Assembly: GCA_046563655.1 (NCBI GenBank)
Contig: CM102285.1
Coordinates: 8,680,001 to 8,744,000 of the forward strand
Reading direction: 5' to 3'
Origin: Yuukianura sp. NJ FZ-2021
Taxonomy: Eukaryota
Length of the DNA: 64,000 bases
Under the pieces are notes generated by a model that did not search any database, was not told where the DNA came from, and saw only the letters and a list, made by a program, of their open reading frames with translations. This document shows positions 1-64,000 of this stretch, piece after piece; position 1 is the stretch's first letter, and each line of letters starts with the position of its first letter. The position numbers were made by a program, and so were the translations under genes.

Positions 1-2554
1 CCCGGATGCCTAATTCAGTTTGAATAGAACTCGGAAATGACTTTATAAAGTCGAGGTCTCGTGGCAAGGAAGTGGCCGTTGCCAACCAAGGAGGTTTACT
101 TTTAACAAAAGTTTACAATGCCCTTTGAACCTACTCCAAACACTTCAAGGCTAAGTTCAACTATAAGTTGTCTCCCACTCTGCTTATGGGCGAACTGGGA
201 AATGGTTCCATTTAAATTGAGAGAAAAAGTTGTCGAGGTTCCATAAAATATTTGTGGTTGGTGGTGTTGCTTTTTCTGTCTTTGTAAAGAGGAAGATGTA
301 AAATTTGGTAAGGGTGCTCCTACTGCGTTCTTTAAAAGAAGGGGAAGTGACAATAAAGATGTAAATTGTTGGTAAGAAAGTGTGAAAATGTTCAGTAAAA
401 AGACATATGGAGCAAAGTACTTTGAAGAAGTAAGCCTTCACTGGAAGACCGGTTACTCCTCCATCATTAAAAACCCACAGGGATGAAATGTATATGACCT
501 TCCAAATGGAAACATTACTCACCTATAAACTTCTGTTCTTATTCTCATCTTTTTTCTAACAAAGAGCTAAAAAAGGAAGAAGAGAGTTGAATAGTAATGA
601 GATAGGCTGGAAAGCTCCGTGGACCATAATCGTGCCGCTGAAAACTTATTCTAACCTAAATAAATTCAAAGTGTGCTTTTCAAAAAAGACTTAAAAAAGT
701 GTAGAGAAAACTTTGAACTTTTTGCGGACTAAGCTCATGGTATGACCATAATTTTGGATCATGCAAAATGTGCTCACTTTTTTCTTTTGAGGAAAAAGTC
801 AAGGGAGAGATCAGGAGAAAGTGCGGGCGACTGTAAATAGAGTTTCTGGAAAGTAGCAAACGGGGTCTAATGCAATGTAAACTCCTTCGGCGTGGCTTTC
901 CAGCCTGTCACTTTCATGCATTCTGCAAATAGTCAGTTCAGTTCGTTGGCTTGATTCCTTTAAGGGCATCGAGAGCCCATACCCTAAGTTTTCCCGCCTT
1001 CTCTTCAAAATGAAATGGAGTGAAAAGGAACAGAGAAGAAAAAGCCTTTCAGATTCAAAAAAGTTCAGTTTTTGTAAGATTTTGAAAAAAGATCAATAGG
1101 GACGGATTAGCAAAAGGAGAAGGAGGTGGCTGCTGGTGAAAGCAGCGTGGGAGGGGAAATTGTAATGGTAGGAAATTAAAATACAAAGCGGCATGTAGCG
1201 AATAGGGCTTAAGGGCTTACACCTACCTCAGGACTTGAAACAACGGAGGCATATGGTAGTCCACCAGCAGAGAGAAAGTTCTGACCAGTGGAGAAAGTTA
1301 GGAACTTACATCCAAAGCAATTAGTTTGTACAGTATTAGGAACTGTAGGTATTGCTAAACCCTACTAGTACACTGATTTCCCACTAATCACAACTAAATG
1401 CGTTTCCACCAGGGAACGATTACTTCCACTTGTAATTGAATCCCCAAGTTCGTCACATCTAAAACGAGAGACCATACAGGATCAGATTCCATACAAAAAC
1501 AACGCTTACATTCATTCACAGCAGATTTTATTTAAAAAACTGTAAATGCTTTTCACAAATTTTTTGAAATTTTTCATTTTGAAATTTGTAAATTAAAAGA
1601 ACATTGTGAAGGAAGATCGCTGAGGATCATTTCCATTCGACTCTGGAAATTATGGCGACAGGATTCTAAAATGTGAAATCTAAACATCAACCTACCCTAA
1701 TAACTTTACCTAGCATGCTCAGAATTGTTTAGTTTGCGGATTATTTTTGAGACGTTGGGTAACATAACCTGAGTAGCTGTGTAAGTTAAAATATAGCACT
1801 GTTGAAAGCAAAAGTTACTTGAAAGCAATGATGTGGGTGAAAGTTATTTGCCTGAATGTGGGTTTTGTTGAAAGTGGAAATTGAGGAAATGGATAAAAGG
1901 GAAAAGAAGCCTGGAGACAGAAGACAAACTTTGACTTTGTAGAGAAAGTAGAGAACGAGAGCGTAAGAAGATTTATCAAAATCAGTACTTCCAGTCCTTG
2001 GACTTACAAATGGAACACAACTTTTGTTCAACTCAACCAAAGCCAACAATAGTTTTGCACGGAGAGTTCCCTTCAAGGCTTCCTTTGGCTAGATTTGGTA
2101 GGTGCTTTCCAGGATATTGGACCAGTATTTCAGCTTTCCTTCAACTTTTACTCCAAAGCCTTCCAATGCTTTCGGAAGCAGGTTTTCCAAGTTGCAAAGT
2201 TTTGACTTTCACAACGATATACCGTTTGCCAATATCATAGATGCCTTACTAATAACGGATTTGGAAAAAGTAGGTTCACGAGCTTTCACTTGTCCATATT
2301 CAGTATCGTTTAAGATGTTGCACACGTTATTCCTAAACTCAAATTCGGATTATGGTTTCAGTTTGCAGCCATGCGATACTTCAACTTTTAAAATCTGCGG
2401 GATTTATGGGAGTTGAAGTTTATTTTCATGCATCCAATCCTCTGATCTTGTGATTAGATAGGGAAAAAGTGACAAGAAACCTAGACATTTATTTGTATTG
2501 GTTTTAATAATTAATATAATTAATGAGTACTGACTTGAAACTATTTTGCTAAAG

Positions 2555-3561
2555 CTGGTGGTGCTGGAAATGAATCGACTAGGGATGCTGGTTGACCTGG
2601 CCCATGTGTCTGTGCCGACAATGAAGGATGCCTTGGCCGTATCCCGTTCGCCTGTGATCTTCTCTCACTCTGCTGCCTCTGCTCTCTGCAATCACTCTCG
2701 AAGTAAAACAGTAATTTCTATAATTCCTAATTAAAATATTGAAAATTTTTTAAAAAGTGCTTGGACTGACGCTTCAATGGGAAGCCTAGGGTTATGTTAA
2801 TTTTGAAGCAAATTTGAACTTTCTCTTTGTTGAAATTCCAGATGTACCTGACGACGTTCTTAAACTTGTCGTAAGCACAACTTTTGTTAACTTTACAAAG
2901 TTGCTGGAGCTTTTTGTTTCATTTGTGAACTTGTTTTAATTTTCTGAATTACTTTATCCTAGGCTGCTAATGGTGGACTTGTTATGGTCAGCTTCTACAA
3001 TGTGTTTATTGCCTGTAATGAAACGGCGTCTCTGCAGGATGTCGTCGGTAAGTTCCAGCATGCAGACTAGAAGTAGAAATTTTACATTCACCTTTCTCCT
3101 GGTCCGTGCGTGCCGGAAGTCCGAAGGTATGCTTTCGTGAGTGTTAATTAGTCTTTTCCATTTTGTTTCCATTAGCTCACATTAGTCATATCCGGGAGAT
3201 TGCTGGAGTTGATCATGTCGGGATTGGTGCTGGATTCGACGGAATTAACTTGTAAGCTTTCAAAGTGTCAAAAGCAGCAAAATTAAGTTAATGCTATGAA
3301 TGCTTCAAAAACCATGATGACAAATACGTTTTTAACCTAAAGCATATAACGTAGATAATAATATAATAACCTTGTCTAAATTCTGTTTTTGAAATGGAAA
3401 AATTTTCGAAATTTTTCATTAGTGTTCCAGATGGACTGGAAGATGTTTCGAAATATCCTAACCTGATCGAATCCCTTCTCGCTGATGACTCGTGGACGGA
3501 ACTAGATTTAAAAAAGCTCATCGGGATCAATTTTTTAAGAGTTTTTCGTCAGGTTGAAACG
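2555..3561 (+). CDS. Membrane (renal-type, M19) dipeptidase, internal/3' exons; partial, with the 5' exons not identified and the terminal exon uncertain
   Basis: Five GT-AG exons splice in frame: 2555-2702, 2842-2870, 2963-3047, 3176-3251, 3423-3561. They give [90 protein letters not shown], the hallmark DPEP1-family motifs. Confidence 0.92.
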
Positions 3562-6074
3562 GTAAGAAATTAATTAACAAAATTCAAAAATTGCGAAGCT
3601 GTTTTTTGAAATTTTGGAGATTAACTTATACCACCCTGAAAACACAATTTTCAAACTGAGGCGTTATACACTGCAACTCGTTGCAATTTAGAAGAAAATT
3701 TAGTCGGACTGGACGAAATGAACGGGATTTCCTTTATTCTTTTCAACTTTTTAACTCACTGCTACATTTTGAATCGTTTTCAGAATTCTGGAAATTATAG
3801 TTAGAATAAAAAGAACTGAGGGAAAGTGAAATCAACCGTAGTCAAGTGTGAGAGATTCCCATGGCACTTGCTTATGCCTTTTTCCACCCCGGGCTCACAC
3901 TTCCTAAACAAACGTCCTTTTCTATCTAAAGATCTCAAATCCCATTCTCCGTCTTTAGTCCATAGGAAGTGGTGCAGAAAAATGGTTTGGAATGTATTTG
4001 CGGAAAGGGCATCCAGTCACAACCAATGATTGATTGATGTAAAGGCAAAGAGACTTGCCAGAATGACTCTGATACTCAAAGGGGCCCTTGGAGTACAGCA
4101 ACAACCATCTTGGACGAATTCAATTCCATCTCTCTAAAGGCTGTGCGTAGTTAAGGGCCCTATCAAACATCAACGGGTGGTAAAAGTAGTGAAAGCATTA
4201 AAGCATTTACCAATTCCTCATTTCCCGCCGCCTCATGCCCCCTTCACCCATTTCCCCACGGAGCGAAATTTGAAATCAAATAAAGTGATTTGATCCATTA
4301 GGGAAAATTATATCAAGGAGTCCCCTTTTTCCCATTACAAAAACTTTCTTCACTCGCACTCCTCTTTGCTCCAGCAAAATATTCTGAGCCATCAAGGGAA
4401 CTCTCGCTTTTACTCTGAGGTTTTTTTCTCTTTCGTGCTCAAAATTGTAACAAATGTGACTCTTTACTTCCTTTCTCTCTATTGCAAGTGATTCTTGAAA
4501 AATTGATTTTGGAAGATGAAAATGAAAGTTTTGTTGAGGGAATGGAAAAGATTCGAGTGCTTTCTCTTTCGAAATTTGTTGAGAGAGAAGCTGTTGTAGC
4601 GTCTTGAAATCAAAACGGACCCAGACCAAAATTTTCTGCTTTTACTTCTGTTTCTGATTTTGAAAGTGAAAGGAAAAATGGAAGAACTTTTTTCTTTCGG
4701 GACTTGTGGAAAATTGAGTGGACTACTAATGTAGTAAAGAGAGTACTACCGCAATGCTAGACTAAAATCGGAACCTGTGAACAAGAGAAGAGAAAGAAAA
4801 TTCTGAAAGTGACCGACTCGCTTCAGAAACTTGCTCAAGCGGAAAGTCTAACAATCAAAGGGGAGAGTGAAGGGAACTTTCACCGCTTTCTTCTTCAATT
4901 CTAAGATTCCATTATGCCGAGGCCTGGCTACGACCTACAATTTGCTACTTCTATTATTTTTTCTACTCAAAGTTAGTGTAGCCTTCTAACATAGAATACA
5001 TAAGTCTGAGATTCCCCTTGTTTCTGAAATCATTTTGAAAACAACGCAAGTTTCTGAGCGTAAAGTTTTGGAGCGGGGAAAGCCTAGATGAAGAATAATT
5101 TGGCCAACACTTGTCACTACTGAACTTTTTTGTTATTTGTTTCTAGGTAAGAGATGATTGGAGAAAAGTTGGAGTTGGGCCTATAGAAGAATGGATTCCA
5201 AAGGATGATCTCCAGGGTCATCCGACTGCATGTACGTACTACGGATCCATGTGACAATGGAGAACGACGTCGGATTTGTAAAAGTTTGTCAGAGACTGTC
5301 ACACACTTCCTGGACAATGTCACGAGAGGCATTCATAGAAGTTAGTGTGGAACAACAAAGGAACTTTGTACTCGGGTGTCATCAAAGAATTCTTCATTCA
5401 CTCCTGGATAAAAACAGGAACTAAAGGGGTAGTCGCCTCAGCCTTTCAGAACCAAATGGCGGGATCGCTGACTAAAACTTTTCTTCAGCGCCACCAAGAG
5501 ACAAGCGAAGACAAAACTTCACTTTTTACTTTCACTTCTTTCTACTCCAAAAAATTCCATTATTTTTGCACTCTATCCACTTTTACCACAATTTTCAACA
5601 AAAGTGTAGAACACTTAAAAATAGCTCTTGCTCCAGGCTACCTAACAAGCGCTGCTGCTCCTCTCAGTAGCATTTTCTGTACCCGAATTTTAAGTCGAAT
5701 CGCTTCAAAAGCTTAACTTTGGAGAGTTCAAATAAGCATAATACCGAAGTGGTCTCTATACATTGAGGAAAGGCGAGAGAGATACTTCTGGACGTCTTCC
5801 AACAAATTATTCTACGATTCATTTAATCCCCTTTAGATACAGATGCAGCAGCACCAGAAAGTGTCTGCGGTTGGTACTGTATAACTTCGCGTTCCAAATT
5901 TTCCAAAAACCGCTAAACAGCCCCAACCTAGATTCGAAAGCATGACAGAGAAGCTCCCAAAAGTTCCTGGATTCCTGTTAGTTTTAGGATGAGCCCTTTA
6001 ATTGGACTAAGCCCTTAATTTGGTATGTTTAGCATGTAGAGGAGGAGTGAACATGAGAACGTGTTTAATTTCAG

Positions 6075-6260
6075 TTGTCCATTGACTTTTCCCACTTTCC
6101 CACCGCCACCATCAGTACAAGGGAACTGGGGGACCCACTGTGTCAAACTTATGTTTCCATTAAAAAGTTTTTGGACGCGGAAACTATTTCCAAAATTCCA
6201 AAGTTAGGTACAGTAGTGGATTCCAAGGCTTTGGGTGCGACACGAAATACGGGAGACTAA
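6075..6260 (+). CDS. Candidate terminal exon of the dipeptidase
   Basis: Good acceptor (tttaatttcag) in phase 0, matching the phase-0 donor at 3561. It encodes LSIDFSHFPTATISTRELGDPLCQTY, placing a Cys about 22 aa after VE as in the DPEP1 C-terminal 'QLGGSCRTHY' segment. Similarity is weak. Confidence 0.3.
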   Translation: MSIDFSHFPTATISTRELGDPLCQTYVSIKKFLDAETISKIPKLGTVVDSKALGATRNTGD

Positions 6261-9200
6261 CAGACCCCCAAAGTCCTCCCACCCCATAACTCACTTTCAC
6301 TTTCAGAATTCACAAGCAGCTTCCTTTCTCTTCCAAAAGTTAACACAACCAAGGGAACTATTACTTGGCCAAGGACTAGCTTAACAATGCTAACTACTGT
6401 TACACAATATTCGTTGATGATTACACTTATACGTTAAATTACAACGCGCAATAACTTAAAATGATAACAATGCAACAATTTATCATCCCTGTTTACAGCA
6501 AAAGTGAAAAGCTCATTTTCTTAATGACTAAACTAATAATTTATGTCACGCGTGAAATTATAATTAAAAAGGAAAAGACTTACACTTTGTAATGTTTGAG
6601 CAAATTGAGATTAATAAAAACAGAAGAAAATAATTCACGCTTTATTAAAAATTGCAATAACATTTCACAATTGTTGTTTTTTTTTTATTTTGAAAAATGA
6701 AAATTGTTTGGTTTTTGAGAAGAATCTGCGTCTTCTGAGAATCTTTCGGCTTACGCTCATCGTGTTTTGTGTTCTGGGATTTGAAAATTTGGTTGCCAAA
6801 AACGGTGATTTATGGAAATGTCATTTGGAGGTTTTGAAAATCGAGTTTTTCATGGAAATTCAATTCATTTGAAGGAAACTTAATTTCAACAACTACAGGG
6901 ACATGCCTAGCTAGTGTGCTTGTGGCTCTCTGTCGTCCAAATAGGATTTGCTCAAATTACTTTTGTTACCTGTCTGTCACTCATCCAGAATTATGAAGTG
7001 CCAAAACTAAAATTGTGGTGTCGCTTCCTAAAATCGACACTAACTCACAGCTAACTCCACTTGAAAGATCTTCTGTGACTCTCTACGACCTAGATACCTC
7101 TACAAAATCATGCAAAGAATTTTCGTAGAAGATATTGACAAAAATGGCTAATAGTCAGTGAGCTACCTCCTACCACGTTGTAATATGGTTGGTTTTTAGC
7201 TGGGAGATGTGTGGTTGTTGTGGAGTGGATCTATATGGATCCACTTTCAATACGGGGTACAGACGAACAGAAAAGGTTGCAAACTCATCGTCAGTTGAAG
7301 AAGATCCAAGGATTTTTCCAAATTCGAGTTGCCTCGGCCAAAGCGAACCTTTGCAACTCGTCTACTTCCCTGCTACTGAACTAACCATTTTGCCACTAAA
7401 CGCGAGTCTGGTAAATGTACGCCACGGTGGATTTCATCACAAACATGTTTGGTGTGGTTGAGAACAATTTGGCTTAAGAAAGCGAAAGCGAGTATTGAAC
7501 TTTTGTTTAATTCGCAATGCTCCAAACATGAGTTTTGTCTTTCAATTCATTCCTGTCTTCATGTTACAATTCATTTTCGCCAATCAAGTGCCAATTGTGA
7601 ATAGAAATGTGACGTGTAAACTCTGCGAGTAAACTAAAAGAGTGGGTAATTCAAGCATAGCTAGAAACAAAAAATATTCTGTACAGCGTATAAGCATGCG
7701 TGATTTTGGCGGGTTTGCAGCAAAAGTCGACAAGAATCACACCAAAGATACCGAGTTGTGGGCAGCTCCTGAGAATTGAAATTTGGGTTTACGTAGTTTT
7801 CATAGAGGTGCGTTAAATCTGTTTAATTTATGTGTCAAGAGGTCAAGTTGGTTTTTGCAAAATTGCTGACTTTGTAATTCGAATCTACGCATTATATGAT
7901 CAAAACAACGCAATGTAATTTGTTCCTCTCGGAACTAAAAGATTTGACCTTTGACATTCTTTACCTTCTGTTTCCTCATAACTTAAGTAACCAACGAGAA
8001 ACAAGCTACATCACTGAAAAATTGTGTAATGTTGGCAAATGCCAGAAATATAGTCGCTTAGAAAGTACTGCCCGTTTCAAATGTTTTGGAAAATGAAACA
8101 TAAGTTAGGCAATTTTTTGTGGAGCTACGAATAAGAATGGAGCCATTGAATTCAAAATTACTTTGAAATGTTCAAACGCAGTATAGTACGTTCACTGCTT
8201 TCACATAAATAGTATGTACAACATTACGCTTCCGAAATTGACTATTCTTGAAATCCCAAATTAATACTGCAAAAATTAGTTTGTTACAATGTACAACTGA
8301 CATCAACGCTGTGGAGTCTAAACCAACCGAATTGTTTTTGTTAACTCTAATTACAAATGGCCTTTCAGCCCTATAATTTTTTTATTGGAAAAGTGTCGAG
8401 GTGTTTGGTGCTTTTGTGAGACGAACTGGCGAAAGTTTAGAGGAGCAGATTTTTGAGCCGGTACAAGCAGCGCTAGAGCAGCGAACAACCTCAACTGAGG
8501 TGCAAGCTATGCGGTGATCATACGAACACAAATCCTTCTACTTCTGAAAGTGCAATTTCCTCCCTCTGCTTTTCAGTTTTAGCGTCCTTTTTCTTACTGA
8601 AGTGAAACAAAATTCTACCATCGCCTTTTCTGTTCGCACAAGTCCCGAGTACAAAGTGGCAAGCATTTCCACCACCACCAACCACCATCGCATTGGGCCA
8701 ACGCTGGGCCAGCACTGGGCCAACTTCCACTCCTCGAGTCCCATCATCACCACAGCCACCACCTCGTTCAAACAACCAACTCCGTCCGAAACAGCCATCC
8801 AGCCCATTTGAACAGAGCTTTCTCCACTCATACTTTGGTCTGGTAGTTCCCTACACAAGCTCAAACGGATTTTAAAACTAGCTCTACTGAAAATTAAAAG
8901 CACAAATGTTAAATTGAAGCAGCCAGAAGGAAAATGTTGCGACATGTGATTTTTTTCACTCTGGCTTATTATGCGGTTTTAGCATAGGCCTAACCTAAAC
9001 TTTGTTTTTGACACACTGAACTTTGTCTCTGTGCCTCCACGAGCCAATTGCCAACTTTCATTTGAACAATTTCCACGAGCGCAATCAGTTTGAAACGATA
9101 TTTGGGCGCAGAATTAGTTTCCAGAATGACAGGGGTTGAGACTGAACAGAAAGGTTATGCTTTTGGAGTGCCTAAGCGAGGGAAGACAATGGAAGCCAAA

Positions 9201-12200
9201 GTGGCTGTAAGTTGTGGGATGACGGGATGAGCACAAGAGCTCTCAAATATTCACACCACTTTACCACATCTTCGTAAAACCACAATGGGAGAACGAGGGA
9301 TATGGGATGGAATGAAGTTTAAGCTAAGTTTGGCATTTGCAGAAGCTCAAGACTCATTTCCGTCTGTACAACATCCAGTCAGTGATGTGCTCAGTTAAGT
9401 TATAGGTTAGTTGCGCTAAACTTCTCTTTTTCATTTTTATATTAACTAACATGCTCTACAAAACGGCATCAGGACACGGGGGATAGAAAAGTACGAAAAA
9501 CTAGAACACCCTTTGTCCCCATACTGTAAACACTACATAATAGCTATTGAATGCCTATTAACTTTTGACTATTTTAAACTTACTTTGGAAACTGAAATTT
9601 TGTATTCAGAAATTCAAATTTTAGAACAGAAATGGCTGTAATTGACCCCGATCCAAACTCACAACAATGCGTGGCTGAATTCCAAATTTTGTGCAACTTT
9701 TTTCAAAAACTTTATCTTTTTATGTAAATATTGAACTTTACATGATTAAACAATACAAACAAAACATGATCAACTACAAGTTTACAACAAACTGCGGCTT
9801 AAAAAACTTTTTTTTTCAAGTTTCGAAAAGAAAAAAGTTAGGAGAATGATGTTTGAAACAAGGGAAATTGCAGTTTCAGCAGAAAATTTCAAGCGTCTTA
9901 ACTTTCTCCTAGGACAAATGAAAGTGCAGTGTCTCCCTGAACTTTTCCTTTTTTTCTAAACCTAATCTGCTCCAAAACCTAAGTTTTTAATTTATTTATT
10001 TCATTACTGGATAACAATTTAGAATAGTTTTCGGTTTCTTTGTTTTCTGAAAACTCTTTTCACTAAAAAGTGTTGTGCTGGATGCTGGATCCTTTGCTTT
10101 GTTATTCCCTCGAGACTGTTTTCTTAGCAGAGTCCCCAGAAACCAATTAAAATCCGGACGGCCAAAGCAAAGAGGCTTCCGAAAACTTCCAGGAAATCCT
10201 AATTGCCTTCATAACTTGTTTTCTCCGCCAGAGAGAGTCTTCTTGCTTTTCCAAAATCTCTAATTTCAAAATTTAAAAACTTTTGAGTGAACAAGGGAAA
10301 TGAAATTAAAAGCAACTAAAAATAGATATCCCGACTCTCCGTTATGTCAAGGGCACTAAAGGGTCCGGTGTCCTTGTGATCTCTAGCCATAGACTAAACA
10401 ACTTGTTTAGCGCAGTCGAAGGACAAAGTAATTTAGGAAAAGAAGTTACGCAAATGAAGTAAAAGTAGCATTAAACTAGTCGGGAAAGGAGGTATCCGAT
10501 CGATGTCTGTGCTTTAGGTGCAGTACATGGTATGTCAGCCCATCAATTCCTGTTCATAACAAACGGGAAGGTGATTTTAAGACAGGAAGAGCCTTGCTGA
10601 AGGAGATTTTAATTAAAACAGGGATTCCGGAATTGGGTTTAAGGATCCCAGGCACTTGGAAACCTCGTAGGAAATGGTTATAAGCCTCCTCGTTCTGTTC
10701 CACTTTCACTTTTGACAGGAAACCCAAAATTCCTACCTTGACTATCCAAATTTTAAGCTCCACTTTCTCGAATTCTGTTTTTGGTTAAGTCTTAAGTAAG
10801 AAGTTATACTGGAGCAGTATGCAGAGGGATTGTGTTGGATGTTGTCAGAGGGATTTTGTTCACTTTCACTTTAAGTGAAAGTGGAAGCAATAGTCATAAT
10901 TGGCCAAGTACCACATTTACTTTGATTGGCCCTTTATTACTCACTTTGCATACAGAGGAGAGTACTTCAGGGAATCGGAGACCCGTGGACCTTACTTTTA
11001 CTTCTTGCCAAAATACTTTCTCCTGTTGAAATACGCTGAGTGGCAAAGCAATAAGGCGACGACACAGAAACATTTGGACAACTTGTCTGTCAATGTCTTG
11101 GGGAAATACAGTCACTGTTATGTTTCAGAGTAGAAAGTGGAAAATAGGAATCCAATTTAAGAAAATTGTGAGGCAGGGGAAATGTCAGTTGGTGGCATTT
11201 TGTTATTTGGGGTGATTGGAATCAAGGTAAAGCTTCTTTACGTAGCGACATTTCGGATGTCGATGCACAAAAAAAACTTTTGACGATTTACTTTCTCTTT
11301 TCAATTCCTGCATAGTTGTTGAATAGGTTCAAAAATGGAACATTTTCAATAAAAGAAATGTGGAATGTTTCACCGAGAAATGAATGGTTTTTGGTCTAAG
11401 AGGATTTCAATTTTCATTTCAAAAATGAATTTTATTGATTTGTTCCTTTGCAAATACGGTACGAGAATTGCAGTTAGCCAGTAGTAATACATTTTGGAAA
11501 TTTTGCTTTTCAAAATGCCAATTTCGTCGAAGTATCTGATGACTAAAGTCCAGTTTTGGCCATAGACATTTGTAATTGGAATTCTACCGACGTTTAACTG
11601 CTACTCCATAGAGTATGTTGTGTACATACCCACTTTGATTCCGCTTTCCTTCAATTTTCTCCCTCAGCTTAGACGTGCAATCTATCAGACTTTACTACGC
11701 ACAATTCTACTAGCGTTTGGTGCAGAAGTAGGCAAACTGTCTCATTAGTCATGAAAATGATAAACGAGTCCAATTTTCATGCAGAAACAGCAGGAATCTC
11801 CCGTAATTGTTTATTTAGGACTCAGCAAAAAACTTTGTAGTAACTTGTATACTAAGCACTTGCTTTCACTAATTCACTCTATTTTTCACACTTCCGAGTT
11901 GATTAATGTTATTTGACCAGCTGGAATTCAACTCACTTCATTAACGCTTCCTAAAAACGGAAGATGCCGAAAAATCATTCAAATGATGTCAGAACTTTCA
12001 AAAAGAAAAGAGAAAGCAGATATTTTCAGAGTTCAATTTTACCCCCCAAAAAAAATGTACTTTTTCTTTCGGTAAGACTTTAGAAGACTTCAGAGGGAGT
12101 GCAAGTGAATGAAGTGGAATTGGGAAGAGCTTGTCTGAAAAAGTTGTGAAAATAAATCATGCGTCTCCTCAGAGAAAGCCCTGGAGGGAGGTGTGAGGAT

Positions 12201-15200
12201 TAAAGTCACACGTTCATTCTATATTAAGAGTAAGGCGGGGGAGAAAGTCAGGTTATGTGTAAGGTGGAGAAAAGGTTCTGTGAAATTATGATCTAATCTA
12301 TTGTAATCAGGAAGAAAGTGAGTGGAAGATTCGTCTCCTTCATCCCTCCACTTTCCAAGGTGTGATAATCCTACAGATCAAAATGAGTCACTTGGAGACT
12401 TGAGACACTTCTGGCGGTGGACTTCCAGAGACAAGAGACTTCCCATCTCATTCGTTTCATTAAGCCCCACGAGGCCCTTCAGACCTATCACTTTTCCCAC
12501 CACTTCCCACCGACCTGGATCTAATCGACCAGGGCAGCTTCTTAAATGCCTTTGACACAACCTCCAGCTTCTGACGCTGTAAGAACAGAAATCTTGTCTT
12601 GAAGGCACGTCTTTTCTTTGCTCGGTGTCTTTGAAAAGACATTAGCCAATTGAAGACATCAAAGGTTGACAGGTCAATGGCTTGACTTTGATCTTGTTAG
12701 AAACCAAATCCTGTCCGTTTCCAGTAAATACCCGGGTATTTCAGCTGGACAGTGTCCACTCTATCAAGTCAAGCTAAAAGAGCCAAAAACCTTGTTTTTC
12801 CACCTTCCACGCGTCGTAGCTTTGGGCTACACCTGGATTTTGAATTTTCTAAAATGTTTGCAGAATTTGGAGCCGAATTTAGTACCTGAATTAGAGATGG
12901 GGGATGTTTTGCACTTATCTTTGCGTAAAGTATTGCGGAGACCCTGTGGGCTCTGAATTAAGTAGACCAAGGTAAATGAATGTTAGTGGGATTCCGGGAC
13001 ACAGATTCATTCCAAATGCAAAATGGGTGAAAGTTGGTTGATGACGAAAAGTAATGCTATTAGAGACAAAGGGAGTAAGATTCAGGACAAAATAGAGCCA
13101 CCACCACTTAGGCAAGATCTTGGCTCAAAGACAAGACGATTCCTTGGTCACAATGGAGTCCCTTTCCCAGCATTTTATCCTTCAGCACTGACTATAATTA
13201 ACCACTTCACATCTTCCCACGGACTGGCTAGGCTAACTGTAGCCTAACCAGTTCAGATCTTGAGCATTCGTCTGTCGATGTCACCACGGGAAGGCTTAGA
13301 ACCAAGTCCAGCGACCTCCAGTAGGTGACCTCGCACTGAATAAAATACCGGGGAAGCTCCATGTGATGGACGTAACAAATAAGCGGTGAAGACAGGCGAT
13401 TGTCTACCAGAAATGCATGTTGGAAGAAAGCAGGTGAAAAGATTCCCAAGGCCTTCAACCCTCTCTTTTTCTTGAAAAAAATTCACAAAAAATCAAAAAG
13501 AGGTGCACTTCTAGCACACTTTAAGGTTAACAATAAGCGGATCCAGGAGGATTTCATCAACAAATTCTCTTTTCTGCTAAAGCTTAGCGTCCAGAACTTG
13601 TAATCCTCACGGTAGTATAGCACTTTCGTCCATTGAAAAACACTGGACCACAACGGACTCTCCTTTTACGGGGTTTCGTAATCCTGAAAGCCTAAATATT
13701 GACTTTTAACGTGCGGTTTGGCAACACTTTTTCCAAGTCTTTCCAGAACCAAAAATACCCTCGGAGCATCTCCTTTATCCATCCCCGCATAGTATCCTTT
13801 CTCCTGGGAAAGATCTAACCCCGGGTCGTAATTCGATTAATTGATCTTCCCTCCTCCGCTCAAAAGCTTTCCCTCCGCCTCTCTCCATAGCTCTGTAATT
13901 CAGTACCACCAGAATTAAGTTTGAAAGCGGATTTTTAATTAATTCCTCTCATCTTCCACTACACTCTGTGTCTCTGTGTATCCAATTTCCTAATTTGGAG
14001 TCCTTGTGAGTAGGAAACTAAAAGTCTAAAATGCTCCGAGGAGAACAACTGCAACCCGCATCCAGGGAAAGAGTTGGAACGGATCCGACTGGAGATTGGA
14101 TCTGGATTTTCAACGTCTATTTACTTTCTTTGTTTCAAGTCCAAACTTTCCCAGCCTTTTTCTTCCTTTTCCTGATTGAGAAAAAGTGTTAATGAAGAAG
14201 AGTGAAGGATCAAAGGAAAAAGTTGGTGGGGAAAGGCAGATTCTCATTAAGTGAAAAGAATTGAGGTGCAGAGCGAGACACGCACCGAAAGGAATTGATA
14301 GTTTTCGGAGTTTATTTCCAAATCCACATGCGATTTTATTAATAGCTCTTTAGTATTGCTAGATTAAAAAAAAATACAATTCAAGCAAAACACAAAACTT
14401 GTCGTGCAAACTCACGGACAAACAAGCAAAAAGTTACTTTCCAGTCACGTTATGTAGAGAAATGATTTTAGCCGTAACAAGGGAATTTTTGAAAACGTGT
14501 TTTAAAAAATTGAAAATTGGCTGTTTGCTGAACAAAACTGGACTTCACAAGTTCATTGATTAGCCAAATTTGTGTGAAACACAATTCCACTTATTCCGTG
14601 CTTTTTATGAAGTCAAAAATGAAAAACGTCCAATGGGGAGCTGCAGAGAAACAAATGGTGGCTTCCCATGGCTTTGTCGCTTTCTCGGGTGCTTTCTCCT
14701 GACTGAATAAATTACACCATTTCTTATTTTCCTTTGTCTTGCACTACAAGGAGAGAAGGAGATTGAATAATATGGCATTTGGACTGCTCATATTATGATG
14801 AAAATAAAAAAGAAAGCAGATACAATCATTCTTTTGGAGCGAGACAAGAGCACGAACTGGAGGCCATGAAAGCGAAGGCAGCAAAGTAAAAATAAAATAT
14901 TGAAGGGAAGAAGACATCAAACCCAGTTTGAACTTGCCATATTTTTTGGATGAGCAGGAAGCGTGCTGTGGAAACTGAAACCTTCTGCCTCCCTGCTTTC
15001 ACTTTACACTCCCAATACTTTCTATTCTCCCTTTTCAATAACTTTTATAATCCAACTTTCAACAAATTCATCACCACTTCTCCGGAACCTTAAGGAATAA
15101 AGAGCAATATTTGACTTCTGGATCTGGCATGGAGTCAGGGTTGAAAAAACACGCTTTGCTTCTTTTCCAGATTCTGGAGACGTCTGAGTCATGACAAAGA

Positions 15201-18200
15201 ACTGTAACATATGAAATATGCAACAACGTTCTTTACAACTTAATAGGAACCAGTTTCCAGCGAAGGAGTTGTACAAATACACAATGTGATTTCCGCTATT
15301 GCTTTTCCTATTTTCAAATATGTTTCTTCCAGGAAATGATGGGAGGACACGCTTTGGATCCAGTATCCAGCAGAGGACGACACGCCATCAACCCATTTCA
15401 ATACATTTCGAACAAAAGTGTTGCTTTTGTATCGTTTCAGTTTGAATAAAATTTATAGATTTTTAGTCTAACTGCACTATTCTTAATAGCGTGCTTGTTA
15501 GAACCCGTTGGTGTGAAGTCAAAATGTAAAATTAACCATTCTCATAGTCATCAGTTTGAGCTGACATGTTGGAAATGCATTAACAAAACATGAGAAAGAG
15601 AAAGTTTGCTTTCTTCTGAAATAGTAATTTCTAAACTTTTAGCGTTTAGAAACGACACATCTTAATAGTATATAATTATCTTTCACTGTATTAACTATAT
15701 TGACTCACAAATTAAACAAATTGAGCCCCCGTCGTCAGCATTAATGGAGCTGAATATTAAATTTAGCACAGTTATTGATTACACAATATTATATTCGAAG
15801 CCATTGTTGATATTGTTTTGCGAGAGTGCTGTGTAAAGCTATGATGAAGAGTAATAAGAAGGTATGAAAACGTAGTTTGAGAAATGGGAGCGGAAGTTCG
15901 TTTGTTGTGATTAATTGGAGAAATGGTCCAGGAGAAGATCCATGTCAGCTTCTGCTGGTCCTTTCATTAGACGCTGGAAGTAAGTAATGAATCTACTCCA
16001 TCTTCCTCCTTGTTTACAAACACTAAATAAATGGAATCTCAAGACACTAGATGCGATTTCACCAAGAGAATTGTATAATTTCTAAAGTCCCTTTCCATCT
16101 AGCTCTTCTTACACCTTGAGTCTTCCAGAACTTTTGTTCAATTTGCGTTCCACCATTTTACCCGTCTTCCAAAAGTTTTAATTGAAAGTTAATGGGAATT
16201 CAAATTCAGCTGACTTGTTCCATGCATAAAGAGAAAGAAAACTTTGGAGAAAGTGAACAATTAGGTGAATTTTCTTTTCTTTTTAGGAGTAAGTTCGATC
16301 ATACTCCAACTTCGTAACAACGCTGAGGTTAAACTATGGAGAATTTCTACTACCTAATAATCTTTTGATTTTTATATTTTTGTATTAATTCCATTGTCTA
16401 AAATTTTGAGCAATTTCATCTCAGGTGGAAACGACAGCTTCGTTTTAATTAAAGTAATTTGAATTTGAAAAGATGAACCACTAACTGTCATCTTCCGAAA
16501 AGATAAAAACCTTAAGTGAATCTTCGAAGAGCTCAAGTAATTTATCACACAACGCCATAAGTGAGTGTGTCACTGTTCCAATTTTCCTTTAATTAAATTT
16601 TAGTTCGTGTGCAGCAGGTTACATAAAAAGTTGCAATCATATTAGCTCGTTACGTAATATCTAATTAAATCCGTTCTTTAAGGTAAACTACAGCATTTTT
16701 TTGTCATTTATCTAAAATTCAGAAATAATTGAAAAGTGAAAATGCAAAAGTGAAACATCTTCCGAATAGTAAATAAAATGTGTCAAAATGAAGCAGAATA
16801 TTAAAAGTAGAAATTTTTGTGAAAACTTCACGTAAAGAACCTCTTCAATTAATTGAGAGGGAGGGAGTTGTGTAAGTGTAAGGTTGCGATGAACAGGAGT
16901 TGAAAGTGCTTTGTTAATAATGTATGAAATGGGGCTCCTGTCGATTTCTTCTGGATGCTTGAAGATCCATAGGTGTTGATGGAGTAGGCTGTAATTAAAT
17001 ACTTTCTCTTCCACCTTTCTCCTCCAAGTATTTTGGAAGGAAGCATGGATAGCATGAGGAGTGGAGATAGTATAGATGGACTTGGAATTGGATCCTGGTT
17101 TGAAATTGCCTTCTAATCTGATTCAGAACGCACAAACCAACGTTCCTGGAAGCTGCAGGATCTCTGATCTGATCTCAACTAAAAGGAGAGATTCCATAAA
17201 TCAAGTCCAGGAACACGGCCTTTCATCATTATGAAATCGACGCCTTGACTTCACTTTCCTAAAGGGAAAGGTCGGTCAGGAGCAAAAACCATATTTTGAG
17301 AAAGTCTCCCCTCCTTAAGAACTCCGCTCTTCAACTGACAGCTCTGTATTTGTACCTTCGTTGAAGATTTATTGAACACCTTCTGCTCCTCAGTTCTTCC
17401 TTCCGAACACCGAATACACTTCTTAAACAAAAGCCTTTCTCCAGGAACTGCGCATATTCAAAGAACTTTGACACAAAAGTTTATTTTGAAGACAACTCGG
17501 TTTTAAATAAAGTTGCAAATGGATTTTTGGGAGCTTTTCAAACCATGACTTCTTAATCTTAATGGCCACGAAATGATCATCCTCGACGGGAAAAATTGAA
17601 AATGAAAGCCATAAAAAGCACTAATGTGTTCTTTCCAAACTGGGAATTCTAACATAAAACTAATATTGATTCTATTAGGAGTTTCTTTGCTCTTCAACTT
17701 TCAAAACCTTTCTTTCTAAAAAAACAAAATTTTACCTTCTGCTTGTGACGAAAAACACAAAAAGTAACCAATTTAGAATGCGAATACGAGCTGAGTCCTT
17801 TGAACAAATAATGAAAAAGTGCTACTGAAGCAATTTTTCTCAGGCTGGAATGTTGGACAGGTTAGTCAGGTTAGTGCAAAAAACTATTACAAAAGCCTTC
17901 CACTTTCACCAGTTTCAGTGACATTGTTAATTGCCATTGTTAAGCCTGTTTTCCACAATACTGTGAGCAAGTTGGCGTTGACAAAAGCCACGTCAAATCA
18001 AACCCAGAAGTTGACCCAACCTTCGTATAATTAATTATCGTAGTTCCAGTCTCTACTGTGATTAATGAAAAAGCAGCAGCAGTTTCTGCTGTGTCTTCAT
18101 ATTGGCTCCCGTCCTGAACATGTCAGTGGATTAATTTGCAGAGTTTGCCAAAGGAACTGACCGGATGGAAGAGAAAGTTGCCAATTGAGTTTCAACGAGG

Positions 18201-20258
18201 CAATTAACAGGAGAGGCCGAAACGGATCTGGGTGCTCAAGTGACATATGAAAGGAATAGACATTGACAAAGGGCGGTGACCACTCGGTTGGTTTAATAGG
18301 AATGAAACTGGATAGTGCACTGGATAGTATAGGAAAAGCGTAACATTTTGTAGGACTCCAGGGAGGTCATTTAAACTTGGAGCTTTCAAACTGCCTTTTA
18401 ATTAGTCAACAAACGCTTTTGAATTTGTCTCTCAGGACCAATTTCTAACTTCGAGAGCTTGAAAGTAGGTTTTAATTGGACTTTGTACAATAAAGGACTC
18501 TGTTGAAACAGAGTAAAATTTTGAAAAGTTTCACTTTCAAAATTTTTAACTACTCCCTACTTTTTATGTATAAAGCTATGAATAGAAAGTTGAGCCTTCC
18601 AGGAAGAAGCCAGGATAAGGAGTGACAGGCAGAATTTATGCAGAATATCCTATAGATTTTGATATAATGATACGAGTTCCCTCGTATTCGTGGAAGTTCC
18701 TGGGATGGGACTAATAAATTGGAAGTCCTAAATCCAACGGAGAGGATTTTGGAATGGGATTTTTGTGTCTTTGATTCTGAATTTTATGGGAATTGGGCCA
18801 TCGTGCTCCTTTAAAGATTTATAAAGGGTTAAAGCGGGACTTTCTCTTGGTAGAAAGCAGCAAGGAAAGGCGGAAGTGGAGCGAAGAGACTCAATTAGTT
18901 AAACTCTGATTTGAAACAAAGGGAGTAAGGGGGAAAAGCAATCTAAAACACTTCTAGAATTTAGATTCCCATGACTTCTAGTTTTTGAATCTTCTAAAGA
19001 AAGTGGGGGCATAGTATTATCCTCCCATTTCCCATTCCACTTTCACAGTCACTGCCAATGGATTCTTTGGGTTGCTAAGGAAGGCTAAAGGCGGAGAAAG
19101 TGTCATCAATGGAAGAATAATAGGAGAAAGCACACTCGCTCTCTCTTTCCAGGTCATGCAAAGGAGTAAATGTCATGAAATTGGCTATTCACTATTGAAA
19201 CACAAACAGAAATGAAATTTAGAGAAATTTCAAAAAGAAAGCAGAAATTTGAAAACTCAATGACATATAAGGACATAGCCTTCCAGAATTTCATATACTT
19301 TTTCATATAATTTTTATATGCTTACCGATATTTAGTATTTTTGACATAAATTGAAATTAAATGGACAACTAATTAAGTGAAGGTTTAGTTTTTCGGGAAA
19401 TGCTGATGAATTTTGAATTTAAAGATTTCCTTGTGGCATTGTATTTTTTTTAGTATTTTGTTTTTCTTGTCGTAAACGAATGGTTTCCTTCTGTTTTCGT
19501 TTTCTTTTTGAGATGTTTCTTCTTCTTTTTTTTCAGAAGTTGATGCATTATTATTATTATGAAATTGGAGTTGACATTTGTGTTGAGCGGATGATGAAGT
19601 TGGGTTTTAGACATCCTAGGGAATTGATCTCGCTAATCCCAAGGAATTCTTGGGTTTTGATGACTTGCCAAGACTTGCTTCCTAATTCATCGATCATGGA
19701 CTCTCTCACGATCTTCCGGAACTGCAATAGTACCCACTAACCCCTCCAACTTATTTTCCAAATGATCTTGTGTCTTCATTAGCACAAATCTCCAGGGACT
19801 CAAAACAATCATCTTCGTTTCCAAATTGTAGCTTTGTCCATTTTTCTAATGAACATAACATTCCTTTATTATTTTGGAGAATGATGTTCCAAGTATATTT
19901 TGACATGCAATCTTATCCTACTGAAGTAACAACCTATTGTTAGTAGAACGTGGTACAAAGTTGAAATCCAAAGAAGTGCACAGGGCAGTCCGAATTGACG
20001 CTGAATTTGAACTAAACTGTTGCATTAAATAAAAGCCGAAAAGAAAAACTTCAGAAAAATCCATCCTTGAAGTGTTGAGTGCGACAAAGAAATTTTTAAG
20101 CGGCGTTTGACTGTAACATTGGAACATCATAATACTAGCACAAGGTAACGCCCACATTTGAAAATTTTCAAAGTTTGCAGCTTTCTTTTAGTTTTTATCA
20201 AAATTGTACAATTCCATTTTTATTTAGAGTAATTCACTATGATATTTATTTTTAGGAA

Positions 20259-20720
20259 ATGCCGCTTAAGGGAGTGCCGCCCATAATCAGCCCGGACTTG
20301 CTCCGTGCACTGGCGCTGATGGGCCATGGTGACAAAATTCTATTGGCAGACTGTCACTTTCCAGCGACATCTATAGCTGCCAGATCTGGAACCAACCCAA
20401 TCCTGATTCGAGCCGATGGACATGGAATTCCAGAACTGCTGAAAGCAATTCTACAGCTGATAGAACTGGACACCTATGACCCATTCCCGTTGACCTTGAT
20501 GCAGCGCGTCCCTGATGATGTTGCACGGAACCTCCAAGTCCCCGTGTGGGACACTTACAAGGACATTCTCAAGGATAACTTGAAGCCAAACCAAAACTTC
20601 CAGTATATCGAGAGGTACAGTTTTTATGACATGTCGAAGCACGCATTCGTCATTGTCCAAACTGGAGAAACTGCTCAGTATGGTAACATCATGCTTACTA
20701 ATGGACTTGTTCTGAACTGA
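20259..20720 (+). CDS. FUOM: L-fucose mutarotase (RbsD/FucU family), single coding exon
   Basis: 153-aa ORF with LKG.P..ISP.LL..L..MGHGD.I.LAD..FP, IRADG.GIPELL, LDTY, ER..FY and TGETAQYGN motifs, animal FUOM-like. Acceptor tttag lies 3 nt before the ATG, with a probable 5'UTR intron 20145-20255. AATAAA near 20817. Confidence 0.93.
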   Translation: MPLKGVPPIISPDLLRALALMGHGDKILLADCHFPATSIAARSGTNPILIRADGHGIPELLKAILQLIELDTYDPFPLTLMQRVPDDVARNLQVPVWDTYKDILKDNLKPNQNFQYIERYSFYDMSKHAFVIVQTGETAQYGNIMLTNGLVLN

Positions 20721-21604
20721 ATCACCTAATTATCTTTCCAATGCTTTTACTTAAATTCAAACCACTAATTTCTAAATGCGGAATTTGAAGTTAATCAGTA
20801 GCCATGAAATACTGGAAATAAAACTACTGTAAAAGTTATGTGCTCAACTCAATGAGTTTTTAGAAGAGCATTTAAAAAACTCACAATAATTTTCAATAGT
20901 AAACTTTCGTAGATGACAGATGCAAACAGTTAATTTGGCTTGCATTTACAAATATTGAAGTATGGTGACCTTTGACCTGCATTTCTTTCGATTTTATGAA
21001 GAGAAATGACAATGAGAATCAAAAGTTTAAAATTGATCAGACTTTGTTAATTTTATTACAATTGTTGTAATTGTGAGGGCTTAATTATCCAATTTCATGA
21101 GTTCTATCGTACGTTCCACAACGTTAGCTACAATCTCGTAAGTTGTAAGGAAGCTTACTGCGGCAAACTGCATGACAGAAGAAATGAAGTGGATTGTAAA
21201 TTGTTTACTGCCCACAGTCCAGTAAGTGCCGTAATCAAGATTTTAATTGTTCAAGTGTAAAATTACTTTCCTGGGATGGTCGACCAAATGCTAAACGACG
21301 AGGCATGAAGAATTGAAACTCACGCAACAGTGGAGACTTATCGTTTCGAAGGCGTCCTTAAGTACCCCCAAACGACTGCTTCTCGCCACAATTCAGAAGA
21401 CATAAGTTCTTACAAAACAAAAATAAAGTTGTGTCGATTTTTCCAGCAAAGTTCGAATTCCATTCGTTTACTTTTTGTGAAAATATAAACCGACTGAATC
21501 ATTTCGTATTCGAACTTATTCCTAAATCAAATCAAAGTAATAGGTACGATTAAAATTTTAAAGATGGAAGGCCATAATGCATTTGGACTAAAAATTAGTT
21601 GGAA

Positions 21605-23667
21605 TCATGTAAACAATTTGACGAGTTCCTTCTTGTTCACTTTTCCTAGTTGATTTCTTGGAAGTTTATCGATTGTTTGAATTCGATTTGGACATGCGTA
21701 TCCTGGAAGACGCTTTTTGGCAATCTCCTTAAGTTCATTAAGTGACAGTTCTTTGCCACTCCACACAATCATGGCAGCAACCTTTTGACCCCAAACAGGA
21801 TCCGGAAGGCCAACGACAGAAACGTCCTGGATTTCCTCCAGTGCTAAAAGTTGTGTTTCGATTTCCAAGGCACTCAACTTGTACCCTCCACTTTTGATAA
21901 TATCGACGGATTTTCTGCCGAGGATTTTGAATCCGATTCCTTCGGTGTACTCTACGGTGTCACCTAAACGGAAATTCCAGTCACAGAGATTTCTTTAAAA
22001 AGATCAGAAGCTGTTATAAACGCGTGCAATATTTTCAAAACTGTACCTGTAATGAACCAGCCATCTTTGGTAAATTCTTTAGCAGTTGCTTCCGGATTTT
22101 TCAAGTATTCCTTGAACACGGACGGGCCTTTTATGAGTAATTCTCCTACGACTGATTTTTCTCCGCTAGCAATCTGAATGTTTTTGGCTCCACCTTCAGC
22201 AAGTATCGTCACTTGGTCCTTTACCATTTCAGCTACTCGAACTCTGACGGATTCAAAAGGGAACCCCACGTACCCTTCACACCAACAAAACCGTCAGTCA
22301 AGGTCATTTGTTGAAAGTCAAAATTAAGTTAGTACTGTTGAAGACTTACCCGGTCTGCGTTCACCGTGCAGGGGATTTGTAAGGGCCATTCCAATTTCTG
22401 TCATGCCATAACGTTCTAGAAGGCGGTGGCCTGTTATTTGTTCCCACCTTTCTAAAACTGGAACTGGTAATGACGCACTCCCGGATATCATCACTCTAAG
22501 GTATGACATTAGAGAATGAATCAAACCACGGATTTTTCACCGGTATTAGCAATTACCTCATTTTGTTGATGCAAGTCTCACGGATGAATTCTGCAGTTCG
22601 AGCGCCTTGCTTTCCATAAGTCTTGTCGTGTTCTTCAATTAATTTGGAATAAACCGTTGGGACTCCCATTATAACATTTGGTCTCTCCGATTCAGCCGAC
22701 AAAAGTTCTTTCCAAGCCTGTCCAGCATGAAATTTTTCTAGCATGTGACATCTGCAAAACATGATACAATTTAAAAGCAAAGTCTGCGTAAAGGTTATAA
22801 AACATTTCACAAATTATTACCTTCCGCCGACGAATGTTGGAGAAATCAAAGCATGAATAAGACCGTGGGTGTGGTGTAAAGGCAAAATATGAAGCATCGT
22901 ATCCTTGGACGTTATTGCCCATGCTTGACATATATTAGTAATTTGCGCAATAAGATTCTGGTGCGTTAGCAAAACACCTAGATGTCAAATTCAGAAGTTA
23001 GAACTTGCAATTTGCAAAGATTGAAGTTAATTATTATTTCCCGGACCCTCTTACCTTTAGGCAGCCCCGTAGTTCCACTCGTAAACAGCACCAGTGCGTT
23101 ATCCGAAGTGCCAAAGGATCTTCCAGGGAGTTTAGCAGGATTTGATCCCGACAAACTTTCAAAGTCGACGACATGAAGCTTCGAATTCACAGTGGCAGCA
23201 ATTTTGTTCATTCGATCGGCATATTCCTTCGTCGTAACAATGACTTTGGCTTCGGTGTGTTTTGTGAAGTACTCAAGCAAGTTTTCCGGATGTTTGTCCG
23301 ACAGGGGTACAGCAACGTTTTGGGACATCCAGCATGCCCATAGGGTTATTAAAAACGATGAATCATGAGGGCATAAAAATGCAACTTGTGATTCCGTAGT
23401 ACCCACTATGTCCTTTAGCTGTTGCGCCAGTTGTATTGATTTGCTTCCTAATTGGGAGTAGGTCCAGTTTCCATTGCGATCAGTAAACCCCACCTTGTCC
23501 TTCAAGCGCTGATCAATTGCTGACCGGAATAAAGGCAACTTGAAATCTGCGTCAATTGCTTGTGATTGTGGAATTGCTGAAACATGCAGGCTGCATCTCA
23601 GCAGAGTTTTCAACCCCAATGGGTAACGGGAGAGCAGCCGATGACTTTGGAAGATTAAAAACGTCAT
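21605..23667 (-). CDS. ACSF3: Malonyl/methylmalonyl-CoA synthetase, mitochondrial (acyl-CoA synthetase family member 3)
   Basis: Exons 23667-23055, 22977-22821, 22751-22557, 22495-22350, 22274-22047, 21963-21605. Motifs: [75 protein letters not shown]-terminus resembles a transit peptide. Confidence 0.92.
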
Positions 23668-24425
23668 TGTTTAGGCCCTGCAATACACAAAACAGCAAAT
23701 TTTCGTAAGGTGGGTAATCTACGAAATCTACAGACTAGGGAATTATCAACCTGTTTCCGTAACATGACAAAGCTTAACAATTTACTAACTTGAAAATGGA
23801 ACTTAATTGTTAATTTCTTAATTCCGTACTGTCCCGATCTACGATTGTATAGTAATCTGTAGTTGAACTTGACCTTCTTATTTGCAATTCATGGGAAGTG
23901 TAGTGTCGATTGTCGAATTTCCTAGTTGCCTGCAGTAAGTTGAGTTAACTTACTTACACTATTCAGTCCTCCTCCGATCGAATGCTTGGTTTGGTAATTA
24001 ATTACTAATAATCAGCCAATGATGGAATGGCAGCTTGCGCCGGTATTATCTTCCTTTCAGCTGATGAGTTATGAAGTAAGTAGCACTTGTCACTATCACT
24101 GCTTTGCTTGAGTGACCTTGACCTCCCACTTTAGTCCTAATTCAGGGGGAGAAGACAGAAGAGATTAATGTAAACAAACCTCTCCTCAAACTCAATTATA
24201 TGTCAAAGAAAGTCATCAGATGATCCATAAGCACATGATATTCAAGCACGCGCTTAACACATGGCTTTGAAATTGTGAGAAGTTTAGGTTGGTTCTGGAT
24301 TCACCATATGACGCACATCAACAAAACAAAAGCTTTGGTTTTTTTTCTTCTTTGTTTATATTGTTTAAGTTTTGATTACAGTTTTTGTTAATTAACAGTT
24401 TGCATAATAAAATCCTAAAGGAAAT

Positions 24426-25868
24426 ATGGCCTCCGGGACGGAGAAGAATGTAGCGACATCAAATGAACTACCGATTGGTTCAGTGCGACCAGTAGATTCC
24501 GGTGGACTCAGAGCGCTTATTCAGGAACATGAAATGGTAAGTTTAACTTCTTAACTTACATAATTTTTGTTGTACATTTTAACCTCAATCTTATTTTTCG
24601 AAGGCTTTGGAAAACACGATGCAAGCACTAACGAAGCAGGAAGAGTATCAAGCCGAGTACCACGCTTTGATGAATACACTGAAACATTTGCCAAATAAGG
24701 TGAATTATCCACTTGATTAATCGGCGGAACTTGAAAGGAAATAATTTGATGATTTATTAATGCTTAGCTGAGTCACGATGCGATGGTTCCAGTAGGTCCA
24801 TTGGTTATGGGCTACGGAAAACTAATTCACACTAATGAGATTACTTGCCACATAGGTATAGCGGTTTGAAACAGCATATGTCGTATTCCGTTTCGTTCCA
24901 TTTATGTTATTTCTATTTTACGTTTTTTCAGGGGATAACTGGTTCGTTCAATGTAGTGCCAAAACGGCGGAGAGAATCGCTGCTCATCGGATACAAAGTA
25001 ACATTCAAACATGATGTACTATAGTATTTATGTGATTATTAAGTATACCTGGGTTAACATTAAGTTTGTTTTTGCAGAGTCAAATGAAATGTTGGTAAAG
25101 TTTCAAAAGGAAAAAGAACTAATTACTGCGTGGATCGAAGAAGGGAAGCGTCAATTGCGTGAACACGAGGATTCCGGGACTGTAGAGATAACCGAGTATT
25201 ATAATGAAGACCAAGAACAAGAATGGCGCCAAACACATCGTGAGAATGTCAGAAAGCATTATCAAGATGCTGCTAAGGCACGGCAGGAGCAAAGTGCTAC
25301 CACAACAGATGAACAAGACGCCAAGGAATTGATGGATCGACTTGAACTGCTGGAGTTGGAAGAAGAATTGAGTGAATACAGAGCTAAGCAGCAAGAAAAA
25401 TCCGTTGTAACTGGCACAGCAAAACCGAGGTCAAACTCTTTGACCTCTGAAAAGTCAATACTCAAAAACTCTCCAGTTCTTTCTTCCTCTGATAAATCTA
25501 CGCCTAAAAATGAGACAGGACAAGAAGAATCCAGTAGTACCGGAGAGGCGGCGGTATTCCTGAAGCCCGAAACCCTTCCGAAACGTCGAGTTTCCTTCGA
25601 TAGTACAAAGGACACAATTTATTCTTATCCAGCCGAACCAAAAATAACTGGCATCACATCTCCTGTGGCAGAGCATGAATCTACAGAAGAAATAGTAGTT
25701 GATGCTTTTAAGAACGTTGTTATTGAAAAAGTATCTCCAAATGTCAAGAAAGTTGAAAGGACAAGCGACGGTGGTGACAGCGACGACGATATGAACGAAG
25801 ACGAGAAGCCTACTGAACGCATAAGCTTATTTAAACAACGGAAATTGCAGAGAGAAGGGAAGTTGTAA
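24426..25868 (+). CDS. URI1: Unconventional prefoldin RPB5 interactor (URI)
   Basis: Exons 24426-24536, 24604-24699, 24768-24855, 24932-24997, 25078-25868. Alpha-prefoldin domain (MVPVGP..MGYGKLIHTNEI...GDNWFVQCSAK.A..I..HR), EITEYY, ELMDRLELLELEEE, KSILK, PP1-binding-type RRVSF, and C-terminal URI box RISLFKQRK. Confidence 0.9.
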
Positions 25869-26550
25869 GTATTTTCTTCACTCTTATATTAATTAGTTAG
25901 AGTAATTTAACTAAAATTCGGCCTCAGACATTGGAGCTTGGAGGCAGTTGATGTTAGAGCATTATTTATTCCATTTTATGCATTCTTTCATATAGACTCT
26001 TAAACTTAAAGATCTAAAGGGACGATTTTTGACTGACTATTTTATTAGTAGTATTTGTAGAATTTCAGGGCAGTTCATGTGATACGGTGCATTATTTAGT
26101 GCATCACTGTGCAGTTGAGGTTGACTAGGAACCTTAACTTACAAAGGTTAACCTGCTTAATGCAGCGCTTGGAGTGTGGACTAATCAAGGTGCAAAGTGG
26201 ACAACTTAGCAGTAGTTATTAAGGTATTAAGGTAGTTATCACTTGACAAGAATAAATCGACATTAATATTCCCGAAGCTATCGCAATGTCCTAAAAATGT
26301 AGAGTTTTACACACTTCTAAAATTACAAATCAAAATTTCAAAAGTTATAACAAAAGGTCAAAATGAATTCGGTTTCCAAAATTATTAACACTTTGACTCA
26401 ACAAATGAATCGAGAGCTGCTAAAAAATTAACGAATATTGTTCTAATTACTAGAACGAGTAACAAGGAAGGGCTATTACATGTAACTTCCTAAAATTTTA
26501 AATTCCCCTAAATTCATATTTTGCAGTAATTTGCCTCTATATTGGTCCAT

Positions 26551-29466
26551 TTAGAAGGGGAGGGTTGAGGAGAACATGGCTTCTATAACCTGCAAATTAA
26601 AAAATTTTAAAGTGAAACTCAAAAAACTAACGAAAATACTAAGCAAAGCTCTAGATTCAGTTAAAACAGAGCAGTAATTAGTTTACTTACCGGTGGGGCA
26701 GGGATGAGATCTTCTAGTTTTAGGTAAAATATTCTTTGAAGCCCTTGGACGCTCAAACTTCGGAGTTCTGGCAATTTTGCCAAAATTCGAGAAAAATAAT
26801 GTGGTTTTCGCTGGGCATCTACATTGTACGTGACATGATCTCTGAGGGAACTGATGATCTTCATCTGGATCTGTTCTACTTTTACAGGTTCTTGTAAATT
26901 ATGACGATCTAGACAACATGAAAAGAATCGTAAAAATTCAATTCAATTGATTTTGGATTGTTTTTATAGGAGGTGAATGACGGAAGCTTACCGGTGACTA
27001 AAGTGAGAGCCTCAAGGCAAGCCATCGCGGACAAATCCAGGTCAATATTGTGGAGTGAAATGCTGAATTCTGCAATTGCGTCAAACCATTCGCCAAAGAC
27101 TGGGCGACATTGCTCGCGGTGAAGGATTGTGCCGTTGCAGAAGGTTAGCGCCATATCATTTGGTTGAATTCTAAAGTTGCAACGAAAATTTTGGATTCAG
27201 TTTCGGCGTAAACTTTATGTAGGTAGTAGTAATGGAAGTATTTTGACAACGAGGCCGAGCGTTTACCTGTACGCAAGTCTGAGTATAAAAAGTTCCAGAG
27301 ATCCACTTTGGAGTAGAAGATCTTGATCATGTCGCGACAGTTCCTGGAATCCTGGAATTTTTTCTGCAAATGCTCGAATGACCTCGAAGCACGAGGTCAA
27401 GAGTCGGAAGAAATGCTCAATATGCTGAGGGTGATGGACGATTGACTCACTGTCTGTTGGATAATCTCGCTCATTGAATGGAGGTTCTTGGTACTGGAAT
27501 AATTAAGGCTTCAATCAAGCACTGTCCTTATAAGTGTCTATTCAGAGTAATCTAATTAATTTTCTTTGCATTTACCATGCTGCAGTCCTTGTTCTGTGCA
27601 TCTGGACTGCTGTCCAAGTGAGCTCGTACAAGAGCCGTGAGACATGACACTGGAGGTGACGGTGGGGCTGAACCGGCCATGCCCATGTGATCCCGTGGTT
27701 TCGAAGGCAGGCGACCTCGTCTACCTTTAAGTGAATCTGTCCGGACGACTTCTCGGACCATGCCGACCTTGAGTAAGAAAGAATTCAAAATTAAGCTGAC
27801 GAAGGCCGTGTTTGTACGAAAATTCTAATTTGTTGTTGTTTTGTAGAACACTTACTGCCAAGCATTTTTGGAATCGGCAAAACTGGCAACGATTGCGTCT
27901 TCGCTTGTCCACTGGACAATTTCGACTGGCCATACAGACATATTTCGCTCCCCTTTGTACTGTGCGTTTGAAAAATCCTTTGCAACCTTCACAAGTCACA
28001 ACCTAAGGATAGAAAAAAAAATTAAATGCAAATTGTTTTTGTTTTCAGATATTGGAATACATGATTGCAAAGCTGCACTTACCCCATAATGCTGACAAGC
28101 TGCAGTGTCGCCACAAACAGCACATAGTTTCCCACTCGTAGGAGACGATGTGCCCTGAGTATGCGCTTGTTGGCTACCAGAAGCTTCTGCTGGAGCCCTT
28201 CCAGCCGGTGATTGCGGTTTCGCCGAGGAGGACGGGGTTTCGCTTCCACTTGCCACGGAACTCGGAGAATCGCAAATGGATCGCTTTCTTGTAAATCCTT
28301 CTTGAATAGTTTCGCTTCCGGATAGAATTCTGGAAAATTCAATGAAGGTAAATTTATGATGGAAAGGTTCATCCGTGAAACAAATTTTGCAAAAATGAAA
28401 TCTCAATTTTTTGCTTTTTTAAAATTTTTACCTCATTGTTTCAGCCAAGCGAGCCGCTCGGGATGTCGAAGGTTGCTGAGACAATGGAGTTGAAGATCGG
28501 GAATCAGAACGTGCTGTATGCGGCGACGAGGTCATCATTTCGAATGGTGGTGACGGAGGATAGAAGATGGAGGAATGCGGTTGATGGGAATGGTATGACA
28601 GAGTACTACTTCCGGTGGGACTCATTTCCTCTTGACCTAGCGTCTGGTAGGCATGGAGCGGAGTTGGTGGGGCGGAGGTCGTTGAGGTCATCTGATGATG
28701 GTAGGGCGACACCGCCGATTCATCAAAGCTGAAAACATCTCTTCTGTAGCGTGGACTATAGGTTTCTTGGAAGCTGGGCAGAGGGGTAGCAGATCCAGAT
28801 CCACCCTCCTCCATGGACATGGAGCTGGCCAAGGAAGTGGAATCGAGGAGGAAGCAGGACGTGGACGCTGATGCTTCAGCGGCGGCGGGAACTGTCGAGG
28901 GTGGTTCAACTGCTGCGAAGGGTTTGCGTTCATTGCTACTGGAATTGCTATTACTGTTTTCGTCCATGAAAAGCGGATTGGCAGTGTACTGTTGAAGATG
29001 AACGCCGGGAAATGTTTGGGAGTGGGCGTAGTCGACGGGGTAGGAGGCGAAGGGCAAGCAGGGAGAATTTACGTGTCCGTTCCCAGCGACACTGGAATTG
29101 CTAAAGAGGAAATCAGTGTCTGAACTGTGCAGAACCGACTCCGCATCTACCAAGGCCTCCAGGAATCCAGGCAATTCTGCAAATCCCGACAGAGACACCT
29201 ACGAAAAGTTTCAAGAGTGTTAGCTCGTCAGTATTTGTTTGGAATGTTGTGAATGATGCTAAGATTCTATATTTTTCGAATTGAAAATCCTAAAATATTT
29301 CGCTTTGAAATAGTTGTGGGATTCGTTAGAATTTGTTGGGTGTTATTCTGTGCTTCATACTCAGGGAAGGTACAGTAAATTCAGCAATTGAAGTTAAGCT
29401 AAAAGCTACCAATGACAAGTTTTGTTGACCTAGGTCAAGGCTTACTTGGGGCTGAAGGAGAAGCAT
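26551..29466 (-). CDS. Hr38: Nuclear receptor HR38 (NR4A/Nur77 family)
   Basis: Exons 29466-29446 (MLLLQPQ), 29198-28432, 28329-28083, 28002-27856, 27767-27576, 27493-27267, 27170-26992, 26908-26691, 26589-26551. [54 protein letters not shown]4A-specific [18 protein letters not shown], and LBD ending [28 protein letters not shown]. Confidence 0.96.
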
Positions 29467-31502
29467 GCTGCTGGAATGCTTGTGTGCCACCTTCTGATGA
29501 TGGCTCGGAGGACTTCTGAATTCCGAGCTGCTTGACTTTCCACACTCGAGTTCCAGTTGTCGTACTAAAAGTGAAAGTAAAAGGAAAACGTTAAATTCGA
29601 ATGAATTAATTGAACGAAATATTTAAATTAATTAACAGCTAATTCCAGTTATAAATGTAAACCCTACTGTCCGGTTTGTACTCAATCGGCCCAATTTCAA
29701 ATCCATCAGAACTCGGCATTTTCTCTTTTGACTTTCTCCGCGGGCTGCTCCAACCTGATTGAGCCTCGCAGAGGTACCTCACCAGTGTTTTATAAAGTGG
29801 AGCCACTGGAATCCATTGTTTGGACACAACATTGAACAGTTGATGGAGGGGATATGAATTGGCGTCATTATGACAGGATGTCAAGGGTCATTTCCTTGAT
29901 TTGCTGAGGAACAGTGAGCCAGTATACACTTGTAGGCTAAGGGTCCCTTGAGCAGGGAGCCAAGATGTATCAGAGTGTCTCCAGGGACTCATCAAAAGTC
30001 GCTGACATTTAAGCCTATTCACTCCCAACTCCTTTTGTTCGGTCTTTATGATTAGTGTGATTGAATTTGAATCCAAGGAGAAAGTCCTACCTAACTAAAT
30101 GCCCCATGACTCTATTTTCTCCTTTACTCTTCCGCAGATTTTGTTTGTTAGGCCTAACATTGAGATTTGGGAATTAGATGTGATTTATGGGCAATCAAGG
30201 GCTGGTTATGAGCTGCTCGCTTCGTTTCATTCAATCATTGTTGCTACTTTTGTTGTCACTCCCCTTTGTCACATTAGGCGTAACATGAGACTTTCACTCG
30301 CCCCGTTTGTCATCATAGCAGAACACAAACAAATGACAAAGGGGAATTCAGAAACCACTTTCACCCGTTTTCAATCTTCCATTGACTCTAGCGTACAAAG
30401 TCATTCGTTCATTAACGTTAATAATGATTCACAACTTAATTTATTTATATAAACTTATGAAATCTAATAAAATTAAAATTTTATACAGAACAGACGCGTC
30501 TTATAATCAGCGAAATACGGTATTCCATGAATTTTTCATTTCAAGTACTCGGTTTATTTGGAACTTCATGTGTCATTTGAACCCGATTTGAAGCACAACA
30601 ATTTGCCCTGGCCTATCAATTTCAGAATTGCAATTAAGTTAAAATGGTTATATAAACGACCTTGGCTAATTTCAGTTCTTCATTAGTGTTTTGCCGTATG
30701 AACAGAAATTCAAGCCTAAATTTCAAAATTGTAATGGAATTGAACCGATCCACGCTCCTTAGATTCTTGCGCAAGTTAGGTTATTGCGACAATCTCTCCA
30801 GGATCAGCTTTACCTTCGTCAGTATTTAAACCGAATCAAGGTCAGTGAAAGCAAAGTGTTTCAGGAAAAACAAATTAGCCACAAAATCTGTTACTTGATA
30901 CGTGAAGACGGAAAATAAATTAGCTTATTTTTGTCAATGGAAGTGCTCTAATAAGATGACTGCGTTCAATGAATTGGAAATTCAGCTTTAGTGACACTGA
31001 CTCTTGGAAAATATGGAAACAAATACCTAGTCATTAATTGACCCATTTTGAAATTGGTCAACATTTCTCTAGTTTCAAGTTCTTCGGTTTTTTCGTTTTC
31101 GCTTTTCTCAATTTCGATTTTTCAAAATTAAGAAAGTTCTAATGGTATAACTTTCTCTTGTTCTCCTGTCTTAATTTATTAAACTTTTTTAGTTAGCTAA
31201 GCTAACTTTTTTGATCAGTTAAGCTACTTTCTAATTGTTTTACTTTAACAAGCTGTATTCTTATTTTCAGTGTCTTGCGTGGGTTTTGTGAGCTGATTGA
31301 CGAGGACAGTATCAAAGTGTTTCTATTTCCAGTCTTTTGCTTCGACAAAGTCTCATTATCAGGTAGTCCAATTAAGGTGTGAGTTGTGCGGTGATGTCAG
31401 AAATCTCGTGACGACCAAAAAGAAGTAATTTTAGGCCTTCAGACTACCTTGATGTTCCTAAAAATTGGAACTGGAAGTTCGACTGGGCTTGGTTCTTATT
31501 GT

Positions 31503-31742
31503 CTATTTTTAGGTTCCGAAACTTTGATAGCGTCATCGACTGGTGCTGGGGCTGGTTTGGAGTCTTTTTTAGCTTCCAAAGCTACTTTAGAAAGCTGGGG
31601 GCAGATCAATAGAAGAAGTGCGGTGAAAGCGAGCTTTCCCTGCCACCTCCCCCTCCTCTCACGTCATTCTCGTTAGGAATGACGTGCGGCTTGGAGCGGG
31701 CTTAGCCTTGCCACTGACGTCATTCACAGGAGTCAAGACGTC
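31503..31742. promoter_or_regulatory. Putative immediate-early promoter module of Hr38 (MEF2 site plus CRE cluster)
   Basis: Perfect MEF2 consensus CTATTTTTAG at 31503-31512. Full CRE TGACGTCA at 31715-31722, with CRE-like ACGTCA 31661-31666, TGACGT 31680-31685 and GACGTC 31737-31742, in a locally GC-rich patch about 2 kb upstream of the Hr38 ATG. Confidence 0.6.
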
Positions 31743-33208
31743 CAAGCCACTCCGGCGGCCTACATCCACCAACAGAAACAACCAGAGACACAATGTTCCA
31801 CGTGCTAAGGCCAAGTCCAAGCCATTTTCACTGCCTACTAACTAAATACTCAAAATTGATGATTATTTGGCTAAAATTTAACTAACAACTTGGTTTCAGA
31901 AACTACTTAATGTAATAGTACAAATAGTGAAAGTACTGCATGAGACGACGCCTTCTTAGATTTACATTTTTGAAAATTTTGGTAGAAGCTGCATAAAATT
32001 TATAGTCAGTTTTTGGTTTAATTGTATCTTAACTAATCTCGATCAATCCAACCTACTCAATTTGCACGGGTTAGCCCTCAACGCTTTAAATAGACGCCAC
32101 ATTCTTAAATGATTGGAGCATGATAGCTCATAACGAAGATTTTGAAGTTTAAAGAACACTTTGACTCCCAAGTTCAAAATGCAAAAGTAAATTACTGGCT
32201 TACCTGTATTGGCAGCTTTAAGATTTTGAAGGGATTTGCAACTTTGGAGAAATGTTGCACAGAGTTCTTCAAAAGTGTTCATACAGAAGGAAGATCTTCA
32301 GCCTTGTTTAGAATTTTGATTTCTACATTTGAAGAATTCCTTCAATTGAAACACCAAGTTTTTAAATTTTGGAAGTTCGTTTTCAATTTTTTATGAAATT
32401 TAAATTTAATCGTCAAAACAATTCAATTGAATTGCTGTTGTGGATTAGAATGGAATATGAAAAGCTATTCCCGTGCTCCTATGAGAATGTGATTGTTGAT
32501 GAAAATAATCAGCTAACTGCTGAATAATTAAGTTTGTATTGTTGTGGTTGGACTGTAAACTTTCTCTATTGTTATTGCTTTCTCTGCCTGTTCCTTCCTG
32601 TCTGTCCGAAGCACATGTTTGAAGTGAGTGTCTGGAAGGTAGGGAAGACAGTTTATAAACGAGGAGGCAGAATACCCGGGTAGCAGCCACTTTCTCTCCC
32701 TAGGCAGCCCGTGCTAAAGGCTGAAGAAACTAAGCCTAGCTTGCCTCTCCCAACAATTTCCTCCTGCATGTGACGTCTTTGGTTGAGTGACGTCCTGGAT
32801 ATCAAGTGCGTCATACTTTCCCTTGATAAGAACTTTCTCCGTAGCTTTCCCTGCACAATCCATATTGCATGCACAGGAGGAATTCAAGGGAATGGAAATT
32901 ATGCGGCTTAAGGCGTTGGGCACTTCGAAATGGGAAACATAACACACCCCTCCTGTGGATGAGGCATTCAGCTAACGCTTAAAAAATAGCCTTGATACAG
33001 AACCAGTGCGACCTTGTCCTTACTCCTCCACAAACTCAATTAGTAATTCACACGAAACTTTAAACTGAAAACGTTAAGAACGACAACGGTACAAAACAAT
33101 AGTCATTGTGATAGTTGTTTAAAACGATAGCTTTCAGGAATTAATTATACGGTTTTAAACCAAAGTCTAGACTCGAGCTAGGAACGATTTGAACAGCCAT
33201 TTAAACAT

Positions 33209-36200
33209 AAAATCGAATCAAAGAAAGTCGTTAATGATTAAAGCATGTAGATTTCGTAGAGTTCTTTTCCGGGTGGTATGGTTCCCAATATAGAAGTGCT
33301 GTTCCCTCGCTGAATGGCGAGACTGATGCGTTGAAATAGGAAGGAACTTGCTCGATTGTCACCAGTGGCTTCTGAGAGGCGATGTCCAATTGAATTGAGT
33401 AGACGTAACCCTTCTTCTCCGTAAACTCCAGTTGTCTCGACTGCGATGATGGAAACAAAAAATCGACAATCAAGGTCACGGTAGATGTCATGTTTTTGGA
33501 TTTCAGCTAAGGCGGCAGGATGACCACGGCATGAAGATGATGTTGGTAGGTAAGACGCGGCAAATGTATCACGACAGGTGAAATCCCACGCAAGGCATCG
33601 ACCGGACTTCCAAGGGACTAGAGTAACGCCATCCGGTCTCTTGCCGTCAGTTCTGGAACAACCGGAGGGTTCTTTGATGCAAGGGATGCCTGCTGTCCGA
33701 AGAGATCTGGAGATAATGTCGTTCACTGAAGCATGTCTTGATTGTCTGCCTGCGCTTCTGGTGCAGCTTAAGCCATGCAACCCATCACTCGAAACTGAAA
33801 CTCCGCAAGGGCAGCGATGTGGTTGACAAATTTCAGTTCCTAAGCGGACAGCACAGGATATTCGGAAGTGTTCGTCGGCTAGGAGCGTTCCCAGTGGGGA
33901 GGATGGAATAGCATGTAGCCAATCACCAGAGTGAGGGGCACAAACAGCGAGCAGACGGGCCTTGTCAGTCAGATTGGAGGAGTTTTGGACCAATTGAGAG
34001 TAAATTTGATTGAAGAGCTGCATTTCCCATCGTTTTTGAATTTTGCCGTCTATTGGTGTTTGGAACCCCATTTCGGACCAATTGAGAGAAGCGATATCCA
34101 TGGAGGCGTCAAAAGGTGACAGATGAGATGGTATAAAGGTAGAGATTAATTCGGCACAACTATTGACTGAGGCCAAAAACGAAAAAGTAGCACTGTCAAC
34201 GGCATGACGAATACCTAAACCCCCTTGATTCACCGGCAATGAAGACTGGGACCAGGCTTCTTCAGTCAAATTTGAATTGAGGATAGATTCCAATACGTTG
34301 CGTAAAGATGAGTCGTATGCTGAAAGAAGGTCAGTTTCCAGGAATGATGGAGAACATCTGAGGAAATATAATAGTCTTGGAGTTGATATTGATGCCCGAA
34401 GTAGGAAGAACGCTATATGGGCAGGAAGAGACGACAGTTTTGAGGATAGTGACTTGAAATCTTCTGTCTTCGATTTGAGAATACGTCGTGAAGAATCTCT
34501 GAAAAGAGGGGCACCCAAGAGTTCCGCTTGCTCCTTCTCAGGAAACATAAAGTCAGGATAAATTGAGTGGAAGGCGTCGGAGATCAAAGTTTTTTCTGTC
34601 GTATCAGCAGCTAGAATAATTACTTCACATTTCTTCATGTTTAGATGTAATCCAAATGAAGAGGCATTAGATTGGATCATTTTGAGATTTTCCAGTACAA
34701 TGTCAGGAGAGTCAGCGATAGTTGCGTCATCTAAGTACCATGAATTCAATTCTGTAGTTAAAGATGAGGCTAGTGGATGAACGGTTAAGGCGAAAAGCGC
34801 AGGTCCCAGTGGGTCACCTTGTTGGATGCCTAACTTTGATTTGATACAGTTGGAATGGTGGAACAGGTCTGTTTCGATGGAATAAGCTTGAGAGACGAAA
34901 TTAAAGAAATCTGGGAGATGGTATTTGACAGTTTTCAGCATCTGGTCTCTTCGGATGAGATTGAAGGCATTTCGAAAATCCATCTTCACGAGAACTTTGG
35001 GCGAGGAGTGATTGGCGTTGCAGTAGATTCTGACGGCATGGGCGACAGCTTCAGCTCCGTTCTTGACGCCGACACCTACTTGAATTGGACTCAACACGGA
35101 CGTGATAACGTTCATCGAGCGAGCAAGGATTAGTTTTGAAACAAGACGTCTCCATGTGAGGCCGATAGCAATTGGCCGTATGCCACCTTTCTTCTTCTGG
35201 ATCGCAATTAGTGAAGCACCAAAGAAAACAGGTCGGATGTCATCAGGGAGAGATCCGTTCGTGATGAGATTGCACAACTTCGAAATGGAGGACAGGAGTG
35301 CTACCCCTGCATCACCGGAGGACTTCGACGTAAGCTCTTTGAGAACCTGAGGACGAAGAGAGTCAAGGCCACCGGAAGATCCGTTTGGAAATGAAGAGAT
35401 AGATCTTAGGATGTCACAGTCTTCGAAGATGATTTCTCTCGGAGGTGGTGGATCCGGAAGGATGATAGGCAGAGGGTGATCTGGGTGTAGCTGGGTGAGG
35501 GCGTCAATAGTAGAGGAGTCATCTGGGGCGAGACAGTCGTCAGAGCAAAGAAGACGAATGGATCCACGAATGTCACCGTCGGCCAGTTTAGATTGCACTA
35601 GTTTGGAGCAATTCCAGTGTAGCGATGATGGAGCGTAACGTGGAAGGTTATGGTTTGAAGCAAGGTTGAATGAGTTTTTTGAAGAGAAGTTTGTGAAGCG
35701 GCCAACATTTTCCTTTACCCATTTGGTCAGATTCGGTTTAGATTTGTCTTCTTTTTTCGGAAGATGGAGTGCAGCATAAGGGAAGAAGAGAAGCGTTTCC
35801 CATGATTCCGAGGAGTTCTGGACAACGACTTGTTCTATGACGGCGGAGAGTGTGGATGCCACAACTTGTCTAGCTCCCTTGGGGATGTGTTTGAGAATTT
35901 GAATTGATTTTTTCAAAAGTGCGAGTCGTGAGCCAATGGTAAGATCTGCAGATGATGATTCAGCAGTGGGGTCCGAAAATGCAATTCCAAGATACGATTG
36001 TTCAATGTGTTTCCGTCCGCTCGCCCTTGTTTTGGTGATGTTTGGAAATATCTTCAAAAGTTTTGAACCCATGGTTGTGTCAGCTAGTGGTTTGATATGA
36101 ATTGATGCACAAAAGCGTTGGTATTTGTCTTTAAATTCCTGCTTCTTCATCAAACCATTGGAGACAAGGCGAATATTGTTAGAGATCCAGTCGTCACTTA

Positions 36201-36875
36201 GTTTGGAAATTTCAGATTTGCTTAGAGGCTCGGAAGAAGTACGATTGGAGAACGTCTGAAGTCTGCGTGAATCGTCAATTCCCAGTCCGCAGTCATCTGA
36301 TGATGACCCGACTCGGGGAATCTCCACGATTGGCGTGTCAATAATCGATGTTTCTGGGTCGTTTTGAAGGACATTGGGATCAGACGAACAGTCAAAAGTA
36401 AAGTTGGTTTGAGAGTTTTCTTGAAAGTTCGGATGAATGTTTGAATTGAGGCTTTCCATTCTCTCACTTGTTGTTGTCAAGGTAATGTGAATGATAATTG
36501 TGAATTCGGAATTTTTCGATGAAAAATTAGTGAAAGCCCAATGTTGTCCAGGAGATAAGCAATTGATGAATTGTTTGTTTGAGTTATGATGTGTTGGAGA
36601 GCGAATTTTGGAGTCAGAATTTCAGGACTTTGGATGACGAAAGTGGGCCAGTTGACAAGTGTCCGGTTGTAAAATGCATGTAGAAGCACATCAAAGGATG
36701 CGCGACAATGAGATGAACAATCTGATATAAAAATGATGGACTTTTGCACTAAATTCACTCAAAAAACAATCAAAAACTCGGGAGCGACTTTTTGCGTGTC
36801 GCCAAAAAAGATGACTTTTAAAGTGTTTGATTATTTTTTAACAAAAAAAAAAAAATAAAAAAAAAAAATCGAATC
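33209..36875 (-). mobile_element. Apparently full-length non-LTR retrotransposon, RLE-type (CRE-clade-like), including its target-site duplications
   Basis: Single uninterrupted ORF. Direct repeat AAAATCGAATC at 33209-33219 and 36865-36875. A13-T-A tract at 36843-36864. Visibly more GC-rich than the flanks. Confidence 0.88.
33238..36480 (-). CDS. Retrotransposon polyprotein: winged-helix (RFX-like) + reverse transcriptase + CCHC knuckle + PD-(D/E)xK restriction-like endonuclease
   Basis: 1080-aa intronless ORF (track start is TTG; first ATG at 36459). RT motifs GSSGGLDSLRP, KKKGGIRPIAIG, DFRNAFN, GIQQGDPLGPALF and WYLDD. Then CPCG..HGLSC, RHASVND, KRPDG.TLVPW..G..LAWD, and FQRISLAIQRGN, typical of CRE-like elements. 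Confidence 0.93.
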   Translation of the reverse strand: MTTTSERMESLNSNIHPNFQENSQTNFTFDCSSDPNVLQNDPETSIIDTPIVEIPRVGSSSDDCGLGIDDSRRLQTFSNRTSSEPLSKSEISKLSDDWISNNIRLVSNGLMKKQEFKDKYQRFCASIHIKPLADTTMGSKLLKIFPNITKTRASGRKHIEQSYLGIAFSDPTAESSSADLTIGSRLALLKKSIQILKHIPKGARQVVASTLSAVIEQVVVQNSSESWETLLFFPYAALHLPKKEDKSKPNLTKWVKENVGRFTNFSSKNSFNLASNHNLPRYAPSSLHWNCSKLVQSKLADGDIRGSIRLLCSDDCLAPDDSSTIDALTQLHPDHPLPIILPDPPPPREIIFEDCDILRSISSFPNGSSGGLDSLRPQVLKELTSKSSGDAGVALLSSISKLCNLITNGSLPDDIRPVFFGASLIAIQKKKGGIRPIAIGLTWRRLVSKLILARSMNVITSVLSPIQVGVGVKNGAEAVAHAVRIYCNANHSSPKVLVKMDFRNAFNLIRRDQMLKTVKYHLPDFFNFVSQAYSIETDLFHHSNCIKSKLGIQQGDPLGPALFALTVHPLASSLTTELNSWYLDDATIADSPDIVLENLKMIQSNASSFGLHLNMKKCEVIILAADTTEKTLISDAFHSIYPDFMFPEKEQAELLGAPLFRDSSRRILKSKTEDFKSLSSKLSSLPAHIAFFLLRASISTPRLLYFLRCSPSFLETDLLSAYDSSLRNVLESILNSNLTEEAWSQSSLPVNQGGLGIRHAVDSATFSFLASVNSCAELISTFIPSHLSPFDASMDIASLNWSEMGFQTPIDGKIQKRWEMQLFNQIYSQLVQNSSNLTDKARLLAVCAPHSGDWLHAIPSSPLGTLLADEHFRISCAVRLGTEICQPHRCPCGVSVSSDGLHGLSCTRSAGRQSRHASVNDIISRSLRTAGIPCIKEPSGCSRTDGKRPDGVTLVPWKSGRCLAWDFTCRDTFAASYLPTSSSCRGHPAALAEIQKHDIYRDLDCRFFVSIIAVETTGVYGEEGLRLLNSIGHRLSEATGDNRASSFLFQRISLAIQRGNSTSILGTIPPGKELYEIYML

Positions 36876-38501
36876 TGTCGTGGTATACTTGGGTGCAGAG
36901 AAATGAAAAATAAAAATCAGAAAAATCTGAAGAGACAAATTCACTGCCCAAGGTAAGGGCGAAAGAAAGGCGTGTACAGAAGCCCAATTAAATGCTGCTA
37001 CACTTTCACACTCAGCCTTTGCAAAATTTCATAACTATAATACAAATTTTCACTGGAATGTTCAAAGTGAACACTACTTTCACAGTGTAATACTATTATA
37101 AAACAGCGAACTGAATGACAGGTTGAGAAAAATATATAGAAAAAAAGTGAAAGTTCGAAACTGAAATCTATTCAAAAACTAAACCAAAATTACTCACATT
37201 AGTTATGGTTTCATTTGGAAGAACATTTTCAAATTCCTGTCGCCTTTTACAATAAGCGATTGTAGCCATTTTTTGAACCTTTGTGTTACCAACTTAATTT
37301 AGTGGTCTTGAACATATGGACTAGGACTAGTGTAGTCTCAAAAGAAAATGTTTGGAAATAAATTTTGAAAAACTTAAATGAATTTTTGAAAATCGGAAAC
37401 AAAACAGACTTGAAAACCGACAACATTGTAAATGTAATGTAAACGTAACCTAACTTTCAAAAATGTTGCAGCGAGTGCACCGAACTTTCTCCGCCTGAGG
37501 CTTCTGACTATGCGAGGCACAAGAGGACTTGAAGTTCCCTAGACTTTCTTTTCAAATGTATTTCTACTTATTGTGATTAATTAATTTCTACATTGCTGCA
37601 GCTTCAGAATTTAGGCTTTGTGAATGAAACCTGTCTACGTCACGGGTTCTGCCCGACGTCACCCCTTCCATGAGGCTTTAACTTGCCACGCAGCTTTCTC
37701 CAGCAAACTTCCTTCCTTTCATCAATGAATATCTTTGTCGATAGTGCGTTCGTCGGGAACGGAAGAGAAAGTATGTCAGGGTAGAAATTGAGCCATTTCC
37801 TTACGCATGTTTCCCTAACTTCGTACGCACTTACTGTGATACTTTTTCCATCAATGACGCTCGCTTTCTCCAGCTTAAAATTCTATTTTGGAACTGTTGT
37901 TCCATGTTATGTTCCTTAGAAAAAAGGCGTCTAAAGAAAGCATTCCTGCAACTACTTTCTGCCCAATCAATTCTGACGTAGAACTTTCTCAACCAAGCAT
38001 TGTGTTTGACATTCCCTTGAATGCTAAATGTTTATTTCCCAATTGAATTTCCAATTCAAACAGTGACGACTGACTGCTTTATTTGGAGAGTCGATACAAA
38101 CAACCCACTTATTGGTAAACACGTCGGAAGACCGACGACATTTCTTGTGTACTTTTGTTTATTATTAAACTTCCATTCATTTCATGTTTCGTTTCTTACT
38201 AAAAATATTGATTTCTTTTGTTGAGTCTATTACCGTAAAAAGGGGTTGGGCTACAAAAGAATACAAAAGTAAAGTTTTAAAAATATTATATTAATTAGAA
38301 AAAGAAGTAAAGCACTAAATACTACTACTGCGGAGGGGAATGAATGGACGAAGCTTACTCTAAAACTTCGCGCGTACATTTGACTGTTTCTTCAGTTGCA
38401 TTTTAAAAAAGTCTAAAGGGGCGGGGTAGTTAATAAAATTCCAGTGGAAATAAATACACTAGCTTGGCATTTATGAGGTAAAAAGTTAAAAAAAGAGTCT
38501 G

Positions 38502-41500
38502 TTAGGAATTGTTATTGTTCCGGCGATGCATGTCATGTCCATGCGGAGGTGGCGGAGGGGGGCCTAAATCCGGGTCACGCTGATTCGGATCTAACCATGC
38601 AGAACGTCGACTTGGTTGAATCACGTATAATTCATCTTCATCATTAACGAATCCCTGAAAAATGAAGACATTTCGAGCATGAAATTATGAAAATTTTCCA
38701 TTTTTGATTTGAAAAATTTCAACAGCGACAATTTTACCTGATTAGTAAAGTCAATATTTGTGACTTTAGGTTTAGGAGCCTTTCCTCTGGTACGTGACTG
38801 AACTGAGGTCACGGGTGCATGCTGTCCATTCCCTACACCAGGAGGAGGGGGACCCTTGAGGGTCTCCATTTGTGACTTTTTACGTTCAGCATGAGAAGTT
38901 CTACGTTCCAGTACATTACTACGACGTTCCTTCAAGGCTTGGAAGGTCACTTGAAAATTATCACCACCAAAAAGTCTTGCTTGTTTGTCCGGGGCTGGAA
39001 ATAGAACAAAGTGTGCCGTTGTTCATTAAAATTTGCCAAAAATAAGTTCATTCATAGTTGTTCTTTCATAACCACACTTACAATTGAGTATTTCTTTGAA
39101 TCGACGCTCAAATGCCACGTCCAGCGTCCCAACTTGCTTTCTCGCGTTCTTCTGTTTCTCAAGAGCGTGAATTGTTTTCCTTCGAGCAACGTCACCAGGT
39201 ACAATGTGCCGCCCATTGTCACTGTCACCTGTTGCCAAACAAATGGAAATGTCACATTAGGAACACAAACAAAAACTACGACGTAGAAATGAAAGTGCTT
39301 TCTATCATTCTCTTAAGGTCATTCATACATTAGCAAAAGCTTACCATCAAAGTTCTTCAGCTTTTGGAATCTACGTATGAGTCGTACTCCATCACGATCC
39401 ACTGCAGCATCGGTTGTGGTTATAACATCAGCTTCTTTTCCAAAGCTTGTTACTTCGGTTGCAGCAAGGATATGCGACAGTGTTCCAAAACGATGAAACA
39501 GCATAGCCATAAACTGAATGATAAGAATGAGGGCAAAGAATCCAACGAAAACTAAACCAATTGGTTCCAATTGCAAATATTCCTTGGTAATATAAAGCTA
39601 GAAACAGAAAAACAGCAATCAAATTCGCTTCTTCACCAATGTACTTTAGTAATTCTAAAAAATTTCACTTTACATCGCCATTGTCCGTGAGTGTCACGTT
39701 AGTCTTGATTCCAAATGGCCACTTGATGTGTAGCTGCTCTTTGTTCAATTGCATCAAAAACACTATAATTATGAAGATGGCATTGATCATCATGAAGAAG
39801 AACACGGAACGGTCACGGAGTTCGCGCAGTCCTTGAGCAATTACAGCCTGTTAGGATACAACAAATGGCGAGAGCAGGACACATACAAGAAAAATAAACA
39901 ACAACAACACATTAGATGCACAATAAAGCCAGAGTGTTAATAGTTTAATTGAAACATTTTGCTTACCTCTTTCTTAGCATCAGCGTTAATTGGTGCTAAA
40001 TACTTTTCAATCAGATCCTTCCAGAACGTAATTTCAGTTCCGTTGAGAAAATCAACCACCCCTCCTTTCAAGTCCTTATCGTTAATCCAGAACGGATTTA
40101 TCAAATCGTTTCGATCATTCCGTGTTTCAGATGAAGAACTTCCAGCGTCCTCATCCTCATCTTTGTGTTCCACTTCTCCAGACTTGTGGTCAGTTACGGC
40201 AGTACCGGAGTGGTCCGCACCACGCGGTGACATAAGCATAGACGGAACTGCTGTCGATTTCTTTCTTCCTGCGACAGGCATGTCCAACGTTCTGAAAACA
40301 CGGAAAGAGGACTTTACAAATCTATTCCAAACAATACTGTTGATCGTCATTACTTTTCAATTGAATCCAAGCGACTTCCAACTTCAGACAAAGAGTCTGC
40401 GATACGAAGTAGCTGCTGACGTTCATCAATAGTTTTGGGTTGAGTACAGCACATGATTTTGAATAGTCCAGCAAATGAAAACTCCAGTGACCCCTCAGTG
40501 TCATCCGCATTCTTCCCAGGAAGGAATCCTAGAAAACCGCCTTTCTTGGCATTCTTCTTCGCTTCCTCCGCCTTTTTCTTTTCAGCTTCCAGTTCCTGTT
40601 TCAAAAAATACCGTTAACTGCATTGCTGTCACTATTTTGTGATTTGATTATGATTTGTGTGTATTGCAGAACTTGATATGAGAATATTTATGTCGTACCT
40701 GCTTAGATTTTTTGGTAGCCACTTCTCGAGTACCCCAAGAGACGACATTGAGATTGATGAGAGAGTAAATAATCAAAAGCAAGTACATGGACGGAATTAG
40801 CAGCAAGTACAGCAATCCAGGAACGATGCACCAGAATTCTTGCGGATGAAGTAGCGCTGCTATAAAGAACGATCCGGATAACGATATCAAGAAAATGGCC
40901 GAAGGTGAACCGATCCCGTCCTCTCCCAACTGCAAAGCGGTACCAACCAGGACGGCCATCATAACCAGTGCGTAACCCGTCGACAGTATTTGAGCCACCA
41001 GCAGCTATAAAAACAATGCGTGAATTAGTACAAAAATTCCACCTACAACATTGTTGACAAAACAGGAAATGTACTTGAAAGTTGGACTTGAAGCAGAAGC
41101 AGACGATGATGAAGATTGAAATGGGAATGATATTCCAGTAAAAGCTGGTCCAATTGTCAATTCGAAATGCAGCCACGAACGCACCCACCAACATAAGAAA
41201 AATAGTTCCTGGACCCAGGATCGTTCCACCCATCAACATGATTTGGTACATGATATAGGGCATAGAAATGTCCGGATTGACTTTGATTGTCCTCTTATAG
41301 TCCATCAACAGATCCATGATGTTGGCCATTGTAGATGGAACCCATCGACGACGCTGATTATAAAATTCGTTGAATCCCTCTGGGCAGTGCGTTTTGGCGT
41401 CACTTGCAGCTGAATATTCGACACGGTAACCTCGTTGAAGCAGTAAAGTACACAACCAACGATCTTCGCCCTGATCGTATTGAACGTAGTGTCGTGGTTC

Positions 41501-44500
41501 GTCAGATCGAGTTGTGTATTTGGCCATGACGTTGTCGTCCATCAGGGCTTTTCCACGGAAAAGAGAGAAGCATCCGGGAGAACAAAGTACGCAACCAATC
41601 ATGTGCTCGGTGGCTTTTTGGAGCCAATGACCAATGGCGTATTCGAACATTTGATACCACATCATAGGCCCTGAGAAAAGAAAAAATACAAAATTAAGCT
41701 GAAATTCTAACTTGTGACAATCAAAATTAGGTTCTCTCTTACCGCTTCCAATCGGATGAATTCGTCCGCAAGCAGCTCCGAGATTCTTGTTTTTCTTCAT
41801 TAAATCTACAAGGAGTTCGACAGCATTTGGATGAAAGTCAATGTCACCGTCAAGTGTCAGCAAGTAAGTGTTTTCTGCGATCGTTTCCTTCCTAGAAACT
41901 GGAATGCTCAACTCCATAAGCCGATGTCCCAGAAGGTAGTACATGTACATCACTTGACTCCATCTCTTTCTGTGACGGATCTTGTCCTTATCCTTCAAGT
42001 GGGCAATCATCTTTGTTTTCCCAGGCAAAATCCATTCTAGGCGACCACCGTACGGAGTCGGAATTTTCTTCGGCGGACGAATACGAACTTGCGTTTCATG
42101 GACACGGCAAGCAGCTTCCTCAATGATTTCCACCATTAATTTGACAAAGGGATTCACAATAACTGGTGAGTTTTCTTCTCCTTCATCTCTCAGTTCAAAT
42201 GCATCATCAAAAAAGATGTGAGCTACAAAATGTAAATTAAAAATTAATTTGTTATTCGAATCCTCATGTAATTTGTTTGGCACTTACTCTCAAATTCGTA
42301 ATATCCAGGATCCACTACTGCAAAATACTTAAGAGCCACCCGTCGAGCACATTGATCTTCATCCATGCGAAAAATACTTTTGAGCATTTCCATCATTTCA
42401 TCCTTCGTTTCGTGCCACATTGTGGCGCAGGCGTAAATCCTTGGAATCGTATCAGTCTTGAATTTATTTTCAGTTGAGCCCTTGTGTGACGACGTGTCAA
42501 TGGATCGAATTTCTTCATAATCCGTATCCGCTGCTTCCTGTTCCACCTCATCCGTTCGAATGTCATTGTCATCTTCTCGCTTTCGGTTGAGTGCCAATGA
42601 CTGATCAATCAGCATGGCGTTGTACATGGGAGTAACGAAAAGGCGTTCGGTACTGGCCAAACGCTCGCATTTTGGAGTCCAAATATGGAGGGCTATCCAG
42701 GTCTGAGAAAGCAGCCACAACAACCATATCCAACCATACTAAAAAAAATGAAAATTCAACAGTTAATCCAATGAAATTGAAAAATATAAGTTTAAATTGA
42801 GCATGTCAAAGCTAACCTCTTTGCCAATGAATCCAGAAATGAATTCTCCTTTGGGGCATGACCAAAAGATGTACTGCGGAAGATGTGCTTCCCAAAAGCA
42901 AGGACTTTCAGATCGTAGACCGCAGAGGGAGATTAGCAGAGACAAGGTGACCGGAACGGCTAAACTCACTGGGAAGGCAAAACTGAATCCTTGGATGCAA
43001 ATCTTACAAGCGAATTTTCCAAAGATGTAGCAAATGTACGCCGCCAGAATTTGGATAAACAGGGTATGTCGAACAGCAGTTGGAAAAGAGTTTTCATGGA
43101 TAATTTCTTCCAGAAAACCTTGACCCGGAATGTCTGGCGACGTTCCAGCACCAAATATTGAACGGACCTGCGCCAAAAAGTGTTATGTTTAATCAAACCC
43201 AGTGCATAGAACTAGAATGCTGGAAAACTTTGTTACCTCTGTAATATTGATAGGATGGGTTGAAAACGAAGATGTGAAGTGGCTAAAAGTATTTCCCGTG
43301 CTGTATCCAAGGAGCCAGACGGAAAACATCATCGAAACGAAAAATACAAGCATTTTCCACAGAGAAATGAAAACGTAGGTGAAATAACGCGTTTGAATAA
43401 GAACTTTGCGCATATCTCCAAGTTTGCGAATAAAGCCATAAGGTGAAGAACTGTCTACAAAGTTTTCCCACCAACCGCACGATATGAGAAATGCGGAAAC
43501 GGGAAGTAACCATCCACGACCTTTGGGTTCTGTCAAAATTGGCCACAGAAATAAACCTGACACTTGGAAAAGAATTGCCAAAGTGTCAATTGAGCACTGG
43601 ATGATCCACTTCCCTCGGCCATCTTTGTTTGGATGGCGACTCAGCATTCCTATAGATAAAATCACCATGAAATGACGCAGAGCTCGAACTTTAAAACGTT
43701 TGAGCAACTGTCTATCGTTTTTCTTACCAAAAATAGCTGGAACTAGACAGACGCAGTTAGTGAGCATGATTCCTTTGACTACATCGACAGACGGAAGAAC
43801 AGCGAACACGAATAGTGCGAGCCCAACTACATGGCAAGTCTAGAAATACCGTAACAATATTAGTATAACCCTTGGCGCGTATTTTCAAATTGAAAAAGAT
43901 ATGAACGCCTATGATTTATAAAAATACCTCAAAGAAGAAGGGAATGAAGAATTGCAGGGTCGAAGGTCGGCGACAGGACTTGAAAACGCAAATTCGGAGA
44001 GCTCTGATGAAACTCCCTACTTCGGGTACCATAAATGCAAACATAATGGCCCATGTCCAAGAGACTCTCTCCACCTCTGAGATAGACGCTTCAAAGGTTT
44101 TGTCTCGACCTAAAACAGAGATCATTTGTTCAGCATCAATACAAAACAGAAACAATGGATTAGATTTATTAGGGGCAGGCTTCTGCTTAACACTTTAGAC
44201 AACTTCTGTAAAAAGATATTCATCAGGAATTGACCAATTGACGTCTGAGGCTCCATAAATCTTACCATACTTCCTATTGCAAATAGGAACTTTTCGTTGT
44301 GGTTCCAACTGGGAGGTCATGAGAAGGAGACTTGCCTTGGCAAAGACTGCCCCACCCAAAACGACCAGAAAAGTGACAATGTAGGCCAGGATCTGGAACA
44401 ATGGTAAAAATCAAGGATACAGTCACATGTCACAATTAGCAAATGAGTGTTTAGTCTAAGGTCACATCGTGTCCGATTGTTAAAAAAGTGATTTACTTTG

Positions 44501-45315
44501 AGACTTTTGATGATGAACATGTAACATGTTTGGTCCTCCAGCGATTCATTTTCAGCCTCATCCGGAAGATTCCGAAACACGTCCCACCCCCAAGTGTTTT
44601 TAGGATCCGTCTTCTGACTGCGGAAATTAAAAATCCATCAATTCAATTAAAATTGAGTAGCTCACATATTTGGAAGTGCGTCTAACTAACAATTATTTGA
44701 TGTCATGATAAAAACAACAACAGAAAATCAAGTTTTCCAATTCTTTGAGCACTTTTTGTCTGTTACACTTTGTGTAACGTGGCAATTATGGTCGTCAAAG
44801 GGGCTGAAGGTCACCAAAGTACACTTCGTACATTACAAAGAGCCTCAAGTCCCTTTCGGCTCCTTCCTTGACTTTAATAGCTCACAATTGTATTTCGTTA
44901 TTCTTTCAAAGTCCTCACTGAAAACTTTTTGTTTTTAGAGATCCGCTTTTGTTTCAGCTTCAGAATACCAAAATACTAATTTCAAGCTAATTTCCTCAGT
45001 CGAAAAACTGTCAACGTCATTCCAAGGCCATAAAAGTGAATATCAAGGCCGAGAAATGCCACAAAGTAGCAAAGTTTTTAGAATTTTCGAAATTCCAACA
45101 TTTCGAAAACTTTATAATCGAAATTCTCAGAAGTACTCTTAACTTGAATTTCGAAATCTCTGGCTATTGTTTGAGGGCAAATGAAAGCCAAATAAGGTTT
45201 AATCGTAAGTGATCGTTTACCTGCCACCGTAGATGTCATGTGGATTGGTCAACGGAACGCGTTCATCATCCTCAGAGTATTCTGGTTCAGAGAGATCCAT
45301 TCTCATTGAAGGCAT
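38502..45315 (-). CDS. CHS1: Chitin synthase 1 (class A / kkv-type), multi-exon
   Basis: First coding exon 45315-45221 (MPSM..HDIYGG), then 44617-44497 (WGWDVF); last exon 38654-38502. Catalytic motifs CATMWHET, LDGDIDF, QYDQGEDRW, QRRRW and SWGTRE, plus LEPIGLVF and MLFHRFGT. The N-terminal DIYGGS..GWDVF pattern is CHS1-like. Confidence 0.95.
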
Positions 45316-48300
45316 TGTTGTCTCTTCTAGAAAACTTCAGAGATGATGGATGAAGCAGAAGTGGCAAATGTTCTTAGAAGACCACTCTCTACAGATTAAT
45401 CAAAAACTGTCTCATTATTCTCATAGTCAAAGTTAATTTTCAATTAAGAAGTTTTAAGACTCAAGCGATTTTCACTCAATTCATAACAGAAGACATACTT
45501 AAGTTAGTGTACATGCATTCTAAAACAAAAGGCTAAGACAATGGTCCACTCATCCTTGCTAATAATCAGAAATTCGAATCAGTCATGATTAACATTGAGT
45601 CGGTTGACATAAATCCACTTTTATCCGAACACATTTTTCACAATAGTCTGAACATTGATGTCAATTTAAAAGCGAACCTTGTTAAGCACTGCTGTGACCA
45701 GTACGTGCCTCTTTCTCTTTCTGGATCAAGTTCAACTGTGTTTGAAAAGCATTGGTGGACCAAGCGATTTTGACGCTAACCAAATCCAAATCGCTTTTTG
45801 AGGTAAAAAAATAAGTTGAAGGACGCTTCAGGCCGTTTGAAGTTTCTGGGGTATTTTGAGAGCTTGTGGAATGTTCTTTCTATTTTGGGGGTAAATCTTA
45901 AGGTGTTAAATATAAAGTGGTTGGTGAATGGATACTTTGGTAAGTGTAACAATGGGGGTGAGAGGGTGGGGGATGGTGTAATATTTAGAAATGAAATGAA
46001 CGTAAAGTAGGACAGAAGGGTTCCACTCCTTGAGCATTTGTTCTTCTGTCCACTACTGCCCTACTTTTACAAATATCCTTCAACAACTTATTTTAGACTC
46101 AGAAAATCAAAATAAAAATTTAAAAAAGGAAAAAAAAAACTCAAAATACCCCATCCACCGCCGAAGAAAAACAATTTTCGCACACATTTTCGATTTTTCG
46201 CGAGATCTAATGCTGCTTTCTGCTTTCAAACAAATTTTCCGGTTCACCCTAAAGCGAGAACCAAGAAGCTTGTGATTTTCAGGAAGAAGCAAAAATTAAA
46301 CTTTGAGAACTTTTTTTCAAAAAAAGTTTCAGTTGGAAAACGTTGAATAGATTTAAGTTAGCCTTTGAATGCAAAGTTCCAAGAAGAATAACCTGGATAA
46401 CATAAGGTTATCCATTGTTTCGTTCTAAAAATTGACTTTAAAACGCAATGTTAAACGAAAATTGTTCGAGTTTTTTAAGATTGTGAGATTAAGTGGAGTG
46501 TCCCTGAAAATGACCGTAAAAAGTAGAGGTCAATGGTAACTTGGGAATGGAATGGCAGCAGGACAAGGAACTCTTTCTGGACACGACAAAAAAGTTAAAC
46601 TCACACGCACTATTGCATCCGCAGGAACTTTGTAACAAAAAACGGAAAGCCTTTACACATCCATCATCTTCCAAGCTTTTGTCATTCCTCTTGATCTTCA
46701 ACAAAGCATCACATCTTTACAATCACAAAGCTTAAGTCATGCATTCTTCCTCAGAAAGTTTTTAGAAATTCAAATCCAAAAAAGTTTCAAAATTTGTGCT
46801 TACGTTGCCTATGATTTCCATTCCTTCTCAATAAATTCCACTCATGACACAACTTCACTGCATCTCTCAACACACTAACAAATTTCCCAATTTAGTCAAT
46901 TTCGAGAGAGACTTAGTAATAAAAGTTGTTTCTTGTGGGCAACCAGAAATTTGGAAATTGGCACTCTGTGTTAGTAGGATTCACTTGAGGAGTAATCGTG
47001 CTTTAATTGTAGTAAACGTAATTACACTTGGAAATTACTACTTCCGTTTCCCTCCTACAAAACTGCAACAATGGTTGTTTCTGGCCTAATGATTTGAAGG
47101 AAACACAGGAAAGCTTGGCGTTGTTCTCAGTTTCAGAAAATCTTAGGAAATCACTGCCGTACTGCCAGCAACAAACTGACAATGGTCGAGTAAAGTAAAA
47201 ATTTAGCAGAGAAGGTAAGACAGAGGTAAGATCTGCATGTAGTAGGGGTTGGTTTCAGTTAGAAATCTACTGAATAAGCTCCTTCTGGCTATGAACGAAA
47301 ACCCCAGGACGTTCAAGAACGTTCCCCCATACACTTTAATGTGTCTTTGCTTGTACTAGAAGGGACTTTGGACAGTTTACAATGCAATATTCTTCAAATG
47401 AAAAAGAAATCATCCATCAAAGACGTTAGTGCAAGGTTCCCAAGGTGTGCTCAGCAGCAGTCTAACTTTCACTTTTCATTTTCAAAAGGACGCTAAATCT
47501 CTAATGTGCTCTTGACTTTAGCCTATCATCATCCCCCTCCCTCCTGACTACCCCAAGATCTGTTTCTTGACTTTGATGTGCCAAAATACACCGCAATTTT
47601 CATAGACCACATACACATTAAACTTGTTTCCACATAATTGCAAATTGTCAACTTGCTTTATATGGATTTGCATCCTCTGCCAAATGTCTTGAAGCGACAC
47701 CAGCAACCTAATTTGCCTAAGCCGACTCACATTAATAGAAAACTTTTCTTTTCAATTTTCAACCTTGCAAAAACTATTGGCGCATTCAAACTTTGAATTT
47801 CACAGCTTAAGGAAATGAAATTCTATCCAGAGTTAGATGTAGCATGCACAAATCTATTTCCAACACAAACTGGAACATGAAGCTTTTTTACGACAAAGTC
47901 AATTACGCTGTACAACTTCTACACAATAAGCAGGGATTTAGGGTAATTCTTCAATCCAATTTGCAAAATGTTGCGTAAACGTAAGTCGAGATGACTTTGC
48001 AGTAAAGGAAGGTAGCTGTACAATCGCCTAGCATTAAGGTAGTAGGATTAGGAAACTGTATCGATTAAGCGAATGTCTGAACCTAATTTTCTATTGTAAA
48101 ATTGTATAGGAAGTGTGATTAATATGAGGTGTAGGCTTAAAATGGACTTTGGCGTGTGTGTGAACGTGTGAAAAGGGAACTCGTCACGCCCAAAATCCCT
48201 ACAAAGTCTTAACTTGCCCTTCTACTATGCTTTCAAAATTTGTTTTAAAAGTAAAAAAAAAGTAATTGTTGTATGTTTTCATTGTTGTAAATTCTTTCCT

Positions 48301-49723
48301 GTAAATACTAAAGGGAAACAGAAATCATGACGCATCAATTCTAGTCTAAAATCTACGGGCTAACAACCTCTCTCGTCTTCCAGGAACACTCTAAATTGCA
48401 CAATGCAGTCCAACAACTTTTTTTTTTGTAAAAATTTAGTCCAAAACACTCCAAAAAAACATTCATCACTCAGAAGGTGTCAAAATTATACAAAGTGCTC
48501 TTTATCACTCCGAAAGATTCAACAACATTACGTCTACCTTGGCATAAGGTACGCACAAATTCCACGTGGAGTCACTTACTAAGCAAGGATTGTTTTGCAA
48601 AATTTTCAGTTCTAAGGTACAAAAGGCTTCTACATAGACAATGGAAGAAATATTACAGGAGTCAATCTTTTTTTTTTGCAAAGGTCGAAACCTAGCATTA
48701 GCAAGGTCACGTCACGTTCATTCACATATAAGACTACCAGTTTAGTACGGATCATTTACAAGCTGCTTTACATTTGACTTTACAGACGAAAAATAAGTTT
48801 GAATTGAAGCAAAATTGTAATAAGGTTTGATTGAATGCCAAGAAGAGGAAGATTTTCCGCGTACCAGTTAGTGCTTACAAGTTCATTGAATAAGAATTTA
48901 AGGCATGAATTCCTTCTGAGGGCGTTGGTTATAAAAATTACGGCCTTGAGAAAAGAGATCAAGCACTTGCACTGACAGTATTGAAAGAAAAATCTTTACT
49001 TCTCGATCCATACTGCGGTTTAAAAAAAACGTAACTGTTAATCATTGCAAAATCAAAAGTGAGGAAGCAGACACTGAAAGTAAGTTAAGTTAAAGTAAGA
49101 AGGCAATTAAGGTTAATCGTCAATTACCTTTTGTACTGGATGTTTCTCTCAAACTTGCTCCAGGCACGCCAAAATTAAATACTGGTTTGTTCGAAATTTA
49201 GAAAAGAGACAGAAGAGAGCTAACTTTCAAGATGTGATCACAATCAAATGCTTTCCATTCGTCCGAAACAAAATCCATAAGATCCATCACAAGAGTTTAG
49301 CATTTGACATCTTTCTCTTTTTAAAGTTTTAGAACAAATTCAAATTCAATCAAATCCAACAAGTACTAAATTGAAAATCTGTCATCGAAGCGTTTCAGAT
49401 GCCCCAAGACCAGGACGAGCGGCAGACATACTGAAAAATACGCGACAGGCACGCTGCAAAGAGATTTCTCACTTTCGCATAAATCTAACAACAAAATTCA
49501 TCTTCTTCCACAACGAGATCAACAGCCAAAAAAGTAAAGTAATCAAAAACGTTGAAATAATAGAAATGAAAGAATGCATTTTCCTTACAATCAACAGCCG
49601 TTCGTGTATCCGTTCATGTTTCATGTAAACTCCATATTTTTCTCAACCAAACAGTCATACATACGGTTTTATTAGGATTGATGAAGGAGATAGATAACAT
49701 TTATACTTCTACGATTTTTGTTT

Positions 49724-52700
49724 TTATACCTTATCGCCTCCAGCGTTGGTGTTCGGATTCTTCAACTTTCGAAACTCCTTTGTCGCCCACATGGCAAGCA
49801 TTTTAGTCTTGTTGGCTTTCGAGCGTCGTCCCAGCGTCAACAGCTCGTTTATGATTTCATTGTCCACAAGAGGTAAGATCCGTGTCCCATATCCCAGAAT
49901 GAGATCACTGGAAGTCAACAAAAATCCACATTTGTATACATTGGAAATGTAAGTTATGAAGACAGTAATGGCTGAAAACTTACCCAACGAGTCCTGCGCA
50001 GGCCGCAACGTTTCCATCACTTCGCTCAGGGTCTTTCCCAATTTCACAAATGAATTGAAATATATACGGTAGGTGCGACTCAATCTGAGCCAGCTCGAGT
50101 GTCACTGGGCCATTAGGTACTCCAGACCCTGCTTGAGTGTCTCCACGTAACCCTTGAATAATTCCAGTGTAAGCTTCAAGGACTCCTTCACGAAGTTCGC
50201 AAAGGTAGTCCAACATTTCATAGTCGTTCTGCAAAAACGAAAGTTGCGTCAGGATGACATAAGGGTTAAGAACAACGAAATACAAATGAAACAGCGTGTT
50301 ACCCTGTCAACTTGGGCCTGAGATGCTTGCATCAATGTTTGCAGTACGACGTCCAAGTACTGCCGAAATTCGGGCCCAATAGCCAGCGCCACATCTCCCA
50401 AGACAGACAAAATCTGAGGCTTCACTTCTCGCTGAACTTGTTGATGCTGAAACGGAAACAACACAACCGTTTCAGGTTAAGCGTAGTATCCTAGTATTCT
50501 AAAACGCGACTAATCTCTTTTACAAGATTTTCAGTATGAAATTGGTGGTTTCATTGGTTATCGTCATTCTTTTTCAAGAGTAGCAAATAAAAATTCATCA
50601 TGAAAAGCACTCCTTGCTTACTCGCCTGATATCTTTTAAGTTTTACTGTAAAAACTTACGGATAAGTTTTGCAGTAGGTGATTCATGATGTCAGGACAAT
50701 AAGGCGCCACCTTGGAACCCAACGCTCTGCAAATATCTCCGCTGAGTCCTACTGCTGCCGAGCAGACCTGTAATTTTGAATTATGTAATTGTTAGAATTT
50801 TACTATGCTTATGTTTCATGTAACGTTGTCGAGGCGTTGGTACTTACAGAGTGCTCGCTAATATTCTGAAGGGCCGCGATCAGATACGGTATAAATGAAT
50901 CCATATATTTTAAAAATCCGTCACCCATCACTTCAGTCAATGTTGAAATAGCCATTAGGGCATCTTCCTGTACACCGCCAGATTTTCCTCCAGGACCACT
51001 GAGCATTTGAAGTAAGGCTTCCATAACTGCGTCCGAGATTTGAGGAGCATCCGCAGGAGTAACTAAATCAGAAATAAGAAGTGAAGTTGAGTAATAAAAT
51101 TTACATTATTAATAATTATTATTAATAATGTAAACGTCAAAACTACGACAATCACACCTTTGCGGAGCACACTTTGGAGTGTAGCACAGAGGGAGCTTTG
51201 GAGTTCGTTGAATTGACTTCTATCTCCTGGATTGTGATGAGACTCCATCAGCAGAACTGCTCTAAGTCTCTCTAAAATCACTAGTGTAGTATTCTGTACA
51301 GTATCGTAACAATCCTTTGGTGAATTCTTGATCATCTCCATTAGAGCTTCATATGCCGCTGGACGCAAATTGGCCTAAATTAATAACGAAAAAGTCTGAC
51401 CTAAAGCACTGATGCCAATAAAAGTTAAATCATGTGTAAGTCCAAGTCCACTCACCGTTGCCCCATCAACTCTGTCAGTCGTAGCCAAAAGCTTTTCCAC
51501 AATAGGTCTGAAGAAGCCGGAAAGGCAGTAGGTTTCAGGTTCCTTAGAGTCGTCGTGTCTTTGCTCAGCAGCTTGCTCGTAAGCGGCTTCAGCTAGGCTA
51601 CTGAGGGCCCAACAAGCATTGGCAGCGACACGGGCTTCACCGATGAGTCCCCTGACGAGAGCATCAAGAAGGGGATGTAAGTAGGCAGGAGACAATGCCG
51701 CATCGGAGACAACCTCACAAATTCTGCCAAGAGTCCACGCCGTTGTGTCCCTCACGACCACGCTTTCGTCTTTCATAAGTTCAATCAGAGTCGGCATCGC
51801 GGCTTCTGCAATTGGCTTCATTGTGCCTGGATCAGGACCTGTTACTCAATTCATGCAAACGATTAAAACATTACAAAAGGCAACTCGGTTTCAGGATGAT
51901 TACTGAGTTGAAGCAATTAAATCAGGGGTGAAATTGGTGGTTTCAATTTTTTGTCGTCATTCTCTTTCAAGAGTAGCAAATAAAGTCATCATATACGCAC
52001 TGAAATTAGTAAATCGAATTCTACATGTGTCTCACTCACCTTCCATGATACAACCGAAGGACATAACCGCAGCATCTCTGTATTTCCAATCCGGATTTGT
52101 AATATTTTGTTGAACGAAGGGCATGACGTGAGGAATGATATCAGTTTCACAGCAATTAGCAAACAGCATAAGACAAACACCGGCGGCTTTACAAGGCTTC
52201 CAATCATCATCGTCATCATGTGGATCCTATTTAGAAAAAGAATGGGATTAGAAACAGAACATCAACTCCCATATTTGAATTAGTATTTTAATAATAATTT
52301 CTCTGGAATTGGGATGCATTCTTTACTTGTTTCGTCAAAGCATCAATGAGGAGAGGAACTAAATATTGGAGTGCGCCCTTCGCATAAAATCTGGAAGTAC
52401 GCTGTGGAGGACGTCCCATCTCCTGAGCCTCAGAAGCCTCAATCGCCAGATCGACTTCTTCATCACAAACATTGGACCAAAACTCAATTCCTTGCAGCGC
52501 CACTTCATCTTCATCAGATTTCATTGCTGCCATTGTAATGGCAAACAACGCTTGATTCATATAAAACTCCATGTGCTGGTAGTATAGGGTCATGATTTTG
52601 ACTAAACACTGTAACGCTGCCACCTGAACTTGAATGTCGGGAACCTGTGTTGCCTCACAAACAACTTGCATGATGTAGTGGCGTTCGGTCTGTGGAGGTT

Positions 52701-54023
52701 GAAAACAAAAACACATCAAAACTGAAACTTAAAACTAAATATTCTTCAATCTTCCTTTTAAAGGCACTCTTACCTCATTTTCAAAATTGTTTTTGGTAAA
52801 CTCGAGTGAATTTAGAAGTGCATTAGTTGCAGCGAGTCTGACACGATTCGATGGTTCGTCACGTTTCATTCCGTGTACAATGGCCGTAAGAATGCTGTTG
52901 CTTTGATGCTCCAGAATTTCAGGTTCCTGAAATGAGTAAGATACAAATGCCGCTAAGGAAAGAGTATTGATAAAGTTGTAAGGAAAATTCTCTTCTATAT
53001 ATTTTCAGTTGCGAATTTGGTGGATTCTAGGTCTTTTCGTCATTCTTTAAATCAAGAGTAGCAAATAACAATCATCATGTCATTTCGGAATAACTAACAG
53101 CTAGATTTGGAACTACTACTTACAATGTCAGCACAGATGTATCCAATGGCTTCTAGTGAAGCTTCCCTAAGATGTACAGCATTAGGATCGTTGGCTCCAG
53201 TTAAATTCGCCACAAGGACGGGAATCACTTCCTGCCATTGCTGCTGCGGCAGTTCCACGACGGCAATGTAGGCAACACATTGTGCAGCAGAACCGGGGCG
53301 GGAAGTTTCCGTTCCGAGTGCAGACAAGACCTGCAATAGGAGTTGGAATCGTTAAAAACAGCTCATTCTATTCTCTAAATGCCTACTGAAAGTATTATCA
53401 TTCAAGTATTCGTACATTCTTTTTAACGTAGTTGCGGATTTCTTCGTTCAAAGACAACCACCTGAGTTTGTATTGACTTTTCACATTGGCATCTTTCGAA
53501 GTAAGAAGATTCTTTAGTTGAAGTCCAGCAGCCATTCGAGCCACTTGTGTATACTCCGGACGTGCCAAAAGTTCCGACAAACTTCGAATGTACTCGGGGA
53601 AATTTGAGAGCGCTGCTTGCTCCAGAAACGCCTGTGCTTGTGTAAGTTCATGTTGATCTGAAAAGATTTAAAAATATAAATTCTCAAGTTTAGATTGGAA
53701 GGCTAGTTTAGTTTAGAATCTAAACTTTAGATTATAAACTAGTCTCCGAAGTTTTAACAGTTTTAAAAGCCTTTTCACATCAACCACATAACGCCGGGAG
53801 TGTTCTACTAGGCTACAAACTTTGGATAAAAAAGAAGAGAACAAAAAATAACAGCATAACCCTATCAAAACACAAGCAGCAGCTCTGTTGAACGTAATAG
53901 TCAAGTTACAGTTATTCAACAACGTCAAAGGTCAAAGTTATCGAACATCTTACCTTGTGAGATTGTTTTCTCGAGAATATTAGCAATTTGTCCAACGGAA
54001 CCTCCATCCACTGGTTGGTTCAT
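49724..54023 (-). CDS. KPNB1: Importin subunit beta-1 (karyopherin beta 1)
   Basis: ATG at 54023, first exon 54023-53954, stop at 49724-49726. Conserved segments [115 protein letters not shown] and WATKE. Confidence 0.96.
50527..50606 (-). ncRNA. SNORD76: Intronic box C/D snoRNA, SNORD76/U24 family (copy 1)
   Basis: Minus strand reads ATGATGA (C box, 50601-50595), TTTATTTGCTACTC, TTGA (D'), TGACGA (C'), AAACCACCAA, CTGA (D, 50534-50531). Lies in a KPNB1 intron, sense to the host. The guide is complementary to the conserved 28S sequence AGUAGCAAAUA. Confidence 0.85.
51919..51996 (-). ncRNA. SNORD76: Intronic box C/D snoRNA, SNORD76/U24 family (copy 2)
   Basis: C box ATGATGA 51992-51986, guide TTTATTTGCTACTC-TTGA, C' TGACGA, AAACCACCAA, D box CTGA 51925-51922. 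Lies in a different KPNB1 intron. Confidence 0.85.
53001..53082 (-). ncRNA. SNORD76: Intronic box C/D snoRNA, SNORD76/U24 family (copy 3)
   Basis: C box ATGATGA 53078-53072, guide TTATTTGCTACTC-TTGA, C' TGACGA, CCACCAA, D box CTGA 53008-53005. Lies in a third KPNB1 intron. Confidence 0.83.
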
Positions 54024-54844
54024 TTCGCGAATTTTCTTAACTTCCACTTCTTGATGACTTCAATCGTTCAATCTCCGCTGGGCTAATTGATTATTTGGAC
54101 TCTAGAAGGTTGTAGTTTGAATTGATACAGCAATTTACACGAATAAAAGTGAGAAACTGTAACAATTAAATAACGCTGAATTGAAATTAAGTTAAAAATT
54201 CAAAAATGTAATCACGATTATTACAAAGCACGACTTTTTAGACTGCTTTGGATTGAAGAAAGAAGAGGAAATGAGGTCGGCGGCAGAGGAGAGGAAGAAG
54301 ATTCCAGACGAACCGAAGCACCAATGATCAGGCGGCAACAGATATGGACACGCAGTCCTTGTGCCAGTATAAACTCAATTGTCAATCGGTCAAACGAACC
54401 GACCAAGTTAAAACTTGAGAAATTAATTACTACGTTTAGCGATAAATTACTTTCTATGTTTCATACACAAATGTCACAAATAGAATTCAAGAACACTTTC
54501 TTATCTATTAAGCACTTTCCATTTCCAAATACAATTTAAAACTTATTCAAGCAAAATTCACGATAATTGGTGATGTCACTCACCAACAAAATGTTCGTCA
54601 ATAATTGTGAAATGTTCGGGAAGTTGTGCACTGCATTTTGGCGCTAATTTTTATTCAGAAACGGGAGGAAAACGATTTAAATGAACGTCAAAACGTTTCG
54701 ATTAATTAATGAAGCCTTCTACTTGTCCACCTCTGTTACAAGCCGTTGGGAAGCGTGAAGGTGAGAGCGGTCGACTGGAGTAAAAGCTACTTCTGAAAAT
54801 GGAGGGACAGTTGAAAATAGACTGTGCCTGGGTGGGGAGCAATG

Positions 54845-54865
54845 GGGGCGGAGCAAATGACGTCA
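54845..54865. promoter_or_regulatory. GC box plus full CRE upstream of importin-beta
   Basis: GGGGCGGAGC is closely followed by TGACGTCA (54858-54865), about 0.8 kb upstream of the KPNB1 ATG. Confidence 0.4.
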
Positions 54866-55704
54866 GCCAAGGCACAAACGACGAAGAACGAACAATGGGC
54901 AGGGTTCGTCAAACCCTCCTAAAAACCCTTTCCCCAACATAGGTGGAGGGAGGTGGATTAATAAATTACAATTTATAATACAATAGAAAATTAATAAATT
55001 TAACCGGATAAATTATCTTTTATATTAGGCCAGTAATTGGAAAATCATATGAAAAATACAGTTAAGGTGGAGCTCCTATATTAACTGTATTTTCACCATT
55101 TCACCGTGGAGGCGATTATATCCGTGTGGTTGAAGGTATGCTGAGGCTGACTATCTTGAGGGTGGAACGCTAACGCTACCTTACCTACTATGGTTTAGGC
55201 TAATCATAACTGTTAACTGGGACTTTAATCGTTTAAACCATTAATAAGAGCTGGCTTAGAAACTATCACGTTGTAAACAATATTAAAAGAGGGAACTAAA
55301 AACTAAAAACTAGTAGGGGTAAACTAAAGAATTGGTGAGACCAATTTGGTGTCGTGCCACCCTGTTTAATAAAATCCCACCCCTAGCCCTTCCCGCTTCT
55401 AAATAATCAATGCCTTTCATTCAGCCTCACATTACTGTCGTCAAGTCTTTACGATATTTATCGTGGCTTCGTGGCACTGGTTACTGGTTGCTGAAAGCGT
55501 GGGAATGGGAACAGGAATTATGTTGACGGTGCAGTACATTTTTTAATATAATGCTTCGTTACCTACTTAATTAAAAGCATAAATTCATTTTACGTCGAAG
55601 TGATGCTAATCAACATGGTCAGATCGCTTGAACTGTAGCAATAAATGTTTTTTTTTAAATGGACATAATCAGTCAGTAGTGTAACGCATCATGTTATTTC
55701 TGTG

Positions 55705-57257
55705 TCAGTTATGGCCTACTACATCAGCATTAGCTATCTTTTTCATTAGTTGCATGGTGCTATTTCGATAGCTGGATCCTCCGAAGTGGTTCCTGGAATA
55801 ACATGAAATTAAATTAAAGTATTAACTTATCGTTAGTTATATTCATAAATATCGTAATCGTAGACACTTTCATTTAGAAATCCATGAATGGAATATCGAA
55901 ACTCCCTTTTCGTAAACCAATTCACTTACCAATGATTCAGGTGATGAAAAAGTTCATAAACGTCCCGTCGTTTTTCCCAACCGTCGGCTCTCGGTATTAT
56001 AGAATGGTAGCTTTCGAAGAATCGGGACGAGAATCCACCAAACATCGCACTAATTCCAAATTCGAATTCGGAATGTCCATAAAAAACGCCGGGATCAAAA
56101 ATTACTGAAATTGTTAAATAAAAAAAAATTCTTCAATCTGATAGAAGCGAGATTCAGAAAATTGAAAATTGTTAGAGAATGAACAGTAAAAAAGAAAAAA
56201 AAACGTCTAACCAGGCTCGCCGTTGACGGATCCAATATTTCCAGACCACAAATCTCCATGCAAAAGAGCGGGCTTACAATTCTTGACTGGTCGTAAAATT
56301 TTTTCAATCTTTCCAGCCGCGACTGGCCAAGTGTAAATTAGCTCCCGGTCCAATTGCTGTTAAAATAAGTTTCAGAAGTTACTACATGAAGCTTATAATA
56401 ATTTATTTTTTCGTTGAATTTCAAAAGACTTACCGACTTACTCAGGGTCTCCACTAAAGGTTGGAGTCTTTGTCTGATATAAAATTCCTGAAATTATTTC
56501 GTAGACAGAACGTTGGTAGCGAGTTACGTAAAATCTAATGAATACACAAGAAGAATTACATCCCAATTGGGATTCCAAGTGTTGTCCAAACTGTGATAAC
56601 CACATGAAGTTGGTACATGGAATCCAAACTGGATTATTGGATTTGGTCCATCACCGGATTCGCCATCCGATTCTGAGGATGGAGAATCCTCGCGTGTGCC
56701 AGAGTTGATTCTTGACTCGTTGATGACGAAGCGTTTCATTTGGATGCTATTTTTTCGATGAAGCCTGGAATGAAAACGGCATAGGTTACAAAGAAGGCTT
56801 ATGAATAATTACTACTGGGAAGCGCAAGGATACGTTACCGGTACGGGCTTCCAACTCTTACTTTGCCAGTTGTTCTCCAAGTTTGGATTGCTGCAGGTCA
56901 GAGGATATGGGTTTCATAAAAATATTCTGCATAACCAAAGCTGCACTTCCATCTTCACCCAGTGGTACGACGCATATTGGTTGCGGACAGCGTATGGTTT
57001 TTGTCGCTAGGATTGCAAGCAATCCTTCCTTTTCTCCTTCGAACATTTTCATCGCCTAAAGAAAATACAAACTCAATGCGTCTTAATTTTTGGAAAATCG
57101 TTTGTAAAATTATTACATTGGATCCAGTGTTCCACTTGACAAAGACTTGTCCATTGTCCGTATAATACGACGCTCCAGAAGAAATTGATCCTCCGCCTAA
57201 AATTCCCGTCGGCTCAAAGGAGTCAGTTCCAAGGGCTTCTTTCACAATTTGCAACAT
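55705..57257 (-). CDS. FN3K: Fructosamine/ketosamine-3-kinase
   Basis: Exons approximately 57257-57117, 57055-56862, 56764-56560, 56487-56434, 56356-56212, 56104-55930, 55792-55705. Motifs [63 protein letters not shown] and [14 protein letters not shown]3K versus FN3KRP cannot be resolved outside vertebrates. Confidence 0.92.
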
Positions 57258-58528
57258 TCTCTTTCTCACTGAATACTTTTACCGGGTTAGTTCGATCCAG
57301 TTTACCAGTTCTGAAAACAAACAAAAGGTGAATAAAACAATGCTGAACAAACAGAATTTCAATTTCTAGAAAGAAACAAAGAAAGGTCCGATTCCGAACT
57401 CACTATTTGTACTTATCTACATTCGATTCAGTGACCGCACAAACTTTAGTCTTGAATCTTGATTAAACTTTGAAATCTCAACCGTATCATGTTGTGCTTA
57501 CTCTTCTTATTGCGAGAATTGCTAGTTACAGGAAAATCTGAAAATCAACAACAGACTGAACTTTTGGAGTATCGTTCCTCACCTCTCAGCTGTCCATGTC
57601 CTTTTACCCTCGTGTCACGTTACTAACTGGAAAAACAAAGAAGTAAACAAAGGTTTTCAGAAAAAATGAAAAAAAAGTAATAAACTTGCTTTTAAATTCG
57701 CCACCCCCAATTCCATCCTTAGAAAAAACTGCTTCAAAATCTGTTCGCTTTTACATCACACTTTTCTCTAAAATGAACGCCAGAATTTGTCATTTATGTG
57801 TTAATTTAAATATCACACAATTAAATCCGAGAAATAAAACGACCATCGCATCCGGTGGAGGTTCATATTCTCATATAAATCTACGGATAAGAAGAATTTA
57901 TCGTAGAGATTCCAGTAAAGAACTTCTGGATTCAGATCTCACAACATGACGACACATTATTTAATCAGTTATCTTTACATGTTATAATTAACACAATATC
58001 TAATTCCATCTACCATCCAGTATCCAGTCAGTATACATCTCTTAATAATTTAAAACAATACAGCAGCAAAATGCTTTCCAACTGATTTCAACTTCAGTTG
58101 TTCATTTAAAACCATTTTCCTTACAAACAGAGGAAATACCTTTAGGTTAGATTAATTTTGATTTTAACACTTACGGGAGAGAGAGCGTCCATATTACTCT
58201 GACCCCTCAGTTCTCTGCCCAGTGTACACAAATCCCTAATTTACATTTGGGAGCACTTTTAAGAAATCAAGTATACAAAGATTTACAAGCTACTTACTAC
58301 ATTGGCTCTAAGCAACTTATAATTTTTAGTTCAATCTTTCTGAACAAAATTAAATAAAAAACAACAAAAAATTCAAGTAAATTGAAGCGTAAATTCAATA
58401 AATAAAACAGTCAATAATTACCAGTTTACAATAAACGGATCGTTGAGTCCTCTAAATATTAGTTATAAGCCTTTCTTTCCAAAAGCGTAGGAGCATCCTT
58501 GCTTTAAATTCTCTTCTCTTTCTGTATT

Positions 58529-61500
58529 TTAGTTGTCGCCTGATTGATCGGAATTTCGCATTTTACTTACAGCGTCTTCTAATCGACTTCGGCTGGCGGC
58601 TGCCGCTGACCGCCTCGTCGTTCGTCCAGTCTCTCTTGGTGGGTTTGGATCTTCTTTGGCAAGTCGCTCCTTCTTCTTTACCATGAGTAGTTGTCGCTCT
58701 GCAGCAGTCAAACCGCCTCGCGGTGCGTCAACAAGAAGTGACGAACGGTCCCTCACCCGTCGTTCTCTTCTCGTCTCCATTTTCTGCTGGGCCATCTCCT
58801 TTTCCAATTCTTTGCTTTCTGTGAACAACAACAAACATTGTTAGCAAATATTCTAACAATTGAATTAACTTCAAAATTATGAGCAGGAAATCACCTTTCA
58901 AAACAACTCGTTCTGCATTTTCACTCGGTGAGTCTTCATCTGGTAAATCGTCAGCATGATTTCCCATAAGGCTTTTCATGCTCTCATCATCAGAGTCTTC
59001 CGGATTCGGGGTAGCTAGCACTGGCGTCGCCTGACTTGGTCCAGGTTGAGGTGGCAATGTGGATGTCGCTGACGACGGACTATGTTTTCCTCTCTGATTT
59101 CCCTTCTCCGCTTGTCCTTCCTTCTTCAGTAACGAAGGAATATTTAGGCCAGCGAGTCCAGCCAAACCTAGAGACGATGCAGCACTAGCTTTTCCTCCTT
59201 TCTTGCTACCTCCGCTACTTGATCCCATTGTTGCTCCCATTCCATTTGGCATTGTAGTCGAGCCCATGTTTCCAAAGGAGCTCGGATTCATTCCACCCCC
59301 AAGTGGAAACGAACCGAGTCCCAGCGGATTGTACATTAGACCGGGATTTGGAAACAAAAATGGTAGTGCACTGGAAAGCATATTCTGTGACGCCAGAGCT
59401 GCCGAAGAAGAAGAGTTTCCTTTTTGCTTCTTGTCCTCCTTCTTTCCAGTAGAACTTGCTGGCTGAGCACCTCCAGTAGTGGAGTGCCCTTCTTTACTCG
59501 GCTTTTCTCCCATTTCCATTCCTGGAAACGGAAATCCAAACAGAGAGCTCGGCAGTCCAAGGCTGCTTAGATTTCCCAAGGATCCCAGACTTCCAAGAGA
59601 ACTTAAGTTGCCGAGTCCACCCAGTGAACCTAAACCTCCGAATGGCATAAACAGTGGATTCTTCGGATCCAGTGACCCCAAGGGCAAACTGGCTAAAAGG
59701 TTTGGATTTAGTCCAGACAGGCCTAAAACAAAACACAGACGATTTAGAAAATATGTAACCAATGTATATCCCAGCACTCGAAAAGATTGAGAAAGAACTT
59801 CACCTGGAATTGATGAAAACGCTCCAAGAGACGAGTAAGCATTTGCTGCGGAAGTAGGAATGGAAGGAGAACTAGCTGTTGAAGTATTTATCGGCTGGGT
59901 GCTTAGCATCGGTGGTCTACCAGGTCCTTTCTTCTTTTCAACGCTTCCTGCACTTGTGCTTGGCAGCGTGACACCTCCTGGAACTCTTCTTTGTAACTCC
60001 GATGGCAAATTCCCTTTTTCTCGTACTAAGTCAGACCACCTCGGATCTACATCGAATGCTGGGTTCTCACTCAACCAATGTCCCAAGTGCTTCAACTGTG
60101 GTGCTTTCGGGCCAGTTACCTGCAGCAACAATAAAACACAAGCTTGGGTTAATCACAGTTACGTAATTAATTCAGCTAAACCAAAACCATCCCTACCTTC
60201 TTCCCCGTAATACGATTAATCACCGTTACATTTTCTTCGCCGCTTAATTTGCTCCAGTCCAACAGCATCGGGTCAACTCTGGGTCTCCGTCGCCGTCGTC
60301 CATCTAAGAGTTCCGGGCTCACTGGTCTCTCTGGCGTAAGATTGGCATGTTCTGCTAACCATTTGTTCACTTTGGCGTCTTGTGAAAACAGGTCGAATTT
60401 CGGAACAGCCAATTCAGCTAATCGACTGAAATCGCATTTCGGCATTTCGGAAATTGGTGATGGGCCTGGAAGATTTGCTTTTTGGTGTCCTTCCTTCCCT
60501 TTGCTTATTGTGGCGGATGCTGCTTGACCGGCTAGTTGACGAGAGAATTCTTTCCCTGCGGCCGAATTAAACAAAGACAGCGTCGCGCTCAGGAGAGAAT
60601 TGTTGAACATGTTGGCTTGCGAAGAGGCTATATCCTTTGCGTTTTGATGGGCTGCCGCTGCAGCAGAAGCAGCAGCCGAGATATTCATCGGCGGAGACTG
60701 AAGTCTGTTAGTACTGGCGCCACTGCTAGCGGGAGAAGATCCCCTTGTTCCACGGGCTGGTGGTGGAGAAAATAATGAAGATTGCCCCTTCGATGCAGAG
60801 AGACCCAGTACTATTTCGTCCAGCTTTTTCCGTCGCTTTTCCTTCTCCACTGGCATCGGAGCCGTTTCAGCGTCATCTCCAAGCTGTAATCAAATAGGAA
60901 ATTTTTTATTCGTTCCCCATTTAAAATTTATCACCCTGGCTGTAACTCAAACGATTTAACAAAGACAAGCATTCGTAAAATAGTGTCGGACTCAATCCTT
61001 AGAAAAATAAAACTAGCATCACTTACGGTGCGTTTTCGCAATTTGTCCAACATGTCCTCGAGTTTGGACTGTTTTGGTCGTTCAGAAGGTTGAGGTTCAG
61101 GAGTAGGTTCTCGCCGTTTCTCTGCCATTATAATCGCTTGCGGAGTCGCCCGACCTTGGTCTCTTCCACCACGTTCTCGCTCTCTCCTCGAGTTTGATAC
61201 CCTATAAACACGAAAGTAACCGACATTGATTTACATAATAGAGCTGCTAAGTTCTTTAGTAATTGGTATCTTAGTTGCATTACCTTGTAGAAGACAAATC
61301 CAGTGCAGAATTGTTGTTATTGTTATTACTATTATTGCCGCTTGGAGACTGCAGTGTCACAGGGGTAACTGTCACGCTGCTCAAGGAGGATAATGCTGAC
61401 ATTGCCGCAGCCGCAATGCTATTTCTGTCACTTGGTTTAAAACTCAAGTCTAAAGTTGAGCCCTGAGACTGTTGTTGCGATTGCAGTTGTGGCGAGTACC

Positions 61501-64000
61501 TTGGAGATGGTGATTGCCGATGATGCTGCTGCTGTTGCTGTTGTTGTTGCTGCTGCTGCTTCTGGTGAGAACTTCGAAGAAGTGAAGATGTAATGGCCGT
61601 GTGATGTTGATGTGCCGGCGGTGGTTGGAATTTGGAGTGCTGTGTCCTAGCTGGTGGTGTTTCACCTTCTGACGAATCTTCCTTTTCTCCTTGTTGTGGT
61701 GTTGGAGCCGAATTGTTGCTGTTATTGTTGGTTCCCCGGAGGGAGCTCAGTCTCTGCATTTGTGGAAGTAGATTTGAGTTATGCAGACCGTGATTTAGGA
61801 GAGCTTGTAACTTTGCTCTTTCGGTTTCCACATCTATTGCAATTCGTCTCCTACGTCCACGCCTTCCTGGTACGTTAGCTGGTGCGGCAGAAGTAGCGGC
61901 CGGTGGAAGCGTCATGATAAGATCTTCGGGTGGTGCAAGATCCGAGCATTCCGAAATAGGTGTTGGAGTATCTCTTGCTGGAGTTGCAGCATCCGGAGTT
62001 CCCTGTGGTGTGTATTCGAACATATCAGCAAGTCCTGCTGATGTAAAGAACCGGGATACTGGCCACTCCCCTTTCTCGACAGCATGTACAACGTGCTCCA
62101 GACGTATTTGAACAGCTCTGTCCCTTGGCCATCGAATTGGATTCATTTGGTTCATCAAATTTCCTAATGCTTCGAGATTATCTCCAGAGAGATTCTCTGG
62201 GTTGAGTAAAAGTTTCATCTGTTGAAGCGTGATCTCATCTTGTGCGAAGTGTACAGGAGGTGGTGGGGCTGGTGGTTCTGGAACTGAAAACTTCGGAGAT
62301 CCTTTTACTTGCACCTCAACCTTCTTCATCTTCTCCGCCGGTAACTTAATTGTAATTTTAAATTCATCCTTGATTTCAACTTGGACTTCGTTTAGTTCTG
62401 AACCACTTGACTTTGTAGACTCTTCATCATCTCGTTTTCCTTTGATAGAGTAATCTGCCGGTGACTTGGCAGAACCCATTGAGTCTTGATCAAGTTTTCG
62501 TCTCTTGGAGCTGGGTTCATGTTCATCAAGTTCCTCCTTGACCCCATTACCTTTCTCCTGCTTGACAATTTTCAAATCTTCAACGTCTGGCTTCAACTCC
62601 TGCGAATTGTTGCCATCTTGCTCTTCCTCTGTTTCCATTTTCTGTTCTACCTCAGTTTGCTGTCTCGCGGTGTCAGTGGATTCCTCCTCAGTTTTATCAA
62701 TCGGTTCCTTCTTGATAACAATTTCTGACTCAGTTTGCTCAACCGAAGCAGCATCAACTGCCTGTGAAGTATTGCGACTCTCTGAATCTTCCTCCATTTT
62801 CTGTTCATCTTTCACGGTAGACGTCTCTTTCTCTTCTTCTTCTGTTTCTTTCCTCTCAGCGTTGGCTTTAGCTTCATTTTCATCAGCTTCCTTTTGTCTC
62901 TTCTGATCTGCTCTTTCTTGTTTGATGTCCTTAATTTCAATATCGACCATATCTCTCTTTCCTCCATCTTTTGACTTCTTTTCTGATTTTTTGTTCTTTT
63001 CGCCTGGATCCACAAGCGGTTCACCGGCAATATGACGACGAAGTATCTCACGAAACGAAAGCTCAGGATCGTTCAGGTAAAAAACATCCGTTCTTCCTAG
63101 TCCATGTCTAAGGTAGACAACACAACGTTATACAATACAATTCCTACAATATCTACCACCATTTTATACAATGTCTTACCTAGCAGCACCATACAGCAGA
63201 TCCTTGTCATGTTTTCCTGGAATCCACCAATCAGGCATATCCAATGATGGTTGACATAACTTCAGCTTCTCATCCAATTGTGGATGGAAGATAATTTCTT
63301 CCCGAATTTTGTTCAGTAAATCAATTCTTTCCAAAGTACGCCGTGCTCTTTCTTCTGTAACTGGTTCTACTGGTACTTGGATCAAATCTGAAACAAAAAG
63401 GAATTGAACATATAACAAAAAATTCATTATTTATCTGTCACTTTTAAATTCATCATTTTCAAAGTGAGCGTGAAGGCACATGACAAATAGGAAAAGACTT
63501 GGACAAGACATGACAGCGATGACAAGAATAACCACTTACCAAACTCTGGAATTCCCAATGTAAGCGATGTGTTTAGTAATTGTGTTTTAAAGCAAAATTT
63601 ACAAAAAGGTTTTAATTAAAAAAGACATATGGAAAGAATGTGACAACGTACCTTCCTCCTCTGTCAATTTCTTTCCGGAAATTCGTTTGCACATGGCGTA
63701 AAAAGCTCGGTAGTATTCCGTTAGAGTCTCATCAAACTTCTTATCCAGCCGAGAAATGGCTCGAAACTTAGACCAATCGTACCGCTTCTCTTTCCTGTGC
63801 AAGAAAACACAGAAATTACATTCAGAGTACTTTACAATTTCCTCAACACAATCGTCGCAAAAACATACCTGCTGTATTGTACTCCATAGGAAGAAACTGT
63901 TCTGAAGAAATCTGCTTCCTCTTTTTTCGACCATCTCTTCTGGTAAACTTCCAATTTCTGCTTTTCTCTCTCACGTACGATTTGATCAATTTTCTCCTTG
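58529..64000 (-). CDS. kis: Chromodomain helicase kismet / CHD7-family, 3' portion (gene continues beyond the window)
   Basis: Exons encode ..[82 protein letters not shown], and a BRK domain ([43 protein letters not shown]). Stop at 58529-58531. Confidence 0.92.
61523..61560 (-). repeat. Coding CAG/CAA repeat (polyglutamine tract in kismet)
   Basis: (tgc/tgt)n on the + strand encodes a run of about 12 Gln (HQKQQQ..QHH). Confidence 0.85.

Follow-up and report, generated by a model that had tools for sequence, protein, structure and literature searches.

The 64-kb stretch of Yuukianura sp. DNA that we analysed (the window) carries on its minus strand a retrotransposon whose protein joins an RFX-type winged helix to the reverse transcriptase (RT) and restriction-like endonuclease (RLE) of R2-like elements. 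Taken as a whole, the data are best explained by a recently active, RFX-bearing R2-like element with the winged helix as its binding head, and we consider this reading highly probable. We have hardly any doubt about the architecture, the homology of the parts, the place of the winged helix within the mobile unit, the recent insertion and the C2H2 finger found at the same position in relatives. The features of the element are listed in Table 1.

Table 1. Features of the insertion and its protein in window coordinates.
Feature	Residues	Position	Strand	Details and basis
TSD, 5' copy		36865..36875	.	11 bp, GATTCGATTTT on minus strand; exact 11-mer also at 33209..33219
Whole retrotransposon insertion		33220..36864	-	3645 bp; ends delimited by TSD and empty-site contig
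5' UTR		36460..36864	-	405 nt; from sequence
Single ORF	1073 aa + stop codon	33238..36459	-	no internal stops; from sequence
N-terminal region	1-74	36238..36459	-	predicted disordered, without PHD finger; pLDDT < 50 at residues 1-68 and 71-74
RFX-type winged-helix DNA-binding domain	~81-161	35977..36219	-	Pfam PF02257, RFX5 sequence match, fold, family HMM
Conserved RT N-terminal extension	185-415	35215..35907	-	includes IPKGAR motif; kept across 76 relatives
Reverse transcriptase domain	420-649	34513..35202	-	YLDD at 575-578; Pfam RVT_1 E 3e-19
Thumb and linker	650-875	33835..34512	-	aligns to R2Tg in single profile match; pLDDT > 90
CCHC zinc knuckle	883-899	33763..33813	-	C883, C885, H895, C899; aligns to R2Tg knuckle
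Restriction-like PD-(D/E)xK endonuclease	905-1010	33430..33747	-	aligns to R2Tg RLE (RHN, KEP, PD, D motifs)
3' UTR		33220..33237	-	18 nt only; ends TTTCTTT; no poly(A)
TSD, 3' copy		33209..33219	.	exact 11-mer; coincides with empty-site contig junction

The element is an autonomous single-ORF non-LTR retrotransposon of the RLE type and belongs to the R2-like group. Its one ORF combines a YxDD RT with a CCHC knuckle and a PD-(D/E)xK endonuclease, has no APE endonuclease and lies in a discrete insertion bounded by a target-site duplication (TSD). A search of the whole protein against Pfam at E ≤ 10 yielded RVT_1 and RFX_DNA_binding only, and no APE endonuclease, zinc-finger or Myb family. The family profile aligned to the zebra-finch R2 protein (R2Tg) in a single stretch that covers RT, CCHC knuckle and endonuclease (E 1.8e-27, profile positions 214-897), and the top seven Foldseek matches of the full-length model (pLDDT 88.9, pTM 0.83) were all R2 proteins with E values of 3e-22 to 1e-16. 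The RLE retrotransposon proposed in an earlier, sequence-only reading of this DNA is thus borne out. VIA-align of the whole model returned L1 ORF2p with a Z of 30 over 664 aligned residues and R2 with a Z of 22-23 over ~700-729, an order that for a multi-domain model is no ranking of kinship. The structural alignments to L1 ORF2p and R2 start at about residue 181-216, so they cover the RT N-terminal extension, which has a mean pairwise identity of 45% among RFX-bearing members. Across 76 sequences D577 and D578 of the RT, C883, H895 and C899 of the knuckle, and H909, N913, E930, P931, D943 and D959 of the RLE were invariant, while C885 and K989 were nearly so. The marks of the R2 clade proper are absent: there is no 28S rDNA site, Rfam having given 0 matches at the gathering score in the whole 64-kb window (no rRNA, snRNA or SL RNA), and the protein has neither a C2H2 finger nor a Myb domain. 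Those of NeSL/Utopia are absent as well, with no zinc fingers in the protein and no snRNA or SL RNA in the window.

Residues ~81-161 form a true winged helix of the RFX type. Pfam RFX_DNA_binding matched aa 90-160 (profile positions 6-76 of 79, E 4.3e-6) with 27.7 bits, only 0.7 bits over the curated cutoff of 27 bits, and the family HMM matched aa 80-168 with 101 bits. When the isolated region was compared with PDB sequences, human RFX5 (8zjr_M) was the sole significant match (E 1.1e-6). The AlphaFold model of aa 75-180 reached a pLDDT of 81.3, and at E ≤ 0.001 Foldseek gave two matches for it, RFX5 (TM-score on target 0.91, rmsd 1.4 Å, 28% identity) and the RFX1 DNA-binding domain (1dp7_P; TM-score on target 0.87, rmsd 1.5 Å, 14% structural identity); the next match had E > 0.1. 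RFX5 was also closer by sequence with 31.8 bits and 28% identity, whereas phmmer returned no match to RFX1 at E ≤ 10. Fold and Pfam family are those of the RFX transcription factors, yet here the domain is fused to a retrotransposon enzyme and not to dimerisation and activation regions, and the RFX5_N domain is absent from the element protein.

The sequence-only reading had claimed such a winged helix, with no C2H2 finger upstream of the RT. Both claims held: the Pfam match exceeds the cutoff and the predicted structure matches both RFX folds, while neither Pfam at E ≤ 10 nor a C2H2-like regular expression (0 matches in the 184 residues before the conserved core) detected a finger. The peptide that it quoted is present at residues 90-159 of the 1073-aa ORF, although its numbering of ~96-168 was about 7 too high; the coordinates it gave, 35977..36195, correspond to aa 89-161.

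Among the relatives, 9 of 39 scanned proteins scored above the Pfam RFX cutoff, with up to 79.6 bits in P0019 and 69.8 bits in P0004. W91, F138 and P139 are kept in 13/13 RFX-bearing proteins, R145, G158 and I159 in 12/13. The mean pairwise identity of the RFX domain was 29% compared to 50% for the RT and 59% for the RLE. The faster evolution of the RFX domain fits diversifying specificity or relaxed constraint alike. The winged helix of the window copy forms a long branch in the RFX-domain tree and barely passes the Pfam cutoff, so it could be drifting.

All 13 RFX-bearing relatives belong to one clade of 26 proteins with a support of 99, and their best-local identity to the window protein is 40-52%. 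Eleven of the other 13 clade members have only 0-68 residues before the core and say nothing on this point. In the remaining two, P0014 and P0016, a C2H2 finger lies directly before the conserved core, which is the position of the RFX domain. These relatives directly support the view that the RFX winged helix stands in place of the zinc fingers of close relatives, as the sequence-only reading had put it. The N-terminal modules of more distant relatives are C2H2, PHD, SAP or OTU. In 5 of the 13 RFX-bearing RT proteins (P0004, P0005, P0006, P0018, P0135) a PHD finger is located just upstream of the RFX domain, a pairing that had been missed earlier. Neither the window copy nor its closest relatives, P0002 and P0003, have a PHD finger, and tblastn with the N-termini of ten PHD-bearing relatives detected no PHD remnant in the window copy or upstream of it.

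In a tree of the RFX domain, which with 89 columns is too weak for naming a donor or proving a single capture, 13 of 14 transposon domains grouped together with a support of 93, and P0019 was placed elsewhere on a long branch. Capture of the winged helix by one lineage, which had been suggested before, fits the trees because the 13 RFX-bearing proteins share one clade. Metagenome loci related to the element were two partial ones (L001, L002), with the RFX region in neither, and the Protein Atlas gave unnamed RVT_1 clusters only, every score being < 0.9.

Compared to R2 (R2Bm, R2Tg; target-primed reverse transcription complexes 8gh6, 9nl3, 9dou) the element has the same single ORF and the same order of modules including an N-terminal DNA-binding module. 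Yet R2 possesses zinc fingers and Myb where the element has an RFX winged helix. Furthermore, the element differs from R2 in its location outside 28S rDNA, its 11-bp TSD, its 18-nt 3' UTR and a structure-based identity of only ~15%. In the available part of PMC4640811 HERO is described with many non-specific families, and CRE, R2, R4 and NeSL as mostly target-specific. HERO is similar to our element in being an RLE element in unique, non-repetitive DNA, a comparison by described insertion behaviour. We know of no description of HERO with an RFX domain. For NeSL/Utopia the same part of PMC4640811 reports one to three zinc fingers at the N-terminus, RNase H or a Ulp1 protease in some families, and spliced-leader or U2 snRNA genes as targets; RFX and PHD are unmentioned there. 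The common theme is the gain of accessory modules by RLE elements, but our element lacks both the zinc fingers and a U2/SL target.

BLAG of the German cockroach is characterised in the accessible text of PMC7650587 as a non-site-specific R2-like element without Myb, with one or two C2H2 fingers and a 'Blag' motif, and section 3.4 of that paper proposes recombination as the origin of the variation in N-terminal modules. BLAG and our element are alike as arthropod RLE elements with no Myb and non-specific insertion; they differ in the C2H2 fingers of BLAG, for which that text reports no RFX domain. A literature search for the combination of RFX and RLE returned no description of this architecture. 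The sole pairing of RFX with a non-LTR element that it did return was a catfish L1-RFX5 fusion isoform, in which, as far as the available part of PMC12129022 goes, an exon originating from L1 ORF1 was added to the RFX5 gene of the host. This is the reverse case, a host gene with a transposon exon and not a transposon encoding RFX.

The insertion is recent and the element has recently been active. In a public run with the same organism label (X2) contig record 10 (2238 nt) joins both flanks without the insertion: its letters 1-882 correspond to 32335-33219 and its letters 885-2238 to 36878-38244, so that 33219 is followed by 36878. We conclude that the insertion is recent because this empty site survives and is accompanied by the 11-bp TSD. 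Since the TSD bounds the insertion and the empty-site contig is without it, the RFX winged helix is carried within the mobile unit. Among the matches listed, no contig spans the filled junction; the filled form is known from the window assembly. Related copies were seen in the same read sets as many contigs with 85-99% likeness to parts of the element, again among the matches listed. Run X4 gave no cover over 34738-36072. Within the window there were no repeats of ≥40 bp, and tblastn of the element protein matched the element itself only.

The flanks place the insertion between protein-coding genes, one of them encoding chitin synthase. A single insertion site was readable, and it lies in unique, non-genic DNA. 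Therefore the element is not targeted to a multicopy RNA gene, and its targeting may be loose. Tandem Repeats Finder (TRF) detected no tandem repeats at the target besides the A/T run of the insertion itself at 36843-36868. The 200 bp on each side of the pre-insertion site contained no X-box-like motif or half-site, a negative of little weight as it concerns one site.

The element would move by target-primed reverse transcription as R2 does, and the winged helix, paired with a PHD finger in many relatives, would take the role of the N-terminal zinc fingers and Myb of R2. By keeping the ribonucleoprotein attached to DNA or chromatin next to the position nicked by the endonuclease, it would bias where copies land. 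A DNA- or chromatin-binding head is the role of the winged helix that we favor with some reserve. A wider scenario is offered tentatively, as it appears to us possible rather than probable: an arthropod R2-like lineage may have swapped its zinc finger for a host-derived RFX domain, often with a PHD finger, and still jumps, the module setting the landing place and at least two exchanges between RFX and C2H2 having occurred in the clade.

The winged helix, together with the PHD finger in relatives, might instead act as a chromatin tether and not as a reader of sequence. It would then dock the ribonucleoprotein on nucleosomes, a chromatin state or a host factor, like the chromodomains of some LTR retrotransposons, and insertion would be biased to regions while being unspecific for sequence. 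The PHD finger just upstream of RFX in 5/13 RT proteins points this way. So does 8zjr_M, the top match by structure as well as by sequence, since this RFX5 chain comes from a complex bound to a nucleosome; the single insertion in unique DNA with no X-box-like motif near is in line with a tether. On the other hand, the window copy, P0002 and P0003 are without PHD and yet the element moved recently, and wing and helix 3 have kept their RFX signature residues, as expected of a DNA-contacting module. On balance we consider a pure tether rather unlikely.

A role in the expression of the element itself or in ribonucleoprotein assembly appears improbable. Here the winged helix might act on the promoter by binding the DNA of the element's own 5' UTR, or might contact nucleic acid while cDNA is made. 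The 3' end provides circumstantial support: the 3' UTR is only 18 nt long, and the last 250 nt were not unusually structured when compared with shuffles (z +1.25; 181/200 shuffles fold at least as well). With a 3' end this short and unstructured, RNA recognition must differ from the 3' UTR binding of R2. Yet the RFX domain occupies the exact position of the C2H2 finger of relatives, a finger that in R2 binds target DNA, and RFX domains are binders of double-stranded DNA (title of 1dp7); both points argue against such a role.

The ends of the insertion bear on how it arose. The first 64 nt of the 5' UTR (36801..36864) are rich in T and may be specific to this copy; in an X4 contig of another element copy the match to the window ends at 36800. 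Viewed on the plus strand, the last letters of the insertion are an A13-T-A8 run, and the TSD, which starts with AAAA, follows directly. This resembles a poly(A) tail, and it could be taken to mean that an antisense polyadenylated transcript was retroposed by an L1-like (APE) element and not by the element's own machinery. However, contigs of other copies end their match to the window at the opposite terminus, at 33221-33238, as a fixed 3' end of a sense RNA predicts; in one such contig the 11 nt that follow the stop codon are the same and a similar TTTCTT end is present, after which the flank differs. In addition the ORF is fully intact, and variable 5' junctions are known for RLE elements according to the available part of PMC4640811. 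We thus regard L1-like retroposition as very improbable, and the A-rich run at the 36864 end may be extra sequence at the 5' junction of an element that moved by its own enzymes.

An artefactual RFX-RT fusion or a domesticated host gene, i.e. read-through from a host RFX exon or a co-opted single-copy gene, is scarcely credible and is refuted at this locus by the RFX part lying inside a TSD-bounded insertion absent from the empty-site contig: two springtail homologues do carry RFX names in NCBI/UniProt (P0010, 'RFX-like transcription factor daf-19'; P0012, 'RFX-type winged-helix domain-containing'), but the ORF is uninterrupted in raw DNA, 13 proteins with the best-local identities given above are built in the same way, and related copies exist in the read sets.

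Because springtail copies bear such names, transposon proteins can inflate the transcription-factor catalogues of springtail genomes, at least two copies having received public, automatic names as RFX transcription factors. R2-type proteins, which are bound to one site by their N-terminal DNA-binding modules, are under development as gene-insertion tools. In the present family nature has replaced the N-terminal module by a winged helix, which is an unrelated fold. Meanwhile the RT-RLE core remained conserved (mean identity 50-59%), and mobility was retained. RFX- and C2H2-bearing sister elements thus constitute matched pairs for testing the role of the N-terminal module in target choice. If the exchange of the module does set the landing place, these elements would represent a natural experiment in retargeting an R2-type enzyme and would provide a template for engineering such enzymes.

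The 1073-residue ORF of the element is uninterrupted. A Pfam scan of the whole window protein at E ≤ 10 returned two families only, RVT_1 at residues 420-649 (E 3e-19) and RFX_DNA_binding at residues 90-160 (E 4.3e-6, 27.7 bits, profile positions 6-76 of 79). The score of the latter is borderline with respect to the curated Pfam cutoff of 27 bits. This doubt was removed by the relatives: 9 of 39 scanned homologous proteins exceeded the cutoff, reaching 79.6 bits in P0019 and 69.8 bits in P0004, and P0002 was a tenth relative with an RFX match at 18.9 bits. The peptide quoted in the sequence-only reading is present and corresponds to residues 90-159 of the ORF; the coordinates proposed there span residues 89-161, which makes the residue numbers given there about seven too high. 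The absence of a C2H2 finger upstream of the RT, also claimed there, was borne out, since the Pfam scan found no zinc-finger or Myb family in the window protein, and a pattern search of the 184 residues N-terminal to the conserved core yielded no C2H2-like pattern.

The assignment to the RFX type was tested further with the isolated region. Human RFX5 (8zjr_M) was the sole significant PDB sequence match (E 1.1e-6, 85 residues aligned). Residues 75-180 were folded using an alignment of ten relatives; the model (pLDDT 81.3) showed the winged-helix order helix-strand-helix-helix-hairpin. Foldseek returned only two matches at E ≤ 0.001, RFX5 (TM 0.91 on the target, rmsd 1.4 Å, 28% identity) and the RFX1 DBD from the co-crystal with the X-box, 1dp7 (TM 0.87, 1.5 Å, 14% identity). 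Cdc6/Orc1 and PadR followed at E > 0.1. Thus Pfam, the sequence match to RFX5 and the fold match to RFX5 and the RFX1 DBD upheld the proposed RFX-type winged helix, and we concluded that the domain is genuine.

Beyond the winged helix the protein resembles R2. A model of its whole length, based on a 76-sequence alignment, had a pLDDT of 88.9 and a pTM of 0.83 with disorder limited to residues 1-74. Its top seven Foldseek matches were R2 proteins of zebra finch, silkworm and turtle (E 3e-22 to 1e-16), followed by human L1 ORF2p, Prp8 and group II intron RTs. The family profile matched the zebra-finch R2 protein, R2Tg, in a single stretch from the RT through the C-terminus (E 1.8e-27), which takes in the CCHC knuckle and the RLE motifs RHN, KEP, PD and D. 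Invariant or nearly so in the 76 sequences were C883, C885, H895, C899, H909, N913, E930, P931, D943, D959 and K989 as well as the YLDD aspartates. The profile match and the Foldseek matches to R2 corroborate an RLE-type retrotransposon. In VIA-align the full-length model scored Z 30 with L1 ORF2p versus 22-23 with R2, yet more residues were aligned with R2; on a multi-domain model the higher Z was not taken as a sign of kinship.

The insertion is flanked by an exact 11-mer, GATTCGATTTT (minus strand), as a target-site duplication (TSD). Contigs from four public sequencing runs were aligned to positions 31000-39000. A contig of 2238 nt from run X2, which bears the same organism label, aligned with letters 1-882 on 32335-33219 and letters 885-2238 on 36878-38244. 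This contig represents the unoccupied site: the 3645-bp insertion is missing and the 11-mer occurs once. On the far side it differed from the window by 27 letters and 19 gap positions in 1367 bases, indicating a different haplotype or individual under that label. None of the contigs listed spanned the filled junction, the filled form being known from the window assembly. Many more contigs, with 85-99% likeness, matched stretches of the element, among them the one coding for RFX; this is not a copy number, but it shows that related copies are present in the same read sets. In contigs of other copies the match to the window ended at 33221-33238, which supports the true 3' end of the element. One of them had the first 11 nt past the stop codon in common and ended in a similar TTTCTT, after which its flank differed. 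The 3' UTR comprises only 18 nt and carries no poly(A). Taken together, the RFX domain is part of a recently moved mobile unit.

At its 5' end the insertion has 64 nt rich in T, which on the plus strand resemble a poly(A) tail adjoining the A-rich TSD. In a contig of another copy, from run X4, the match to the element ended at 36800; hence the T-rich stretch may be sequence added at the 5' junction of the window copy.

Features of the element and its surroundings in the window
Feature	Position	Strand	Remark
Retrotransposon insertion	33220..36864	-	
ORF	33238..36459	-	
RFX region of the sequence-only reading	35977..36195	-	residues 89-161
TSD	36875..36865	-	
TSD, repeated	33219..33209	-	
T-rich stretch	36801..36864	-	T8-A-T13 and so on
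Chitin synthase exons	39937..43839	-	about 3 kb from the insertion, same strand as element
Long open frame resembling host exon	51375..52728	-	sequence reading
Long open frame resembling host exon	58728..63127	-	sequence reading
Long open frame resembling host exon	28428..29198	-	sequence reading

A word-indexed protein search yielded 154 relatives at E ≤ 0.001, the best 120 of which were used; among the matches listed, named relatives came mostly from the springtail Folsomia candida. No RFX domain was found at E ≤ 0.001 in 41 further relatives. A family-specific HMM of the RFX domain detected it in 13 RT-bearing proteins among 136 searched (P0001-P0006, P0008-P0010, P0012, P0018, P0019 and P0135). 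In a FastTree analysis of 122 core sequences, with the N-terminal columns left out, all 13 fell within one clade of 26 rows (SH-like support 99), and a quick IQ-TREE run with 40 rows recovered the same clade (SH-aLRT 99). Eleven of the other 13 rows have just 0-68 residues before the core and are uninformative. The two informative non-RFX members, P0014 and P0016 (205 and 90 residues before the core), carry a C2H2 finger there, so that RFX and C2H2 are positionally equivalent in the clade. The RFX label requires three changes on the 40-row tree, of which starred branches force at least two; this indicates that the clade has seen more than one exchange of the N-terminal head. Furthermore, a PHD finger lies directly upstream of RFX in 5 of the 13 proteins (P0004, P0005, P0006, P0018, P0135) and is missing in the window copy and those closest to it.

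The winged helix evolves faster than the other parts of the RFX-bearing proteins: its mean pairwise identity is 29%, whereas the N-terminal extension reaches 45%, the RT 50% and knuckle plus RLE 59%. W91, F138 and P139 are kept in all 13 proteins, R145, G158 and I159 in 12. The F. candida proteins P0010 ('RFX-like transcription factor daf-19') and P0012 ('RFX-type winged-helix domain-containing protein') both belong to the family as full-length retrotransposon proteins (RFX + RVT_1), and their database names are likely misannotations.

Among relatives outside the clade, the modules are C2H2 (in copies from moths and butterflies), PHD on its own, SAP, OTU, ankyrin + GTPase or a C-terminal UCH protease. 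The distant relatives P0044, P0080, P0088, P0025 and P0083 have UCH past the endonuclease, an N-terminal OTU, or ankyrin with a Ras/Roc-like GTPase, the last of which may stem from fused gene models. A large sister group of mostly unnamed ENA/JGI proteins (P0046, P0067, P0070, P0074, P0078, P0087, P0089, P0095, P0108 and others) shares a conserved CxxC...H.HGPR...C motif N-terminal to the RT. Pfam does not recognise this Cys/His motif, which is probably another N-terminal zinc module.

An exhaustive HMMER search with the window's RFX domain against 1.84 billion representatives gave 16 matches at E ≤ 0.001, 15 of which were covered by Pfam scans. The best matches outside transposons were seven of the 15 (P0122-P0128, 867-1089 aa), in which four or five RFX domains stand in tandem without a further strong Pfam family. 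Three combine RFX5_N with RFX, one is a NACHT/Schlafen protein, and the remainder are transposon proteins or their fragments. The window's domain is nearer RFX5 than RFX1. A tree of RFX domains only placed 13 of 14 transposon domains together, with resolution too weak to name a donor.

The insertion lies between protein-coding genes. The chitin synthase fragment shows 86% identity to Allacma fusca and 84% to Orchesella cincta, both springtails, and about 80% to insects. The three long open frames comprise, by reading alone, one HEAT/importin-like piece and long low-complexity Ser/Gln-rich frames. Because Rfam had no match at gathering score anywhere in the 64-kb window, no microsatellite was present at the target and genes lie on either side, the insertion is not rDNA-, snRNA- or repeat-targeting; from a single site no preference can be read.

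The 11-bp TSD reflects staggered cuts at a recent insertion. R2 proteins act by target-primed reverse transcription, an established mechanism known from R2 complexes. By analogy, the element protein would bind its own RNA, the RLE would nick one target strand, the RT would prime cDNA synthesis at the nick and the N-terminal head would keep the complex on the DNA beside the cleavage site. We favor, with some reserve, the view that the winged helix serves as this DNA- or chromatin-binding head. That it is mainly a chromatin tether appears doubtful. Sequence-specific recognition of an X-box appears unlikely on the evidence at hand. No X-box-like motif occurs in the 200 bp flanking the pre-insertion site on each side.

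Among the papers searched we found none describing a non-LTR or RLE element with an RFX or winged-helix domain, Repbase Reports and Dfam being outside the search; those listed as pairing 'RFX' with 'non-LTR' did not, by their titles, deal with such an element. The nearest was the opposite arrangement, a catfish RFX5 gene that gained an exon from L1 ORF1 (PMC12129022), whereas here a transposon protein bears RFX. PMC4640811 distinguishes five RLE clades, describes HERO as largely non-specific and gives Utopia 1-3 zinc fingers. In BLAG elements C2H2 fingers are present and Myb is lacking (PMC7650587). The inventory of mostly arthropod RLE elements by Fell et al. 2025, cited in PMC13580325, may hold members of the family. 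A treatment of RFX evolution (PMC10530576) makes no mention of transposons. The observation of the sequence-only reading is confirmed and its interpretation supported. The RFX-RT-RLE retrotransposons are a genuine, active lineage that includes PHD-RFX variants. The lineage appears not to have been described in print, although its proteins already stand in public databases, unrecognised.

Follow-up and report, generated by a model that had tools for sequence, protein, structure and literature searches.

The window, by which we mean the whole 64-kb stretch of DNA analysed here, carries an insert of 3.65 kb in the genome of the springtail Yuukianura sp., flanked on both sides by an 11-bp duplication, AAAATCGAATC, whose left copy lies at 33209..33219 and whose right copy lies at 36865..36875 (neither assigned to a strand). 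These two copies are the only occurrences of the 11-mer on both strands of the window. A first-pass annotation of the locus had likewise placed the duplication around the insert. Read along the + strand, the left copy is followed by 18 nt that adjoin it without a tail (a 3'UTR stub, 33220..33237, - strand), an intact antisense open reading frame (ORF) encoding the 1073-amino-acid protein P0001 (33238..36459, - strand, stop codon included), a 383-nt leader or 5'UTR, also antisense (36460..36842, - strand), an A13TA8 tract (36843..36864, + strand) and the right copy, into whose AAAA the tract continues. The annotation had given the same order, with a leader of ~360 nt that is corrected here. On the coding strand, as had likewise been noted, a T tract stands at the 5' side and the 3' end is tail-less, 18 nt past the stop codon; a single pair of target-site duplications (TSDs) encloses the insert, and the A tail next to the 3' TSD and the body of the element are on opposite strands.

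No A/T tract in the window is longer than A13TA8. Because the four A that open the duplication are inseparable from the tail, the TSD length is 7–11 bp. The first-pass annotation had allowed that the 11-mer match might be coincidental. In a chance test, control 11-mers were looked for at the distance seen here within a target zone of 60 nt: a match recurred at 2 of the 52,888 positions, and at none of the 825 that begin with AAAA. The duplication is not a product of chance. On the tail side, the nick context on the minus strand reads ...GATTTT/ATG, of the TTTT/A type, while the body-side context on the + strand, ...GAATC/TGTCG, is not T-rich. The target is unique sequence and not a microsatellite, the sense 3' tail is absent, and no clear non-inverted body segment is recognisable in the insert.

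P0001 has 154 homologues, the top one at 52% identity, and every invariant column of the family alignment is present in it; its C-terminus is complete, with relatives stopping at the same residues. An upstream in-frame extension of the ORF was considered and dropped, as it has no counterpart in the N-termini of the relatives. At residues 90–160 (35980..36192, - strand), an RFX-type winged-helix DNA-binding domain is predicted (Pfam PF02257, E 4.3e-06; score 27.7 bits, cut-off 27), which is also found in 10 of 27 aligned relatives with a best E of 2.6e-22, and this region of P0001 matches RFX5 in the PDB (E 1.1e-05). Residues 420–649 (34513..35202, - strand) form a reverse transcriptase (RT) domain (Pfam RVT_1, E 3e-19) that is shared by all 27 aligned relatives; the protein atlas clusters for P0001 likewise yielded RVT_1 only, all below 0.9. 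A CCHC motif and a PD...D restriction-like endonuclease (RLE) follow at approximately residues 883–965 (33565..33813, - strand), where the family profile was compared with R2 structures: it aligns with 9nl3_A and 9dou_A from the RT through the CCHC/PD...D region at an E of 1.2e-22, and C883, H895, C899, D943 and D959 are invariant among relatives, with C885 nearly so. The best PDB matches of P0001 are R2 and L1 ORF2 proteins, Pfam returned no match to the APE family in P0001, and neither a zinc finger nor a Myb domain was matched by Pfam at its N-terminus. As judged from its translation, P0001 is a single-ORF LINE with RFX, RT and C-terminal CCHC and RLE domains, and the insert is best explained as an RLE-type LINE of the polyadenylated kind that was copied recently and at full length.

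On sequence grounds, the element can be assigned to the RLE-bearing LINEs (the R2 supergroup: R2, R4/Dong, NeSL/Utopia, HERO and CRE). It shares with R2 (9nl3, 9dou and 8gh6) the order of RT, CCHC and PD-(D/E)XK RLE, and the single-sequence match between R2 and P0001 is weak, covering the RT only (E 1.2e-06). Unlike R2, the window element has an 11-bp TSD, polyadenylated relatives and no 28S rDNA target; the R2 clade proper was rejected for the lack of a 28S rRNA target and for an N-terminus bearing RFX without zinc finger or Myb. NeSL/Utopia elements insert into spliced-leader or U2 snRNA genes and have N-terminal zinc fingers, according to the available part of PMC4640811, and this placement was discarded because the window element has neither an snRNA nor a zinc-finger match. 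R4/Dong elements, which we compared by description alone, are portrayed in the accessible portion of PMC7998251 as combining an RT with a REL-endonuclease and a divergent Myb/SANT N-terminus, with rDNA or microsatellite targets, Dong residing in (TAA)n. Like them, the window element has a single ORF, an RT and a C-terminal RLE, and its relatives, whose tails are poly(A) or triplet repeats, lie within (TAA)n, (TTA)n and (TA)n repeats; unlike R4/Dong, it carries an RFX N-terminus and its target is not a microsatellite. The combination of a microsatellite target with a 3' repeat or A tail is seen in relatives L001, L005, L008, L010, L016 and L024, but not in the window copy. Finally, the BLAG elements of Blattella germanica are non-site-specific R2-like elements which, as excerpted from PMC7650587, resemble the window element in length (3.2–3.7 kb), in having one ORF of ~1000 aa and in being inserted at dispersed sites. 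Their N-terminal CCHH fingers, 'Blag' motif and 132–241-nt 3'UTRs, given in the same excerpt (PMC7650587), are not seen in the window element, and BLAG does not fit as a family name.

Further searches of the window placed the insert in its surroundings. At gathering thresholds, Rfam gave 0 matches in the whole window, and with E up to 10 it gave 4 matches within 33100–37000, all far below their cut-offs; the single tRNA call lies at 1283–1376. A site-specific snRNA, rRNA or tRNA target was rejected, there being no Rfam match and this sole, distant tRNA. Neither the window element nor any of 6 relatives gave a match to a 5' ribozyme, HDV-like or of another family, and blastn and tblastn matched the element alone, giving no second copy in the window. 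Within ~300 nt of the insertion, neither an X-box, which we take to be the RFX binding site, nor a half-site was present. A similarity between the bases before the A tract and 48418–48456 (E 0.056) was dismissed as not significant, since as high a score is reached by 26% of shuffled sequences and the flanks of other A tracts score similarly. A 12-mer that follows A9 at 56120–56128 and recurs at 52741 was also dropped as chance, because importin-beta exons lie in the interval.

Relatives of the element, recovered from mis-binned MAG contigs and all from outside the Yuukianura sp. genome, were examined for their ends. Of nine with readable 3' ends, seven carry a tail of the A or triplet-repeat type at the sense 3' end: four have A runs (L008, A22; L024, A31; L009, an A-rich tail ending in A23; L016, A12) and three have triplet repeats (L001, L005 and L010). 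The remaining two, L026 and L027, are tail-less with 3'UTRs of 31–33 nt and belong to the other major branch of the tree of relatives. Relatives' 3'UTRs span 23–218 nt, compared with 18 nt in the window copy. Among relatives whose ends are known, the nearest, L001 and L005, share the major branch of the window copy and have UTRs of 179–218 nt with (TAA)n-type tails that are not pure poly(A). A TSD search of the other full-length relatives gave a clean pair in L009 only, where a 12-bp TSD beginning with AA directly follows the tail, the same layout as on the window's + strand. First-strand nick contexts of relatives consist of A/T only ((TA)n, (TAA)n and AATT/G), which TTTT/A fits and GAATC/TGTCG does not. 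A poly(T) at the 5' junction was found in 0 of 6 readable relatives (L009, L010, L024, L025, L041 and L043), and a T run of at least nine within 1.5 kb upstream of the ORF in 1 of 19 loci; L005 has a T19 within a repeated 5' unit. A T tract at the 5' end is therefore not characteristic of the family, and with sense 3' tails the rule among relatives, the window copy is an exception. Its geometry is non-canonical for the clade, as the first-pass annotation had held it to be for TPRT (target-primed reverse transcription) in general.

We propose, at about an even chance, that the window copy is a product of target-primed reverse transcription (TPRT) in its twin-priming variant; the choice of route, both priming events and their order are what we infer from the product. 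The minus strand would be nicked at ...GATTTT/ATG, and its TTTT 3' end would anneal to the poly(A) of the RNA and prime a first cDNA ending within the tail or a few bases past it. The + strand would then be nicked 11 bp off, after ...GAATC, and this second 3'-OH would pair with the RNA being copied, or with another one, at a point 18 nt downstream of the stop codon, from where the second cDNA would extend for ~3.6 kb and reach the RNA 5' end. After joining of both cDNAs and filling of gaps, the product would read TSD, inverted body, poly(A), TSD on the + strand, and would show a 5' T tract and a truncated, tail-less 3' end on the coding strand. The A13TA8 tract, which resembles the A-rich tail of L009, would represent the RNA's poly(A) tail, reverse-transcribed from the ...TTTT 3'-OH of the minus strand; the edge of the 18-nt stub would mark the point where the + strand 3'-OH (...GAATC) primed inside the RNA; and the final leader bases before the tract (e.g. 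36829–36842) could be a short non-inverted 3'UTR remnant on the + strand. Because four of the nine relatives have 3'UTRs of 23–33 nt, priming 18 nt past the stop codon can fall close to the tail, and the intact ORF would be explained by copying of the element's own coding RNA. Counting against twin priming are the single locus, the chance of an assembly error in one window, the lack of a recognisable non-inverted body, the (TAA)n-type tails of the nearest relatives and an R2 model in which second-strand cleavage comes later than first-strand synthesis, as well as the fact that the process is known from APE-type L1, where the set of Meyer et al. is without a full-length element (Meyer, Srikanta, Conlin and Batzer 2010, Mob DNA 1:7; PMC2837659).

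Twin priming was absent from the two models offered by the first-pass annotation. One of these, which we consider unlikely, has an antisense polyadenylated RNA retrocopied in trans at the TTTT/A nick: antisense transcription of a source copy, driven perhaps by a host or cryptic promoter downstream of it, would end in polyadenylation near the element's 5' end, the RNA 5' end would lie 18 nt beyond the stop codon, and copying would be performed by the element's own or another LINE's machinery. All hallmarks of a processed retrocopy are indeed displayed on the + strand (TSD, body, A tail, TSD and a TTTT/A site). Two weak variants of the poly(A) signal, TTTAAA and AAAAAG, are found 20–35 nt ahead of the tract, and the tract itself contains AATAAA; the canonical signal is absent before the tract. 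Such a route would also require trans-mobilisation of a non-coding antisense RNA whose start or truncation point lies only 18 nt beyond an intact ORF of 3.2 kb. Meyer et al. listed it as possible, and disfavoured it because source loci were not found for their cases (PMC2837659). In the annotation's other model, sense RNA is copied, the cDNA 3' end receives an untemplated A tail of ~22 nt, and the target TTTT primes the second strand, which would make it an integration route in its own right. Its geometry is compatible with the locus, and LINE reverse transcriptases do add untemplated bases and jump templates, as reported in the accessible text of PMC6895275; known additions are, however, a few bases long, and Meyer et al. 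rejected the idea for tracts of ~23 nt (PMC2837659). With the missing 3' tail left unexplained, no T tract at any of the six readable 5' junctions of relatives and no evidence here that requires so long an untemplated tail, we regard this model as highly improbable.

Quite unlikely, too, is ordinary sense TPRT of a tail-less RNA whose 5' leader supplied the T tract. The 3'UTR would be natively very short, or the first strand would be primed internally by ...GAATC; the T tract would be the element's own or carried over from the flank upstream of the parent copy; and the 5' junction would form by microhomology of the tract with the target TTTT. The tail-less 3'UTRs of L026 and L027 show that such ends occur in the wider clade, the T19 of L005 offers a T run in a 5' unit, and read-through transcription with capture of 5' flank has been proposed for the cockroach BLAG elements in the available part of PMC7650587. 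However, L026 and L027 lie in the other major branch and seven of nine relatives have 3' tails; GAATC/TGTCG is unlike the relatives' A/T-only nick contexts, and the occurrence of the longest A/T tract exactly at the junction, with a TTTT/A site on the same side, would be chance. A reading of wider reach, which we consider very doubtful, takes the tail-less 3' end and 5' T tract as the regular route of an RFX-bearing subfamily, such that a T-rich target 3'-OH would routinely prime on A-tailed cDNA or an antisense template; in a milder form, RLE LINEs would cut and prime the second strand before first-strand synthesis is complete, which would speak against the ordered R2 model and would yield a full-length, coding-competent inverted copy. 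An artefact, whether an assembly error or boundaries elsewhere combined with a chance 11-mer, is scarcely credible: the data come from a single assembly window and chance repeats of 11–13 bp do occur within 6 kb, but the 11-mer sits exactly at two independently defined points, 18 nt from the ORF end and at the end of the A tract, the chance test of the same geometry gave the low recurrence noted above, and the ORF is uninterrupted.

Apart from its inverted tail, there is nothing out of the ordinary about this young LINE copy, and what the locus would add is a known by-product in a new class of LINE, here at full length. If twin priming is the true route, the locus provides a candidate case in an RLE-type LINE at full length, in which the second target strand would have been cleaved and would have primed synthesis with most of the RNA still uncopied, and it bears on the order of second-strand cleavage and synthesis in RLE LINEs. 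For annotation, a 5' poly(T) together with an absent 3' tail serves as a warning mark of an inverted-tail insertion. An inverted-tail copy with an intact ORF has probably lost its own 3' recognition and polyadenylation sequence.

Classical L1 twin priming was reportedly described by Ostertag and Kazazian in 2001. In it, both target 3'-OH ends prime on one RNA, so that the 5' part lies inverted between a single pair of TSDs, as outlined in the accessible part of PMC2837659. Its products retain a clear non-inverted 3' body next to the tail, whereas the window copy has a few bases at most. The 39 verified primate L1 loci of Meyer et al. consist of a 5' TSD, a poly(T), a sense element without 3' tail and a 3' TSD, and were ascribed to twin priming in which the non-inverted part is very short or absent and the first cDNA contributes the tail only (PMC2837659). 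The layout, which the first-pass annotation had deemed an unusual route under either of its models, was already known from these insertions, and, having been reported in human L1 as a side product of twin priming, it does not amount to a new integration route. In the available portions of the twin-priming literature, which deals with APE-type L1, RLE elements are named only in passing, in an R2 paper whose model has second-strand cleavage follow first-strand synthesis. The L1 poly(T) tracts measure 14–39 bp (mean 23), with 3.6% non-T bases, beside 22–26 and one T in the A tract of the window copy; their TSDs measure 7–20 bp, beside 7–11 bp; and a TTTT/A site lies on the poly(T) side in both (PMC2837659). 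Second priming in L1 usually occurs near the RNA 3' end (PMC2837659), so that a break 18 nt past the stop codon is no longer a coincidence. The L1 insertions are APE-type, from primates and all truncated, with 61–2399 bp of L1 and none at full length (PMC2837659), whereas the window copy is a single locus in a springtail, an RLE-type LINE at full length with its ORF intact.

The target-site duplication (TSD) is AAAATCGAATC, at 33209–33219 and 36865–36875; both strands considered, the window holds this 11-mer at these two places alone. Between them lie, in plus-strand order, an 18-nt stub (33220–33237), a reverse-complemented 1073-aa ORF (33238–36459 including the stop codon, minus strand), a 383-nt leader (36460–36842) and an A13TA8 tract (36843–36864) that runs into the AAAA of the right-hand TSD, bearing out the layout described in the first-pass annotation. 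The coding strand therefore opens with T8AT13 and stops, tail-less, 18 nt past the stop codon, and since the AAAA is common to tail and TSD, the duplication measures 7–11 bp and the tail 22–26 nt. At equal spacing within a 60-nt zone, an 11-mer recurred at 2 of the 52,888 positions used as controls and at none of the 825 that start with AAAA, so the 11-bp duplication is not a chance match. Among the A/T tracts of the 64 kb, A13TA8 is the longest, and nucleotide and translated searches of the window found only one copy of the element.

The ORF carries an RVT_1 reverse transcriptase (RT) domain (residues 420–649, E 3e-19, Pfam). A family profile compared with R2 protein structures aligned from the RT through the CCHC motif and PD...D nuclease (9nl3_A, E 1.2e-22), and the window ORF retains the Cys, His and Asp residues conserved in the CCHC/nuclease region, together identifying the element as a single-ORF LINE of the restriction-like endonuclease (RLE) type. 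The C-terminal residues are the same in all compared relatives, indicating that the ORF is complete. Homologues number 154 at E up to 1e-3, the top one 52% identical, with several at 42–48% identity from the springtail Folsomia candida, one of whose copies is automatically named 'RFX-like transcription factor daf-19'. R2 proper was rejected: the single-sequence R2 match is weak (E 1.2e-06, RT only), and the lack of an rRNA gene or any Rfam family in an Rfam scan of the window, and of a zinc-finger or Myb domain in a Pfam search of the ORF, counts against it. Where R2 has a zinc finger/Myb as its N-terminal DNA-binding module, the window element has an RFX-type winged helix (residues 90–160; 35980–36192, minus strand; E 4.3e-06, barely over the Pfam cut-off), a domain that 10 of the 27 aligned relatives share (best E 2.6e-22). 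Among close relatives built on the same RT–RLE core (proteins P0002–P0121), the N-terminal module has been exchanged: 5 of the 27 have PHD, and UCH protease, OTU protease, SAP and ankyrin repeats each appear in a single one. A literature search returned no description of an RLE LINE with an N-terminal RFX domain, and no X-box was found near the insertion; the domain may merit separate attention.

The window is springtail DNA, with a chitin synthase exon block (40703–42283) 86% identical to the Allacma fusca protein and 84% to that of Orchesella cincta. It holds pieces of an RbsD/FucU-family protein (20256–20720), an AMP-binding enzyme (22978–23670), chitin synthase (40703–43839), importin-beta (51375–53700) and a BRK-domain (CHD-like) protein (58728–60889), and the insert's neighbours are unassigned ORFs at 28428–29198 and 39953–40432. 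The 12-mer ATTCTTCAATCT at 56129, after AATAAA and A9, recurs 3.4 kb upstream at 52741, a match that we judge to be chance because minus-strand importin-beta exons lie within the 52741–56129 interval. ARAGORN predicts a 94-nt 'tRNA-Pyl' (CTA anticodon) at 1283–1376 on the minus strand, where Rfam places no tRNA; in animal DNA this is probably a false positive.

A genome-contig scan yielded 53 loci encoding relatives (L001–L053, 23–47% identity), in records titled bacterial or archaeal MAGs that evidently contain eukaryotic DNA; contigs of 0.4–2.5 Mb carry some of them. Ends were read from near-identical pairs, one clean TSD, or sequence directly downstream of the stop codon, giving nine readable 3' ends and six readable 5' junctions (L009, L010, L024, L025, L041 and L043). 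Four of the nine 3' ends close in an A run (L008, 27-nt UTR and A22; L024, 23-nt UTR and A31; L009, 68-nt UTR and an A-rich tail ending in A23; L016, 48-nt UTR and A12), three in a triplet repeat (L001, 179-nt UTR and (TAA)n; L005, 218-nt UTR and (ATA)n; L010, 180-nt UTR and (ATT)n), and two, L026 and L027 of one family, have 31–33-nt UTRs and no tail. Flanks are mostly (TA)n, (TAA)n or (TTA)n; L009 lies in unique DNA, its 12-bp TSD opening with AA immediately after the tail. Poly(T) was seen at none of the six readable 5' junctions, and a T run of at least 9 in the 1.5 kb preceding the ORF at one of 19 loci (L005). A FastTree phylogeny of 27 rows places the window protein in a well-supported branch together with the RFX-bearing proteins and, of the loci whose ends are known, (TAA)n-tailed L001 and L005; tail-less L026 belongs to the other major branch. 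The clade is thus normally tailed at the sense 3' end, making the window copy the exception; the relatives' behaviour resembles that of the R4/Dong clade as described in PMC7998251.

Several relatives' loci are irregular in other ways. Two same-family copies lie tail to tail within one (TA)n microsatellite (L024 at about 5905–6060, L008 at 6404–6480), in the order A31, (TA)n, T21 and inverted 3'UTR, which suggests two separate insertions into the repeat and not an inversion. L001 (6778–6825) and L010 (3960–3993 and 5806–5945) are of the same family and 95% identical, the former copy ending in (TAA)n and the latter, 5'-truncated, having (TTA)n/(ATT)n on both sides, a pattern indicating that this family enters the repeat in either orientation. 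The L009 5' junction (3494–3515) holds an additional 10-nt partial copy of its 12-bp target duplication, an irregularity such as those reported for R2-like elements. Upstream of the L005 ORF (200–520), a unit of about 170 nt occurs twice in tandem; both copies have a T run (T8 in one, T19 in the other) with a strong hairpin after it. These units may be 5'UTR monomers, and had no ribozyme match in Rfam. L012 has 2.1-kb arms (1–2104 and 3497–5603) that are 99.8% identical, head to head across a 1.4-kb spacer, with a third, partial start at 6136, and represents either an assembly fold-back or a genuine inverted copy pair.

For the window insert, we observe directly the TSD pair, the A tract, the intact ORF and, in relatives, canonical tails. 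We infer two priming events, and give about an even chance to twin priming (both target 3'-OH ends priming cDNA on one RNA), or dual priming, while the element's own polyadenylated RNA underwent target-primed reverse transcription (TPRT). Retrocopying in trans of an antisense polyadenylated RNA, as the first-pass annotation had proposed, would yield the same geometry; however, it requires trans-mobilisation and an RNA 5' end falling by chance just beyond the intact ORF, and is unlikely. Ordinary sense TPRT of a tail-less RNA, with the T tract inside the leader, would have parallels in the tail-less short UTRs of L026 and L027 and the 5' T19 of L005, but these precedents are distant or isolated, and chance would have to bring a TTTT/A site together with the longest A tract of the window at the junction, rendering this account quite improbable. 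The annotation's other model, in which sense RNA was copied and the cDNA A-tailed, seems very improbable, and artefact or coincidence hardly credible. As a speculative refinement of twin or dual priming, the plus-strand bases immediately left of the tract (36829–36842) open with GATT, which could pair with a ...GAATC primer; these 14 nt may be a non-inverted 3'UTR remnant, speculatively and without statistical support, in which case the native UTR would be about 32 nt.

The inverted-tail geometry is no new integration route. While the first-pass annotation held that either of its models would be unusual, Meyer et al. (2010) had already published this layout in 39 PCR-verified primate L1 insertions, each with poly(T) of 14–39 bp (mean 23; non-T bases 3.6% of tracts) separating the 5' TSD from an L1 in sense orientation (PMC2837659). 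Those authors rejected slippage, untemplated addition and terminal transferase because the tracts these would produce fall short of the length seen, considered a cryptic antisense promoter possible yet unsupported, and concluded that twin priming had occurred, the first, tail-primed cDNA staying inside the poly(A) tail and the L1 body being copied by another cDNA, which the opposite target strand primed, usually near the RNA 3' end; 'dual priming' with two RNAs is an indistinguishable alternative (PMC2837659).

What is new is the setting, a full-length, coding-competent copy of an RLE-type LINE in a springtail host, whereas none of the L1 set is full-length (PMC2837659). Our literature search found twin priming and RLE elements together in one paper, and there only in passing. 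In that paper's R2 model, second-strand cleavage follows first-strand synthesis, an order that would make a confirmed case mildly informative. The insert matches the L1 set on every anatomical point (PMC2837659): its 22–26-nt tract with one interruption resembles the L1 tracts, its TSD is 7–11 bp against 7–20 bp, its nick context next to the tract is ...GATTTT/ATG, against ...GAATC/TGTCG at the body end, placing TTTT/A beside the poly(T) as in L1, and its body likewise seems to end short of its tail. Given that second priming in the L1 set usually lies near the RNA 3' end, a break only 18 nt past the stop codon no longer looks like a coincidence, and the 23–33-nt 3'UTRs of four of the nine relatives suggest that the window priming point, too, may sit very near the tail.
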